Shown here piece after piece: positions 1 through 64,000 of a DNA stretch of 64,000 bases. Both the position numbers and the translations under genes were made by a program. The notes under the pieces were generated by a model. It had not been told where the DNA came from. It did not search any database and worked only from the letters and a program-made list of their open reading frames with translations. The first letter of the stretch is position 1. Each line of letters begins with the position of its first letter. The stretch comes from Trypanosoma brucei (Eukaryota), in contig CP000070.1 of assembly GCA_000002445.1 (NCBI GenBank), positions 96,001 to 160,000 on the forward strand, in the 5' to 3' direction.

Positions 1-1005
1 ATACGGCCTCAATGTTGCAGTTGAGTTCTGAGGACCTGAGGGAGATGTAGTTTCCCTTTCCTCCTTGTATTCACGTGGATACGGCCTCAATGTTGCAGTT
101 GAGTTCTGAGGATCTGAGGGAGATGTAGTTTCCCTTTCCTCCTTGTATTCACGTGGATACGGCCTCAATGTTGCAGTTGAGTTCTGAGGATCTGAGGGAG
201 ATGTAGTTTCCCTTTCCTCCTTGTATTCACGTGGATACGGCCTCAATGTTGCAGTTGAGTTCTGAGGATCTGAGGGAGATGTAGTTTCCCTTTCCTCCTT
301 GTATTCACGTGGATACGGCCTCAATGTTGCAGTTGAGTTCTGAGGATCTGAGGGAGATGTAGTTTCCCTTTCCTCCTTGTATTCACGTGGATACGGCCTC
401 AATGTTGCAGTTGAGTTCTGAGGATCTGAGGGAGATGTACTTTCCCTTTCCTCTCTGTATTCACGTGGATACGGCCTCAATGTTGCAGTTGAGTTCTGAG
501 GATCTGAGGGAGATGTAGTTTCCCTTTCCTCCTTGTATTCACGTGGATACGGCCTCAATGTTGCAGTTGAGTTCTGAGGACCTGAGGGAGATGTACTTTC
601 CCTTTCCTCTCTGTATTCACGTGGATACGGCCTCAATGTTGCAGTTGAGTTCTGAGGACCTGAGGGAGATGTACTTTCCCTTTCCTCCTTGTATTCACGT
701 GGATACGGCCTCAATGTTGCAGTTGAGTTCTGAGGACCTGAGGGAGATGTAGTTTCCCTTTCCTCTCTGTATTCACGTGGATACGGTTTCAATATTGCAG
801 TTGAGTTCTGAGGACCTGAGGGAGATGTAGTTTCCCTTTCCTCCCTGTATTCACGTGGATACGGCCTCAATGTTGCAGTTGAGTTCTGAGGACCTGAGGG
901 AGATGTAGTTTCCCTTTCCTCTCTGTATTCACGTGGATACGGTTTCAATATTGCAGTTGAGTTCTGAGGACCTGAGGGAGATGTACTTTCCCTTTCCTCC
1001 TTGTG
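1..1005 (-). repeat. About 13 near-identical copies of a 78-bp tandem repeat with no spacers. It is coding on the minus strand, with a 26-aa unit EERE(T/S)TSPS(G/D)PQNSTA(T/I)L(R/K)PYPREY(R/K). The array continues past the left window edge.
   Basis: Repeat units start at 1, 79, 157, 235 and so on, and the last partial unit ends near 1005. Only one minus-strand frame is open across all units. The other two minus frames have TGA in every unit, and the + frames have TGA or TAG. Confidence 0.95.
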
Positions 1006-2391
1006 TGAAAAACTTTTTTTTGTCACTGGCGGGACTGGGGAGGCTGCTAATACCACTTTTCCGTTTTCGTCATAATTTTGTCGTTGCGTTTTAGTGTGTT
1101 GAATTGTCTCAGATGCTTTATCGACCCCTGTTTTAGCAGACATGCGGGGTCTAAGGTTTACTGCAGAAACACTGGGATCGTTCATGTTTTCTACCGTTTT
1201 GTTCGCAGCTGGCGGTTGCGACTCGAGACGATTCAAGTACGCTTCAGCTTCGCCTAAATCATCTGATGCTTTATCGGATATAAACCCTCGGAGTATAGGA
1301 TCATCTAAATTTATGTGCTCCACGACCAACGCAACCGCCATATCCACCGGTGGTTTCCTAAGTTTGCTTACCCATGGTCCTTCATACAAAGCATTCACAG
1401 ATGACCATGCGAACAAGCGCCCGCGGTATAGCAAATGTATTATGAACACGTGTAAGTCGTTGCATTCCGTTACGAAGAATTCCACTGGTTGCCCGAAAGA
1501 GGCATCAAATGATTTATTGTGCTCGCGCTTCATGTTGATGCTTCTGTATAGCCTGTGCCTAACTTCATGCAGGACTCGGGGCCCTTGACTTGAAACTACC
1601 TTGTACTCTTCCACACAAACGGTAAATTCGGTAGCTGGTGCGGTGATATCCATATCCTCAATGCCTTTAATGTTTAAACCGTATTTTCCCACACACAGCG
1701 ATGAGGTTTTAACCATTCGATTGAACTCAATAACGCAAACCTCTTCCCTGTTCCGGTTCCGTGTTGCCTCTCCACTGTTTAGTAGTTGATCCACCGCATC
1801 CGCATCCGCAGCCTCACCGAAACCGTCAAACAGCTCTTTTTCCCACTTTCCCGTTTCCGCCTTTCTGACTTTTGCCGGTGGAAGAGTCTCATCGTGATTA
1901 GGTCTGTCGTGCTGCTTTTCTTTCAGAGGTCGAGCCGTTATCGCGGATCTAAGCATGTCTCGTATCAAAGCAATATCTTTTCTCGTGTCCGCAATCACCC
2001 TTTCGTTAAGGGCTGCAGACTCCATTTGCTGAAGTGCCCGCTCCCGCATGTAAAGTTCCCTCGATGGAAGAAAAAGATTCAACCTTTCATTGGGTAGAGG
2101 CCTCAAATGTAACTGGCTGCTGGTCGAACTCACATCACGTCGATTCGTAGAGTTGTGGTTTGCACCTCCAATAATCTTCGGTAAGTCGAATGTGACCTTC
2201 TGAGAAGTTTCCTCATTGTAAAAAGAAACATCACACGACTTAACGGGCGTGGAGACTGCGAAAAGTTGAGACGCCGGAGACTCTTGCAGGTATTTGCCTT
2301 CAATTAGTAAGAAGCACTGAGGGACATGCTGTTGAGGCTTTAAAAAGCGTGAGTCTTCACTTATTCTGCCACAGTTGTCGCATTCACGCAT
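1..2391 (-). CDS. Partial CDS whose 3' end lies beyond the window. The protein has a unique N-terminal domain of about 460 aa that begins MRECDNCGRISEDSRFLKPQQ... and is followed by 26-aa tandem repeats. It is probably a repetitive, antigen-like protein.
   Basis: I translated the minus strand by hand. ATG is at 2391-2389 and an in-frame TAG lies just upstream at 2415-2413. I saw no stop down to position 1. The frame runs continuously into the 78-bp repeat array. The ORF track omits it because the window contains no stop codon for it. Confidence 0.6.
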   Translation of the reverse strand, partial: MRECDNCGRISEDSRFLKPQQHVPQCFLLIEGKYLQESPASQLFAVSTPVKSCDVSFYNEETSQKVTFDLPKIIGGANHNSTNRRDVSSTSSQLHLRPLPNERLNLFLPSRELYMRERALQQMESAALNERVIADTRKDIALIRDMLRSAITARPLKEKQHDRPNHDETLPPAKVRKAETGKWEKELFDGFGEAADADAVDQLLNSGEATRNRNREEVCVIEFNRMVKTSSLCVGKYGLNIKGIEDMDITAPATEFTVCVEEYKVVSSQGPRVLHEVRHRLYRSINMKREHNKSFDASFGQPVEFFVTECNDLHVFIIHLLYRGRLFAWSSVNALYEGPWVSKLRKPPVDMAVALVVEHINLDDPILRGFISDKASDDLGEAEAYLNRLESQPPAANKTVENMNDPSVSAVNLRPRMSAKTGVDKASETIQHTKTQRQNYDENGKVVLAASPVPPVTKKSFSHKEERESTSPSGPQNSTAILKPYPREYREERETTSPSGPQNSTATLRPYPREYREERETTSPSGPQNSTAILKPYPREYREERETTSPSGPQNSTATLRPYPREYKEERESTSPSGPQNSTATLRPYPREYREERESTSPSGPQNSTATLRPYPREYKEERETTSPSDPQNSTATLRPYPREYREERESTSPSDPQNSTATLRPYPREYKEERETTSPSDPQNSTATLRPYPREYKEERETTSPSDPQNSTATLRPYPREYKEERETTSPSDPQNSTATLRPYPREYKEERETTSPSDPQNSTATLRPYPREYKEERETTSPSGPQNSTATLRPY

Positions 2392-3075
2392 TCCCCACCA
2401 GGCAAACAGTCAACTAACTAACTAACCAACCCCAGTTGCGTCCCTCGGTTCCACCAATTGCGTGCAAACCTATTACCAACGTTTGTTTTAACGTGCTCGA
2501 TCCTCACCCTACTACAATGTAAACAATAATAACAACGTCCGGGGAATGGAAACATCAATGTACGCAGGTAAAAATAGGCAATAACAATAACAATAAAAAA
2601 GAGATTTATGCGAGTTAGTGAGACAAAGACCCCATTCCACGTTACTTCCACTGCCACACGTACGGCATACAACCTGCACCGATATCAGCCCCCGCACACA
2701 CGCAGTTAAAATAACAACAGGAAAAAAAAGCGTGAATGGCCATAACAGTCATGGGTTAGGGCACGGCAGTTGCTCTCTCCGGCACGACAATAGACGGTGT
2801 GAGAATAGCCCAACTTCACCCAACAAAAGACAAACAAATTCAACTTTAGAGGGCCCCACCATTTCCCCCTCTTTAAGAGGTTAACGATATTAAATATTGA
2901 AACCGAGACCCGTAAGCAATAAAATAAACGAGCAAATAGAAGATAGCGCAATGTTATTACGATGTGGTCATTCTTCCCTTCTACCTTCCCCGTGTGCGTA
3001 TTTAAATGATTCCCCAAAGTCACTAAGCGGCAGCACTTGTGCCTGTGCAATCATCACCACCTTCATCCAACTCCG

Positions 3076-4146
3076 CTACCCGCCACTGTTCAAAGCAGAG
3101 AGCGGCCCATTTTCATCAAGCACATCAACTTTTGTAAGTTCAACACCGAAACATTCCATGAGCCGCCCCTCAAGCTCACTTCTGCGCTTTTTCCACGTAG
3201 AGGTAATGCGACAAAGTTTACGGTTGGGTGACTCGATTCGAGCCGCAAGTAACTCACCATCTATACGCTGCACTTCCCCTTCAGGGGCGAATGTGGCTTC
3301 CTTCGCCGCAGTGTTGTTAGCATCGAGAAGACGTTTAAGATCTATATGAAACGTACAAGCCCAATCAACCTCAAAACGGGGATGCGTGCTTCGCTCACTC
3401 TGCCCAACGTAGTGACGGAGAGTGTGCATATGTCGCAAAACTAAAATTTCATCACTGCTGTTTCTCTCCTTTCCACACGCACCTCCCTCGGTATAGACAT
3501 AAACTGCCCATGAAACATCTTGCATATGTTTGCACCATGAGAAACGGAGCGCATCAGTAACATGCTGTGTTGAAAAGAAAGCAACAGACTGCACCATGTA
3601 TTGCATCAAGCGCAACGCTTTGCTGTGAACTGTGTATTTGGGTGCATATCCGCCACCGCCGTTTTGGATATTTGTGACCGCATCCGTCTCGCCGCCCGCG
3701 CCACCATTTTCGGTATTTGCTTCAGTGGCACGCATCATGCCACTTTCAAGCAGCACAGTCATGAGAAGCGATGATGAGTCAGGGATGTCTTTTTGCTGCT
3801 TTTCCCATTCAGACTTTATGACGCTTGAGTCTTCCCCACACAACTCTACAAGTAACTCCAGGGATTCGCGAACGCGCTCATTTCTGTCCGAAAAATACTT
3901 GCTTTCGTCTTCCTTATCTTTCAGCACCAATACACTCACATGGTCCTGCTTTTCCCGATAGTAATTATTTCTGTTTGGGGCTGCCACATATACTTGCGTT
4001 CTGGGGAAGTCTCGCGTGACACCTGTGGGATCCTTTCCAATGTCTCCAAGAAGTCGCCCCCTCCAGGATTCCTTTTTTTCATCCATTAATCCAACGAAAC
4101 TGCAACGCACATCCGTTGAGCTTTCGGTTGAACATCCGCTTCCCAT
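3076..4146 (-). CDS. Hypothetical protein of 356 aa. The N-terminus MGSGCS fits an N-myristoylation and palmitoylation consensus.
   Basis: Long minus-strand ORF in the same orientation as its neighbours. The + strand purine-rich tract at 4175-4240 is a polypyrimidine tract on the coding strand, upstream of the ATG. The N-terminus is a Gly2/Cys5/Ser6 motif. Confidence 0.55.
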   Translation of the reverse strand: MGSGCSTESSTDVRCSFVGLMDEKKESWRGRLLGDIGKDPTGVTRDFPRTQVYVAAPNRNNYYREKQDHVSVLVLKDKEDESKYFSDRNERVRESLELLVELCGEDSSVIKSEWEKQQKDIPDSSSLLMTVLLESGMMRATEANTENGGAGGETDAVTNIQNGGGGYAPKYTVHSKALRLMQYMVQSVAFFSTQHVTDALRFSWCKHMQDVSWAVYVYTEGGACGKERNSSDEILVLRHMHTLRHYVGQSERSTHPRFEVDWACTFHIDLKRLLDANNTAAKEATFAPEGEVQRIDGELLAARIESPNRKLCRITSTWKKRRSELEGRLMECFGVELTKVDVLDENGPLSALNSGG

Positions 4147-4174
4147 CGTAACCCTTTCAATACATCAACGAACG

Positions 4175-4240
4175 AACAAAAAAAAAAAAAGAGGATTCGG
4201 AGAAGACAAGAAGGAAAAAGGTAAGGAATAAAGTGACAAA
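4175..4240 (-). promoter_or_regulatory. Polypyrimidine tract on the coding strand, a candidate trans-splicing and polyadenylation signal upstream of the 3076..4146 gene.
   Basis: A run of aaaaaaaaaaaaagaggattcggagaagacaagaaggaaaaaggtaaggaataaag on the + strand corresponds to a C/T-rich tract on the minus strand, 30-90 nt upstream of the ATG. Confidence 0.4.
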
Positions 4241-6081
4241 CCAACGTTTGCAAAACAAGTGCTCCTTCCCGTAGACACCCACGCACACAAACACACACAT
4301 GACTGACATGTGCAGCGGTGTTTGCCCCACAATCACGGGTAAAGTTCTTTTTTCCCCCTTTCTTTTCAACACGGATGCAATGTTAGCAAATCATGTTAAA
4401 ACTAAACAAATTGACATATATTTATATATTTATATATTTATTTATATTTATTTATTAAAGGAGGAACATGTACCGTATCGAGTAGAATGTGGTGGAAGGA
4501 AACGAAGTAGGAGGTGGAAGGTGGTGCCAAAAGAAAAACAACAGGCTACATGGAAACTGGCGCGGGACATAAATTAATCAAACATGAGAAGGAAGGAAAA
4601 TATTGTGGAAAACCAGGCAAAAAAAAATCTTTTTGTGGGCACGTGAGTGCGTTATTTACAAACATGTGGTGCTCGTGTCGAAAAGACAAAAACAAAAAGA
4701 AATTAAACAAAAAAACAAAAAAACAATACTAGTTATAATAGTAACAACATTTGTAACGGTAATAACCGAACATATTCTCTACAGGTTAAAGGGTGGAAAA
4801 AAGAGAGAGAGAGAACGTCGCACAGGAGTGAAAAAACAAAAAAAAAACAACTCGATCCGAAATTCACACAAGCAACAATGATAATAATAAAACATAATAA
4901 AAAAAAACAATATTAACTCAAAACGTTTTCGCATTCACCACCACCAAAACCGCCCTCTTTTCCTCGCTCCTTTTCCTCCTCTCGTCACATTATTGTAAAC
5001 GCCGTGAAATCAAACGCATTAAAATACGCGTAGGGGAGTTACATTCACCACCGTATGAACCGGCAGATATAAATAAAAACATATATATATATATATATAT
5101 GTTTTTATATATATTCATAAATATGTGTGTAAACATACAAACCAGTTACATTTCCAACGCCACACGTCCCAAAGCAATGCAACGGAGACAAAATGTGCAG
5201 AGGTGTCGTTGAGGCAGGGAAATATAAACTCAACACAAGTGAAAACAAGAAAAAAAAATCCGTAAACAACATGCTCAGCAGATAGCAAAGAGGACGAAAA
5301 TGAGCAACACAAATTAGAGGGAGGGGAGGAAGGAAAAAAAAAAGGGAAAACCGCGGAAGCTTATCTTACTTACTTACTTACCCCTTTTTTTTCCATCGGA
5401 TCATACAAAAGGAGCGTTTCAGCCGCCTCTTTTTTCCTTTTTGCTGCTTTGTTTCTCTCATGTAGAAGCTCAGTGCATTTAAGACAAAGAAAAAAGAATG
5501 CGAAAGGATGCATGTACGCATGCTTGTATGTGTGTGTGTGTGTGATTACGTAGCACCGATTCTATATGTCTCGTGGTCGCAAATGAGGAAGTAAACTTCA
5601 AACAATAACAAAAATAAAATAAAATAGAAATCCTAAACGAATAAAAGAAATTGATAGGAGACAGTATGATAACGAAAATGACAAAAATACAGTCCAACCA
5701 AACCAAAGAAGAAAAAAAAAAGAAAGTTTATACACCTTCGTGCCCCTTTTAAACATGTGAAAAAAGCCATTAGCCTCGTGTAACTAATGGTGCCTTCATG
5801 TAAGGGTTCACATTTATTGTGCCTCAACGGACCCGGAGTGCAATGAATACTCAAAATGTGCGCGCAACATTCGAAAAAAAAAATGAGACAACTGGTTCAG
5901 TACTACGTAATCCCGTGGTAGCTATCCACGATAGGGGTGAAAACTGGAAACAAAAAAGAAAACTATTAAAGTATCCAGATTTCAGTACAAAAAAAAAAAG
6001 AATGGGGAAAGGAATTAGAGTCGATGTAAGTCACCACCTCACTAATGGAACGTACCCACAACACACAACATATTACTTCCC

Positions 6082-6630
6082 TTAGCCGGGGCCTTTTTCT
6101 TTTTCTTTCTCCCTTTCTCCCCTCTCCTCATCCTCAGGTTTAACTAAACCCACAGCAAAGGGTTGAAGCATGCTTTCACATGATACCCATCGATGGTAAT
6201 AGTTGAATAGCTCCGTTGCGTCTCTCCCACCACAAAGCTGAAGCATCCGCTCCCCTCCCGGGTGAAAATGCTGAAACTTTGTGCAGTCATACACCACGGA
6301 ACCTATAACTATCCATAGATCATCAGGTGTGTTGTGTCTCCTGATTTCACTTATACTAAGGTACGGTAACTTTTTTTCATTAGTCTCCCGTTTCATCTTC
6401 CTCCATATGCTCTGCAATATTCCACCCCAGTCAACCATTGAGAAACCGGCTCTACATGAACTCTTCGCGCGCAACATAACATCCAACGTCTCACGGGTGA
6501 CTTCCATCCGAAACGGCTCATCATCCGCTGAACGCCCAGCCGTGGATGGATTTTGTGAAAACGCCTCCTTTTCTGAATCAGTGCTGAGCTCGTTGGGTGA
6601 TTCGGGGTTTCCTCCGTCAGGCAAAGACAT
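6082..6630 (-). CDS. Cytochrome b5-like heme-binding domain protein of 182 aa.
   Basis: A cytochrome b5 signature, ...WIVIGSVVYDCTKFQHFHPGGERMLQLCGGRDATELF, carries the HPGG motif. Confidence 0.8.
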   Translation of the reverse strand: MSLPDGGNPESPNELSTDSEKEAFSQNPSTAGRSADDEPFRMEVTRETLDVMLRAKSSCRAGFSMVDWGGILQSIWRKMKRETNEKKLPYLSISEIRRHNTPDDLWIVIGSVVYDCTKFQHFHPGGERMLQLCGGRDATELFNYYHRWVSCESMLQPFAVGLVKPEDEERGEREKEKEKGPG

Positions 6631-7326
6631 GGGTTAAGCGTTGAACCTCTGCACTGCTAAACCTGAACGACCAGGCAATTATATTAAACGCTTCTTGTGT
6701 TAAAATTAAAACGAGATGTAGGGGTATTTAATTATTTAATTATGTACTCGACCCCACTCGAGCAGCGGGTGTGGGCGTTACCGTTCTTACTATAAGTTTC
6801 CAACTTCTACAGGAATGAACACGTCTAATTGAGTACGCAAAGGAATAAAAGACTGGGAACTTGGCCTAGGGAGAGGACGACCAAAAACAGGAACATAACA
6901 GATCCGCAAAGAACGAATGAAATAGGAAGGAAACAGGAAGGAAAAGGGGTTGATTTCGCAAAAGTAACAAGTGGACTCCACTGGAGGGATACGAGTTGAC
7001 GACAATCAACCATACACAAAAATGACTGTACAGATGCTCCTTGCAAAGTAGAAACAATGAGTGAGGCAAGCGGCTAGTCTCAAAACTACGCACGTATATA
7101 AATATATGTATGTGCGTGTTCGTACATGGCCAACAAGTAAAAAATATATATAATACCAAAAGGCAAACAGCCACACAAGTCATGGATACCGTGCGGCGAA
7201 GAAGGTGAGCAGGCGGCAACGGTAGCAAAAAAAAAAAAGGAAAAAAGAAGGTAAAGTAAAACACAAGCACCACAAAGCAAACATCCCATAAACCACCCCA
7301 ATGTGAAAGAAATCAACTTACGCCAC

Positions 7327-10300
7327 TCAACTTTCACTACTAGCTGGCTTACGGCCAAACAGCCGGTCCCGTTGCTGCACAATCACTTCTAGATTGGGAG
7401 CTTCATCTATTGTGAACTCTTGTGGACACTTAAATGGTTCGGGCCGCCAACGTCGCTCAGTGCCCAACACAACCCGGTCAGCATCGGGAACAACAGGGGG
7501 AACGAAGGAACATGCGAAGGGCACGTGATTAAGTTCTTCCGGCAGACGTGTTGAACTGCCAGTCCCCGAAAGGGCAGCGATGCCACCATACTTTGGAACT
7601 CGTCGTATTGCCCAGTCACTCCATACAATGCGGTCGTCCATACCAGAGGGTGGACACGCAGGCACAGGAGGCAGCAAATCTTTGCGAGTGTAACGTGAAG
7701 GAACTACGCTCTCTGTTGAGTCATCATCATCACCCAGAGGAGGGGAACCCAAGGGAAGCCTTTCCGCACATCTATCTACAATGCGGGAAAAGACACTTGT
7801 CTCTGTGATAACTGGCTTTTGTGGAGGCGCTGATTTCACTTCAGTCTTTTTCTTGAAATCATCCAGCGCAGGGAATGGCGGTGGGGGTGGAGGAATGGCA
7901 GGTCTGAAGTTCGCCGCTCGGACAGCAGCTGCATTGTCGTTCCCACCATCCAGCATTGAAAACAGGTTTGGTGCCCTGATATGTGGCGGGCGTGGAAGGG
8001 TGAAACTTTCGATAGGCTCTGTATTCAGTGGAACAGCGAGACCAATAACAGTTGACGTTACTTCCCACCAAAGTTTAAACGCCTCAACTTCAGCGTCTGG
8101 AGATGCGGGCAACTTCCGTAGTTCGTCAACAGGTGGTAAAGCCGCACACCCGTGTAATGCAAAAGAAGGCCCCTTTCCCATCCCATCTGTCGAGGGGTCA
8201 CAATCCAAAATGGGTCTACCGGCCATGTTTGTAACGATAACAGACCCATCTGCACGGCGGAATAAACCACGTGATACCCACTGACCCTGTGACCAGCAGC
8301 CGGCATACACTTCTCGATTTCTGCCGTAGCGCCTTATTGCAAGCATGCGGCCGCACTTCAACCTCTGGAAGCAGCGATCACACACGCGCTGCTGTCCGTC
8401 CATTTTGAAATGTGGGGGCATAGAGGCACGCGACTGTGAGCAAGCATCGCAAAAAACCTCACCACAAAGACGACAATGATGACGCCGAATGAAAAAGGTA
8501 AATGTAGCACTGCAGAGAGAACAGTGCGATGCCTTGTCGTCGTTCACCATTACAGGTAACATGAAGCAGTCGTCCCGCTCGTTTCCGTTGGCATATGTAG
8601 TTTCATACACAGATTCCGTGGCTGCATCATGAATTGCCACAGAACCACATAAAACACCATTACGCCATTCACCCACAACTGCACATTCACCTGAAAATAA
8701 CTCAAACCCATGACCATGTTGTTTACCGGCGACGAAGTTACCATAATAGACGCTACCTCCAAGAAGCAATTTCCCCATGCCTTCGATACGACCCGACGTG
8801 AACTCACCGCTGTACAAAAATCCGTCATCGTCCTGTAAAATCCCTGAACCGTGCCACACACCATGTTTCCACTCACCATTGTAGCGAGACTTTCCATCTT
8901 TACCACAACCGTATGACTGTCCACGGCCATGTTGACGACCCTTGGAGTCCAACTCTCCATGATATTTGATTGTCTTGAGGGCTCCGTTCTCCCACGTACC
9001 GGCGTAAGCAGTACCATCCGAGCAGCTGTACGCACCTTCACCGTGCCACTTGTCATCTGCAAACCCCCCAGTGTAGGTTTCACCGTTCCAAAGAATCTGC
9101 GTACCGAAACCATGCCTTCGACCCTCCTTGAACCCTCCTAGGTAGTATTCATTTTTTCCCCACCAAAGGGAACCGAAAATGTGTGGGATGGCGGAGGAAA
9201 TGTAACCCTCATAAATAATATACTCATCCTCCTTCGTTTGTGCCCGTGGGTCACAGGTCCCCTGCTCCGTGCCGGTAGTGCACCACAAATCTGGATTCAC
9301 ACTTTCTTCCTTGCCTTCTGGTGTGCTTGGAACTGGAGTTTTCCCATCTTCATCTTCACCACCACCAACAGCACCCGTTTCTTCACCCTCCTGTGAGGCA
9401 CAGTTACAATACCGCATGGGAAGCCAAAGTGTGATGAATTGGGCTTCGAGTTGCAACGTACTAATACAAGTTGTACATGCCTGTAACTGCGATGGAGAGT
9501 TAACTACAGCAGGTGCTTCTGCTTCACTGTCGCCAATAGGCGTTGCCTTACACTGTCGCATCAAAGCCTCCAGCTTCGGGTGATCGCGCAGGTCCAAAGT
9601 GTTGTAACAGGAGTTGCAGCAAACCCGATCACAAATAGCACATTTTAGTTCCTTACGAAAAAATGTGAAGGGTTTCTCGCACACGGCGCAGACTTTGCCA
9701 GTACCGCTTTCTGAGAGAGGTGCTTCACTAATATTTTTTTCGGCGTTCTGCTTTAGAATTTCCCCGTGGTACGGAGCATTAGCTCGATGAGGGAAAACGA
9801 GTTTTGGGTGGCTCTGCACCCAATCGGCACGCATACAGACTCCGGAGTTAAATAGGACAACCCCACTGCCCTCTTGCAGTCCAAGACACATCGTTACAGG
9901 TGGTTTCCCAATAACTACATCGTTCTGCTTTTTCTTCTTTACCTTTGCGACTACGGCAGTGACGTCTGGGGCACTAATGGCAGCTGCTGCACATTGAGCC
10001 ACAAGTAACTGGCATGACGAATAGGGAACGACGGTCGGCCTCCATTCACCACGAAGCAGATAATGCTCATGGCAAACAGTGGTCAGAACTTCACATTCCT
10101 TTTCCCCCTTTAAAGGTTCGTTGCGAAAGAAGCTCGTGAAGAGGGACATCAATGTGTTCGAGCCATCCCTCTGCTCCTCCTTCTGTGACTCAACCTGGTG
10201 TGCCGTATTGGCTGTAGCCAAACATTCCTCGGCAGGGTTGGTGACATTTTTCGTGCTGACGGCGTGGTAGAGCCCAACACCAATAGGAGAATCCAAGCGC

Positions 10301-12015
10301 CAGTCACCAGAAAAGTATGAACCGTCTGTGAACCACATACGACCACCAGGTCCATTGCGAAAACCGTCTTTGAAGCTCCCCACGTATAAATCACCGGATG
10401 GGAACTCCCACGAGCCGGAGTCGCACGAAAGTGTGTCATTTATCCAGTTGCCTATCAGGACGTGACCACACAACCGCAGGACTCCGGGCCCATGACGCAC
10501 GCCCTGGCAAAATACGCCAAAGTGCTCCAACAAAGGAGATGTAGTGACATCCCCAGAAGGGGCTCCATCTCCACTCTTACCAGAGTTACCACCTGCCGGC
10601 AAACTACCGGGAATGCCACCACCTTTACTACCCTTACCCTTATGCGCCAGCAAGTTGCGGAAGACTAAACTTCCAACACCATTGAAACTGACACCATCCC
10701 ATTCACCATCGTAGCCATCGACAAGAACGTCGTTGCGCCAGATTCCCGCCTGAATGGAGCCGTTCTTTCGTTGAAGGATTCCCTCACCCTCCCGGACGTC
10801 GTTAACAAAATTACCGCTATACTCCGAGCCATCGGCATACCGTAAATTTCCGCCCCCGTGACGCATGTTTTTCACGAACGAACCAAAGAAGAAATCACCG
10901 TTTTCGTACCAAACGAGGCCGCGCCCCTGCCGCATCTCACCAACCCACTCTCCCTGGTAGCATATTCCACCGTCGGCGGGCACCCGGTGCCAAAACATTG
11001 TTCCGTGCTTCCGCTCCCCGTTTTCGAAAACGCCCACAAACGTGGACACACCCGGGTACTTCACCACACCTTTGCCGTGTATGAGACCTTGCACAAAGTC
11101 TCCCTCTACAATCGCACCAAGTTTATGCAAGGTTGACTTACCTTCACCATGGCGTAGTCCACCTTTCCACATTCCTTCGTATATGTCACCATTCTTGTAG
11201 CGCATAGTGCCGCGCCCCTCGATCTTATCGTTACTGAAGTTGCCAAAGTATTCATCTCCATTGGGGTAACGCATGCAGCCTTCACCGTCACGCTTACCGC
11301 GCACCAACATCCCCTTAAACTCCCCACCATCCACATAACTAACCTTTCCGCCTCCATGCCGCTCATCCTTCAACCATTCACCGTCGTACACCTCGCCACT
11401 CGCACACTCAAGGCGCCCACGTCCGTGACGAGAATTCGAATTGAACTCCCCCTTGTAAACGTCTCCGTTAGCGTATCGCAAAATACCACGTCCGTGCCGG
11501 TGATAAGTGTGATGAAAATCCCCTTCATACTCCTTTGGTGGGTGGGTGAGTTCGTACTGTGAAACAGGAACAACACCGCGTTTGGATACTTCTCCCGGCC
11601 TGCGCTTATAAGTTATTTTTCCGCGACCGCACATCCTGCCACTGTTGAACTCACCCTCATATGTAAAACGGGTTGTATTAAGTACACCCTCTCCATGAAA
11701 AGCGCCGTTAGCCCAACGCCCCCCATACCGGTCCCCGCTGCCATATATGGATGAAGTATCCTTGAAGATAACAATTCCAAGACCGTGTGGTTTGTCGAGC
11801 AGCATGTCACCATAATATTCACTTCCATCCGGCAGTGTGTGGGGTGACAGGTTTTCTTGTTTTGCCGGATCAAACTCGGTTACCTTCTGAAGAGTCACTG
11901 GTAGGGTGAGGACAGGGGAGGCGTTAAAAAAAGCTGGCGGAGCAGGTGTGGGGTACTCGTTCCGTGTTAAAATCTCGGAATTATTACTACTACTATTGTT
12001 ATTGTTATCGGGCAT
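7327..12015 (-). CDS. Large protein of 1562 aa with multiple MORN repeats and two FYVE-type zinc fingers.
   Basis: Many Y-x-G-x-(F/W)-x-x-G-x-(R/K)-H-G-x-G MORN units appear in two blocks. FYVE-like segments are [28 protein letters not shown] and [29 protein letters not shown]. A proline-rich run PPPPPPFP sits at the C-terminus. Confidence 0.85.
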   Translation of the reverse strand: [1562 protein letters not shown]

Positions 12016-12227
12016 AACCGCTCAATTTTCTTTTCCTCGCAGGCTTTCACAACACAAATGGAGGAAGAAGCTGAGGAGCATTTGGAGACGAAACATGTGA
12101 ATGAAGGGACAAATGTACAGACAATTTTGGAGAAAACCTTTTGCATATGTGTACTTGTCGGTTTTACATGAAGGCATGGGAATAACCAACACTGCTCAGC
12201 AGGAGCAGGTGGTTCAACACGTGTGTG

Positions 12228-12258
12228 TTTTGGGGCGGGGGGGGGGGGGGAGGGGGAA
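12228..12258. repeat. Homopolymeric G-rich tract, gggg c gggggggggggg a ggggg. A second G-tract lies at 12726-12750.
   Basis: Direct reading of the sequence. Intergenic, C-rich on the coding (minus) strand. Confidence 0.9.
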
Positions 12259-12942
12259 GATGAATCAACCCCACAAAGACGGAGAAAGAGACAGAGACAG
12301 AGATAGAAGCGGCCAATGGCAGCGACATTTCTTTTTTGGTTTCCCTTCTCTTTCCACCTCCTCAATTCTAGTCATCATTCCAACAAAGTATTTAAACGCT
12401 AAACCTTGAACACGTGCTGAGACAGCATTTCATAGGTTAACAAACGCATCCACATAAAATAACAATCCAACGTTACACGTACGTATTGATGTCACACTTC
12501 GACGATATCACCTTTACCTTTTTCTACTTTTCTTATTTTCTTTCCCTATATAATTTTTTTTGCGCGTGTGCGGACACAACTTGTTTCCTTCCCCACGACT
12601 TTCCCCCACTTCCGCGTACCCCCTTTTTTTTTACTTCTTTTTTTTCCTTCCTTCCTCCCTTCATACACCGAATAGGTTGCCGTCCCAACGGATGTACCTG
12701 CTGCAACCGTAGCAAACCCAATAAAGGCGGGCGGGGGGGGGGAGGGAGAGGACCCGAAACGCAAATAAAAAGCCTAGTAACTGCATTTTTTTAAAAAAAA
12801 TCGAAGTGTCACATTCATATAAATATATATATATATATATTTATAATTTTTTTCGTGCAATTCTCAATATAACTGATGCCCCTTTTTTTTTTCCACACAA
12901 CTTTTGTTGTTGTTTGCGTGGATTCGGGTACAACCATCTTAC

Positions 12943-14316
12943 TTACAGAAAACCAACATACCGCAATGGTCCTTTTCCAAGACCCGTTAACTCAAGAAAG
13001 GAAGAGTAATACTGCGCGTACGCAACAAATGATTTTACAACCAAAGATGCCACCGCAACCAACACGGTACTACCGTCGTGCGTTGACAACGGGAAATCGT
13101 TGAAACGACTAAATACCCCCGGAATTTGAATATTGGCACATGCCTGATCATATTTCCTACGCTTACTGTCCGTCCCTAACGTTTCGTATGCCTGGTTTAT
13201 TACTGCCATACGTTCCTGTGCCGCATTCTGAGCTTCCGCCTCCTTTGGCGCATGATCGGGGTGATTCTGAAGTGCTGCAGCGCGGTACGCCCGCTTAATG
13301 TCTTCAAGGCTCGCTGTGCGCTCCACTCCAAGCACTTCATAATAGTCAACAGTTGACAAGGTGGTGGGGTAAAAGAAACTGCCAGTATTCCAATCATCTT
13401 CACCATCATGTGCTGAAGATTCGGCGTTGGATCTGGCGTCATCGGCCCGTGCCTCCGCCTCAGTTGTTGGATGAAATCTCTCCAATTCTTGGAGCAACTT
13501 AACCCCCAACCTGCGACCCGATTTGCCAATGGCCGGTCCTAAAAGCAGAAGCAGTGTTCGTTCACACCAGAAAATACATCCAGAGCTGGGGTTACGAGAT
13601 ACCCGCCCACCAAACCAGGCCCCAACACTGCGTGCGCACACAATAAGCACTGAATGCGTAAGCGATTCAACTGTGGTAGACAAGTACCGTTTAACCATCG
13701 GCCACAGCGCATCCTTCTCATCGCGTGACCTGTAAAACAACACCGCCCAAGCTATTTGCTGAATGATGTGCTCAGTGATCTCACTGACCAGGCTACTGGC
13801 TACGACAGCCGTCGGTGTAGATGATGCGTAACTACTGTTGTAAAAGGAAATAGATTCACCGTAGTCGTTAACACCATCGGTACCGTCATCTCCCAAGGAA
13901 GGCAGGCCGACTATTGTATTCCTCACCCAGTTCCACAGGAACGACGGAACAAAAATCTTTGCCACGCTGCAAGGAAAGTGAGTGATCCAGCAATTAGTGA
14001 AACGGTAATGCTGAACGTAGGGGAAAGTGCAGTGAAGCACTGCGGCACGGTGAAGAAGTAAGGAGTTACTGCTAGTGAAATAGGCTACCACACACCATTC
14101 CACCACACGTTGGGATAGTTGCGCAATCACTATATTCACAGTGCGAGAAAACAATCCCAGCCCCTTACCACAGTTACTACCAGCTGTACCAATCGATCTG
14201 AAGATTGCCTTCAGCACATCGACGTTGAAGGCCGAACCGGCAAAATATTCGTAAAACAGCATTGGAATCAACCGGAAGCCATGCGGCACATCGGTTTTGG
14301 GATCTGCGGACGACAT
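12943..14316 (-). CDS. J-domain (DnaJ) protein of 457 aa with several hydrophobic segments, probably membrane-anchored.
   Basis: The J domain DYYEVLGVERTASLEDIKRAYRAAALQNHPDHAPKEAEAQNAAQERMAVINQAYETLGTDSKRRKYD contains the HPD tripeptide. The N-terminal half is hydrophobic. Confidence 0.75.
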   Translation of the reverse strand: MSSADPKTDVPHGFRLIPMLFYEYFAGSAFNVDVLKAIFRSIGTAGSNCGKGLGLFSRTVNIVIAQLSQRVVEWCVVAYFTSSNSLLLHRAAVLHCTFPYVQHYRFTNCWITHFPCSVAKIFVPSFLWNWVRNTIVGLPSLGDDGTDGVNDYGESISFYNSSYASSTPTAVVASSLVSEITEHIIQQIAWAVLFYRSRDEKDALWPMVKRYLSTTVESLTHSVLIVCARSVGAWFGGRVSRNPSSGCIFWCERTLLLLLGPAIGKSGRRLGVKLLQELERFHPTTEAEARADDARSNAESSAHDGEDDWNTGSFFYPTTLSTVDYYEVLGVERTASLEDIKRAYRAAALQNHPDHAPKEAEAQNAAQERMAVINQAYETLGTDSKRRKYDQACANIQIPGVFSRFNDFPLSTHDGSTVLVAVASLVVKSFVAYAQYYSSFLELTGLGKGPLRYVGFL

Positions 14317-15465
14317 AGTGTTGCCTCTTTTGCTTCTCTCCCTTGATTCCTCTCCCCAATGTGTAGAGAAAGGAAAATTAGAAAGTAGTTAAAGGGAAAT
14401 ACAAAATAAATAAATAAATAACGTACAGACTTGAGTCGGAGCGTGGAAATTTAGTTCCATCACCACCTTCCTCCACCGAATCGTTTTTTAGTTGTAAAAA
14501 GAAAGTTTCTGATAAGAGCAACAAAGCAAGTGTTGGTAATATCATCCATCCGTACTAATTCCTCCTTGCAAGTGACCTTATCTGTTTGCGAGGACTCGGG
14601 GAAAGGAAATGAAGCTCACGTCTCATTTTTTACTTTTTACACATCCTCCCAACCTGAGTCATATAAACGGTAAAGCTCAATATTTTGTTGCCGGCATTTT
14701 TCTTATGCGCTCGTAAATTGGTTTCTTATACGCTGTATTATTCCTTCTTCAGCAAAGTTATTTGCACACCACTGCAGTGAAGGTTACACGTTTTTTTTAT
14801 TTTTTGCGGACACACCGAAACAAACAAAAAAGGAGGGAAATGGGTGTAAGTTCCTGCGTAGCAACGAAGCGCACGACAGAAAGTGAAACATAATTAGAAA
14901 AGAGACAGCGAGAAGAGGTGGACAAAGATAAATAAATAAATAAATAATGATTTAATAACAGGATAATTAAACACGAGGAAATGATGATCCTGAAGAGGGA
15001 CACCAAACATTTCCTTCGTGTTAATCACATAACACACGCCCATAAAAAAAAAACTTCGTCCGCTTACCTTTTGTACTGCCCGACCGCTGTTGATGTTTTA
15101 CCCACTCGCGCCACTTCTTCAGCCTCTTTCACAATGTTTGTTGTGCGTAACTCACCTTTTTCTTTTATGTGCAAAGTTTCGGCTAACGTAGCGTTGGGTG
15201 AGTGGCAACCAATCGTGTATATATAAGAAGCTACTTTAGATTTGGATACCTATGCGTAGAAGGGTTAGAAACAATGTAGAACAAAGACACCGAAAAGGGA
15301 AAAACAAACACGCACATATCTTTCAATTTGTGCATGCTTCTATAAACTCTATGCCGTCATCCGTCCAAAATTTCTTTCACTGTTTTCGTCTTCCCCCCCC
15401 CCTCCCCAGCTTCCTCTATGTGAAGCAGAAGATGACAATAAGCGTTGTATGAAAGAAGGTTACTT

Positions 15466-16983
15466 TTACATTCTGTCAATGTAATCATAATTCCATACAT
15501 TTACCCGGTGATCACCACCAGAGGACAAAATAAATTTCTTTTCCTTGCTAAAGGCAATGCGATAAACAAACCTTCGGTGCGCCACGGCTCGCCAAAGCGG
15601 CTCTCCAGTCATGGCATCTGTGAGTCGCATGTTATCATCCCGTCCACATGAAAGTATAGCTCGACCTCTGGGAGTAAACTTAACCATATGAACTGGTTTT
15701 TCGTGGTGCCGCAGCAGCAGCGTTGGAGATGATGAGTTCCTAATGTCCCAAACACGTATGACACCGTCTATCCCGCAGGAAGCGAATACTTGCTCATCAT
15801 TACGGAGGGCGCAGCACCACACAGTAGATGCATGATCAATGAACCGATCTATGACACAGTCGCCGCCGCTGCGGAGATCATGAGCGTAAATTATGTTATC
15901 ATCCCCCGCAGAAAGGGCGAAGTGGTTGTTTAGATCAGATGTCACAACCGTAAACACGGAGGCGGCGCTACACCCAATGGTTTGTACGCATGTGCTGGTA
16001 GATGCATCCCATATACGGACCGTACAGTCCATAGACGCCGTCGCGACACGGTCATCGCCTAAAAGAAAGTCCACACCATACACTTTTCGTTGGTGCCCGG
16101 AGAATACGCAACTCGTGGATCCGTCAACGCTGTGCATTGACGCTGTACAGTCGGAGCGCCCAGCCACCACGTGCCTTTCGTCGTGCGAAAGCGCATTAGA
16201 TAAGACAACACTATCTTGTACATCGAATTCTGCAGTAACCTCGGCCGTTTTCAGATCCCACCGCAACATTTGTGCCTTCGTGCCAGAAAACACCGTTGTA
16301 CCATTGCTGGTGAGAGACATGGCATACGAAGTTGTCTTTTCTGTTAAAATAGAACGCACCAGGTTCGGTACCTTCTCTGGTTCTGCCTTGGTGGTGGTGG
16401 CACTCCCTACATCGTGGACGGCATTCTCTTCAGATTCGAACAATTCCATGGGTGAGGGTGTTTCACGTGGCGAGTCTTCCGCAAAGGGATCATTGGGCAC
16501 CTTACGCTTTTCCTGGTACGTTGTAGTGCCGTTGGATACTTCAACCTCCACTCGCTTGACTTGACGCGGGCGGGCATTACTTCCTGCACACAAGTGCTCC
16601 ATTTTAACCAAATTGACGGTACACATACGTTTTTTCACGACAACGAGACATTCCGTCATATTGGAGCGCCGGGCCTCATCGAGCCTCTCACAGGCATCAG
16701 GTGGGTACAGTTCCCATTCACCGGGCATGTCAAGATCCTCTACAAACCACGCGAATTTTCTCGTTGAATCGTCCGGCGCGTCGTCGTCTTCCGGTGGCGG
16801 TGGTAAATCCTCCTGAATACATAATGGGATGGTAACATATCCAATTCCATTAAAGCGAGGTTCACCAACACGTCGCTTCGTTTGAAGTCGCCGAACACTG
16901 CGGTCCGTGGAAACTTGCCTGGCGCTGGTTGCTTTTTTCCGCGGTATGCTTCCACCGCCACCCATTATTAGTAGTATACACAC
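15466..16983 (-). CDS. WD40-repeat protein with an N-terminal WWE-like domain, 505 aa. The likely start is the MGGGGS methionine near 16965.
   Basis: A WWE-like segment reads FAWFVEDLDMPGEWELYPPDACERLDEA...CTVNLVKMEHL. WD repeats end in RIWD, RVWD and VNVWN, as in CTVRIWDASTS and DGVIRVWDIRN. Confidence 0.75.
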   Translation of the reverse strand: MCILLIMGGGGSIPRKKATSARQVSTDRSVRRLQTKRRVGEPRFNGIGYVTIPLCIQEDLPPPPEDDDAPDDSTRKFAWFVEDLDMPGEWELYPPDACERLDEARRSNMTECLVVVKKRMCTVNLVKMEHLCAGSNARPRQVKRVEVEVSNGTTTYQEKRKVPNDPFAEDSPRETPSPMELFESEENAVHDVGSATTTKAEPEKVPNLVRSILTEKTTSYAMSLTSNGTTVFSGTKAQMLRWDLKTAEVTAEFDVQDSVVLSNALSHDERHVVAGRSDCTASMHSVDGSTSCVFSGHQRKVYGVDFLLGDDRVATASMDCTVRIWDASTSTCVQTIGCSAASVFTVVTSDLNNHFALSAGDDNIIYAHDLRSGGDCVIDRFIDHASTVWCCALRNDEQVFASCGIDGVIRVWDIRNSSSPTLLLRHHEKPVHMVKFTPRGRAILSCGRDDNMRLTDAMTGEPLWRAVAHRRFVYRIAFSKEKKFILSSGGDHRVNVWNYDYIDRM

Positions 16984-18076
16984 GCCTCCTCTTAATCTTA
17001 CTCGCTAAATCCGATAGCCTTTCTGATCAAAAAATAAAAAAAAAATCCGTTCTCCTGCTGCTGCAAACAACTCAAAAAAGAAAAAAGTTCGTGATGCTTC
17101 CTCCCAGTTGGGTGAGAGCTGGAGAAACTCAGTTCTTAACAAGATGATATATAGAAGTTACGCGCATCCACAAAGTAGAATTCAATAAAGCATTTGTTCA
17201 TTCTACCGTCCTTTCTCAAGCCACGGGTGTAACGGCGGCAACAATGTCACCAGTACAAGAAATAGAGGGAAATAATGAGACGATGGCACCAACTTACACC
17301 AAATCGGTTACCCGAGCTGTTTTTTCTTTTTTTTTTGTTCTTTTAATCCTCCTACTGTTAGTTTCTTCCCTGTTATTTTCCCCCATTTTTGGAAAGTGTT
17401 TTAACACTAAGAGAAGAATGTGAGACATTACCTTTAATTTCTCTCATCTGTATCGTCGTTATTTCCCCCCTCTCATCACTGCTGGTTATTTCTGCATTGC
17501 GCCATGACACTTACGCAACTTTTAAACATTTGTCGCAAACTCAGTTCCCGCCTTCGCTGCGGCACACAATAAAAATTAGTTGGATAAAACACTGAAGAGG
17601 CGCCACACTGATCCAAATTTGATGCGCCTTGTCATGGGTCAGGTCACAGCGACAGAAGGACCCTTTTTCAACTTACACTATATTTCATATTTGCGCATCT
17701 AATGCCGATCTTGCTGTTGTACTTTTGATTGCTTTCGCTACGAAAAGTAACTTACTGCGTACCTCCAATATACCTCGATCTTCGCTACTTCACAGCATCC
17801 TTCAGTGAACAAACTGATGTTTGTGAGGTAAGGAAAAAAAAAACAACAGGCCCAAACGATAGTTTTCATTAAAAGAAGGCAAAAGGCGCGAGCACACAAA
17901 CCAAAACTAATATACACATATACATAAACGTGGACGTGCGTAAATGATAGCTGTAACAATTCGTTAAGAGTAAACAACCCGCTCGCAGAAAATGAAAACA
18001 ACCGGGTACTGCATATGTGATAACATATATATATATATTATGGGCGTTAAGAAACTGTAAAAAAAGGAGGAGAGGA

Positions 18077-20452
18077 CTAACGTAAAGTCGATCCCACTGC
18101 ATTTTTCGCATCAGTTAGGTCAGTAAGCCACTGCTTATTAGTGTCGACGCCCGTTCTGCGGAACACTTCATCGATTTGTGGGATAATTTCTTCTTTGATC
18201 ATCCGAGTCCATTCTTCCACGCAACGGCTCTCCACTTCACACACATCAGTGTTGACCCCATCCGTCTCCTCACACCCCTCATTTCTGGAAGAGCACATGT
18301 TGTGCTCAACAGCTTTAAGTGAAAGCAGTTGACGGAGCATATAAGCAACAGCAAGCGCGGCTGTGGCGGGGTCATCGTTTTTGCATGACGATTCAATGAT
18401 CATTTCGCAAGTACGTAAAGGAAGTGAGTATCCCTTCCAGCGAGTGGTGACTCCGCAATCCTCACTATTAATCTCCTCATCAGTGAGCTGCTTTTGTTCA
18501 TCAATGTTCCAACGACTTTCAGCATAACGGTATATATGGCTGAACACATCCTTCACCATATCATGCATACCCCAGGTGTACAAACACTCAACAAAGATAG
18601 ACACGGATGGATACCTCCAATCCCATTGATTATACGACTGGGTGAAAATGACCATAACAGGAGGGATGCCAGTTCCAGTTTCCCCTGTAATTTCCCCTTC
18701 GGCGGTTGCCGTATAGAACAAGCCATCGAGAACACCCTCAAACAACAAGCAAAACACTTCTTGTCTCACATTCACCTGATCCCTATTTCGTTGGCGTTTA
18801 CGATGACCACTACGCCCTTCTGGCAGCCGCAGAAGCAAATGCCGTAGGCATCGAAGCGCAGCCTCCGTCCCTTCCTTCCATATCTGTAATGAATCGTCAC
18901 CACAGGAATCCTTATAGTTACTTTTACAAACATCATTGGAGTTTGTACACATAAAAAACTTATCCTTTTCTACCCCACCCTTCGGACCTGTTGCCTTTTT
19001 CTGAAGATCGCGCTGTCGCCTTAATATGTGTCTAACCAACCAGACACACACATGAGAGGTTTTTACGTCCTGAGCAGTACCAGCGAGCCGCTGCCGCTGT
19101 GAAAGTATGCAGGGCCCCTCCAGTACATGAGAAATTGCGCTTCTACGCGTTAATTCAGATTGGAGCATGTCACTAATCCCGTTCAGAAATTGTATGTAGA
19201 GCTGGGGATTGAATTTCACACAAAACCCTTCAGGTGCTACAATGGAGGCAATGGAATGCCTACTTCGAAGGAAAGGATTGAGATGCACGGCTTGAAGTTG
19301 CATACCCACTGATATAAAGCGGCAGAACGCTTCCTGCGCTGTACCAATGGGCCCGTGGCACTGTACCACACGTAAACAGCAAGCCCGACCAGCGGCGAGT
19401 ATATCACTAATATGATGTGCAGGATCAAACTCCGACCATAACATATCGTTGACACCGTCGTGGCATCCATTTTCTTCCTGGGGCTCTATTTTGAGCGAAG
19501 GCACTTCCCCCGTGGTGATGCGGCGTAATATCTCAAGTATCATCAAATAACCGTCAGATCCTAGTGGTAATCCTCTTTCAGGACAATCCAGCAAAAGAAT
19601 CCGAAATGCATCTTTGTGCAAAGAGAGATCACACTCGCCGGTGCCTCCGCCCGAGGCACATTTAAGAAGATAACGCGCATATGACACATGCAGATGCGAT
19701 GACCTTCTTACAACCTCTTCAGGAAAATTTTCAGATGAGGTTGAGGAAGGCGGCATAAGCGAAGTATGAAGCGTTTGATAAGCAGCCTTGACCACATTCT
19801 GCGGCGCCCCAAAGTGAATAAGGCACTGCAAAAGACTCCCACATAAATCGATCTGTTGCTTAGCAGTAAGACTCACTCCCCCCTCTGATGAGGGAAGATT
19901 CAAAAACAGTCGTAATGCCAAATCCCATAGGACAACACCCTCCAGAGATGTTTTCGCCTTAATTTCACCTTTTTCTTTCGTTTCACACGGGCCATTAGAC
20001 GCACCTTCTCGATGCCGTCTTACACTGTCGAAACCCCTCTTGTTTACCTTCGCCAAAGCTGATATCAGTAATTGTGTTGCCCCCACCCTCTCGTCAGCCG
20101 ATAAATCCAGTAATTTATTCTCTTGACACATGTTCTCACAGCAGGCAATTAGTTGTGATGTCTCCAAGGTTGTTTGGCAATCGAATCCCTCGTCGTTCCC
20201 CTCATCACAAATATCGGAGGACACAACCTTCGTATTATGGGGGTTCTGTTGTCTCATATGCTGGCGCCTTAGCAAAGAGATTACGCCCCGCACATCACAA
20301 CATCTCCTCTGTTGCATCCCAAAGGTGTGCAAGTACCCAGAAGCAAATGAAACTCGAATTATTGCATGCCGCCTAAAGCCCCGGTGCAGTACAAACATAT
20401 CAGCTGAACTATAAGCAATGAACGATCCAGTTACTAACCGGTGCGGTGACAC
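18077..20452 (-). CDS. Hypothetical protein of 791 aa with no motif I can recognise.
   Basis: Long ORF without low complexity, in the same orientation as its neighbours, with purine-rich + strand sequence upstream. Confidence 0.5.
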   Translation of the reverse strand: MSPHRLVTGSFIAYSSADMFVLHRGFRRHAIIRVSFASGYLHTFGMQQRRCCDVRGVISLLRRQHMRQQNPHNTKVVSSDICDEGNDEGFDCQTTLETSQLIACCENMCQENKLLDLSADERVGATQLLISALAKVNKRGFDSVRRHREGASNGPCETKEKGEIKAKTSLEGVVLWDLALRLFLNLPSSEGGVSLTAKQQIDLCGSLLQCLIHFGAPQNVVKAAYQTLHTSLMPPSSTSSENFPEEVVRRSSHLHVSYARYLLKCASGGGTGECDLSLHKDAFRILLLDCPERGLPLGSDGYLMILEILRRITTGEVPSLKIEPQEENGCHDGVNDMLWSEFDPAHHISDILAAGRACCLRVVQCHGPIGTAQEAFCRFISVGMQLQAVHLNPFLRSRHSIASIVAPEGFCVKFNPQLYIQFLNGISDMLQSELTRRSAISHVLEGPCILSQRQRLAGTAQDVKTSHVCVWLVRHILRRQRDLQKKATGPKGGVEKDKFFMCTNSNDVCKSNYKDSCGDDSLQIWKEGTEAALRCLRHLLLRLPEGRSGHRKRQRNRDQVNVRQEVFCLLFEGVLDGLFYTATAEGEITGETGTGIPPVMVIFTQSYNQWDWRYPSVSIFVECLYTWGMHDMVKDVFSHIYRYAESRWNIDEQKQLTDEEINSEDCGVTTRWKGYSLPLRTCEMIIESSCKNDDPATAALAVAYMLRQLLSLKAVEHNMCSSRNEGCEETDGVNTDVCEVESRCVEEWTRMIKEEIIPQIDEVFRRTGVDTNKQWLTDLTDAKNAVGSTLR

Positions 20453-20993
20453 CCCATGCTACAAAACAGAAAGGCAACAAGAATATTATCAGCTCTGCGA
20501 AAGAAGAGGGATACAGAGTAACTATTGAGTCGAGCGTGCGCGTATTTTGAGGGAAGTTTGATGTGATGGGGCACAGCACATCGATGAAGCACTCTGATGA
20601 GATTTTTAAAGAAAAAGAAAAGAGTAGAGGCAGGGCGACTTGTGGACGAGGGCTCATTTCAAAACTTCAGTAGTTTAGTCTATCATCATAGTGAAGCGAC
20701 CAGACACACTTCTGCAGGTGCATATAGGAGGAACAGTATGAGAAAAAGAGAGGGGATTCTATGCATCGCTTCGAAAAAGGGTTTTAAAAAAAATCACCCT
20801 GTATGTCCCTGTTTAATGTGTCCATCCACCTGATTCTCAATATATTTTATATTCCCTCCACTCTTCTCACTTACAGTTACCTCTTTCATTTAACCTGCAT
20901 TCGGCCACAGTGAGAAAACCCAAAACTTTGTGTCCCTCACCTTGTTTTAAAGCGTCCCCTCTCGTCACAATCCTCACCACAACGCCACTCACA

Positions 20994-21587
20994 TTATTTC
21001 TCTGAGGTTTCCTTCTTGTTATCTTTCGCCCGTTTGTTCTTCAGGTCGTAGTTGTACACCCGTGAAATATTGATCTGCAGGTTGGTTATTTGTTCCTGCA
21101 GCCACGCAAGGTCCTCTTTGGTATTACGCATATTGACCTCCGCGTTGCTGAGGTTCTTCTTAAGTAACGCTGATGCTTCTTCGAAGGTGTACTCAACCAT
21201 CACTTTGGCACCCATCCACAAATGAACAGTCTTCTGTGGCCTTACAATGGCTTCACCGAAGACAGAATCCGTAAGACAGTAATAAGAGCGAATACCGGCC
21301 CTTTTCCCGTCTTCCTCCTGTTGCTCTGCCTCCTCTAGCTGCTTCTGCAGAAACTCCAGTGAGTTTAGGGTTTTCTTAATAGTCGGTATTTTGTAATCAA
21401 GATTGGCAAGGCTGCTCACAAGGCGCTTTTCCATGTGCTCGTATTTTGAAGACTCCATCAGTAAGTTACTGATGACCGTGTCAGCGCCACCGCCATTGCT
21501 GACGTAAGCAGCAACGTCCGGTATGTACGCAATGCGCGGGATATTACGTGGATTCACGTAGTCCTCGGGAAATTCGTACTTTTCCAT
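20994..21587 (-). CDS. PFD3: Prefoldin subunit 3, a VBP1-like alpha-class prefoldin, 197 aa.
   Basis: The segment VHLWMGAKVMVEYTFEEASALLKKNLSNAE...RVYNYDLKNKR matches the conserved prefoldin-3 core V-x-LWLGANVMLEY...RVYNWDV. Coiled-coil segments flank it. Confidence 0.8.
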   Translation of the reverse strand: MEKYEFPEDYVNPRNIPRIAYIPDVAAYVSNGGGADTVISNLLMESSKYEHMEKRLVSSLANLDYKIPTIKKTLNSLEFLQKQLEEAEQQEEDGKRAGIRSYYCLTDSVFGEAIVRPQKTVHLWMGAKVMVEYTFEEASALLKKNLSNAEVNMRNTKEDLAWLQEQITNLQINISRVYNYDLKNKRAKDNKKETSEK

Positions 21588-22593
21588 TACCTTCTTATCT
21601 GTTGACCCGTATTACCTTAAGAAACGCGAATGAGAGAATGAAGGAGAATACTAACAGCATGGGTGCCTGTTCACTATTAAGAGAAACCTTGGTTTTAACT
21701 ATTACGTTCCACTTACCCACAGGTACAGAAACAGGCATATATGTATTCGTATTCGCGACAATTTTTGTCCCTCCGCTCCCGCCAGCGCTATTCACAAGCA
21801 CACACACGCGCCTCCATTTTGAGTTTTCTTTTTTTTTTTCCTGCCGACAGCTGCCTCACTTCACTCGCCGCCCCCCCCCCCATAAAGTTATCTCTCACTT
21901 GGTACGTCAAAATGCGAGATATGGTTGGGCATGCATTTCCATCAATGCCACGTAAGGAAGGACAGCACTTGTATATTTCGGTTCCAAACGAGAATATACA
22001 CCTCTTCATGCCTGGAAAAACAATCAACGTGATAACACAACCCTCACAAGTGGTGAACGATAACCATTCCGGAACCCCAACTCCTGCTATTTCCTTTTAT
22101 CCCTTCCACAAGTATAAACCATTATATACAAATATTTATGTGTGTATTTGCATGTAGCCGAAAGCACGGATGACAAAAAGTTTCTCCCGTGGTCCATTAC
22201 ATTTCTTCCTTCACCTTTCAGTGTTTCACAATCACTGATAGTGTTTTAACCTTATACGCGTACGCTTTATTCTGTCGTCAATTTGATTAGGATCGCTTCT
22301 GCAAGGGATGAAAACGTGAGAATGGGGTGAGGCATTTGAAAGTCTAATGCAAATGCGTGTTTTCCCCATCTGTAGTAACTACAAGCACACAATCACAACT
22401 TTCAGGCGTATTGAGATATGACAGCCAATACAACCAAATGACATCCCGAGTGCTTGACGGCACGCCTGCTTGTAATACAAATCGCTTCTGACAGAGAACG
22501 CGGCTTTAAAAAAAAAAAAAGACGATGAGCTCCTTCGGGCACACGAATCTTCCTATTTTGCTTTCAAGCCTCATGCGCTGTCATTGCCATTTG

Positions 22594-24642
22594 TTACACT
22601 GAACTGGCCAATGGCATTACTCGAAGTAGCAGATACGGACGGACCTCATTGTTAAACTCACTACTCTGTAGCCACGACAATTCAGGTGGTGAAAGAAACA
22701 AAACCAAGCGACCTTCATATGCCTCTTGCAACAACTCAATCGCCCCACGATGAACATCAAGCGTTCCTTTTCCACGCTTCACGAAGTAACCCTTTTTTCG
22801 TGCGTAACTCTCACACAACTCATAGGGGGACCACACATTTGGTGCACCGCATGGACCGTGTCTCCTACTGCTTTTCTCATCATCATCATCATCGTCGTAA
22901 TAATCGCTTCTGGATAAACCGTATAAACGTTCGAGGTGCAGATGAGTTGCCAAATACGCCACGCCGCTTTGAGGGTCACGGGTTTGAGCTATTTGGTGCG
23001 TACCAAAAACGGCCTGTAAGGGACGTGGGAGACCAAAGACGGGAAAGGCGAGACCTGGAGAGTCAATAAGCACTACATTTTCCGATGGAATAGGGATCGT
23101 TTGCAGGTGTTTGGTGTGACCTGCTGTAGATGACACTGAAACCACCTTCGTTCCGCGAATGCAGTTGAGCAGACTTGACTTTCCAACATTTGGATGTCCG
23201 ACAAAACCAATCCGTATGTATTCGTCCTCCTCATCCTCTTCGTTGCCCCTTTCCCTGTCACATTTGTGAACAGTAACACTTGTATTTCCACTTCCCGCAC
23301 TTCGCCGCGAAAGGCCGATGTCACGGCATTGTTGCAGTAGCGAAGAAATCATGTTTGACACAATTTGCAGCTCTTTGTGATCTCGTCTGTCACGTTGAAG
23401 CTCCCGCTCCGCCTTTCGCATGCCTCTAAAGTTGTCTGTCTCCGCATACGACTCATCGTCACCACCCTTCACAATACCCTTAGCCACAGCAGCCGGAACC
23501 AACCTGCTAATCTCCTTTTCAAGGTCATCGCCATCGTCTTCTTCACCGTCGTCACTGCTATCATCTGTGCAAACTTGAAGCTTCCCCGTCCGTAGTTGCT
23601 CGTACAACTTATTACGTCGGTTTTTCTTCTTTCGCCGCTTCATTGCGTCACATGCCGTGTCGGTTCCAATTGCGGTTTCCTCCGATGGAAGGGCCGTAAA
23701 AGGGACAAGAGGAATCTCACGAACGATACCCGTGTCTGTCGCTTCTTCGTCGCTCGCTGCTACAACACCCATGGTCAGAAAGTATGATTGGAGGAATTCA
23801 CTCCATTTATTTAGTGTTTGAGGGGGCACGAGGTCAGCTTTGTTGAGTACAACGACACAAGCCTTCCTGCACTCCCGGACAATGTAATGCAGAAGTGAGA
23901 GCGGTAGGTGCACAACGGGATAGCGAGCATCGGTAACAATGATAACAACATCGCTCAGCTCAACCGTGCGCCATAGTTGCCTCCAAACATCGATATTGCG
24001 CTCATAGGAACTCACCTGTAGCTTCTGCATTTCTCCAGGGAGCGAATAATTGTCCAGAGCCCGAACATATTCCTTGAAGCGAGCCTGTTCACGAGCGTCC
24101 ACATGTGGGCCGTCGCGAAGGACATCACCTACTTCATCCACAACGTCATCTGTGTTGCTACTGTTGTTACAATCACTCATTGAGTCGCTCGCGTTGGGTT
24201 TAGACATAGGCACTCGGTCCACCGACCAGCCACGTGTTGGGATTTCAACAGAAAGGGGGATAATAGCGGCTTTGGTTGGACCCGGCATATTAAACCACGT
24301 ACCGAAAGGTATTCCCTCCGGTCCCATAAAATGGCGGTTGGCCAAACGCTCGTAGGAGAGTTTCTTCCGCTCCGCAACCTCCTCTGCAGTTTCCTTAAGA
24401 AACACACTGCGTATGCCAACGCGATCCGCACCGTATTTGTACTCCTCTTTCTCATGTTGGCTGTCACTGTTGTGTTCAGCACCACTCGAGCCCTCCTGAC
24501 GATATTTTTGTGTATTACACTCCTCAGTTGCACCATGTTCATCACGTTTTTTGCTTTCACTCTCCGTATTTTGTTGTTCCTTCTTCCGCTGGCGTTTCTC
24601 TTGCAGCTGCTTCTTCTTTTGTTTCCCGCTAAATGGTGCCAT
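22594..24642 (-). CDS. Circularly permuted GTPase of the Lsg1/GNL1 (HSR1_MMR1) family, 682 aa, probably a ribosome-biogenesis factor.
   Basis: The N-terminus MAPFSGKQKKKQLQEKRQRK resembles GNL1. The core NIDVWRQLWRTVELSDVVIIVTDARYP...VVVLNKADLV is G4-type and comes before the P-loop GFVGHPNVGKSSLLN, which is the permuted motif order. There is also an acidic insert. Confidence 0.85.
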   Translation of the reverse strand: MAPFSGKQKKKQLQEKRQRKKEQQNTESESKKRDEHGATEECNTQKYRQEGSSGAEHNSDSQHEKEEYKYGADRVGIRSVFLKETAEEVAERKKLSYERLANRHFMGPEGIPFGTWFNMPGPTKAAIIPLSVEIPTRGWSVDRVPMSKPNASDSMSDCNNSSNTDDVVDEVGDVLRDGPHVDAREQARFKEYVRALDNYSLPGEMQKLQVSSYERNIDVWRQLWRTVELSDVVIIVTDARYPVVHLPLSLLHYIVRECRKACVVVLNKADLVPPQTLNKWSEFLQSYFLTMGVVAASDEEATDTGIVREIPLVPFTALPSEETAIGTDTACDAMKRRKKKNRRNKLYEQLRTGKLQVCTDDSSDDGEEDDGDDLEKEISRLVPAAVAKGIVKGGDDESYAETDNFRGMRKAERELQRDRRDHKELQIVSNMISSLLQQCRDIGLSRRSAGSGNTSVTVHKCDRERGNEEDEEDEYIRIGFVGHPNVGKSSLLNCIRGTKVVSVSSTAGHTKHLQTIPIPSENVVLIDSPGLAFPVFGLPRPLQAVFGTHQIAQTRDPQSGVAYLATHLHLERLYGLSRSDYYDDDDDDEKSSRRHGPCGAPNVWSPYELCESYARKKGYFVKRGKGTLDVHRGAIELLQEAYEGRLVLFLSPPELSWLQSSEFNNEVRPYLLLRVMPLASSV

Positions 24643-25220
24643 CTTCGACTTGGTGTAAGCTATTTCCTGTGTTCCTGCTGCCGTTACGAGTTATTACTTC
24701 TTCGCTCCACCTTCTTTCCTTCACCTTATGTTTACTCCTGCGCCTTACTTCAGTAACAAACGACTCAGATTGTCTCCCCTTCACTGTCGTGAAAAAAAAA
24801 AAAAACGGTTCCCCTAAGCAACATATATGCAAATAATAGAGCAAGAAGAGAAAGTGTGTTGACACGAAGTCAAAATTAGCGGAGAAAAAACTTTAAAATA
24901 GCTGTACAATTCCCTTTCCCCTTCCCAAAGAAAAAGAAATGCTTCGTGTCATGTGGTGCCCGCCCTTCCGCCCGCTCCATCGTTAAGTTACACAGAAACA
25001 CCCTCCGACCATTACAGTCACGGCAGCAAACAAACAACATTCAACGGAACAGGAAGTGTTAATAAGAGACGCCCAAACAACCGTTGCTACGTCCTCTCTC
25101 AGCAGTGGGGACAATAATTAGCAACGTGTTTCAGCTCACACTTGCCAACGAACAAGTAACGCTTTTGCTGCTTAGCGAAGAAGCACAACAAAACACCAGC
25201 CATGTACTCGCTGTAATACT

Positions 25221-26627
25221 TCAGTACAGAAGAGAGGAGAGGCGCAACCGGGCCTCTTGACTTTTTGGATCATCGTGAAACAGTTGCAACACACCCAGTA
25301 GACATGTTTTAACCTGACGGACACGCTTGGCACTGAGGCATTCCTCTTTATTCGAACCCTGTGCCCGCCGTGCCTGTGGAATGTATAACTTCAGTAGGTT
25401 AAACATTTCCTCAACTTCTGAACTGGGATACCGCTCCGGTACTAAGCGGGCGTCTACCAATTCGTCAATCCAACGAAGAAGCTTTGCAACATGCGCCTCG
25501 CCACCGCTTTCACTTTCCAATTTCCGCTCCAAGTGCAGCTCAGCACGAAGAACCAACGCCTCACACAACGATATGAGCCGCTTAACAGTGTTGTCACCCA
25601 ATGCAGGTTCAAAGTCTCGCTGAATAGCCTTTACTGCGAAGAGGACATTTTCTGCCGATATGTTGCCAATCGTTGCGTGAACACGCGCCAAAAACAATGC
25701 CTCCAGCCCCGATAATACCGCAGTAGCGCTATATTGTGAAGATTTGTAATACCGCTCCATCATTTCAGCTTCTCCAAGTCGCCGCACATCCACGCCAAGT
25801 TCCCTGCGAAGCTCCTGCAGCTCATCGAAGGCCTTTTTCTTGGCTTGTTGAATGGTTTTGCGTAGACCGTCCAGTTTCTCGCTTTCCTCCGGAAGTCGAA
25901 TGCACTCGGTACCGAGAAGCGCCGCCATAATTTGGTTCTGAAGGTATTGAGTAGAAGCACCGTGAAGAAGGTCTGCGCCTGCCGCAGCCGGTAAAGGGTT
26001 TTGTTTGTTAGGGGAACCTCCCATCAAGTCAACGTTCAACTGCTGTTGATAATGGTCCAAAAACTTGCGCAAGATGCCTTCGAGTCGAGTCTCAGTCACC
26101 TGGCCAGTGACCTTGTCAATTATTGTGCCCTGCATAATGAAGTACGTAATGGGCAACTTGGCACGCTCAACAGAAAAAGCGGACGCGAGGTTCCGGTTCT
26201 CGTCGGCGTTAATTGTGCAAAGTTTCAACCATGCCCGCTGCATTGATGCTTCTGTACCCTCTCCATTCTTACCCCCACATGCCTGCTCGTTCAGTCGATC
26301 AACCAGACGCTCCGTGTGAGCCAAATAAGCGTTGCAGCCACTGCTATCTGGCCTGTAGTATACAAGGCAAATAGCCTGTTGGGACTGAATAACTTCCCTC
26401 TCAAAAGAAGAAGCGTCAGTTTTGTACGCAATGCTCCGGGACGAAACACAAATGGGATTTCTTCCCATAATCTGTGCGCAGCGACTGCCTGATATGGAGC
26501 ATCTGATAAACCTATACGAGTATGTGCCAGAACAATGCGAGCCGCAAGCGCCGCCGAGGGCAGAAAGCCTAAAACCTGCTACCAAGTGACGGCGTCGTGG
26601 AGCAGACAACATATAAGCTTCACCCAC
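25221..26627 (-). CDS. Hypothetical protein of 468 aa with an N-terminal thioredoxin-like fold lacking the canonical CxxC (it has SGC) and a helical C-terminal half. The true start is possibly an internal Met.
   Basis: The segment FEREVIQSQQAICLVYYRPDSSGCNAYLAHTERLVDRLNE...PITYFIMQGTIIDKV resembles a thioredoxin-fold arrangement. Confidence 0.45.
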   Translation of the reverse strand: MGEAYMLSAPRRRHLVAGFRLSALGGACGSHCSGTYSYRFIRCSISGSRCAQIMGRNPICVSSRSIAYKTDASSFEREVIQSQQAICLVYYRPDSSGCNAYLAHTERLVDRLNEQACGGKNGEGTEASMQRAWLKLCTINADENRNLASAFSVERAKLPITYFIMQGTIIDKVTGQVTETRLEGILRKFLDHYQQQLNVDLMGGSPNKQNPLPAAAGADLLHGASTQYLQNQIMAALLGTECIRLPEESEKLDGLRKTIQQAKKKAFDELQELRRELGVDVRRLGEAEMMERYYKSSQYSATAVLSGLEALFLARVHATIGNISAENVLFAVKAIQRDFEPALGDNTVKRLISLCEALVLRAELHLERKLESESGGEAHVAKLLRWIDELVDARLVPERYPSSEVEEMFNLLKLYIPQARRAQGSNKEECLSAKRVRQVKTCLLGVLQLFHDDPKSQEARLRLSSLLY

Positions 26628-27399
26628 TATAAGGCATTTAAGAAAAAATACATATGAATAACAATGTTCGAAAGTAAGCCAATTCGCCAGCTACGAGAGA
26701 GGGAGAACGCGTGTTGACTGGAAATGTCACAGGATCAATGAAAAATGAGGGGAAGGTACGAGTAATCACACTACAAACGAGTCAACATATACAAAAGTAG
26801 AAACCACCGACATCATTTCCCCCCCCCATCGTCCACCCTTTTCTTGTTGCCGCTCATCATATTCATGGTCAATGAGATACTGAACACAATCGTCAACACG
26901 ACGAAAGCGTAAAAGAAGCTAAAGATTGAGCGAACAAGTCACGACAAATGCGGTTGGGTACGCTATAACGGTCGCTGCTGTAAAGACAACTGCGGCAGTT
27001 GTTCGCTTTGGTGCGGGTAAATCAGGAGGGAACGAAACTAAGAGAACGCTGAGTAGAGTCGACACAAATGACGGCGGTTACTGCAACCGATCGGAGGAAT
27101 CCGGTGCGGGTTAATTCTGCTAAGCCGAAGTGACTTCGACTATCGCCCTGGTTGTTGAGGATGACAATTACTGGAAGCCTCCTCGAGTACTTAACGATTT
27201 TGCTCTTGTTACCCTCTCTCCTCGAGGGAATATGCAATCGGCTGTGCGTGCTTAAACAAGAGCGTACGTAAAGACGGATATGTGGATTTTCCCATGAGGA
27301 ACCGCCCCCAAACGGAACAGTACGTAATGTATTATTTCCTTTTCCCTCTTCTCCATCAAGAGATGGCAGCCATCGCACCGATTTCGCATCTCATGTGGT

Positions 27400-29001
27400 T
27401 TAGAGCCAGTCCTTTTCGGACTCACCCCGAACGCATTTGGCTATCGGAAACCGCGGCACATCCTGTGACGAAAGTTCCTGATACTGAACTGTTAAATACT
27501 TACCTAGTAGACGGTCTCTTTCGGCCCATAGTTCCAACCGCCGCTTTGTTGTAGTCTTTGGTGTTGCATTGAAGCGAATCCCAGTTGATGTTTCACACAC
27601 AAACGCGCCGAGACCACCCTCAAACTTGCCATTGCCCGGAAGAAAGTCGACAATGCGGTACTCCGCATCATGCATGTACTTATACTTAAGAAGACCGAGA
27701 CTTCGTTTGCCATGTTCGTAAGGAAACTTTGGTCTACGAATGATTACCCCTTCATAACCTTGCGAACACGCCTTCTCCAATACACTCTCCACCTCATCTG
27801 GACTCACAAGTGTGGCGGGGACGTGGTAGAGTTTTGGTATCTTTTTCCTGCTCGACAATTCCTCCTTTTCAAGCTGATGGTTTCGCCTTCCGTTTGGTTT
27901 CATCGTATCAAAAACACGATCTGCGCCACTGTGAGGTATGAGTTCCTTCAGTAAACGGTAGCGTTCGCTAAAAGGGGCGTCCGGCGATGAGAGCTGATCT
28001 GAAGCCATGATGTCAAATGCAAAATATTCTAGGAGTTTCGCCTGTTTCCTCCGCGTTGTTTGTGTCGTAAACTTTTCCAAACGGCGCACAAGCCCACTAA
28101 GCCTCTCGAAACCGCAGTGTGGAGCAAACAGCTCCCCATCTAACAACAAAGATGGATCTGCCTTGAACAGCGGCATAGCGTGTGGCACCAAACCATGGCA
28201 ACACTCAAGAAGAATCCCACTCCGCGAAAAAAACTGCAATTTCTTTTGGGATTTATTGTAACCAATTAAACAGCGAATTCCATCTATCTTTGGTGAAACC
28301 AGAAGTGATTCCTGCTCCTCCGTGTCAGCCGGATGAAGTAGTTCCTCAGCAACTAGCTCCCATCTTTGTGCAAGCATGGGAAGAATGTTACGTCCCTCCC
28401 ACTCGGGGTTGCTGTGCAGAACACTTTTATAATTTGTGTGAGTCATTCGTGGTGCTCTCAAACTGTTCACATCCTCCAGCTCCAGATCCTCCTCATTTGT
28501 AGCATCCGTTGGTGAAGTTGTTATCCCCACATCTGTGTTATCTCCCTCGCTCATCTTGCCATTAATTCTTTCCGGACCTTCATTTCTAGTTGAACTGATC
28601 CGCCGCTGCTCTTTTCCGCACAATGGACACGTCCCATGCTGGTCAATAAATCTCGCAATACTCATCTCAAACTCCTGAAGGCACTGGCTGCAACGCCACA
28701 CCGCCGACTTTACACATGTCGGGGCCACGTGATGTGGAGTTAACATGACGGTTCCCCACGATGGACCCACCCAACAGGCTGCAAGATGGGGAAAAGCACT
28801 TTCAATGGTGGTATTTTTCATTGCGTGATACCGCTCCACCTGCTCTGGTGTACGCGGCCTCCCAACACCAAAAAAAAGCGAAGGATCCTTCGGAAGAGTT
28901 GTGAGCTGCGGACGCCGCCATAAATTAGAAATCCGCCACATGTCTAAAGGCGATGAGGTGACAAAAAAGGGAGGAGGGATTTCGAAAAGGTGTTTAAACA
29001 C
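27400..29001 (-). CDS. LIGk: ATP-dependent DNA ligase of the kinetoplastid mitochondrial (LIG k) type, 533 aa.
   Basis: Adenylation motif I is SPKIDGIRCLIGY (KxDG). Motif V is GYEGVIIRRP. The conserved C-terminus reads LTVQYQELSSQDVPRFPIAKCVR. The N-terminus has a zinc ribbon WRCSQC...CPLCGK. It is paralogous to the adjacent gene. Confidence 0.85.
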   Translation of the reverse strand: MFKHLFEIPPPFFVTSSPLDMWRISNLWRRPQLTTLPKDPSLFFGVGRPRTPEQVERYHAMKNTTIESAFPHLAACWVGPSWGTVMLTPHHVAPTCVKSAVWRCSQCLQEFEMSIARFIDQHGTCPLCGKEQRRISSTRNEGPERINGKMSEGDNTDVGITTSPTDATNEEDLELEDVNSLRAPRMTHTNYKSVLHSNPEWEGRNILPMLAQRWELVAEELLHPADTEEQESLLVSPKIDGIRCLIGYNKSQKKLQFFSRSGILLECCHGLVPHAMPLFKADPSLLLDGELFAPHCGFERLSGLVRRLEKFTTQTTRRKQAKLLEYFAFDIMASDQLSSPDAPFSERYRLLKELIPHSGADRVFDTMKPNGRRNHQLEKEELSSRKKIPKLYHVPATLVSPDEVESVLEKACSQGYEGVIIRRPKFPYEHGKRSLGLLKYKYMHDAEYRIVDFLPGNGKFEGGLGAFVCETSTGIRFNATPKTTTKRRLELWAERDRLLGKYLTVQYQELSSQDVPRFPIAKCVRGESEKDWL

Positions 29002-29104
29002 CCTTCACTCCCCCAACCACCACGCAATCCGTCACGTATATCTATAAACGCCCCCGTTGCTTTGCGGGGTTATGCGCTTCAGAAGAAAATAATTATTATT
29101 ATTG

Positions 29105-29160
29105 TTATAGAAATGAGAAGGGGAAAGGGGAAAGAAGAAAGAAGGAAAGCAAGAAATGAT
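29105..29160 (-). promoter_or_regulatory. Polypyrimidine tract on the coding strand upstream of the ligase gene, a candidate splice-acceptor region.
   Basis: The + strand purine run gaaatgagaaggggaaaggggaaagaagaaagaaggaaagcaagaaatg lies 100-160 nt upstream of ATG 29001. Confidence 0.4.
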
Positions 29161-30092
29161 ATATTTGAAATATACTCCGTGTTTACACCCGCATGCAACT
29201 AGTCATTTCAGTTGATTTCGTTGTTGTATTGACCTACGCACTTTGGCAGTAAAGCCCCCTCGGAAGAAAATTTCTTTTTCTCCGTTGGTAGGAAAAAAAA
29301 GATGAGCAGGAAGGTACAAATAATAAAAAGTGGTACAAATATAACATAACTTAATAATAATGATAAAAAAGAAAAAGAGAAACAGTTGCTTCGGACTGTT
29401 AGAAAAAGTAACGTGCCGAGCACTCAATAATTTCTCTACCACTTCCGCACACAGTCACACAACAAACATATATGAAAAACCTTAGTGAAACGAATTGCGG
29501 TGCACAACCACAATGTCTTCAAAAGTCAACACATATAGTTTGGTCCACCGTGTAAACTTCTCTTCCCAATAATCTCGGCTCTCAAAATACCAATTAATAA
29601 TTGCATACGCTAAATTTTTCCCTTTAGCTGTCATTCCCTCTGTTGTCGTCCCTTCTTCGTTTGTTTTTTAAATTATGCTGCACAACTCCTGCTGCCATTT
29701 GTGAAGAAAAGAAAAACATATGAAGAGTGTGGCCAAACAACTTTCACTCGTGAGACAAAAACATGTGGGAATGACTGCAGGGGAATGAGATCATAGAGAC
29801 AATCAGTGAGAAAGTGGTCACGGAATACGGCGCCGGATTTAATTTTTGTAGTAAAAGAAAAGAGGAAGAAAAACGAGATCATACAAGCTGGACGTCATAG
29901 TTACGCAGCTACGAATACAGACAGGTACGTGAACATCCACGCGTGTTCATGCAAGTGGGTTTTAGAAATGGTACAAAATTTAATCATCAAAATCATTTAG
30001 CCACCATCTGCAACATATCATTGAGTAGTCACGAATGCACGTGTACACCAAGAAACACCCATTAAGTGAATGTATGAAACAACATACTGCTG

Positions 30093-31541
30093 TTAAACCC
30101 AATCACTACCAGTCTTTGTGCCTCGTACGCACTTCCCAATAGGAAACCGTGGGACACCATTTGTTGAAAGCTCTTGATACTGCACAGTGAGCATTTTCCC
30201 CTTGTACACATTCAGTCGATGCCACATCTCACGTTTCCTCTCTTCTGTCGTCGCTGGCGCTACGGTGAAGCGGTGACCGGCACGTGTTTGACAGACGAAT
30301 GCACCCAAGCAACCGCGCCACTTTCCCTTCCCTTCCACGCCGTCAACAATAATATATTCGCTGTCTTGCATAAGTTTGTACTTCAGCAAGTTGGGCGAGC
30401 GGGCCCCATATGCGTAACCAGGCACTGCAGCTGAGGCGCCACCACTACTCGAAACAGAAGTCATGCATTTATTGTCCTCAATACCATTACGGCGAATCAT
30501 GATACCTTCATACCCTCGATCAACATTGAGTCTCAGCAGACGGTCTATATCCGATTTTTTTGCCGACATGACGGGAACTAATTTGACTACTTTTCTGCGG
30601 CCCTGTCCCTTTCCGGAGTTGATCTTTTGCATCAAGTCACAAAGATGTTTGTAGCGCTGTCCAAAGGGCACTACCGTCATGTGAGGAAATTCTTTTGCGT
30701 AAAGAAGATCGAATACATGATATTGCAACTGCTGCTGCACCTTCTCAATTCCCGCTGTGCGGTGTTGCCTCGTTGTTCGTATGGCTGATGTCAGCTGTTC
30801 AAAGTCACTTGCATCATGATTGTACAATTCACCATCTAACACTAACATATTGTCCTTTTCGAATAGAGGTCGCAGCTGCGGTTCAATGTGATCACAACAA
30901 TCAAATAACATCCCGGAACGGCTAAAGAAACTCAAGCACCTATCTCTCAAATTCCACGCAACGACACAGCGTACGCCGTCGAGTTTGGGGGAGACAAAAA
31001 GCTGTTCATCATTTGATATCCTTTTAACCTCTTTATCATAATTGCGCGCCAGCATTGGAAGAAGGTTTCGTGTTTCCGATACACGCAGGTATCCGTTATC
31101 GGCAATACTATTCTTTACCCTACTAGCATTCGGTGCATCGAGTATTGCGAGAGAATTATCGGGTCTACAACGATGTTTAACTGTTGCTGCTAATGTGTTG
31201 TCTGACGTTCTGGAACTACTGGCGCTTCTTTTTCTTGAACACGTCAATGTTGGCATGCGGGAACACTTCGGGCAGGCACCACCGGCAGCCACGTGGAGGT
31301 CAATACGTTTCGGGTGTTGATGCTCACAATAAGGACAGCGCCACCACGCTAGTTTACGGCTAGAAGGCAACACATGTTGGGGTTGCAGTAACTTATTGCA
31401 GGCAGCTGTGATCCACGTTTGCGCAATGGTGGGGTGAAACTGTGCCAAGTTTTTCGCCAATGATGCGCTGCGGGAGGAGCGGGAGAGGAAGGGCACCGTG
31501 GTGGCGAAGAGTGACGACAAACATGGGCGACTAAACCGCAT
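30093..31541 (-). CDS. LIGk: Second ATP-dependent DNA ligase of LIG k type, 482 aa, a tandem paralogue of the previous gene.
   Basis: Motif I is SPKLDGVRCVVAW. Motif V is GYEGIMIRRNG. The C-terminus LTVQYQELSTNGVPRFPIGKCVR is shared with its neighbour. The N-terminus has a zinc ribbon WWRCPYC...CPKCSR. Confidence 0.85.
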   Translation of the reverse strand: MRFSRPCLSSLFATTVPFLSRSSRSASLAKNLAQFHPTIAQTWITAACNKLLQPQHVLPSSRKLAWWRCPYCEHQHPKRIDLHVAAGGACPKCSRMPTLTCSRKRSASSSRTSDNTLAATVKHRCRPDNSLAILDAPNASRVKNSIADNGYLRVSETRNLLPMLARNYDKEVKRISNDEQLFVSPKLDGVRCVVAWNLRDRCLSFFSRSGMLFDCCDHIEPQLRPLFEKDNMLVLDGELYNHDASDFEQLTSAIRTTRQHRTAGIEKVQQQLQYHVFDLLYAKEFPHMTVVPFGQRYKHLCDLMQKINSGKGQGRRKVVKLVPVMSAKKSDIDRLLRLNVDRGYEGIMIRRNGIEDNKCMTSVSSSGGASAAVPGYAYGARSPNLLKYKLMQDSEYIIVDGVEGKGKWRGCLGAFVCQTRAGHRFTVAPATTEERKREMWHRLNVYKGKMLTVQYQELSTNGVPRFPIGKCVRGTKTGSDWV

Positions 31542-31998
31542 TATTCACTATCCATATATTAATGTATAAATGTACGCGCTTGTACAGTGCCTCTGTCTTT
31601 GAAGCTATGAGATGTGCTGTCGCTTAGTCCCCCTGCGTTGCTGTTATAACAGCTATTCGATTCAATTGTCTTTCTTTACTTTCCGGTCCTTAGATGTATA
31701 CGGCGCTCGTCGATATATCCAGCAGATTCCGCTCAGTTGGATAAGTAAGTGGTCTTATAAGACCCTGGTAGAAGCCTACCTTTCCCTGGAAATGAGAATA
31801 TCCACATTATTGAACCCCAACACGGGAGTTGGTTATGCAAGCCGAGAGAAAAGGATGGCGAAGAGGAAAGCAAAAATAAATAAATAAGGTGCCTTGGTGC
31901 AGTGCGGCTCGGTAAGTTGCGCCTCGATAGTCGCTCATACTACATTTTGATTCAAACAGAAAGGAAGGGAAGGCGTTAGACGACATTGGTATAAATAA

Positions 31999-33186
31999 TC
32001 ATCCTCCCATTGACGAAGTTGCTATTTGGCTGAGCTCCTCGTTTAGGGAGAGCACAACATTCGGACCTACTGAAGCGTGTGGATCCGTGAAAAGTTGCTG
32101 CAGGGAAGGTGAAGAGGACGGGTTTGGAGTGATGGGGACGATATCACGGGCAATGCGGCACGTTGGACTCCTCTCCCACATATCCCATAGCTGTGCGGGC
32201 CCCTTTCGCGAGAGGTCATCATTTAAATGACCTTTCATGCCACTCCCATCATAGCGAAGCAGTGAAGGCACTTCAAGAAGCCATGCGCGGGTCTTCGTGC
32301 CGCTCGCAAGTAACATTTGCACCAACTGCAATAATACCGTAAAAGAACTAACGGAAAGACAACGAATAGAATGTAAGAGCCACAAACTCAGCAGTCCCAC
32401 TTCCTCCTCAAAGGAAATGGAGAGGGTGGGACCTGCAACGCAGCCTTTCGTTGCATTCAATCCTGACCGTAAGAACATTGCGCACAGGGCACGAAGAAGT
32501 ACACAGAGTATCGACGAGTACTCCAAGCACTCTTGTGGTCGAATAATGTGAAGTTGCTCCGTCTTGGAGCCAGGCCTAAGTGTGAAGAAGTGTAGAAGCC
32601 CAACCGCTTCACGAAGCCACGCCTCCAGTTGCTGCGCATGGCACGGGGTCTCGTGTGAAGCACACCAAAGGAACAAAACCTCGTCGAAATCGCATTGGTG
32701 GTTGTCGGCACCCGGCGCGGCATTTCCGGGGGATGTGGAAAGGCAGTCACGGCACTTTTTCTCGGTGGTTCCACAGAAATCCCTTTTGCCCTCTGAAAAA
32801 ACACCGTCATTTCCCTCACAAATATTTATGGATGATGCATCCGTTAAAATTCCTGTTGGTGACGTGAGGAGGTTCTTTAGTTGGGCCACACGAACCCCAT
32901 CCACAAAACACTCAGCGATCACTTGCCGTACCTCCTGCGGTAGTGGAACAGTACAAGCCACAGCAGCTGCAGCAGCGGAGGTATGTGAATTTACCATCTT
33001 GTGCTCGTTATTCACAACACCAAGGGGCCCTTCCGTGAATATCTGCGGAGTGTTTCGCGATCTCAAAGAGACGAAGAAGTTTAACCAATGATTCAATAGT
33101 GGTGGTCGTCCTACATCCCACGATAGTCGCTGAAGTTGAGCCAACGAAGACATCCAGATACTGGAAGCACCGGCCGAACCACTCAT
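31999..33186 (-). CDS. Hypothetical protein, 395 aa.
   Basis: Long ORF without low complexity, in the same orientation as its neighbours. I recognise no motif. Confidence 0.45.
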   Translation of the reverse strand: MSGSAGASSIWMSSLAQLQRLSWDVGRPPLLNHWLNFFVSLRSRNTPQIFTEGPLGVVNNEHKMVNSHTSAAAAAVACTVPLPQEVRQVIAECFVDGVRVAQLKNLLTSPTGILTDASSINICEGNDGVFSEGKRDFCGTTEKKCRDCLSTSPGNAAPGADNHQCDFDEVLFLWCASHETPCHAQQLEAWLREAVGLLHFFTLRPGSKTEQLHIIRPQECLEYSSILCVLLRALCAMFLRSGLNATKGCVAGPTLSISFEEEVGLLSLWLLHSIRCLSVSSFTVLLQLVQMLLASGTKTRAWLLEVPSLLRYDGSGMKGHLNDDLSRKGPAQLWDMWERSPTCRIARDIVPITPNPSSSPSLQQLFTDPHASVGPNVVLSLNEELSQIATSSMGG

Positions 33187-33644
33187 CCTTAATATGCGCG
33201 TCCGTGTACAACAAAAGTTGCTTAGCCTTCAAGTATTCAGCTTCCATACCTGTCACACGGGTAAGAGGAATAGCAAAAAAAAAAAAGGGAATACTTCCCA
33301 TGGTTGCATGGATCAAGCAACAACATAATAATAGCACCCGTGCACCAACTTGTTGGCGCGCATGGTGTGAAAGAAGGCGGAACAAATGCACGTGTGTGTA
33401 CTTGTGCGCGTGGTATGTTGGGCATTTTCACGCACTAAACATTGTCAGCTTCCCGGAGCATATAACACAAATCACACACCTACAACGAAAATGGCCCGAA
33501 AAAAAAATATATGTATTTGTAGAATTATTGAAGTCGATAGCCCCACAACACTTGCCATATATTGCTTCAGAAACCAATATACGCTAGCAATGATGTATTC
33601 ATACAAACCACAACACACAAACATGTATACGTAATATACGAGCG

Positions 33645-34397
33645 CTACACTTGATACTTAGATTTGGGGCGGGTCCGTTGCCCCTTCCGCTTCTCTCCAG
33701 TATTCTTCACAGCACTCACCAACTGACCACTGAGTGTAGGATCCACCACATCACCCCTCTTTGTCTTGCTGCTTTTCAATTCCGGTAACATACCCACGCG
33801 TATCATCTTTGCAAAAGGAAGGTTAGCCACCGCGGCTAATTTGTACCGACGGAAGCGGAAGCGCTTAATAATTCTGTGCTTCTTCATTTGGAACCGCCGA
33901 GCCAACCATCGTGACGAGGGATATGGATAATTGCGGGGTCCAAAAGTCACCTGGCCATAAAATTTAGCGGCCCATCGAGCACTGAGTTCGTCCAACTGAT
34001 CGCCGTATGCAACCGAATCAACTTCTACATTTGTTTGCTGCTTCAGTTGTTTCCGTTCGCCTTCCTTTACGCTTCTCGTACCCGTATCGTTGCGGGTGCC
34101 ACTAGCAAAGTAAAAGTGACGAGGTCGGTGGGAAACATCAGCACTGGCAATCATGTGGTGACGAAATGAAGCCGTCGCATGATGCTCGTTGAAAGAAGCG
34201 GCAGTTGGTTTCCGATCAATATAACTCCCTCGTAGCGGTGGCGGCAATGGAAATATAACTGCCGGCGCCATCTGCGTTGTAGCACACCTCAGCTCTTGTG
34301 TTTCTTGGCATGTCGCTTGCATGGAGGTAGTGGTGGAGCCAAGTGCAGCAATCCCAAGTTTGGGTATGCGTGAGCACGCAACGCAGCCTGCGCGCAT
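33645..34397 (-). CDS. Hypothetical basic protein of 250 aa, possibly a mitochondrial ribosomal protein.
   Basis: The C-terminal half is very basic, with KKHRIIKRFRFRRYKLAAVANLPFAKMIRVG. The assignment is weak. Confidence 0.4.
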   Translation of the reverse strand: MRAGCVACSRIPKLGIAALGSTTTSMQATCQETQELRCATTQMAPAVIFPLPPPLRGSYIDRKPTAASFNEHHATASFRHHMIASADVSHRPRHFYFASGTRNDTGTRSVKEGERKQLKQQTNVEVDSVAYGDQLDELSARWAAKFYGQVTFGPRNYPYPSSRWLARRFQMKKHRIIKRFRFRRYKLAAVANLPFAKMIRVGMLPELKSSKTKRGDVVDPTLSGQLVSAVKNTGEKRKGQRTRPKSKYQV

Positions 34398-36045
34398 GTG
34401 AATATTTCCGACGAGGTAAGCTAGAAAATTGGAAGCGGTAAAGGAAAATAAAAACAGAGAGACAATTTAAAAATAAAAGGAAGCACTGGCAGAACAAAAC
34501 AGGAGATGCACGCACGTGAAGCTGAGCAGACACACTCGCGGTGACGTCGGAAGCAGGAGGCGACTTCCCCACAAAGCAGTTGTGCGAATATGCTGAATAA
34601 CATGCGTTAACGAATAGGTTACCGAAAAAAGGACAAAGAACCTACCAAACTTGTTTGTTTCACTTCATTTCTTCAAATTACAACTCTTTTGCTCCTCTCT
34701 TCGCCCCGTCACGGTCCCTCACCTCCTTTCCATTACAGCAACCTCCTTATTTTAGTGGAGTTCCTTTCGTTGATGGCAGTTTCCGCTGATTCCACGTATA
34801 ACACACAACAAAACATTTAACGACCGTTAAGCGCAGGCCCCCCTCCACAAAGCAGGGGCTTGCATGAGAATCCTCACCCATCGGCAACGATGGTCCTTTT
34901 TTTTTTTTGATAATAAATTGTGTTAACATAGGCAAGCAAAACCTTCCGTTGGTCAGAGGAGAGGGAATAAAGGGGAGGCAAAAATAGAATGTGGGAAAGG
35001 GAGTATAAATATGAATGAACGTAAACATCCATGCATACATAATTAAACGAATACATGCTGTAGCGGAATACCAAAGGAAACAAAAAAGCCGCCGCATCCC
35101 CGGCACTGTTCTCTACTTTTAAGCATATAAAATTTAGGGAAACTCGATGCATGAGGATTTCAGTGACAACCCCCTAACGGGATAAGCAAGTGAGCAGAAT
35201 ATATAACAAGCCACTCTGCACGCCAGCACAAAGGTGTAAAAAGCACTGCTCCAATACTCATAGTTACAGAGATAAAATAAAAATAACACGAGCCTCCACC
35301 GCACCACCTTTCCCGGGTCAAAGTCGCGGATACGCTCTTCTATTGCTATTCTTTTTTTTTCTTTACCACCTTTCCCTGGTTGATATCGTAGGTCCACTGA
35401 TAATAAAGCTCTTCGCACTCCAGTACGCATCAGAGCCAAACATCCCTCTACTTCACCATTTCCTGTCGTCTTCCAACCTCATCTCAATAAACACACATGT
35501 GCACTCAGTTCACTAATCAACATTTCGGTGGATGCTTATTGAAATATTCGGATCATAACCACGCCATCGCAGCTCTCAGTCTTACTCCCTTCTTCACACC
35601 TTTTTCTGTTCTACATGAAGAAAACTGCAGGAAAATTGAGTACTATGTTGCTTCCACTTCTGACAATTTCATTTCTTCAGTTCCCCTATCACTTTGTTTC
35701 CCCTTCTCATCATTACTTCCTGTTTATCTCCGCAAAGGTATGAATTTTTGTGTGTATTTGCGTTTGCCCCTTTTGTCGCCATCCCGTTACGATTGAGTTT
35801 TTCCTCTTATCCTTATACTAACGCTATGAGAAAGTAACTGTCATTCATTGCTGACAGGATTGCACGACATTACACTACCTTCCTTTGTCATCCTCATCCT
35901 CGCCGTTCCTCCCCCCCCCCAACACTTTAAAGTAAACACCTGAGCTAAAGGGGGAAATAAATTACTCCAAAAATGCCCTACAGGAACTGAAAACAAAACA
36001 AAATACCACAGCTGTAGAGGAGGGGCTGACAAACGGAGTGTAGAG

Positions 36046-37107
36046 CTAAAGTAGAAATAGGAGCACAGCCAACAGAAAAACAAGCCCCTGCATAATGCTC
36101 GTGAAATTTCCACTAAAAAAGACAGCCCAATTTCCGGCCATTGTCTCCGTAGTTTTCTTCACATTTAATTGATCAAGCTGCCCACTCCCATGCTTTCCAC
36201 CAGACACATCGTGTCCTGCCAACTGCTGAGCCTTCGTGGCGAGAGCCTCTGGTGAAGCGGCACTCCAATTAACTTGTGGAAACACGCCTTCTAAGGCTTC
36301 GAGGACCGGTGATACAACGGGTTGAAGGTGATGGGCGGCCCAAACCACGCACGACACACAGAAACCAAAAATCAGTTTGGGAATGTGCAGCACATGCGCC
36401 TCAATATTCTTCAATCCCTGTCGTGCAGGAGGATTGAGCCAACTGCGGAAAAGCAAATAAGCCTGCACGACAAGTGAGATGCCGATACCCCACAGATAGA
36501 AATACAGAAATTTGTACAGTGATGTCCACAGGCGGCTGAGTCGCAAGTGGCGTTGGGCAAAACCGGGCGACGTGCACTTTATAGCTAATGTGTCCCGAAA
36601 CCTGTGCTCGCAGTTGATGTCTCCCATAAGATCCCCCGGCTCCTTTGCAGCCCCTCCGTTGGGGTCGCCTGTCCTACTGGCCGAAACTTTCTCCGCTGCA
36701 AGTTGGGCCACCTCCTCCTTTACGCGGGCCTGCCACAATTTTTTTTCCTCCGCAACGAACTCCTTAAGTCTCGAATTCGCACGCCAGTGTAACGGATAAC
36801 CGTCTTCCAGTACGTTTACCGCAGATGTGTCGTTAGTGAAGTAGTTGCTGCTACTTGTGACTCCTAATGTAACTGCAGCCCAACCGCCACGTCTTTTGGA
36901 GCGGTACGCAGGAAAGAATATGACATTGTCAGCATAATCTAAGCCCAAAAAACGGCGACCGATGCGGTAACGTGTGAGGCTCCAGAAGTGCGTTTCCACC
37001 ACACGCTGCATGCCATTGCTGCTGCTGCTGCCTCTCCTCCACCAACCCATGTTTGTCGTGCAGTACCTCGTTAGATAACCAACTGCAGACGCAACTGAAG
37101 CACACAC
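36046..37107 (-). CDS. Hypothetical membrane protein of 353 aa with a C-terminal hydrophobic anchor.
   Basis: Hydrophobic segments are LWGIGISLVVQAYLLF and the C-terminal IMQGLVFLLAVLLFLL. The rest contains no low complexity. Confidence 0.45.
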   Translation of the reverse strand: MCASVASAVGYLTRYCTTNMGWWRRGSSSSNGMQRVVETHFWSLTRYRIGRRFLGLDYADNVIFFPAYRSKRRGGWAAVTLGVTSSSNYFTNDTSAVNVLEDGYPLHWRANSRLKEFVAEEKKLWQARVKEEVAQLAAEKVSASRTGDPNGGAAKEPGDLMGDINCEHRFRDTLAIKCTSPGFAQRHLRLSRLWTSLYKFLYFYLWGIGISLVVQAYLLFRSWLNPPARQGLKNIEAHVLHIPKLIFGFCVSCVVWAAHHLQPVVSPVLEALEGVFPQVNWSAASPEALATKAQQLAGHDVSGGKHGSGQLDQLNVKKTTETMAGNWAVFFSGNFTSIMQGLVFLLAVLLFLL

Positions 37108-38014
37108 CCTATGCGAACAGCAATGTGTTTTTTTTTGTTATTGCAATATATGTGACAAGTGTATGAACTATATATAGATATAGGCGTAGAAGTATGTTGT
37201 GGCTTTCTTGTATGTCAAAGTGCTTAGTTTTTTGCCCTTTTCCTTCCCCTTAGTGAAGGGTCAAGTGGTAATCCTCTTCTTGAGTAACTGCTTTTCACCC
37301 TAATTACAGGGTACGGTAGAAACTTCTACGAAACTCACCGTGATGAGGAGGTTCTGTGACTTAAAAAGAGGTACAATTGACGCTCCCTCCTGTACTTCCC
37401 TTCAAAGTGGTCTCACACTCAAGCCTATTTTCCCTCTTAACTTCCTCCTCAGTAGGGCACGTGAGTCAAAGTGCCGCGCCTGTATGTGTGAATGTACGCT
37501 AAGTTACAGCAAGAATCAGCAGAGGGTACACAGGGGAAGGAGAATGAAAGAAATGAATGAGAGTTGACTTGGGTTGAGCAGGGATCAAACCAAAAGGTTT
37601 CGCATTAAATCGGATACTGGCAAGGTACACATTCACAGATATTCGAAGCTTTTAACAACGCTTCCCTCGGCGGATGAAGTTACTGAGCGAAGTTAAACGT
37701 ACTTTATTTTCATATATTTAAAAAGGAATTAACAACCACACAAAAACACGGACACGGAGGCCAAATTGCACGTCCAAGGTTGTCCGCTGGGGATGGCTTG
37801 GGGACATTTTTCGTCCTCATGCGACTTGGCTTATCATTTGTTCACACCAATCACCGTTACCATTTAGACCGACGAGAAATGAAAGGCGACTTAACAAATC
37901 ACGATAAGGGATCCATCGAAATGGCACGCTTGCACCCACAGACGAGTAGATTTACACAACTGTCGGTAACGGCACATACATACACTGGCTAATATCCAGT
38001 TTGTCAATCACCTG

Positions 38015-40969
38015 CTAACCATCCGCTTTAGCTCGCTTGTAGCGACGAAGTTCGTGTCGCTCCTCATCATCACTCTCATCATCCCCATTCCTGCCATTAT
38101 TCAACAGCTCCGCTACATCGGAACCGATGCCATCATCTTCCTCATCCAAATCATCCTCATCGTCGTCATCGTCAAAGTTGCCGTCCGGAATATCATCAGC
38201 CCCACTTCTCCCACTAGATGTGCTATCACTTTCGCTGTCATCCGCACTTTCTTCATCATCACTGCCATCGGACGGCGCTGCGGCGAGACCTACCTCCTCA
38301 TCACTTCCGGAATCAAAATCTTCCTCACCACTGTGACGGGATTCCATTCCATATGATGAGCCGCGTTCAGACTCAGCGACCATCGCCGTGGTTTGCTCCC
38401 CACGCGCCCGTTTCTTTTTGTGAATAGCATCCCCCTCGTCCTCTTCATCATCCTCAGTTGCATCTTCATCACCCTCCTCCTCCTCATCGCTAACTTCACT
38501 ATTACCCTCCTCTTCGTCATCAGTGCCACTGCTATTGTCGTCAACATCATCCTCCTCGTTTACGTCACCATCGGACAGAACCATTTGATCAAGAGCATCC
38601 AAATCCAGCTCCTCATCACTGTCCATGTCATTATCCTCCTCTTCATTTTCTTTAGAGGCTGCAGCCCCCTTCTTTGCTTTCCTCTTCGACTTTGAAGATG
38701 GTCTGGCTCCTTTCTTTTTATTACCGTCTTTTCGGCTCTTCCTTCTCTTGGAAGACAGTGAATCCACCTTGCGCTCTGTCGTTGCCGTCGAGTACAAGCC
38801 GCCCGAGTACTTTTTCTCCACAAACATTTTGGGAAATATGATGTCGCCGTGAGAGTTTGCAGACACGTTTCGTTCCGACGGGAAAACAGATTTGAAAATA
38901 GAAAGACGTCCATACATAACTGCAATCTGGTCGTACAGGGAAACCATGTTCCTGTACTGATGAAGAAGCGGCGCAACAAAGTCCTTCGGTGGGGATGGTT
39001 GATCGGGTTTAATCCCTTTCGTGGCCCCATCGCTGCTAGAAACAGCCGACTTTTGCTTCAGATCCTGTTGGACCTGATACATTTCAACGCCGCGGTAACG
39101 TATAATGGCATCGATCCATTGAAACAGAGGAGAACAGGGGGACGCTCCGCGCACCCGCTGCCCGAGTAACTGTAACAGTTGTAAACAATAAGGCAGCTGT
39201 AGCGACATTACGGTTGCCCGAATGTCACCACTACTTCGAGAGGCTACAGTGAGAAGTTCCATCACAGCAGATGTATCGTTCGCATGAAGCGCTTGGTAAA
39301 GGGGAACAGTTGCTAATCCCAACGCGTGTTGCTGCTGCTGCTGCCCAGCGGTTGATTCGTTGGATTCGGAGACATGCAGTTGCTTCAGCCGTTGTTCGAG
39401 TGTTAGGCTCTTCTGAGGGAGTTCTGATACGCTTTTCGCGTGATACGAAACTGCGGGAACAAACCCTTCCGTCCCAGCTCTCGTAGCACGCGCCGCCAGC
39501 AAAATTCGACGCTGTTGTTGTTGGTCGTGTGTCGCCCACGCGTTATCCAACGTCTCCAAATCATTGTACGCGACTAGATCGGCAGATGCTTTCGATTGAG
39601 TATCAGAAGGCACAAAATAAACTGCCACCTCCCCGCCACCTGCCACGAGTGCTGTACGCCTTCTTGCCGCTGCACTCCCTTTCAGTTTGACAGCTTTTGA
39701 CATGGCATCACAAAGATCAAGCACTTCGAATTGCGGTACGGCAAAACGCCCACGAAGCAGCAGCAGCGATGAGCAGGCCGACGAGGAACTGCCATCAGCT
39801 GCATTGGCGCCTGGAAGTAGTGAAGCGAAAAGCAGCCGTCCAGACTCGTCCTGCGACGTAAGTTGGAATGTGGGAGGTCTCGGCATTGGCTCAGCGACAG
39901 CGACAAGAAGGGATCGTCCGAGCATCCACACGAGTACGGTACCTGTAAAGGTCGTAACAACCACTAGGGCTCCTCCATCACTCATTCTACCAATATCCCC
40001 CTCACCCTTTGCCCCATTATTAGCAGCACTGGGCAAGTCATTCATACCATCCAGACCCCTGTCGTCACCGCTACTCGCACCCTCCCTTACAGAAATGCCG
40101 ATAATTCTCTGTCCACACATCAAACTCCTCCGGCATCGTGATGTTGCCGTACTACCATCAAGTGATGGGCGAGCGTCCCACACACGTACAGCGCCCTCTT
40201 GCGCATTGGAAGTAATAACAACCGGTTGTTGAGGCGTTCCACCCATCCACGCGATGTCTGTGCGGGAGGTATGCGATGCAAAAGTGATTAGACGATCAAG
40301 GGAGGCAGTTACAGCACTATGCACGCCGCCAACATCACCACTTGTTGCATTGTTCCCAATTCGAAGTCTGTACAAGGCATTTGTTGGTCCTGAAATAAAG
40401 ATACAGAAAACGGACTCGGGTATAAAGTCGTCACGTCCTGCTGAGGTTACCACATCTTCCACCGCCGCGATGGCACTGGCATCGTGTTGAACCCGCAGGT
40501 TAGTCACGATGCGCTCCCCCCGAATGCAGTCCACGACGTGCAGAAGGCGGTCCGCGGTTACGCAAAGCAAAAAATGGCCAGTAAAGGCCGTTGCTACAAC
40601 TGCCTGTTGCGTGTCTGACACACAAAGGTGTCCAACGAGTTCATCTTTCCCAACATTATGCAGAAGTAATGTGCCATTGCTGAGTCCCACCGCCGCAAAA
40701 GTTGTGTAAAGTGTGCAATCAGTTTTCCGTCCCTCCTTACCGCGCTTGCGTGTGGATTGTTGCTGCTCCACCCGCTCGTTTACGATTCCTAACGATAGTG
40801 AGGTTAAGGACACCACAGCAAGCGAGAAACGGTTCTGCGCCGGCACGTTAACAACTGCCGCAAGGTTTCCGGTTGCCACATCAAAAACACGTGCACTTGG
40901 GAAATCCATCCCAACGGCGAGGTACCGCCCCGCTTGTGTGCATCGTATCAACAGCGAGCGCTCCGTCAT
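38015..40969 (-). CDS. Nucleolar-type protein of 984 aa. It has an N-terminal WD40-like beta-propeller, a Utp12-like helical domain and a C-terminal tail of about 250 aa that is acidic and Ser-rich with a KKRK-type basic patch. It is SSU-processome and UTP5/WDR43-like.
   Basis: WD-like repeats lie in the N-terminal 400 aa. The Utp12-like segment reads PLYQALHANDTSAVMELL...LPYCLQLLQLLGQRV...FQWIDAIIRYRG. The tail runs DSDEELDLDALDQMVLSDGDVNEEDDVDDNSSGTDDEEEG... Confidence 0.55.
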   Translation of the reverse strand: MTERSLLIRCTQAGRYLAVGMDFPSARVFDVATGNLAAVVNVPAQNRFSLAVVSLTSLSLGIVNERVEQQQSTRKRGKEGRKTDCTLYTTFAAVGLSNGTLLLHNVGKDELVGHLCVSDTQQAVVATAFTGHFLLCVTADRLLHVVDCIRGERIVTNLRVQHDASAIAAVEDVVTSAGRDDFIPESVFCIFISGPTNALYRLRIGNNATSGDVGGVHSAVTASLDRLITFASHTSRTDIAWMGGTPQQPVVITSNAQEGAVRVWDARPSLDGSTATSRCRRSLMCGQRIIGISVREGASSGDDRGLDGMNDLPSAANNGAKGEGDIGRMSDGGALVVVTTFTGTVLVWMLGRSLLVAVAEPMPRPPTFQLTSQDESGRLLFASLLPGANAADGSSSSACSSLLLLRGRFAVPQFEVLDLCDAMSKAVKLKGSAAARRRTALVAGGGEVAVYFVPSDTQSKASADLVAYNDLETLDNAWATHDQQQQRRILLAARATRAGTEGFVPAVSYHAKSVSELPQKSLTLEQRLKQLHVSESNESTAGQQQQQHALGLATVPLYQALHANDTSAVMELLTVASRSSGDIRATVMSLQLPYCLQLLQLLGQRVRGASPCSPLFQWIDAIIRYRGVEMYQVQQDLKQKSAVSSSDGATKGIKPDQPSPPKDFVAPLLHQYRNMVSLYDQIAVMYGRLSIFKSVFPSERNVSANSHGDIIFPKMFVEKKYSGGLYSTATTERKVDSLSSKRRKSRKDGNKKKGARPSSKSKRKAKKGAAASKENEEEDNDMDSDEELDLDALDQMVLSDGDVNEEDDVDDNSSGTDDEEEGNSEVSDEEEEGDEDATEDDEEDEGDAIHKKKRARGEQTTAMVAESERGSSYGMESRHSGEEDFDSGSDEEVGLAAAPSDGSDDEESADDSESDSTSSGRSGADDIPDGNFDDDDDEDDLDEEDDGIGSDVAELLNNGRNGDDESDDEERHELRRYKRAKADG

Positions 40970-41639
40970 TTCGTTTGCTGCTGCCTCGTCAACACACCTA
41001 TCTTTTTCTTTGTTTTACGCAGCTGTGTTTTGATCCACTTATATGTTAATTGGCGCTGCGACCTCAGTTACCACTCGGACCCAAGCGTGCGGCCTCTTGC
41101 GTCAAATGTGTGCTTTCCTTCACTTTAATACTTTTGTATTTTCTTTGAATTAGGTTTCGTTTCGCTTGATTATTGCTTACACTTTCAAATTCCCCCCCCT
41201 CACCTTTAATTAAGACCTTTTAACCGCACAAACACGTTATACCTATTTGTTTTCAGACAGAAAGAATAGAAACGCACGAAAGTAATTTAAAGAAAAAATA
41301 GATTAAAAAATGTATGCCGAAAATTGCAAAAATATTTGCACTCTTTGTGTGCATAAACGCAGGGAAAAATTAAGAAGATTATAATAGAACACAGAGTTTT
41401 TCGCTTCGATACTCAGAAACGTGAAGTTTAATCGCTAGTTATGACACGTGAAAGAACGTGTCATAATCCACCCAATACTGTTGTTTTTTTTTAATAACCC
41501 TTCCCTCCTCTTTCTTTCTCTCCTGCTGAAAAGAAAAAGGTCCAGCACGATTACTGTGCAATGAACAGCAGGAGGTGGCTCATCATCAAACAAACATGGA
41601 AGCAGAAACACTCCATTGCGTTGCAGCTAAACACGTACC

Positions 41640-43040
41640 TTACAATAGAAGACCAAACTCGCGCAGCATCACTACAGCAGGGTTGGTAAAACTCATGTCA
41701 TACCAATAGTTCACAGCTGCGATAAGCGGAAGGGGCGCAGAATGTTTTTGATCATGCCGTGAAACTTTAGCAATTTCTTCAGTCGACGCTTCCTCAATCA
41801 CTCGGCTATCCTCAGAATCTGCGTGTTGCGCCACACGGTGCAACCACAAAGCAGGAAGGTACAACACCTCACCAGGTTGCACGTACGCAATGAGTGGATG
41901 CAATTTGTCACGCAGCTCCTCTTTAATGTGCAGCGGGTCATCAACTGCAGCAGGTGTAAGCTCCACATCCATCCACGGCACCGACGTTCCGTCACGCGTG
42001 GGACTATCAGAAAATATGTATTCCTCTTCACCTTCTTTACAATTCGCTGCGGCTTTGAGGGTAAATGCTGCCGCTGGAAGTTCCGGCTTGGGCACAAACA
42101 CGCCTTCCCATGGAGGAACTAATATGAACTCCTTCACACCGCGCACAACCGCGTAAAGGTTCTCTACCCAGTCTTGATGCATTGATGAGACGGAGGCGGG
42201 TGTGCCAAGCCAAATATTAGCGGCCTCACGTTTACCTCCAAATACCCGAGTACCAAAGCGGTCCAATGCGGTGTCGATATCAGCATGGAGATGTTGGTAC
42301 TCCTCCGCAAGACAATTATTTTGCATTTGTGCGTATGCGATCGAACGTTGCGGCCGACGGAGGTCGACAAACTGGGATTTCAATGGAGGGACAAGTGGAT
42401 TTGCACGCAGCAGTCTGTACAACTCAGGCAGCGTCACTCGTAGCTCTGCGGCACTCATGAACAGCTTTTCGGTTACTACGAAGTCACTTTTACCTTCAAG
42501 TTTATCATGTACCTGTGACTCATTCTTTACAGCGTTGTACGTTACATATGTTACGGCGTCAGCCCGACCGTTAGGCGTCAATGCAACCGTCACGCGCCGA
42601 GGTCCCAACGTCCCTTGTGATTCCGCTTCATTATTACTGGTGCCATTCTTACTGTCCTCTGCATCCGATTCCGTCACAATCTCTTCATCCTCATGGAAGC
42701 TATCATTTTCATTAATTTCTCCATTCCCTTTACTGGTTCTTTCCTTCTCATACACCATGGGAAGTTTTTCATCCAGATCAAACAAATATCGGTCGTCCCG
42801 CCACCGCTGCAACGCCGGCCAATCACACAGCGCCCCCACAATGATGCATGGGCGGGAGTGAAACACAAACTCTCGCATAAACTCCTGTTCGGTTAACATT
42901 CTGAACTTTTCCTCGTCGCACGCGTTCCCACGACTGAGGCCATCGACACGTATTCTTTCGATGTTAAACTGCTGAAGCGCCTTTGAGGTCTCTGCGAAGG
43001 CTTCTGCAACTGTCAGCGTCTGCGCCTTTTCATTTGGCAT
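41640..43040 (-). CDS. JmjC-domain (cupin) protein of 466 aa, similar to JMJD7/HSPBAP1.
   Basis: The JmjC core is IWLGTPASVSSMHQDWVENLYAVVRGVKEFILVPP...PGEVLYLPALWLHRV. The HxD...H metal-binding pattern is present. Confidence 0.75.
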   Translation of the reverse strand: MPNEKAQTLTVAEAFAETSKALQQFNIERIRVDGLSRGNACDEEKFRMLTEQEFMREFVFHSRPCIIVGALCDWPALQRWRDDRYLFDLDEKLPMVYEKERTSKGNGEINENDSFHEDEEIVTESDAEDSKNGTSNNEAESQGTLGPRRVTVALTPNGRADAVTYVTYNAVKNESQVHDKLEGKSDFVVTEKLFMSAAELRVTLPELYRLLRANPLVPPLKSQFVDLRRPQRSIAYAQMQNNCLAEEYQHLHADIDTALDRFGTRVFGGKREAANIWLGTPASVSSMHQDWVENLYAVVRGVKEFILVPPWEGVFVPKPELPAAAFTLKAAANCKEGEEEYIFSDSPTRDGTSVPWMDVELTPAAVDDPLHIKEELRDKLHPLIAYVQPGEVLYLPALWLHRVAQHADSEDSRVIEEASTEEIAKVSRHDQKHSAPLPLIAAVNYWYDMSFTNPAVVMLREFGLLL

Positions 43041-44334
43041 CGCATGAACTTCCTGCAGTTTTTGGTTTTTTTTTCTTTTTTATGGTTCCTGTTTTAAGTC
43101 TCCTCTTTTTGTTTTATGCGGCGGTGGGTTTTAGGAGGCAAAACGAAGGTTACGTGCGTTTGCGACATGTGGGATAACAGAGAAGAAATAAAACACAGTG
43201 TTAAAATGGAAATAGATAAAGAGATAAATACATACATACATAAATAAACATATATATATATATATATATATATTATAAAATAGGGTTCAACAATTCAACA
43301 CGAAATGGAAAACAAGACTGAAAACTCAAGTGACGAAAGGGGGTAAGTGACTGAGGTGAAATAAAAGAGAGGAAAACAGCATGGACAAACACAAATGTAG
43401 AAATGAGAAGAAGAAAAAAGCAAATGAACGCAAAAAAAAAAAAAGAAGACTTCCCGTTACACAGAAAAAAACAAAATGAGAAAAGAAAGAAGTATAGCAA
43501 AAGGGGGCCGCAGGGGATCAGTTGCGGAGCAGCACCACCCAAGCAAATCAAATGAAGGCACTTCAAAACTGCGCCAAGAGGCTGAAGCCCCCCTTCCTTT
43601 TCCCTTTGATTTTCTTTTTCATTTCATTTCATCTCACTTCATTTTATTTTTTCCCTTTTCTCTCCTTCTCCCCTCTAATTTTCGATTTTTAACCTCTCCA
43701 CTTCATTTATTTATGTATTTAATTTGTTTTTGTTTTTTGTTCGATTTTGTTCCTCCATCCCCTATTTCACATATATTCCCCATAGCTATCTCCCCGGCCT
43801 CATATTTGCATCATCTCAGCACTTTCCATTTCTTCTTTTTTTTTTATTGCGCCTCTTCAAGTTAACATTCCAGAGAAGTAACATATCCTGCGGCGGCACA
43901 GCAAAGGAAAGTGGGAAGCAGTTGCAAAAAAGAAAAAAAGACAACAAAAGAGACAAATGAAAAACAACAGCAAGACAAAAAAGAAAAAAAAACAAAAACA
44001 ATAGAAATCACGAACAATTTGGACAAGAAGAACACTAGCACCTCAATATGCGCTACCTACTACACTTTTTTTTTCGACTTCTTTTTTGTTTCTTTTTTTT
44101 TTGTTGTTGTTTTTATGCCGTCCATGTTAGATCATTCAACAACAATAACTGCTTTCATCATTTAACTACGGGTCTCACTTCGCAGTGGTCAAACGTGTTG
44201 CACGACACTTCCATCAAGAGAAGTTAAACACGAAAACAAACTTCAACTCATCCTGTTAGATTTGTGAAAACTGAATAACATTTTAAAAAAAAAAAGAAAA
44301 CAAAAAGCAGTAGCACATATACACCTATACACCT

Positions 44335-44390
44335 ATATATATATATATATATATATACATATGCGTGTGTGTGTGTGTGTGTGTGTGTGT
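44335..44390. repeat. Compound microsatellite (TA)n followed by (GT)n.
   Basis: The sequence tatatatatatatatatatacatatgcgtgtgtgtgtgtgtgtgtgtgtgtgt sits in the intergenic region. Confidence 0.9.
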
Positions 44391-44921
44391 AAACACGGAG
44401 GGAAGAAAATCACTCGCCAAGCGACTTTCACTTCCCGCCCCACACACAAATTCGGGTGACTGGAGATGTTGTGCTCACAAATAATGGTGGCGCAGTTATC
44501 TTTCCCTTCTCTTTCCATTTCCCTTTTCTATATGTCACCCATTTCTCTCATTCAACATTTAAGAGTGTAGTTTCAACTTCTCTTCTCCTCTTTTAAAAAA
44601 TTCTTTTATATCTTAGTTCACTTGTTAAGAGTCGTTTCTTTTGCTCCGTTACATCTTCTCTTCTCTCAGAGAGGTACGAATAATAACAACGACTACTACA
44701 ACACGAAAACAACAATGAAAAATGGAAAAAAAAAATAACAAAAAACTTACGCGCACAAAAATAGACGTACGTCTTGTGCAAAGGCGTCCACACAAGCCAC
44801 GACCCGCAACACTCACTTTTAACACGGCGCATCGTTTAGGAAGGCATACATATTAAAGATAAAATGTAGGTAACACAAGTGAACTTTTACTTCACGATCT
44901 GCCAAACAGGGCCCACTTCGC

Positions 44922-47399
44922 TCATGCCAAGCCTTTGGAGAAACCTACGGGAAACACATCACTGCATTTAAGTAACTTGTCAATTGGGTTAAATTCGATA
45001 CTCATTGCAGCGCCATCACATGTCACGCACTGCAGTAATGTAGAGCCCGACCCATATTGTCCAAAACATGCGGAAGGGCCGGTCTCACCTGTTAAGCACG
45101 CGGCTCCCACGGAACTCTTTGATTGTGTCACCACATCCAAATGCCGGTACGCCGGCCGCTCCCACCAAACAACAAATGAACGCGCAAGCTCCTTTGATGT
45201 TGCGTAGTTGCGATTCGCATAACTTTCACCCGCTTTTTCGCTCCTAAAGGATTTACCAGCACATGAAGCATCTGCCACGTCATCAACACTTCCAGCGAGG
45301 CTCTGACTGTGTGAAGTGGCGGAGTCTCTGGTAGCGGTAGGTAAACATCGTCTTGCTGTCAAGTCTACCGTCTCTACAAGTGGTGACACTCGTCTCCAAA
45401 CGTAACCGGCTATGCCTTTACTTTCAAACCATGAACTGGTTGATGGGGCCTTCACGGCACTTTTTGAACCTCCAGTGTCTTGATGTAAACTCTCCCCCCG
45501 TGACGCCTCCCCGGAATTCAACGTTACTTCTGAAGAATACCCGTATTCACCCACAACTTGCGAGTCAGTTTGCTTTCTATTAGAGGAAGTTTCTGCAACG
45601 CGCATCAAATGCCTCCACAGTTCTGGCATTGTAGCTACCCATTTAGGAAGAAATACCTCATTTTTTAGGGGCAGTGGGCATTCAAGTGCGGCCCACTCGG
45701 AACTGAAGAACTTACAAAAACTGCGAAGTGAATGGAGAGAGGATTGAACGTTTTGCACTCGCATGGCCTTGGAGGGGTCCTTTGTGCTCACGTCATGGGG
45801 TTTCGGCTCCTCGTGCTCACCGGCAAAGAAAATCTTGAGAGTGTTGTGCGCAACACAGAAAAGAAATACTTCACCAAGAAACATCATATGAAAAATAGGA
45901 GTCGGTACGGAGACGTTTCGCAACTCCCTAATCATCACAAAGTGTCCTGTAAGTGGCGTGCCACTGTTGTTCCCGCCTTCGGCAGACCCTTCAGCATCAT
46001 CAACATATCTCCAAACACGTATAAGTGTGCCCCGCGAACTGCAACTCGCCACATGACACCGAATTCCCACACCAACGGATCTGTATTCAGCTCCTCCACA
46101 GTCAACTGTGGCCCCACCATCCACAAAAACAGCTAATGAAACCAACCTGTTTGCATGGGCTGGAGACTTTGTGCCCAACATTTCGGGGCCTCTCCAAGCA
46201 CTAAGGGGGTCCTCACTGGCATAACGCAGGAGACTAAACCCGAAAAGAGAACTACTAAATACAAGAAACTTTCTGTGAAAGTCAATAGCAAATGGTGCAG
46301 TAATGTCACATGAACCTTCTGTAGGTCGCACTGATGACGTTGTGGCCCCAAGAACCGTATCGTTGACTGACTTCATGCTGGACATAGAGCAATTACCAGT
46401 AAGGCTATCAGTAGCGAAGTTGTTGAACGCAGATGAGTTTCCACTAGCATGAAAGGGAGATAAGGATGGACGATTCATGACGGTAACGTCTGTTTGTGCT
46501 GGCGTCGAGAACACACATTGGCCAGTTTCGAAACTGTGCAACCGCAGCTCTACAGTTGTGAAAATAATAATAAGTTTGTGATCGAGATGTACAACCACAA
46601 CTGGATCAGGAACTGGAACAGTCCGTTCTTCCTGGATCTCTCCAGCAACGTAAATTTTCACCTCATTCCTTTCACCAAGTGGATATGGACCACCGCCGAC
46701 AAGAGCAACAAATTGTGTGCGATATAAGAGTGCCATGAGACCGACACCAACCTCCACTGGGAGCGGCTCAACCAACGAATGACGGATGGAAGAATCCACA
46801 TTTTGCGTGGTTAACTTGAGCACATCCCCAGTTGTTTGATCCCACGACAATCCTGCAGTTTGAAGGTTGGTAAGCGCACAGTCAGAGCCTACCGCACATG
46901 CGGCTGCTTCCGACTTCCAAGGCGGTTGCCCCGATGTCCCATAAGCATCCGCAGTAGTTTCTGCAAAGTCAGGAAGAAATGCCCCATATCCAGTTGACGG
47001 GTTGCAGTCAAATGTACTAAGAAGCACATCACATTCCCGCCTGTCACCAACGCTAGTTGAAGCCCTAACTTTCTCTTCTACACCACATGACATCTCTGCA
47101 TCCGGCCCTGAGGCTGCACTTGGCGTGCGGAAATGTGTGTAAGGTGAGGCACAATCGCTTTCTCGGCGGGGAAACTTCACTTCAACTGTGGTATAAAATG
47201 ATGGGGGAGATCCTCCTCGTCCTTCCCAACTCTCCTCCTTTGCCGAAGAGGGAGCAGCACCAGAGCCGCCGCGGTGAACATTATAAATCACATAACCCTT
47301 CTGATGGCCAACACCAACGCGCGAATAGTCTTGATTTGTGCAAAAACAGAGCGGCTGAAGTATTTCTTCAGCATCGTCTAGAAAGTCAAAATCTTCCAT
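44922..47399 (-). CDS. Hypothetical protein of 825 aa. The N-terminus resembles a PROPPIN/BCAS3-type beta-propeller.
   Basis: The N-terminal LCFCTNQDYSRVGVGHQKGYVIYNV resembles the F-x-FNQD-x-SC-x-AVG-x-x-G-x-x-IYN opening of WIPI/BCAS3 proteins. The length fits BCAS3. Confidence is low. Confidence 0.45.
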   Translation of the reverse strand: MEDFDFLDDAEEILQPLCFCTNQDYSRVGVGHQKGYVIYNVHRGGSGAAPSSAKEESWEGRGGSPPSFYTTVEVKFPRRESDCASPYTHFRTPSAASGPDAEMSCGVEEKVRASTSVGDRRECDVLLSTFDCNPSTGYGAFLPDFAETTADAYGTSGQPPWKSEAAACAVGSDCALTNLQTAGLSWDQTTGDVLKLTTQNVDSSIRHSLVEPLPVEVGVGLMALLYRTQFVALVGGGPYPLGERNEVKIYVAGEIQEERTVPVPDPVVVVHLDHKLIIIFTTVELRLHSFETGQCVFSTPAQTDVTVMNRPSLSPFHASGNSSAFNNFATDSLTGNCSMSSMKSVNDTVLGATTSSVRPTEGSCDITAPFAIDFHRKFLVFSSSLFGFSLLRYASEDPLSAWRGPEMLGTKSPAHANRLVSLAVFVDGGATVDCGGAEYRSVGVGIRCHVASCSSRGTLIRVWRYVDDAEGSAEGGNNSGTPLTGHFVMIRELRNVSVPTPIFHMMFLGEVFLFCVAHNTLKIFFAGEHEEPKPHDVSTKDPSKAMRVQNVQSSLHSLRSFCKFFSSEWAALECPLPLKNEVFLPKWVATMPELWRHLMRVAETSSNRKQTDSQVVGEYGYSSEVTLNSGEASRGESLHQDTGGSKSAVKAPSTSSWFESKGIAGYVWRRVSPLVETVDLTARRCLPTATRDSATSHSQSLAGSVDDVADASCAGKSFRSEKAGESYANRNYATSKELARSFVVWWERPAYRHLDVVTQSKSSVGAACLTGETGPSACFGQYGSGSTLLQCVTCDGAAMSIEFNPIDKLLKCSDVFPVGFSKGLA

Positions 47400-47891
47400 T
47401 TGCTTCCTACCTGTACCCGTGTTTCGTGTGGGTCTGGCAATAAAAGTGTATATATATATATTTTTTTTTTTTTATATATGGGCGGTATACCGGAACCTCG
47501 CACAAGACAACAGTAAAGGAGGAAAAGAGCTATTTCAATTAGCAACGTCACAAGACACCTCGATACACGTGGACTCAACAATAACAACAATGCCGAAGTA
47601 ACATAAAAAGAAGTCATGTAGAGTGAAAAGAGCGCTCTGCTGAGAGGCAGTTACCCCTCAAAAATGAGGAAAAAACGTATCAGTAAGTGGTTAATAAATT
47701 CCCTCTGCTAGTTTGTAAATCGGAGGGCATTAAAATACTACAATACTGCCTCATACTCCCCTCACGACCCTGTAAATTATTTTCAACCGCCTAGCCAACG
47801 GGTAAATAGTACAATCACGCTAACAGAACGCAAGCACCATGCGTAAATGTTTTTGACGTCTGTGAACATATATACCATGCCTGTGCGTCTC

Positions 47892-47920
47892 CACACACAC
47901 ACACACACACACACATACAC
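47892..47920. repeat. (CA)n microsatellite.
   Basis: The sequence cacacacacacacacacacacacatacac. Confidence 0.9.
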
Positions 47921-48097
47921 TGCCAAAAAGAGTTATTGAGAGGTAACGCAGGCAGCAAACGCAACGTTCCATACTCATAGGATACCTTTGGCGCTACAAC
48001 TTTTGAAGCATTTTGCAATTAGTACCCTCCTTGGGACCAAGCACTCAGCTCACGTGTAGACATATGGGCCGGCAACTCTCCGTGATTATTCGTCGCC

Positions 48098-50455
48098 TTA
48101 AAAAGAACCCGGTTTACTTGTAGAGGCCGCAGAGTTTGCGGCTTGCTGAATGTACGCCATCAACTCACCGTCATCTCGCTTCACCTCTGTCCGTGACCAC
48201 GGCACACCCTTGCGCATCATTTGATCTCCCAAATACCAAAGTGCATAACACCGTCGCCTGCGCTGCTCTTCCGTGATCGCAACGTCCTGGAGAACATTTT
48301 GAGCGGCAAAGCGAAGCACACAACTTGCGTCGGCCACAACCGAATCAAATTCCATGCTGAAATATTCCGTCATAACCTTCCTGGCCAACCACTCTGGATT
48401 ATCTTTGGCTCTGTCGTCCACCTTCTCGCGAAACGCTGCATAGACACGGTCAACACCAGAGAAAATTTTCTTGTATACGTGAAGCTTTGGTGCATAAAAA
48501 GGTAAAATGCCAAGGAATCGCTGACTTGATATGACATACGACTGTCCAACCTCGTACATCAGTTCCCTTCCAAAACACGCCTCCGCCAGGTGACGTGTGT
48601 AGCGGTCACAACGGTCCTCAAAGTCGCGCGAAAAACAGTTAAACTCGTTGGTAAAACAAGTCAGTTCATATGGTGAGCCCGTTCCTTCATTATTGGGAGT
48701 ATCGCCTTGGTTTTTGTGTTGTGCCGTAGTTTGTTTCCTCTCTCGTGCTGGCTGGTTCTTTTTTCTTCCACTTAATTCATCTATCAGTGCATCAGCAACC
48801 TCACTCTGGGGTTGACCACTTCGATGCTTGCAACCCTTTGCAGCCGGAGCCATTGCATGGACATCGACTATACGTACCAGCTCTAAAGTAAGTTCAAAGC
48901 AGCGAAGTACCTGAAGTTGCTCAAATTCGTGGAGAGAAACACTCACCTGTGCTTCGTTCCGCAAGTGCCAATGGGAACGCAACAGTTGCCCGAGTACTTT
49001 TTGTTTAAAAATTTCACCACCAAACACACTTTGGACAACTTCCTCAGGTGTCCGCGCCATGAACCGTCCCATTTTACTTTCGTGTAGCCGAAGTGCCTGC
49101 GCCCCGCCAAGATCATAGGAACGCCGTTTCTCAGGATTGGAGAGTATTTGATAAGCCTGTGATATGCTCTCAAACTTCTCCCTTGCTTTTCTGCGCTCTT
49201 CTTCGCTGCCACACTGAACAGTATCAGGATGAAAAACTTTAGCCAACCGCTTGTACTGAGCCTTCACTTGCTCCAGTGTAGCATTCCGCTTCACTTGAAG
49301 TACCTCGTAAGGATTTTCGATATTCTCCGCCCTGCCACGAGTTGTATGTTGTGCCTTTTGGTGCTTTCCCCCAAACTTCTCGTTTATACGGTCAAACGAG
49401 AAGCCCATCGACGCGAGCCGGTCTTTCCATCGATTCTCTGCCCTCATATTCTTCCGCCGGAATTCCAACCGACCAACACTTCGAATTGCGCGACGCTCAA
49501 GCGATACCTCACGATGAAGCCACAAAGCAGTTAGGGCGCTGCAGTAGTGCCACCGGCCACTTCCAGCTTCAAAGAAAAGTTTTCCAGAGAGTGCGTTCCA
49601 CACGCCGTACATGGAGTTTATCAGACCGGAGGGAACGTGAATAAGAGGTGAGAGAACTAATCCATAGGCAAGGAACTGCGAGGCGCGTAAAAATCCCGTA
49701 GCTGGCCCCCGAATAGCTCCCATGACAACTCCGTGGTCCCTAATTCCACGCAAAGTACCAAAGAAAACACATGCTAACGAATTCTGAATAGCAATTACAG
49801 AGTTCCACAATAATGTGTAGAGTGCTAACCAAATGTGGCGGCGGGGTGTCAAGTTCATCCTGCCGTAGAAATTAAGCGCATGCAAGCGCTTCATGCGGTT
49901 GAGGTAGTCAAGGTCAGCTGACAGCGTCGCTAATTGATCATTCAGTGCCGTCTCAGGCTGCCCCAACTTCTTCTTTCGCATATTTAGTAGCGCATGCCGC
50001 ATGCGGTTGAAGGTTTGGACGATAGTTGAAGAGGAGCCTACAGGCGGAACCCATCCAACAGGGCGCTGATGTCTTCCTTTAGCGCAAGCATTCGTTGCAC
50101 CATAGCAGCGGATTATCTTCACAACATTTGCCGGACGTCTCGTCCATGTGGACGGACAATCATCGACTACAAGTTGTGGCTTCTCAAAGAGCACAAAAGA
50201 CAACCTCTTCAGTTCTGCTTCCAGAGCGTCCGCCTTGGTTGCGAGTCGGTGGTGTATCGGCAGCATTTCGCTGTCTTCCTGTGAAGCGTCCATTGCTCGG
50301 AATTCCTCCTCTTCCAGCAACTGTTCACGTGTCTCTTCCGATATCCCTTCACTCGTAGTGGCGGTATGTAACCTCCAGCCGGTTGCCGCATTCAACCAAA
50401 CTAAAGAAACATGCCGCCGCATCTCTCCTAACCCGATCCCCGGGGCGGATAACAA
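48098..50455 (-). CDS. Large J-domain protein of 785 aa with N-terminal hydrophobic segments.
   Basis: The J domain YEVLQVKRNATLEQVKAQYKRLAKVFHPDTVQCGSEEERRKAREKFESISQAYQILSNPEKRRSYD carries HPD. The N-terminal third is hydrophobic, for example LALYTLLWNSVIAIQNSLACVFF. Confidence 0.75.
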   Translation of the reverse strand: MLSAPGIGLGEMRRHVSLVWLNAATGWRLHTATTSEGISEETREQLLEEEEFRAMDASQEDSEMLPIHHRLATKADALEAELKRLSFVLFEKPQLVVDDCPSTWTRRPANVVKIIRCYGATNACAKGRHQRPVGWVPPVGSSSTIVQTFNRMRHALLNMRKKKLGQPETALNDQLATLSADLDYLNRMKRLHALNFYGRMNLTPRRHIWLALYTLLWNSVIAIQNSLACVFFGTLRGIRDHGVVMGAIRGPATGFLRASQFLAYGLVLSPLIHVPSGLINSMYGVWNALSGKLFFEAGSGRWHYCSALTALWLHREVSLERRAIRSVGRLEFRRKNMRAENRWKDRLASMGFSFDRINEKFGGKHQKAQHTTRGRAENIENPYEVLQVKRNATLEQVKAQYKRLAKVFHPDTVQCGSEEERRKAREKFESISQAYQILSNPEKRRSYDLGGAQALRLHESKMGRFMARTPEEVVQSVFGGEIFKQKVLGQLLRSHWHLRNEAQVSVSLHEFEQLQVLRCFELTLELVRIVDVHAMAPAAKGCKHRSGQPQSEVADALIDELSGRKKNQPARERKQTTAQHKNQGDTPNNEGTGSPYELTCFTNEFNCFSRDFEDRCDRYTRHLAEACFGRELMYEVGQSYVISSQRFLGILPFYAPKLHVYKKIFSGVDRVYAAFREKVDDRAKDNPEWLARKVMTEYFSMEFDSVVADASCVLRFAAQNVLQDVAITEEQRRRRCYALWYLGDQMMRKGVPWSRTEVKRDDGELMAYIQQAANSAASTSKPGSF

Positions 50456-51370
50456 GTCCGGAGTTGCAGGCTTTTGATTATTTAATTAATTATTATTTTT
50501 TTTTTTTTTGGTTCGCTACTACCTGTAAAGATTTTGGGGGGCGCCGTCATAAACGGTGGCCGTGTCTCATGCGTAGAACATATCAATAGACAGGAAAGTG
50601 AGAGTAAAGGTGGTAGTGTGAAATCATGAAGTTCCATGAATTAAGCATTTCAGATGCTCATGCATTCTGGGCGAACCCCACATAAGTGCCTTTTTCTTAT
50701 CCTGCTTTTACTCAGCGTTAATATGAAATTATCACATGAGTACTGCAGAACAGTCATCAGCCAACTAGTAAGTAAGTAAGTAACATATCAATGATAACTG
50801 TTAAACATGAACCAGCCGGAGCCAACACTTCCATCGACAAGTGGTTGGAGGTTATGCAGAGATAGATGAGGCCAAAACACTACAACCCTTCAGTGTAACA
50901 GAATGCGATAAGATTCAAAGGTTATTGACATTACGCCATCGACATCTTTCCAACTGCGAAGCCGCTAGTCAAACAGTGAGATATTGCAATGCGCCACATA
51001 ACCATTAACCTTTGTTCATTTTCTCATACCACCACCAAACCAACAAAAGACATTAGAAAATGCGCCTCCCTCTCTTATCAGTATTCTTCTTCCAGATTCA
51101 ATATATCACCCGAAATGTAATTACCAACGGTGATGAAGCGTAGTAACACAAACACTACAAATGGGAGTCGAGCTGCTTCACACGATACCTCTTTACACAA
51201 AACAAATTTAATCAACCGCTACACGAGAAACGAGGTGGTGGCTGCCACATATATGTGGAATAAATAAAAAAAAAAGGAATACTCTCAAGGTTAGTAACGA
51301 GTAAAAGCAAAGAAATACACAACATGTAGCCGGAGGAAAACTTAGTTATTATAAATACATATATACATAT

Positions 51371-51406
51371 ATATTGATATTGATATTGATATAGATATAG
51401 ATATCC
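51371..51406. repeat. Short hexamer repeat (GATATT/GATATA)n.
   Basis: The sequence atattgatattgatattgatatagatatagatatc. Confidence 0.85.
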
Positions 51407-51942
51407 AGCACTTCCATTAACTCTCAAGAGTCTATGAACTACCAATAAAAGTAAATAAACTTACATGACATGCCCACAAAACACGCTGAGGGGGCGGATG
51501 TTACGGACAAAATGAAAAGTACGCTAAAGCATATGACGATGTTCTTTTTGAAACCTACATTTCATTTGGCACACACCGCATAAGAACTCATTCATAACTT
51601 AAAACTAAAGGGATGGAAAAAAAAAAGTCACGCTGAAGCGAAAAGAAGAGAAGAAAAGAGAAGAGAGTGTTTTTTTTTTTAAAAAAGTGAACTACTCCTG
51701 AAGTGCATGTAAAAACAGAAAGAGGACCGAAAAAACTGACCAAAACAGTGAGTGATGATAAGAAAACAAAGGTGGAGAATTCGCTGCTTTGAAATAAAAA
51801 GAAAACAAAAAAACAATGAACCAAAAATATCGCGGCAAACGCCTTCATACACTGCAGAAATGTCAATTAATATGAAAAGTTCACTGGAGAGGGTGTTCAC
51901 ATAGAAAGGAAATAAGTTGTATTCACAGCGACAATTGTAATG

Positions 51943-51980
51943 ATAATAATAATAATAATAATAATGGTAATAATATTAGT
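51943..51980. repeat. (AAT)n microsatellite. A second copy lies at about 52249-52273.
   Basis: The sequence gataataataataataataataatggtaataat. At 52249 the sequence is tataataataataataataataat. Confidence 0.85.
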
Positions 51981-53657
51981 TCAACGCAACGCAACGTAAA
52001 AGCAAAAAAAAAAATTGAAAATGATGGTCACAAAGCAGTAAAAGGGTGGAAACAGCTTTTCACAAGCAAGAGGGTAGTGCAGTTGGGAAACTAATGATGG
52101 CACAAAAAGACAAACAAAATCAAAAACGAAACAGCAAAAAGCAAAAAAAAAAAGCAAAGATGATGAGTTTGTAGTTGCTCGAAGGATTGTATGGTCCACA
52201 AGTTGTATTCAGATGTCCAAACCAGAATCCAAGGCAAAAGAGGAAGAGTATAATAATAATAATAATAATAATTAAAACAAAACAAAAGGAAAATGAACGG
52301 AAAGGGGGAAAAAAACATACCTGGACGGCCGCTAACGAAGTTTTGAAAGGCACTGAACTGAATGTGCTAAACAAACAAACAAACAGTTTAGCAACCGCAA
52401 TACATTCACACACTTAATAAATAAAAATATATATATACATATATTATTGACTTACAAAGATACAGGGGGAAAAAAAGAGGGGGGAAAATATAAAGGCAAT
52501 TCATATGTTCGATGATCCAGACACATATACACACACAAACGCGAACAAAAAAAAAGAAAAATAGTCGCACGCTCAATAAATAGAAGGGAAGAGAAAAATA
52601 CAGGGCGCGTGTAAAATGCCAAAGAAGCAGTCAAAAGGAATAAATTAAATAAATAAAAAACACAAACTACCGCTCAAATTCATAGACCACTGATTTTTTT
52701 AAAAATTAAAAAAAAACAAAAGTAACGACGATGAAACCCCGGAAGTGGGACGAAAGGAGGCATTTAAGGGGGATCACATCAGGTCAGTAGTGACTTTCCC
52801 ATCAAACAAACAAACAAACACAAAAAAAAAGAGGGTGCAGAACGTTTAAAGGGGAGGACAAGTAATACAAAGATAATTTTAAGAAAATATGAACAAATAA
52901 GACACGAAAAAGAAACAAATGAAAGAAGAAAACAAAAAAAAACAGTGGCTAAACACTAACAAAAAGAAAGTAAGTAGAAATGAGTAAAGGAATCCCGTGA
53001 AGAAACCATGTTAAATAAACATGACTCCTTGCACGAAAAAGTAAAACAAGTCGAACTACCACGAAAATAACAGTGGAAAAAAGGAAACCACAAAAAAAAA
53101 AACAACAACAACACGCCAGCAAAGAAAAAAAAGGAGGATGTTCTTCTTACACTTTGTAACCGGTTTAATACACAGAAATAATAGCACAAATATTTAAAAA
53201 AAAACAATATAAAAGTAAGAAGTAATGATAGAAAAGACATATCCAGTGGGACATAACCTTCGTGAGGTGATGCTGACCCTGAAGTTTACACCAATGGAGC
53301 GCAGCGGTGGTTACACGGCAAAAGTTTTCCCACAATTTGTTCGTACTATTTATTATTATTATTTTTTTTTTTTTTTGAGGGAGAGGTAGGGGCCTTTCCG
53401 CCGCTTCTTTGCAACTCGGCTATCACTTCGATTGATATATACGTGTCAATGATTTAAGCCTTCCAATTTTTTTTGTTTCTTCCCCCTTTTCTTTTCTTTT
53501 CTTTTCGCGTTCGTTCGTTCGTTTGTTTCTTTTATTTATTTATTTATTTATTTGTGCATGCGGGAGGGACTGGGAGAGGAGGAGGAGGGAAGGGATTTCA
53601 TTTGGTATTATCTCTATTTTCCTAACCTTAAGTCTAACATACTCCCCCCTCCCTCCG

Positions 53658-55193
53658 TTACACATTCTGTTGTAACCAATCACGAACAATAACTTTGCCA
53701 ACAACAAGCAGTAAGGCCCGATGTAATGCAGACGCCTGCTCCCTCACAGATGGATATCGCTGTTCTTCACTTTTGTGGCAATGCACATAAATTGGGCCGC
53801 TTCCAAATGTATAGGCGCCATCACTGCGGCATTTGCTCGTGTCCGCAGTGACGGGACTTCCTGGTGTTGAAGTTTCCTTATCACATGGTGTGTAATCAAT
53901 TACAGCACAAATAGGCGTTGCTCCTCCAAATTGCTCAATTGTTTCCCACACGTAACGAATGCCATCCATCGACGTGCCGTGGGCCAACCAGTCGATTCCA
54001 CGATTAAGACGCGAGACAACTCCCGAAGGGTTGAGTGTTGAATTCGCCGCGAAATATGATGGCTCGGATACCACACTTCCATTTCCTGTTGCAGGTGTGC
54101 CAAAGGCATCAAGTACAAAGCTACTTTCAGGAGTAATACCACTATATCGCGGAACGGGTCCAAGTTCCTCATCAGGAAGTATGACATACGCATCAGTACC
54201 AATTGTTTCCTGTTGTAAAACCTCACGGTTGAAACTTTGCTGTTGAGTAAGTCCAACAAGTCGAGTACGAACTCGCACATTACTTACAGTGCCTGCAAGC
54301 GTATCACCACCTTTACACTCTGGTATCAGAACTGGCACCTGCAATGTAACTCTGTGGTAACTCTTCCGAGGTGATTCCTCCAGGTTCATAATCCCTCGCC
54401 GGCGTTTCCAGCGGTGTGCTCCCGCTTCATCAAAACATAAGGTGGCCTCAAATGTACTTTGATCACTACTGTAAAGCGTAGAAATTGAGTCATTTGATGG
54501 ACTGGGGTTGAGAGTTGCGCTATGACTTCGACCATCATGACACTCGTCTGTTGCATTGGGGACACCGGTACCTTCTCCGATAAGTCGCTCAAGTTCTTCA
54601 AAGACTGCCGACAACCCAACATAGTCACGCTTATCAAATAGAGATTTGCCACGCAGAGAAATAACATAAATCTTCCGCTCTCTGCCACTGCCGGGTAAAG
54701 TACATTTTATTGGATAAGACGGATGAGTTGTAGTGGGATCTGCGGCACTGCTGGATGGTTCTGTAAAGGCTTCTAAAAGTCTCCGCGCCTTCCAATGGCA
54801 TTTTAAACACACACGCTGTAAAGCCGAGAGCCTCCCCATGAAAGTATTTATGAGACCCGCGAAAAGAGACGGGTTCCCACCACTTTGCGTTTCCTTTTCC
54901 TCCGGATTGTTGTCCACATGTGGATGATGTGGTTTTATTTCCTTCACTTGACAAACTTTATGCAACAGCTCGCGTGGAATGAAGGAGCCCGAGCAACAAC
55001 CACAAAAGAGGCCCCCACAACATCGGCAGTGGTGCCGCCTGCTGAAGAAATCAAACGCTTGGGCACATTGTTGGCACTCTGAAGAAGTTTCGTCCGGTTT
55101 CCACCTGCAGTTCTTCTTTTGCATGCACACACACACAAAAAAAACGACAACGCAAATGCAAATGCAAACTGCAAAAATTTTTTCTCTCGTCAC
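53658..55193 (-). CDS. FYVE zinc-finger protein. The ORF is 511 aa. The functional start is probably the second Met, MQKKNCRWKP, because the first 23 codons are a Cys/Val-rich run.
   Basis: The FYVE signature is CQQCAQAFDFFSRRHHCRCCGGLFCGCCS, with the R(R/K)HHCR motif. Confidence 0.7.
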   Translation of the reverse strand: MTREKIFAVCICICVVVFFVCVCMQKKNCRWKPDETSSECQQCAQAFDFFSRRHHCRCCGGLFCGCCSGSFIPRELLHKVCQVKEIKPHHPHVDNNPEEKETQSGGNPSLFAGLINTFMGRLSALQRVCLKCHWKARRLLEAFTEPSSSAADPTTTHPSYPIKCTLPGSGRERKIYVISLRGKSLFDKRDYVGLSAVFEELERLIGEGTGVPNATDECHDGRSHSATLNPSPSNDSISTLYSSDQSTFEATLCFDEAGAHRWKRRRGIMNLEESPRKSYHRVTLQVPVLIPECKGGDTLAGTVSNVRVRTRLVGLTQQQSFNREVLQQETIGTDAYVILPDEELGPVPRYSGITPESSFVLDAFGTPATGNGSVVSEPSYFAANSTLNPSGVVSRLNRGIDWLAHGTSMDGIRYVWETIEQFGGATPICAVIDYTPCDKETSTPGSPVTADTSKCRSDGAYTFGSGPIYVHCHKSEEQRYPSVREQASALHRALLLVVGKVIVRDWLQQNV

Positions 55194-56957
55194 TTTTATA
55201 TATTTCCCTCCTTTGTCAGCGAATACGAGTCACCAACTCAGTGAACGATGTCAGCAACAAATACGGCAACAAGTGAGTGAAAGAGAAAGGGATGGTGAGG
55301 TAAAAACTAAAATAAACTAAAAATAAAACAAGTTAAATAAATAAAATTAAGCGAGGATTTTGTCGCTTCCTTGGTAGAGAAAAACAAACAAAGGAACTCC
55401 ACAAAAAAAATCACACTACCTCTTTTTCTTCCTTAACTTACGTTCCACTGTCGGCGTTTCTTTCCTTCTTTTTTTTTCTTTCTTCAATTGCACTCTATTT
55501 AATCTTTTTTCCACCCCTTTCCCGTGTGTTCAACTTGTGGTCAGCCGTTTACTTAACCCTTTAAAACATTTTAAAGACATGAAAAGAGTAAAGTCGGAGA
55601 AAAAAAGAGAGAGAAAGAGAGACGTTGATGCGAATGAAAGTGTCAGGTTTTATGTGTTCAACCACTGTTTCCTTCTATTTTTATGTTATCAAGAATGTTA
55701 GAAACACTAAATATGAATAAGGTTTGTAAAATAAATAAAACATGACACAGAGAGATAACAAGTTATTGGAGTCCTCAGCTCACTGAAATGTCTACAATTT
55801 TACTCTGCTTTTATCATTTATTCCATCAAGATGTCTACTTCATTTGTAATTCCTCTTATCCCTATGTGTCGAAACCAGTGGAATTTAAAATGAATGTTTA
55901 TGTTTCTCATGCATAACTCAGACAATGTGATGTGAGGCAGGAACAGGCACAAAGGTACGGTACCGTCTGCAAGTGGTTAAACCCACAAAATACGTGAAGG
56001 AAAGAAATATAAATATAAATATTTTATTTTTTATTTTTTATTGAAAGAGATAAATAACAAAAAACGACAGCAACAACGGTGGCTCAGTTGTGGACCCCTA
56101 CAAAAGGATACAGTAACGCGTCACCTCTCATATCCCCTAGTAATTGACACTGCAAATTATTAAACCATGTGTCAGGAAATTAAAGTCAATCCTCTTTTTT
56201 AAATTTCTTTTTTTTTCCCACACGAAAAACACTCCAAAGGCGGGGGAATGTCATGAAATGTTTATTAAATAAACAATAAAAAGAAGCGAAACAACTGCCG
56301 CTCGCTCCCTCCGCAGTCCCGTAATCTCATCCCCTTCAAATACCCATTTGCACACATCGCTGTTCATTCACCGCGTGCGTAAAAACTACGGAATTGTCGT
56401 ATAGTTTGTGATTCAACACACCGTTCACATGTATGTTTGTTTATTTACAAAAGGCAAAGGAGGACAAAATGGCGCGGTCATCCATGAAAATGCCCCGATT
56501 TGTGTCCAAGAATAAACTGCTGACAGAGGAAAAGAACTAAATGCCCTAAACGCTTAACATATCTTTTATGTTCACTCCTTCGCTTGATCAACTAGCCTTC
56601 TTAAACTTGTGACCAATGAGCAACGCCCCGGACAAAGGGACGCCAGATGAAACGGTAAAAGGTGAGATAAATGAGCGGAAAAGATAAAAAAGGAATGATG
56701 AAATTGAAGTTTAAAGAAAATCATCAATGAAAATAAATACTTACCCACAAGGCAATACAAAGCCATGTGCCCCTTCACTATGTTATAACGGCGCGTATGT
56801 TCCTTTAACCGAGTCTTTAACACACAAACACACACATTATGACGGCTAAGTACTTCAATGCAGTCCTCTTTTTTTTGGAGGGGGGGAATAAAAAGAAAAA
56901 AGGACTTAAGTTGTTATCTTCGGCGGCTCCGCATCTTATGGATTTCGTTACGACCTA

Positions 56958-58958
56958 TCATTTAGACGACACTCTCCGAAGCCGTTCCTCCAACGGTAGC
57001 CTTTCAAGTCTCTGTCGCTTGCGTGCGGCATGGATTACCTTATCTGTGCTGGTAAAGTTAGTGCGGCTATCTTTCTTTGCCTCATATAACGTCACACGCC
57101 GCGACGCTCCCTCCTTTTCGCCTTCAGGACGTTGACGTCTGCGTCGTTGCTGCTTTCCACTACTCCGTACACCCTTAAGGTGTTTCTTTGCTTCGTTGAC
57201 ATCGTCCTCATTGTCCTCACCGCTATCATTATTACCACCACCATCGCTGCTGCCGCTTTCGTTCTCGCCAACATCCTCTGGAACAATAGAAAATAACTCC
57301 GATTCATATCGCTGCTTCCGTTCGCTTGCCTTTGCACGCCGCTCTTTTATCTGTTGCAGGAGCTTCGCGTATTCTGGGTTTGACGGATCTAACGCAAAAG
57401 GAGTTCCCCTACTTCCATTGAACGCCTTTTGGAATCGTGGATCAGCTTGAGCAGCAGCAAGCGCCTGATTCTTCAAAGTGGTTTTCCCATCAGTCATTGG
57501 ACCACCGTTGGCACTGTCAGCATCGCCAACTAATTCATTGTCACCCGTTTCAGCAGCATTGGCATTGCGCTTAAATTTACTAATACGATCCTCCCAGCGT
57601 TTCTCAGTTTTGCGCCTCGAGTTCTCCTGCACATAGCGGCTGAACGCTCCAGGATCAACAACGGCCTTCAGCTCACGATACAAAGCATTTTCAATAAAGG
57701 CACCATGCATGACGGGGCGAACCTTTCCCCCTGCCAAATCATCTGCCGTCATGCCAAGGTTCTCCATTTCTTCCTTGGACACAAAAGTGTAATCGTCATA
57801 GACGGTTGTTATCTCCTTCTCCTCAAGTTCTTCAGTTAAAATCTCCAGAAATGAGGCCCACCGCGGTGCCACGCCAAGCTGCGGTATGAAATGTACCTGG
57901 ACCCGAGGTGCATCACAGCAGATACAAATGACCCCACTATCACTGCACTCAAAAGGTTCCACAATGTTGTGTTGGCTGCGAAGGACACAAAAATCCGTAA
58001 TATCCGCCGGTGCCTCAATGCTAGTGAAGTTGCTTCCATCCTTCTTGCTCCACACCTTTACCATACGCGTATCAGCGGAGAGCACGTGTGTCGCCTCTCC
58101 TGTTGCAGTGCTGCTACCTTGAAAGAAGTACGTTTTGACAATAGGCAATGAGTTCATGTGATCCTTTACAATTAGCGGCTTCTGCAGTCGGAGATCATAC
58201 AAGAGCACCTGACCGGCTTCTGTCCCACAGCTAAACAGGAGGCCACGCTCATCATCTACGGCAATGTGGCGTAACTCACAACGTTCCTCAACACCTGATA
58301 CGGCTCCGGTACCTGCAACTGTTAACCGCGCTGCACATGAAGCTGCCCGGCTATCCCATGCCTCTACAACACCGTCCACACCGGCACAAAGCACGAGGCC
58401 GTGGTTTTTAAATACCTCCACGTGATTCACACCATCGGCGCACTGAGTTTTGTAGCTCTCAACGAAGGAACCAGTTTCTAAACTGAGACGAAATATTTCA
58501 TGTGATGTACCACTCGACAACAACTCAGCTGTGTGGGGATTAAATGCCAAGCACCTCATCGTGTGTGGAACACGAACACGGTCAACGATAGCCGCAGAGT
58601 GGTGAATAGTAATCTGCCGCCCCTCTCCCCGCAGCGCAAACTTACGGAAATCGGGAGAGAGTGACACCCCACCAAGTATAGGCATGTCGGCGTTGAAACT
58701 ATATTTCATGCTGAGTTGATTTACGTCAAAGCACTTTAATCGGGGCGGGTAGTCGCCAGCAGCGAATAGGTGCGTGCCATTTGCCGTTCGAAAGATTGTT
58801 CGCGCAAAGTGAGGAAATTCAAGGTCATGAATTAGTTCGACACGGTGCTCTCCCCCCGCGAGTCGCTTGTTTTTCCGTCGCTCCGCAATCCATTCCGGTA
58901 GAGACTTGCCGGCAGTGAGGTTGTAGGTTTTAACCTTGTTATGGAGCGATACCTGCAT
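56958..58958 (-). CDS. NOL10: Nucleolar protein 10 (NOL10/Enp2) homologue, 666 aa.
   Basis: The N-terminus MQVSLHNKVKTYNLTAGKSLPEWIAERRKNK matches the conserved NOL10/Enp2 opening MQVS..N.VK.Y.LS.GKSLPEW. WD-like repeats follow, and the C-terminus is charged. Confidence 0.8.
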   Translation of the reverse strand: MQVSLHNKVKTYNLTAGKSLPEWIAERRKNKRLAGGEHRVELIHDLEFPHFARTIFRTANGTHLFAAGDYPPRLKCFDVNQLSMKYSFNADMPILGGVSLSPDFRKFALRGEGRQITIHHSAAIVDRVRVPHTMRCLAFNPHTAELLSSGTSHEIFRLSLETGSFVESYKTQCADGVNHVEVFKNHGLVLCAGVDGVVEAWDSRAASCAARLTVAGTGAVSGVEERCELRHIAVDDERGLLFSCGTEAGQVLLYDLRLQKPLIVKDHMNSLPIVKTYFFQGSSTATGEATHVLSADTRMVKVWSKKDGSNFTSIEAPADITDFCVLRSQHNIVEPFECSDSGVICICCDAPRVQVHFIPQLGVAPRWASFLEILTEELEEKEITTVYDDYTFVSKEEMENLGMTADDLAGGKVRPVMHGAFIENALYRELKAVVDPGAFSRYVQENSRRKTEKRWEDRISKFKRNANAAETGDNELVGDADSANGGPMTDGKTTLKNQALAAAQADPRFQKAFNGSRGTPFALDPSNPEYAKLLQQIKERRAKASERKQRYESELFSIVPEDVGENESGSSDGGGNNDSGEDNEDDVNEAKKHLKGVRSSGKQQRRRRQRPEGEKEGASRRVTLYEAKKDSRTNFTSTDKVIHAARKRQRLERLPLEERLRRVSSK

Positions 58959-59502
58959 TTCAGCAACAAATATTTACTCAGTGCTGCCCAAGCTGCAGGT
59001 AAATTCTTGCTTAAAACTTTCGACCTAACTCTTCAAAGTTCCTTCAGTCCCACGACCGCAAGGGAAAACCGCAGCAGCAACAACACGACAGTCGCCGACA
59101 ACACTATCAGATATGCTGCTATGCGAACAGTGGCGGTAAATACACTGTGGTTTTTAAGAAAAAAATAGAAAAAAAAAAGACACAGATAAAAAAGGGAGAG
59201 AGAATGAGAGAGTTAGATTCCCACCAATATATTAAGTATGGTAACAACAACAACAATACATATATATATATATATATATGCACTAGGACCACAATTCACC
59301 CCATTACCCCACAGCCTACTCTCTTTTTTTTTTCGAATCCACACGATTAAGTTCTATAGGGAAACACACCTTGTGCTCATTGAGGCACCGTAACACAACG
59401 GACGCCCACACCAGTGCGCGACACATTCAAGAAAGAACGCATATGTATGTATATATATATATATATGTATACATGTATATAACAGCGTTTCCACTCGCTC
59501 TT

Positions 59503-59522
59503 TCTCTCTCTCTCTCTCTCTG
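59503..59522. repeat. (CT)n microsatellite with (AT)n/(TATG) runs just upstream at 59440-59480.
   Basis: The sequence tctctctctctctctctctc. Confidence 0.9.
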
Positions 59523-60245
59523 TCGCGCGTATATGTTGTAGCACTGTTAAAACAGAAGCCCGCAATGTGCGTTAGAACCACAGGGGAGTGGGAAGCATAT
59601 CTTGACGGCACAAACATCCCTCGCAACGGTGTAGCAACAGAAGGTGACGGAGCAATCACATGCGTGGACAGAACAAGGCCTTCACTCCCTTCAACCCACC
59701 AATCTTCTCCGTAGCATTTTCTCGCATTCCCTACGAACATACAAACGAAGAGGAAGGGGCGTAAAAAAAACAATGGAGAAAAACCAATAATATTCGTTTG
59801 GCCCGGTCACCAACAGTCTCTTTTTTTTTTCTTTGTTTGCTATTCGTTACGTCTGAAAACAATATTTCGCCTTTACGACAACTCGTTAAACAACAATTTG
59901 TGCCCTTAATTCAACACCACAGTGACATCGAGATATACCTCAAGTCACCTTATCGTTGGGGGTGCTCGAACATGAAAGCGCGTGCTGATTCGTCACAACA
60001 ATAACATTAGCCTAAAAATCTCAAACACGTTCTACATTATTTACCTCCCCTATTAATCTACTTAGTTCACGCACTCAGTGTCACCTTTCCCTTTACACCA
60101 TTTAAGTACGTGCAACTAACGTACTATTATCATTTTCCCATTTGTTAAAACAAAAAAAAGTCTCTTCCTTCGCTTCCACCAATTTTATTTCTTTCTATTC
60201 ACAAACACAAAGAAATTAACCAAGGTCCAAATGCGTCACTGAAAT

Positions 60246-62165
60246 TTAGTCAACATCATCGGGGACTGGAGCGTTTCCTTCGCCCTCTCCTGAAGGAGGT
60301 GCCGGAGGTGCCTGTTCCATTGCCCGCTTTACGTAATATGCGGAGAGAATGGGGTGCGCCACCTGCTCAATTTCTTTATTCTTGGCGTCATATTCCTCCT
60401 TTGTTGCATCACGATTCTCATCAAGCCAATTTACCACAGCATTCACAACGGTTTGGATCTTCTGCTGGTCTTCTTGACTAATGTTCTGCTGGACGTCGGG
60501 GTCGCTTAGCGTAGAGCGAAGCGAAAATGTGTAGTTCTCAACGGAATTGCGTGCTTCAATCTTTTCTGCGTTTGCTCGGTCCTCTTCCGCGAATTTTTCA
60601 GCCTCCGCAACCATTTTGTCAATCTGTTCGCGTGAGAGCCGACCCTTGTCATTCGATATGGTGATGGCTTGTGTTTTACCAGCCGTCTCTTCCACAGCGG
60701 TAACAACAAGAATGCCGTCAACGTTCACGTCGAAGCTCACGGTAATCCGCGGCTTGCCGCGGGGCGCAGGGGGGATGTCAGTGAGCGTAAATGTTCCTAA
60801 GCATTGGCATTGCGACACCAAGGGGCGCTCACCCTCGTAAACTTTGATTTCAACACTGCGTTGGTTGTCAGCGTTGGTGGAAAATGTTTGCGATTTTTGT
60901 GCGGGCACGCTGGTGTTGCGCGGAATGAGCACAGACATTACACCACCGGCAGTTTCAACACCCAGTGAAAGCGGAGTCACATCGACTAGGAGAAGGTCTT
61001 TCGTTTGCTTACTTTTGCCACCAGATACGATATGAGCTTGTACCGCGGCTCCATAAGCAACCGCCTCATCAGGGTTGATTGAACGGTTCGGCTCCTTGCC
61101 GTTGAAAAAGTTCTGCACCAACTGTTGCACGCGGGGAATGCGAGTTGATCCACCGACAAGAACCACATCGTCCACTGCCGATGCATCAACCTCGGCATCT
61201 TTCAGGACCTTCCTCACTGGCTCTAGGCAGCGCTCGAATTGGTCACGGCACATCTCCTCGAACCGAGCTCGCGTTATTTTGGAGAAAAAGTCAAACCCTT
61301 CATACAGTGCATCAATCTCAATGTTGGTGCTTGCTGAACTGGAAAGTGTTCGCTTCACCCGTTCGCATGCCGTACGCAAACGCCTCATCGCACGTGCGTT
61401 TCCACGCAAATCCTTACCGGTGCGGGTTCTGAACTCAGTCGCGAAGTAATCCACAAGGCGGCTGTCAAAGTCTTCCCCACCAAGATGTGTGTCACCAGCA
61501 GTTGCCCTCACTTCAAATAAGCCACCGTCAATGTTTAGCAACGTCACATCAAAAGTACCACCTCCAAGATCAAAGATGAGCACCGTCTTCATTGCTCCTT
61601 CAGAACTTCTGTCCATGCCATACGCAATGGCTGCGGCTGTTGGTTCGTTAACGATGCGCAACACCTCAAGACCAGCAATTGATCCCGCGTCTTTTGTTGC
61701 TTGACGTTGCGAGTCGTTGAAATACGCAGGCACAGTCACGACGGCCTTTGATACCTTCTCGCCAAGGTAGGATTCCGCGATTTCCTTCATTTTCTGCAAG
61801 ACCATCGCACTTATCTCTTCGGGGAAAAAGGTTCTCCTCTCACCTTGGTACTCTACCTCCACAACCGGTTTCCCTTCCTTCACAGTTACCTTAAAGGGCC
61901 AATGTTTCATGTCAGCTTGCAGGTCTGGGTCATCATATTTTCGGCCAATTATTCGCTTGGCATCAAACACCGTATTTGTTGGGTTCATGGCCACTTGATT
62001 CTTTGCGGCATCGCCAACCAGTCGCTCAGTTTCACTGAAGGACACATAAGAAGGTGTTGTGCGGTTACCCTGATCGTTGGCGACAATTTCAACCTGATCA
62101 TTTTTGAACACACCCACGCACGAGTAAGTTGTGCCAAGATCAATGCCGATCGCCGGAGCAGGCAT
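60246..62165 (-). CDS. HSP70.4: HSP70-family chaperone of 639 aa, cytosolic type without a C-terminal EEVD. It ends ...[14 protein letters not shown] and resembles trypanosomatid HSP70.4.
   Basis: Canonical HSP70 signatures are [25 protein letters not shown] and [15 protein letters not shown]. It is a full-length ORF. The HSP70.4 subtype is inferred from the atypical C-terminus and the neighbouring genes. Confidence 0.9.
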
Positions 62166-62204
62166 ACTTTCTTTTTCTTTGCTTATATTTTCCTAACAAC
62201 ACTC

Positions 62205-62240
62205 AAATAATAAAAAAAGAAAGAAGAAAAGAAGAGCATA
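62205..62240 (-). promoter_or_regulatory. Polypyrimidine tract on the coding strand upstream of the HSP70 gene.
   Basis: The + strand purine run aaaaaaagaaagaagaaaagaagagc lies 40-75 nt upstream of ATG 62165. Confidence 0.4.
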
Positions 62241-62784
62241 CACGTATATACAACACCTTCAGTTTCGCGCATCGTAATCGCCTTGGTTTCCCGCATGAGT
62301 TGTCGAAAGATTATCCTCGTATTAATTCCTTGTAGTCGCACTTTTTCTTGTTTATCTCCTCCTCCCAACTCTATGTTTATCTTTTGTTTTCACACTTATC
62401 CATGACCTTGCAACGCCTAACCCGCTTCTTCACCGCGATAATTCAGCTCCACATTCTCAAACTAATACCCAACGGCAGAAAAAGCGGTATTGGTATGGGA
62501 AAAGAGGTAGTGTGAAATACACAAACGCTGTCGACCTCTTCGACATGGAGAGAAGCAAGGGTCCGGCTGAATCAAACGTGTTTACTAGCAAAAAAAAAAA
62601 GTATTACTTACACAGGAATATAAGGATGCCACAGCTTAATATGCGCTGCGATTAAGCCCGAAGTCATTTTGCATCGTGAAGGCGTCGCCTCATCCCTCAT
62701 TCCTTCGGTCTCTATGTAAAATCGGTATGAAAAAAACTGCTCATATATATATATTTTTTATACTTATGTTTGAATGTATGGAAT

Positions 62785-64000
62785 CTAAAGTGAAATGTTC
62801 ACCGTACAAAGGGGTGCCTTCCGTCGTTGCTGAATGCTAAGTGTCACCCAATCCGATTTGAAGACACTCAACACCCCCACATGAGGCATGCCCCTAATAA
62901 CGCTACCACTCATGTTACTGTCGCTGTCGCCAGATGAACCACAGCCACCCGCTATTTTCCAAGCGTCTTTACCGCCTGCAACACGGGTTGACTGACCATC
63001 ACATTTAATACTCTGCTGAAACGGATCCACACCCACGGCAGTCGAACGAGATTCACTTTTCTGAGCTACTTGTTGAAGCTCACCTCGCATTTTCCCCTGA
63101 GCTTCTTGCTTTGCCCTAACCAGTTGTTCCTTCGCATTTTGGAAAACCTTTACGATGCCGCCGCGTATCTCCCCAACAAGAGCGTCTTCTTGATGTGGTT
63201 CATCTATTAGAAGAATAATCTCTTTTGTTGGAAAGACATTTCCACATCCCACGCCTCCCACAACTGCCTCTTCTGTTCCCTTTATTTGCACGAGAACGAA
63301 GTCGAGTAGTGTGTTTGGAGACTTCCGTGGGGGTATGTGGCACTTCTTTAACCCTGTGACTTCGTTAGGCCCGTGAAGTTTCTTTCCTTCACTCCCGCTT
63401 TCCCCCAGTTGGAGTGCTGCAGTTCCTTCGTTACCAATTTTCCAACACATTGCCCATTCCACAACACCTCCGCCGGTCTCGAGAACGTTCCGCATTGAGT
63501 GGGCCCTTGCGGTAACCGCTGGTGAAGCATCAGCTGCTACAATGACCAAAATAAAGTACTTATTTTCAAATAAGAGCTTCCCCGTGGCCTGCCGCTGTAG
63601 CCGCCTGTTGCGGCACTGCATGGCGAGCTGGCGAGTGCATCGTGGTGCATCCGGTGGGAGGAGCTCGGGGGTCCATTCGTGCATGGAGAGATCGTGGAGT
63701 GGCCCAAAACACTGACGGTTTTCACAATCTTCCAGAATCTTCGGGGTTACCACCCACAGCCCCGCAGCGATGGCTGCAAGGACACTTTCCCTCTGTGTTA
63801 GCTGGTGCGTTACCAAAATATCTGCCTCGCGAGTGCCGTGCACAAGTTGCACACGACTAATGACCTTTGCGGTCTCAGATGCACAATGAAGATGCTGTTG
63901 TTGAGGGCATGCCGGGCCCATAATATCGGCAGCCTCATCCTGATCCCCATCACAGTTCCTGCGGGGGGCACGACTGTTCAGCTCGTCACAAAATGCGACG
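62785..64000 (-). CDS. Partial CDS that is open to the right window edge. The ORF-track Met is at 63921. The protein has tandem BRCT-like domains.
   Basis: BRCT-like segments are ILVTHQLTQRESVLAAIAAGLWVVTPKILEDC and KYFILVIVAADASPAVTARAHSMRNVLETGGGVVEW. No in-frame stop occurs between 63921 and 64000 on the minus strand, so the gene may begin outside the window. Confidence 0.45.
   Translation of the reverse strand, partial: VAFCDELNSRAPRRNCDGDQDEAADIMGPACPQQQHLHCASETAKVISRVQLVHGTREADILVTHQLTQRESVLAAIAAGLWVVTPKILEDCENRQCFGPLHDLSMHEWTPELLPPDAPRCTRQLAMQCRNRRLQRQATGKLLFENKYFILVIVAADASPAVTARAHSMRNVLETGGGVVEWAMCWKIGNEGTAALQLGESGSEGKKLHGPNEVTGLKKCHIPPRKSPNTLLDFVLVQIKGTEEAVVGGVGCGNVFPTKEIILLIDEPHQEDALVGEIRGGIVKVFQNAKEQLVRAKQEAQGKMRGELQQVAQKSESRSTAVGVDPFQQSIKCDGQSTRVAGGKDAWKIAGGCGSSGDSDSNMSGSVIRGMPHVGVLSVFKSDWVTLSIQQRRKAPLCTVNISL

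What the first reader, a model, noticed from the sequence alone, without database searches (positions are those of the whole stretch)
1..2391. A coding 78-bp tandem repeat reveals a repeat-antigen-like gene that the ORF track missed
The first 1 kb is about 13 copies of a 78-bp unit.
- The unit length is exactly 26 codons.
- Only one of the six frames is open through every unit, the minus-strand frame.
- That frame is continuous with a roughly 460-aa non-repetitive N-terminal domain that starts at ATG 2391 and begins MRECDNCGRISEDSRF...
- The encoded unit EERE(T/S)TSPS(G/D)PQNSTA(T/I)L(R/K)PYPREY(R/K) is Ser/Thr/Pro-rich. Trypanosomatids are known to carry repetitive, often immunodominant, proteins of this sort.
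- The ORF track shows only mirror-image + strand fragments (1142..2097) and a 69-aa repeat ORF, because the real gene has no stop codon inside the window.
- The array length and the C-terminus are unknown.
Basis: seen in the sequence. Interest (0 to 1): 0.6.

Follow-up and report, generated by a model that had tools for sequence, protein, structure and literature searches.

The report
Known trypanosome gene with coding repeats
The 78-base repeat is the middle of a real Trypanosoma brucei gene that public databases already annotate as a conserved protein of unknown function, so the sequence observation is correct but the gene is not new and nothing yet shows it is an antigen.

Summary
Window 1..1004 holds 12.9 indel-free copies of a 78-bp unit. 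Only one minus-strand frame is open, and it runs unbroken from ATG 2391 to the window edge (797 codons).

The gene is not new. Those 797 codons are 100% identical to residues 1-797 of XP_845674.1 / Q57U04, "hypothetical protein, conserved", T. b. brucei TREU927, 1571 aa. From neighbouring gene numbers I infer it is Tb927.7.500. The ORF list missed it only because it drops ORFs that run off the window.

The full protein has a 464-aa N-terminal part, 18 full and one partial 26-aa units, and a conserved C-terminal part of about 620 aa. Annotated copy number is 19 in TREU927, 16 in T. b. gambiense and 7 in T. b. equiperdum.

Orthologues exist in T. congolense, T. vivax, T. grayi, T. conorhini and Leptomonas. 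None carries this repeat. It sits in a hypervariable linker between conserved all-beta domains that a modest-confidence model places in the C2 fold (AIDA/DOCK/PI3K type).

There is no signal peptide or membrane segment. "Repeat antigen" is untested here. Function is uncharacterised in the literature I could search.

The parts
1..999 (-). In-frame 78-bp (26-codon) tandem array: 12 full units plus a 63-nt partial unit at the window edge. These encode residues 465-797 of the protein. In the TREU927 protein record the array continues for about 6 more units beyond the window.
1000..2391 (-). Non-repeat N-terminal coding region, 464 codons from ATG 2389-2391. It is 100% identical to XP_845674.1 residues 1-464.
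2314..2382 (-). Residues 4-26: a possible zinc-finger motif of C-x2-C...H...C form (C4, C7, H22, C26). The N-terminal CxxC lines up with T. conorhini and Leptomonas, whose H/C ligand spacing differs.
   Evidence: Alignment. Weak profile match to a consensus C2H2 finger, 1mey, E=0.013. Pfam zf-C2H2 E=0.07 in the Leptomonas orthologue, below threshold. UniRef names the T. conorhini orthologue 'C2H2-type domain-containing'.
1936..2061 (-). Residues 111-152: a long predicted helix, a possible coiled coil.
   Evidence: Single-sequence AF2 secondary structure, at low confidence. The ELYMRE motif at its start is conserved.
1207..1719 (-). Residues about 225-395: conserved domain D1, all-beta, probably a C2-like beta-sandwich.
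   Evidence: Conserved in all 7 orthologues. In the model of the T. congolense orthologue it has 9 strands at pLDDT 60-80. The model's fold matches are all C2 domains.
1000..1206 (-). Residues 396-464: the start of the non-conserved, hydrophilic linker that leads into the repeats.
   Evidence: Alignment.
2410..2412 (-). In-frame TGA that closes the reading frame upstream of the start codon.
2509..2610 (-). Pyrimidine-rich tract (about 2604-2521) followed by AG dinucleotides at 2513-2512 and 2510-2509. This is a candidate spliced-leader acceptor about 120 nt upstream of the ATG. It is inferred, not shown.
   Evidence: Sequence read. The inference rests on the known architecture of trypanosome trans-splice sites.

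Best explanation
Identity. Window 1..2391 (minus strand) is the 5' half of the T. b. brucei TREU927 chromosome-7 gene that encodes XP_845674.1 / Q57U04. I infer this is Tb927.7.500. It is annotated as a 1571-aa (177 kDa) conserved hypothetical protein.

Architecture. The protein belongs to a family seen here only in kinetoplastids. In order it has:
- a short N-terminal Cys/His zinc-finger-like motif;
- a long helix;
- a conserved all-beta domain, D1;
- a hypervariable, disordered linker;
- a conserved C-terminal region of about 560 aa with at least one further beta-sandwich, D2, and a third region, D3, that carries a PI3K-C2-like sequence motif.

Fold (inferred at moderate confidence). The beta domains fold as C2 domains of the AIDA/DOCK/PI3K type.

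The repeat. It is a T. brucei-specific expansion inside the linker. Each unit is hydrophilic and rich in Pro, Glu, Ser, Thr and Arg, and carries one S-P site. The array grows and shrinks in whole 78-bp units. The likely mechanisms are unequal recombination or replication slippage (inferred). The array is homogenised within each lineage.

Most likely role (inferred). The array acts as a length-variable flexible spacer, possibly phosphorylated, between the N-terminal module and the C-terminal C2-like modules of a cytoplasmic scaffold or membrane-docking protein. It could also be a B-cell epitope array after parasite lysis, as with other intracellular trypanosomatid repeat proteins. That was not tested.
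For: Shown:
- The 797 window codons are 100% identical to residues 1-797 of P0010 (XP_845674.1, TREU927).
- All but two of the 22 ORFs of 200 aa or more lie on the minus strand, the two plus-strand ones lying inside minus-strand ORFs, as in a trypanosomatid polycistron.
- The neighbours are Tb927.7.530 (FYVE/MORN) and the kDNA ligases Tb927.7.600 and Tb927.7.610.
- The gene number follows from its neighbours. Tb927.7.510 is Q57U03 at 39.995 kDa, and the adjacent ORF has exactly that mass. The Tb927.7.480 (Q57U06) S883 peptide lies in the 934-aa gene two genes downstream.
- Array copies at DNA level are 15.8 in gambiense and 6.7 in equiperdum. Annotated units are 19, 16 and 7 in TREU927, gambiense and equiperdum. 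All arrays are whole-unit and indel-free.
- Units are homogenised by lineage: mostly TLR in TREU927, ILK in gambiense and TLK in equiperdum.
- Orthologues were found in six other taxa.
- The repeat is absent from every non-brucei orthologue. T. grayi (12 aa, about 4 copies) and T. vivax (39 aa, 2 copies) have unrelated repeats in the same linker.
- In the AF2 model of the T. congolense orthologue, D1 and D2 are all-beta at pLDDT 60-80.
- Foldseek gives AIDA-C2 at E=3.6e-4.
- Pfam PI3K_C2 matches D3 weakly in 2 of 5 orthologues.
- There is no membrane segment (highest 19-residue Kyte-Doolittle mean 1.36). The repeat region has GRAVY -1.87 and 19 S/T-P sites.
Against: - No Pfam family reaches threshold on any orthologue.
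- The structural model is weak overall (mean pLDDT 47, pTM 0.31, 6-sequence alignment), and it is of the T. congolense orthologue, not the T. brucei protein.
- I could not tell which domain produced the C2 matches.
- hhalign finds no sequence relationship among D1, D2 and D3.
- I found no expression, localisation or phosphorylation data for this gene in the literature or supplements I could search.
- The spacer and docking roles are inference only.
- Copy numbers come from assemblies that may have collapsed the array.
Confidence: 0.85

Rival explanations
1. It is a surface or secreted mucin-like repeat antigen. The Ser/Thr/Pro-rich units with NST sequons would be glycosylated and displayed to the host.
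For: Composition of the units, with 19 N-x-S/T sequons in the array. Trypanosomatids are known to have such proteins (general knowledge).
Against: - The N-terminus is polar (MRECDNCGRISEDSRF). There is no signal peptide and no hydrophobic segment anywhere (highest 19-residue Kyte-Doolittle mean 1.36).
- The C-terminus is a conserved globular region, not a GPI signal.
- Orthologues carry cytosolic-type C2-like domains and a zinc-finger-like motif.
Confidence: 0.03
2. It is an intracellular tandem-repeat B-cell antigen of the K39, GM6 or MARP kind. The array would be immunodominant in infected hosts, which is the reader's interpretation in its weaker form.
For: A long, nearly perfect in-frame array with a high TRF score. 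It is hydrophilic and probably disordered. Many known trypanosomatid repeat antigens are intracellular (general knowledge; the GM6 literature was seen).
Against: No serological or expression data were found for this gene. The repeat is confined to T. brucei and varies from 7 to 19 copies, which says nothing either way. This reading is compatible with the best explanation rather than exclusive of it.
Confidence: 0.25
3. It is a non-coding minisatellite that happens to be open in one frame, or a decaying pseudogene.
For: In T. b. equiperdum CM010678.1 the locus has a 1-bp deletion (window-equivalent position 1760) and a CAA>TAA stop. It is annotated there as three separate genes.
Against: - The frame is intact over 1571 codons in TREU927 and 1493 codons in DAL972.
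- Arrays differ only by whole 78-bp units with no indels.
- The flanking domains are conserved as far as Leptomonas.
- T. equiperdum OVI reads Gln at the stop position.
- The neighbouring ORF in the same equiperdum assembly also has a 1-bp deletion, so assembly error is plausible.
Confidence: 0.03
4. The copy number, and perhaps part of the unit pattern, is an assembly artefact: the array was collapsed or expanded, so differences between strains are not biological.
For: T. equiperdum OVI has only a 614-aa fragment starting right after the array, on a 14-kb contig. This suggests the array breaks short-read assemblies. The three arrays come from different sequencing technologies.
Against: Each assembly has its own dominant unit variant (TLR, ILK, TLK). 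That is hard to produce by collapse alone.
Confidence: 0.3

Closest known systems
XP_845674.1 / Q57U04 (inferred Tb927.7.500), 'hypothetical protein, conserved', T. b. brucei TREU927; orthologue XP_011774339.1 in T. b. gambiense DAL972
   Same: Identical over all 797 codons in the window. The flanking genes are the same.
   Different: Nothing differs. The window simply stops inside the array.
Trypanosomatid tandem-repeat antigens (Leishmania K39 kinesin, Trypanosoma GM6, MARP)
   Same: A long, nearly perfect in-frame array within an intracellular protein. It is hydrophilic, and copy number varies between strains.
   Different: There is no sequence similarity. No serology or expression evidence exists for this gene. 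The repeat lies in a linker between globular domains rather than forming a cytoskeleton-binding repeat.
AIDA-C2, DOCK DHR-1 C2 and PI3K C2 domains (C2 superfamily)
   Different: About 10-14% sequence identity. Every match is below the Pfam threshold. There is no kinase, GEF or AIDA N-terminal domain. Lipid binding is untested.
Multi-C2 centriolar or ciliary scaffolds (CEP120, CFAP70), and T. brucei CC2D, a coiled-coil plus C2 protein of the flagellum attachment zone that I recall from memory
   Different: No sequence homology was detected. The domain order differs. Localisation is unknown. This resemblance is a lead, not a test.

Membership tests
Orthologue group of T. brucei XP_845674.1 (inferred Tb927.7.500) | Sequence identity and conserved gene neighbourhood | tested here: met
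   100% identity over 797 aa. DNA is 98.5% identical to T. b. equiperdum chromosome 7 across 11 kb. Gene order is the same in gambiense.
Trypanosomatid tandem-repeat B-cell antigens | Long in-frame, near-identical tandem array | tested here: met
   TRF score 1833, 12.9 copies in the window and 19 units in the full protein.
Trypanosomatid tandem-repeat B-cell antigens | Recognised by sera from infected hosts | not testable with these tools
   No serology was found in the literature searched.
Trypanosomatid tandem-repeat B-cell antigens | Protein expressed in mammalian-stage parasites | not testable with these tools
   The gene, the accession and the repeat peptide are absent from the stored (truncated) supplements of two phosphoproteomes, TrypTag and two transcriptome papers.
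Surface or secreted mucin-like glycoproteins | Signal peptide and a membrane or GPI anchor signal | tested here: not met
   Polar N-terminus. The highest 19-residue Kyte-Doolittle mean is 1.36. The C-terminus is hydrophilic (...KKDVRFVDGE).
C2 domain superfamily (AIDA/DOCK/PI3K type) | Eight-stranded beta-sandwich fold | tested here: met
C2 domain superfamily (AIDA/DOCK/PI3K type) | Sequence match to a curated C2 family above threshold | tested here: not met
   Best match is PF00792 PI3K_C2 at E=0.09-0.2 and 12-13 bits, against a cut-off of 26.4.
C2 domain superfamily (AIDA/DOCK/PI3K type) | Phospholipid or membrane binding | not testable with these tools
   Needs a lipid overlay or liposome assay.
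C2H2-type zinc finger | C-x2-C ... H ... H/C ligand pattern and a match to the family profile | tested here: inconclusive
   An N-terminal C-x2-C followed by H and C is present in T. brucei, T. conorhini and Leptomonas, with varying spacing. The profile matches the 1mey consensus finger at E=0.013. Pfam zf-C2H2 gives E=0.07, below threshold.

The most novel reading that the evidence does not exclude
The gene would define an unrecognised kinetoplastid-specific scaffold family with a zinc-finger-like motif, a coiled coil and up to three AIDA/DOCK/PI3K-type C2 domains. Its inter-domain linker has acquired unrelated tandem repeats independently in several Trypanosoma lineages: 26 aa x 7-19 in T. 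brucei, 12 aa x about 4 in T. grayi and 39 aa x 2 in T. vivax. Linker length or phosphorylation would then be a selected, rapidly tunable property. Alternatively, the array could be an immunodominant decoy or diagnostic epitope specific to T. brucei.
Probability: 0.2. Interest if true: 0.45.

Novelty: already known. Interest (0 to 1): 0.22.

Why it matters
For genome annotation it matters little. The gene, its full length and its repeat are already in GenBank and UniProt for TREU927 and DAL972.

Three points may be of modest use:
- An ORF caller that drops edge-running ORFs will miss genes like this one.
- The coding minisatellite varies in copy number and in dominant unit among T. brucei subspecies. 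It could therefore serve as a strain-typing marker, or as a candidate T. brucei-specific serological target if the protein is expressed and antigenic.
- The protein is currently a conserved hypothetical with no Pfam domain. The C2-like fold assignment gives a testable starting point (membrane or phosphoinositide docking) for a protein family seen here only in kinetoplastids.

Tried and rejected
- Pfam on the window protein and on five orthologues: no family above threshold.
- Word-index protein search with the N-terminal part, the downstream ORF and an alignment: it returned only T. brucei sequences.
- Single-sequence AF2 of the N-terminal 462 aa: unusable, pLDDT 35.
- The afdb50 fold library was unavailable.
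- Profile search of PDB sequences: only a weak zinc-finger match.
- hhalign of D1, D2 and D3 against each other: no internal homology, E=0.2-0.3.
- Exact look-up of the TREU927 protein's contig: not on record, so I could not read TREU927 DNA to the left of the window. I used the protein record and the gambiense and equiperdum loci instead.
- Literature: no main text mentions Tb927.7.480-520 except through neighbouring genes. The tandem-repeat antigen papers I found do not list this gene. Stored supplements of TrypTag, two phosphoproteomes, spliced-leader trapping and the single-nucleotide transcriptome hold no entry for it, but those files are truncated, so this absence proves nothing.
- Rfam on the window, and TRF on 5000-64000 (min score 80): nothing else.
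- Rejected readings: surface mucin (no signal peptide or membrane segment) and non-coding minisatellite (the frame and the flanking domains are conserved).
Full report
**Observation**

Tandem Repeats Finder reports one array at window 1..1004: period 78, 12.9 copies, 96% matches, no indels, score 1833.

In coding register the array is 12 full units plus a 63-nt partial unit, at 999..1 on the minus strand. Stop codons in 1..1004 number 26, 13 and 9 in the three plus frames and 13, 12 and 0 in the minus frames. Exactly one frame is open.

That frame continues without interruption into 464 non-repeat codons that start at ATG 2389-2391, giving 797 codons to the window edge. An in-frame TGA at 2410-2412 closes it upstream.

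The ORF list shows only plus-strand fragments here, because the tool omits ORFs that run off the source.

**What it is**

All but two of the 22 ORFs of 200 aa or more lie on the minus strand, and those two lie inside minus-strand ORFs. This is the layout of a trypanosomatid polycistronic unit.

An exhaustive HMMER search with the 462 N-terminal residues found a 1493-aa T. b. gambiense protein at 99% identity, plus five more distant kinetoplastid proteins. The gambiense cluster contains XP_845674.1 / AAZ12115.1 / Q57U04, "hypothetical protein, conserved", T. b. brucei TREU927, 1571 aa. The window's 797 codons are 100% identical to its residues 1-797. The window is therefore TREU927 chromosome 7, or an identical sequence, and the gene is already annotated.

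The neighbours fix the position:
- The FYVE/MORN gene at 7327-12015 is Tb927.7.530.
- The tandem kDNA ligases at 27400-29001 and 30093-31541 are Tb927.7.600 and Tb927.7.610.
- The ORF at 3076-4146 has a computed mass of 39.995 kDa. That is exactly the value given for Tb927.7.510 / Q57U03 in the supplement of PMC6907760.
- The Tb927.7.480 / Q57U06 phosphosite peptide (S883) lies in the 934-aa gene two genes downstream.

By gene order and accession order the target, Q57U04, is Tb927.7.500. This is an inference.

**Full anatomy**

The TREU927 protein has 464 N-terminal residues, 18 full and one partial 26-aa units (residues 465 to about 952), and a C-terminal region of about 620 aa. It weighs 177 kDa. 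It has no hydrophobic segment that could be a signal peptide or membrane span: the highest 19-residue Kyte-Doolittle mean is 1.36.

The repeat region has GRAVY -1.87 and is 70% Glu, Pro, Thr, Ser and Arg. It carries 19 S/T-P sites and 19 N-x-S/T sequons. Without a secretory signal, those sequons are unlikely to be glycosylated (inference).

Upstream of the ATG, a pyrimidine-rich tract (about 2604-2521) is followed by AG dinucleotides at 2513-2512 and 2510-2509. This is a plausible trans-splice acceptor, but I have no transcript data.

**Variation among strains**

| Record | Copies at DNA level | Annotated units | Dominant variant at unit positions 17-19 |
|---|---|---|---|
| TREU927 | not readable beyond the window | 19 | TLR |
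| T. b. gambiense DAL972 | 15.8 | 16 | ILK |
| T. b. equiperdum CM010678.1 | 6.7 | 7 | TLK |

All arrays are free of indels. The lineage-specific dominant variant is the pattern expected from homogenisation by unequal exchange or slippage (inference).

Within the window's array, 7 nucleotide columns vary. Five are at codon position 2, and the five variable codons all change the amino acid conservatively: S/T, G/D, I/T, K/R, K/R.

Outside the array, TREU927 and gambiense differ at 11 sites in 1392 nt, 6 synonymous and 5 not.

In the equiperdum assembly the gene is annotated as three pieces (238, 529 and 469 aa). The causes are a 1-bp deletion (window-equivalent position 1760) and a CAA>TAA change. 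T. equiperdum OVI reads Gln at that codon. The neighbouring Tb927.7.510 also has a 1-bp deletion in the same assembly. I cannot separate real decay from assembly error.

**Orthologues and domains**

Orthologues exist in T. congolense (878 aa), T. vivax (a 550-aa partial model), T. grayi (856 aa), T. conorhini (960 aa) and Leptomonas seymouri (1389 aa). The alignment shows these parts:
- An N-terminal C-x2-C...H...C motif in T. brucei, T. conorhini and Leptomonas. Support for a zinc finger is weak: E=0.013 to the 1mey consensus finger and Pfam zf-C2H2 E=0.07.
- A conserved ELYMRE-helix segment.
- Conserved domain D1, T. brucei residues about 225-395, which lies inside the window.
- A linker that does not align between species.
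- A conserved C-terminal region of about 560 aa.

The 26-aa repeat is found only in T. brucei. T. grayi has about four copies of an unrelated 12-aa unit (PAKEEAPLAPT-) in the same linker. T. vivax has a 39-aa duplication there. T. congolense, T. conorhini and Leptomonas have no repeat.

No Pfam family reaches threshold on any orthologue.

**Fold**

Single-sequence AF2 of the N-terminal part failed, with pLDDT 35.

AF2 of the T. congolense orthologue with the 6-sequence alignment is poor overall (mean pLDDT 47, pTM 0.31). It does give two all-beta domains at pLDDT 60-80. These are residues 73-220 and 363-486, which correspond to D1 and D2.

Fold matches to that model:

| Search | Match | Score |
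|---|---|---|
| Foldseek | AIDA-C2 | E=3.6e-4 |
| Foldseek | DOCK, PI3K | E about 1e-3 |

D3 carries the only, and weak, sequence hint: PF00792 PI3K_C2 over the "GW..LK.F...G..R.GRYAL..F" segment, at E=0.09-0.2 in two of five orthologues. hhalign finds no relationship among D1, D2 and D3 at sequence level.

I conclude, at moderate confidence, that the family carries two and possibly three C2-like beta-sandwiches of the AIDA/DOCK/PI3K type. Membership of any curated C2 family by sequence was tested and not met.

**How it most likely works**

Shown: this is an intact, conserved, intracellular-type multi-domain protein, and in T. brucei its inter-domain linker is a length-variable tandem array.

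Inferred: the array is an intrinsically disordered spacer, possibly phosphorylated at proline-directed sites. It separates an N-terminal zinc-finger and helix module from the C-terminal C2-like modules, and those modules dock to membranes or partner proteins. The array changes length by unequal recombination or slippage.

Nothing here tests it. The surface-mucin version is contradicted by the lack of any secretory or anchoring signal.

**Novelty and verdict**

The gene, its repeat and its full length are already in public annotation. Repeat-containing proteins are a familiar feature of trypanosomatid genomes.

What this analysis adds:
- the likely C2-like fold for a protein with no Pfam domain;
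- the placement of the repeat in a repeat-prone linker;
- the copy-number and unit-variant differences among subspecies.

Interest is low to modest.

Noticed in passing
window 3076-4146 (-): A 356-aa ORF with no Pfam match. It is Tb927.7.510 / Q57U03 (39.995 kDa) and was detected in a published proteome. It starts MGSGCS, which looks like an N-myristoylation motif (Gly2) with a nearby Cys for palmitoylation. It is not called in T. b. equiperdum CM010678.1, where a 1-bp deletion sits at window-equivalent position 3391.
   Followed up: partly
L001 9264-13042 (T. b. equiperdum CM010678.1): The orthologue of the target gene is split into three annotated genes by a 1-bp deletion and a CAA>TAA stop. 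T. equiperdum OVI reads Gln at that codon. Real pseudogenisation in a tsetse-independent lineage and assembly error could not be told apart.
   Followed up: partly
P0005 (T. grayi) residues about 243-290; P0004 (T. vivax) residues 476-530: Unrelated tandem repeats (12 aa x about 4 in T. grayi, 39 aa x 2 in T. vivax) occupy the same inter-domain linker as the T. brucei 26-aa array. The linker appears to be repeat-prone. The T. vivax gene model ends just after its repeat and is probably truncated.
   Followed up: partly
window 27400-29001 and 30093-31541 (-): Two tandem ATP-dependent DNA ligase genes, each with a treble-clef zinc-finger N-terminus. These are the mitochondrial kDNA ligases LIG k-beta and LIG k-alpha (Tb927.7.600 and Tb927.7.610).
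   Followed up: partly
window 4001-6000 and 50001-54000: Low-GC stretches (0.37-0.40) that are A-rich on the plus strand (AT skew up to +0.26). They lie in long intergenic regions of the minus-strand gene cluster and include short AT and poly-T microsatellites that differ in length from T. b. equiperdum.
   Followed up: no
window 15893-16564 (+) and 42202-42861 (+): Plus-strand ORFs of 223 and 219 aa lie wholly inside minus-strand genes (a WD40 protein and a Cupin_8 protein). They are probably antisense mirror ORFs, like those over the target gene at 1142-2097.
   Followed up: no
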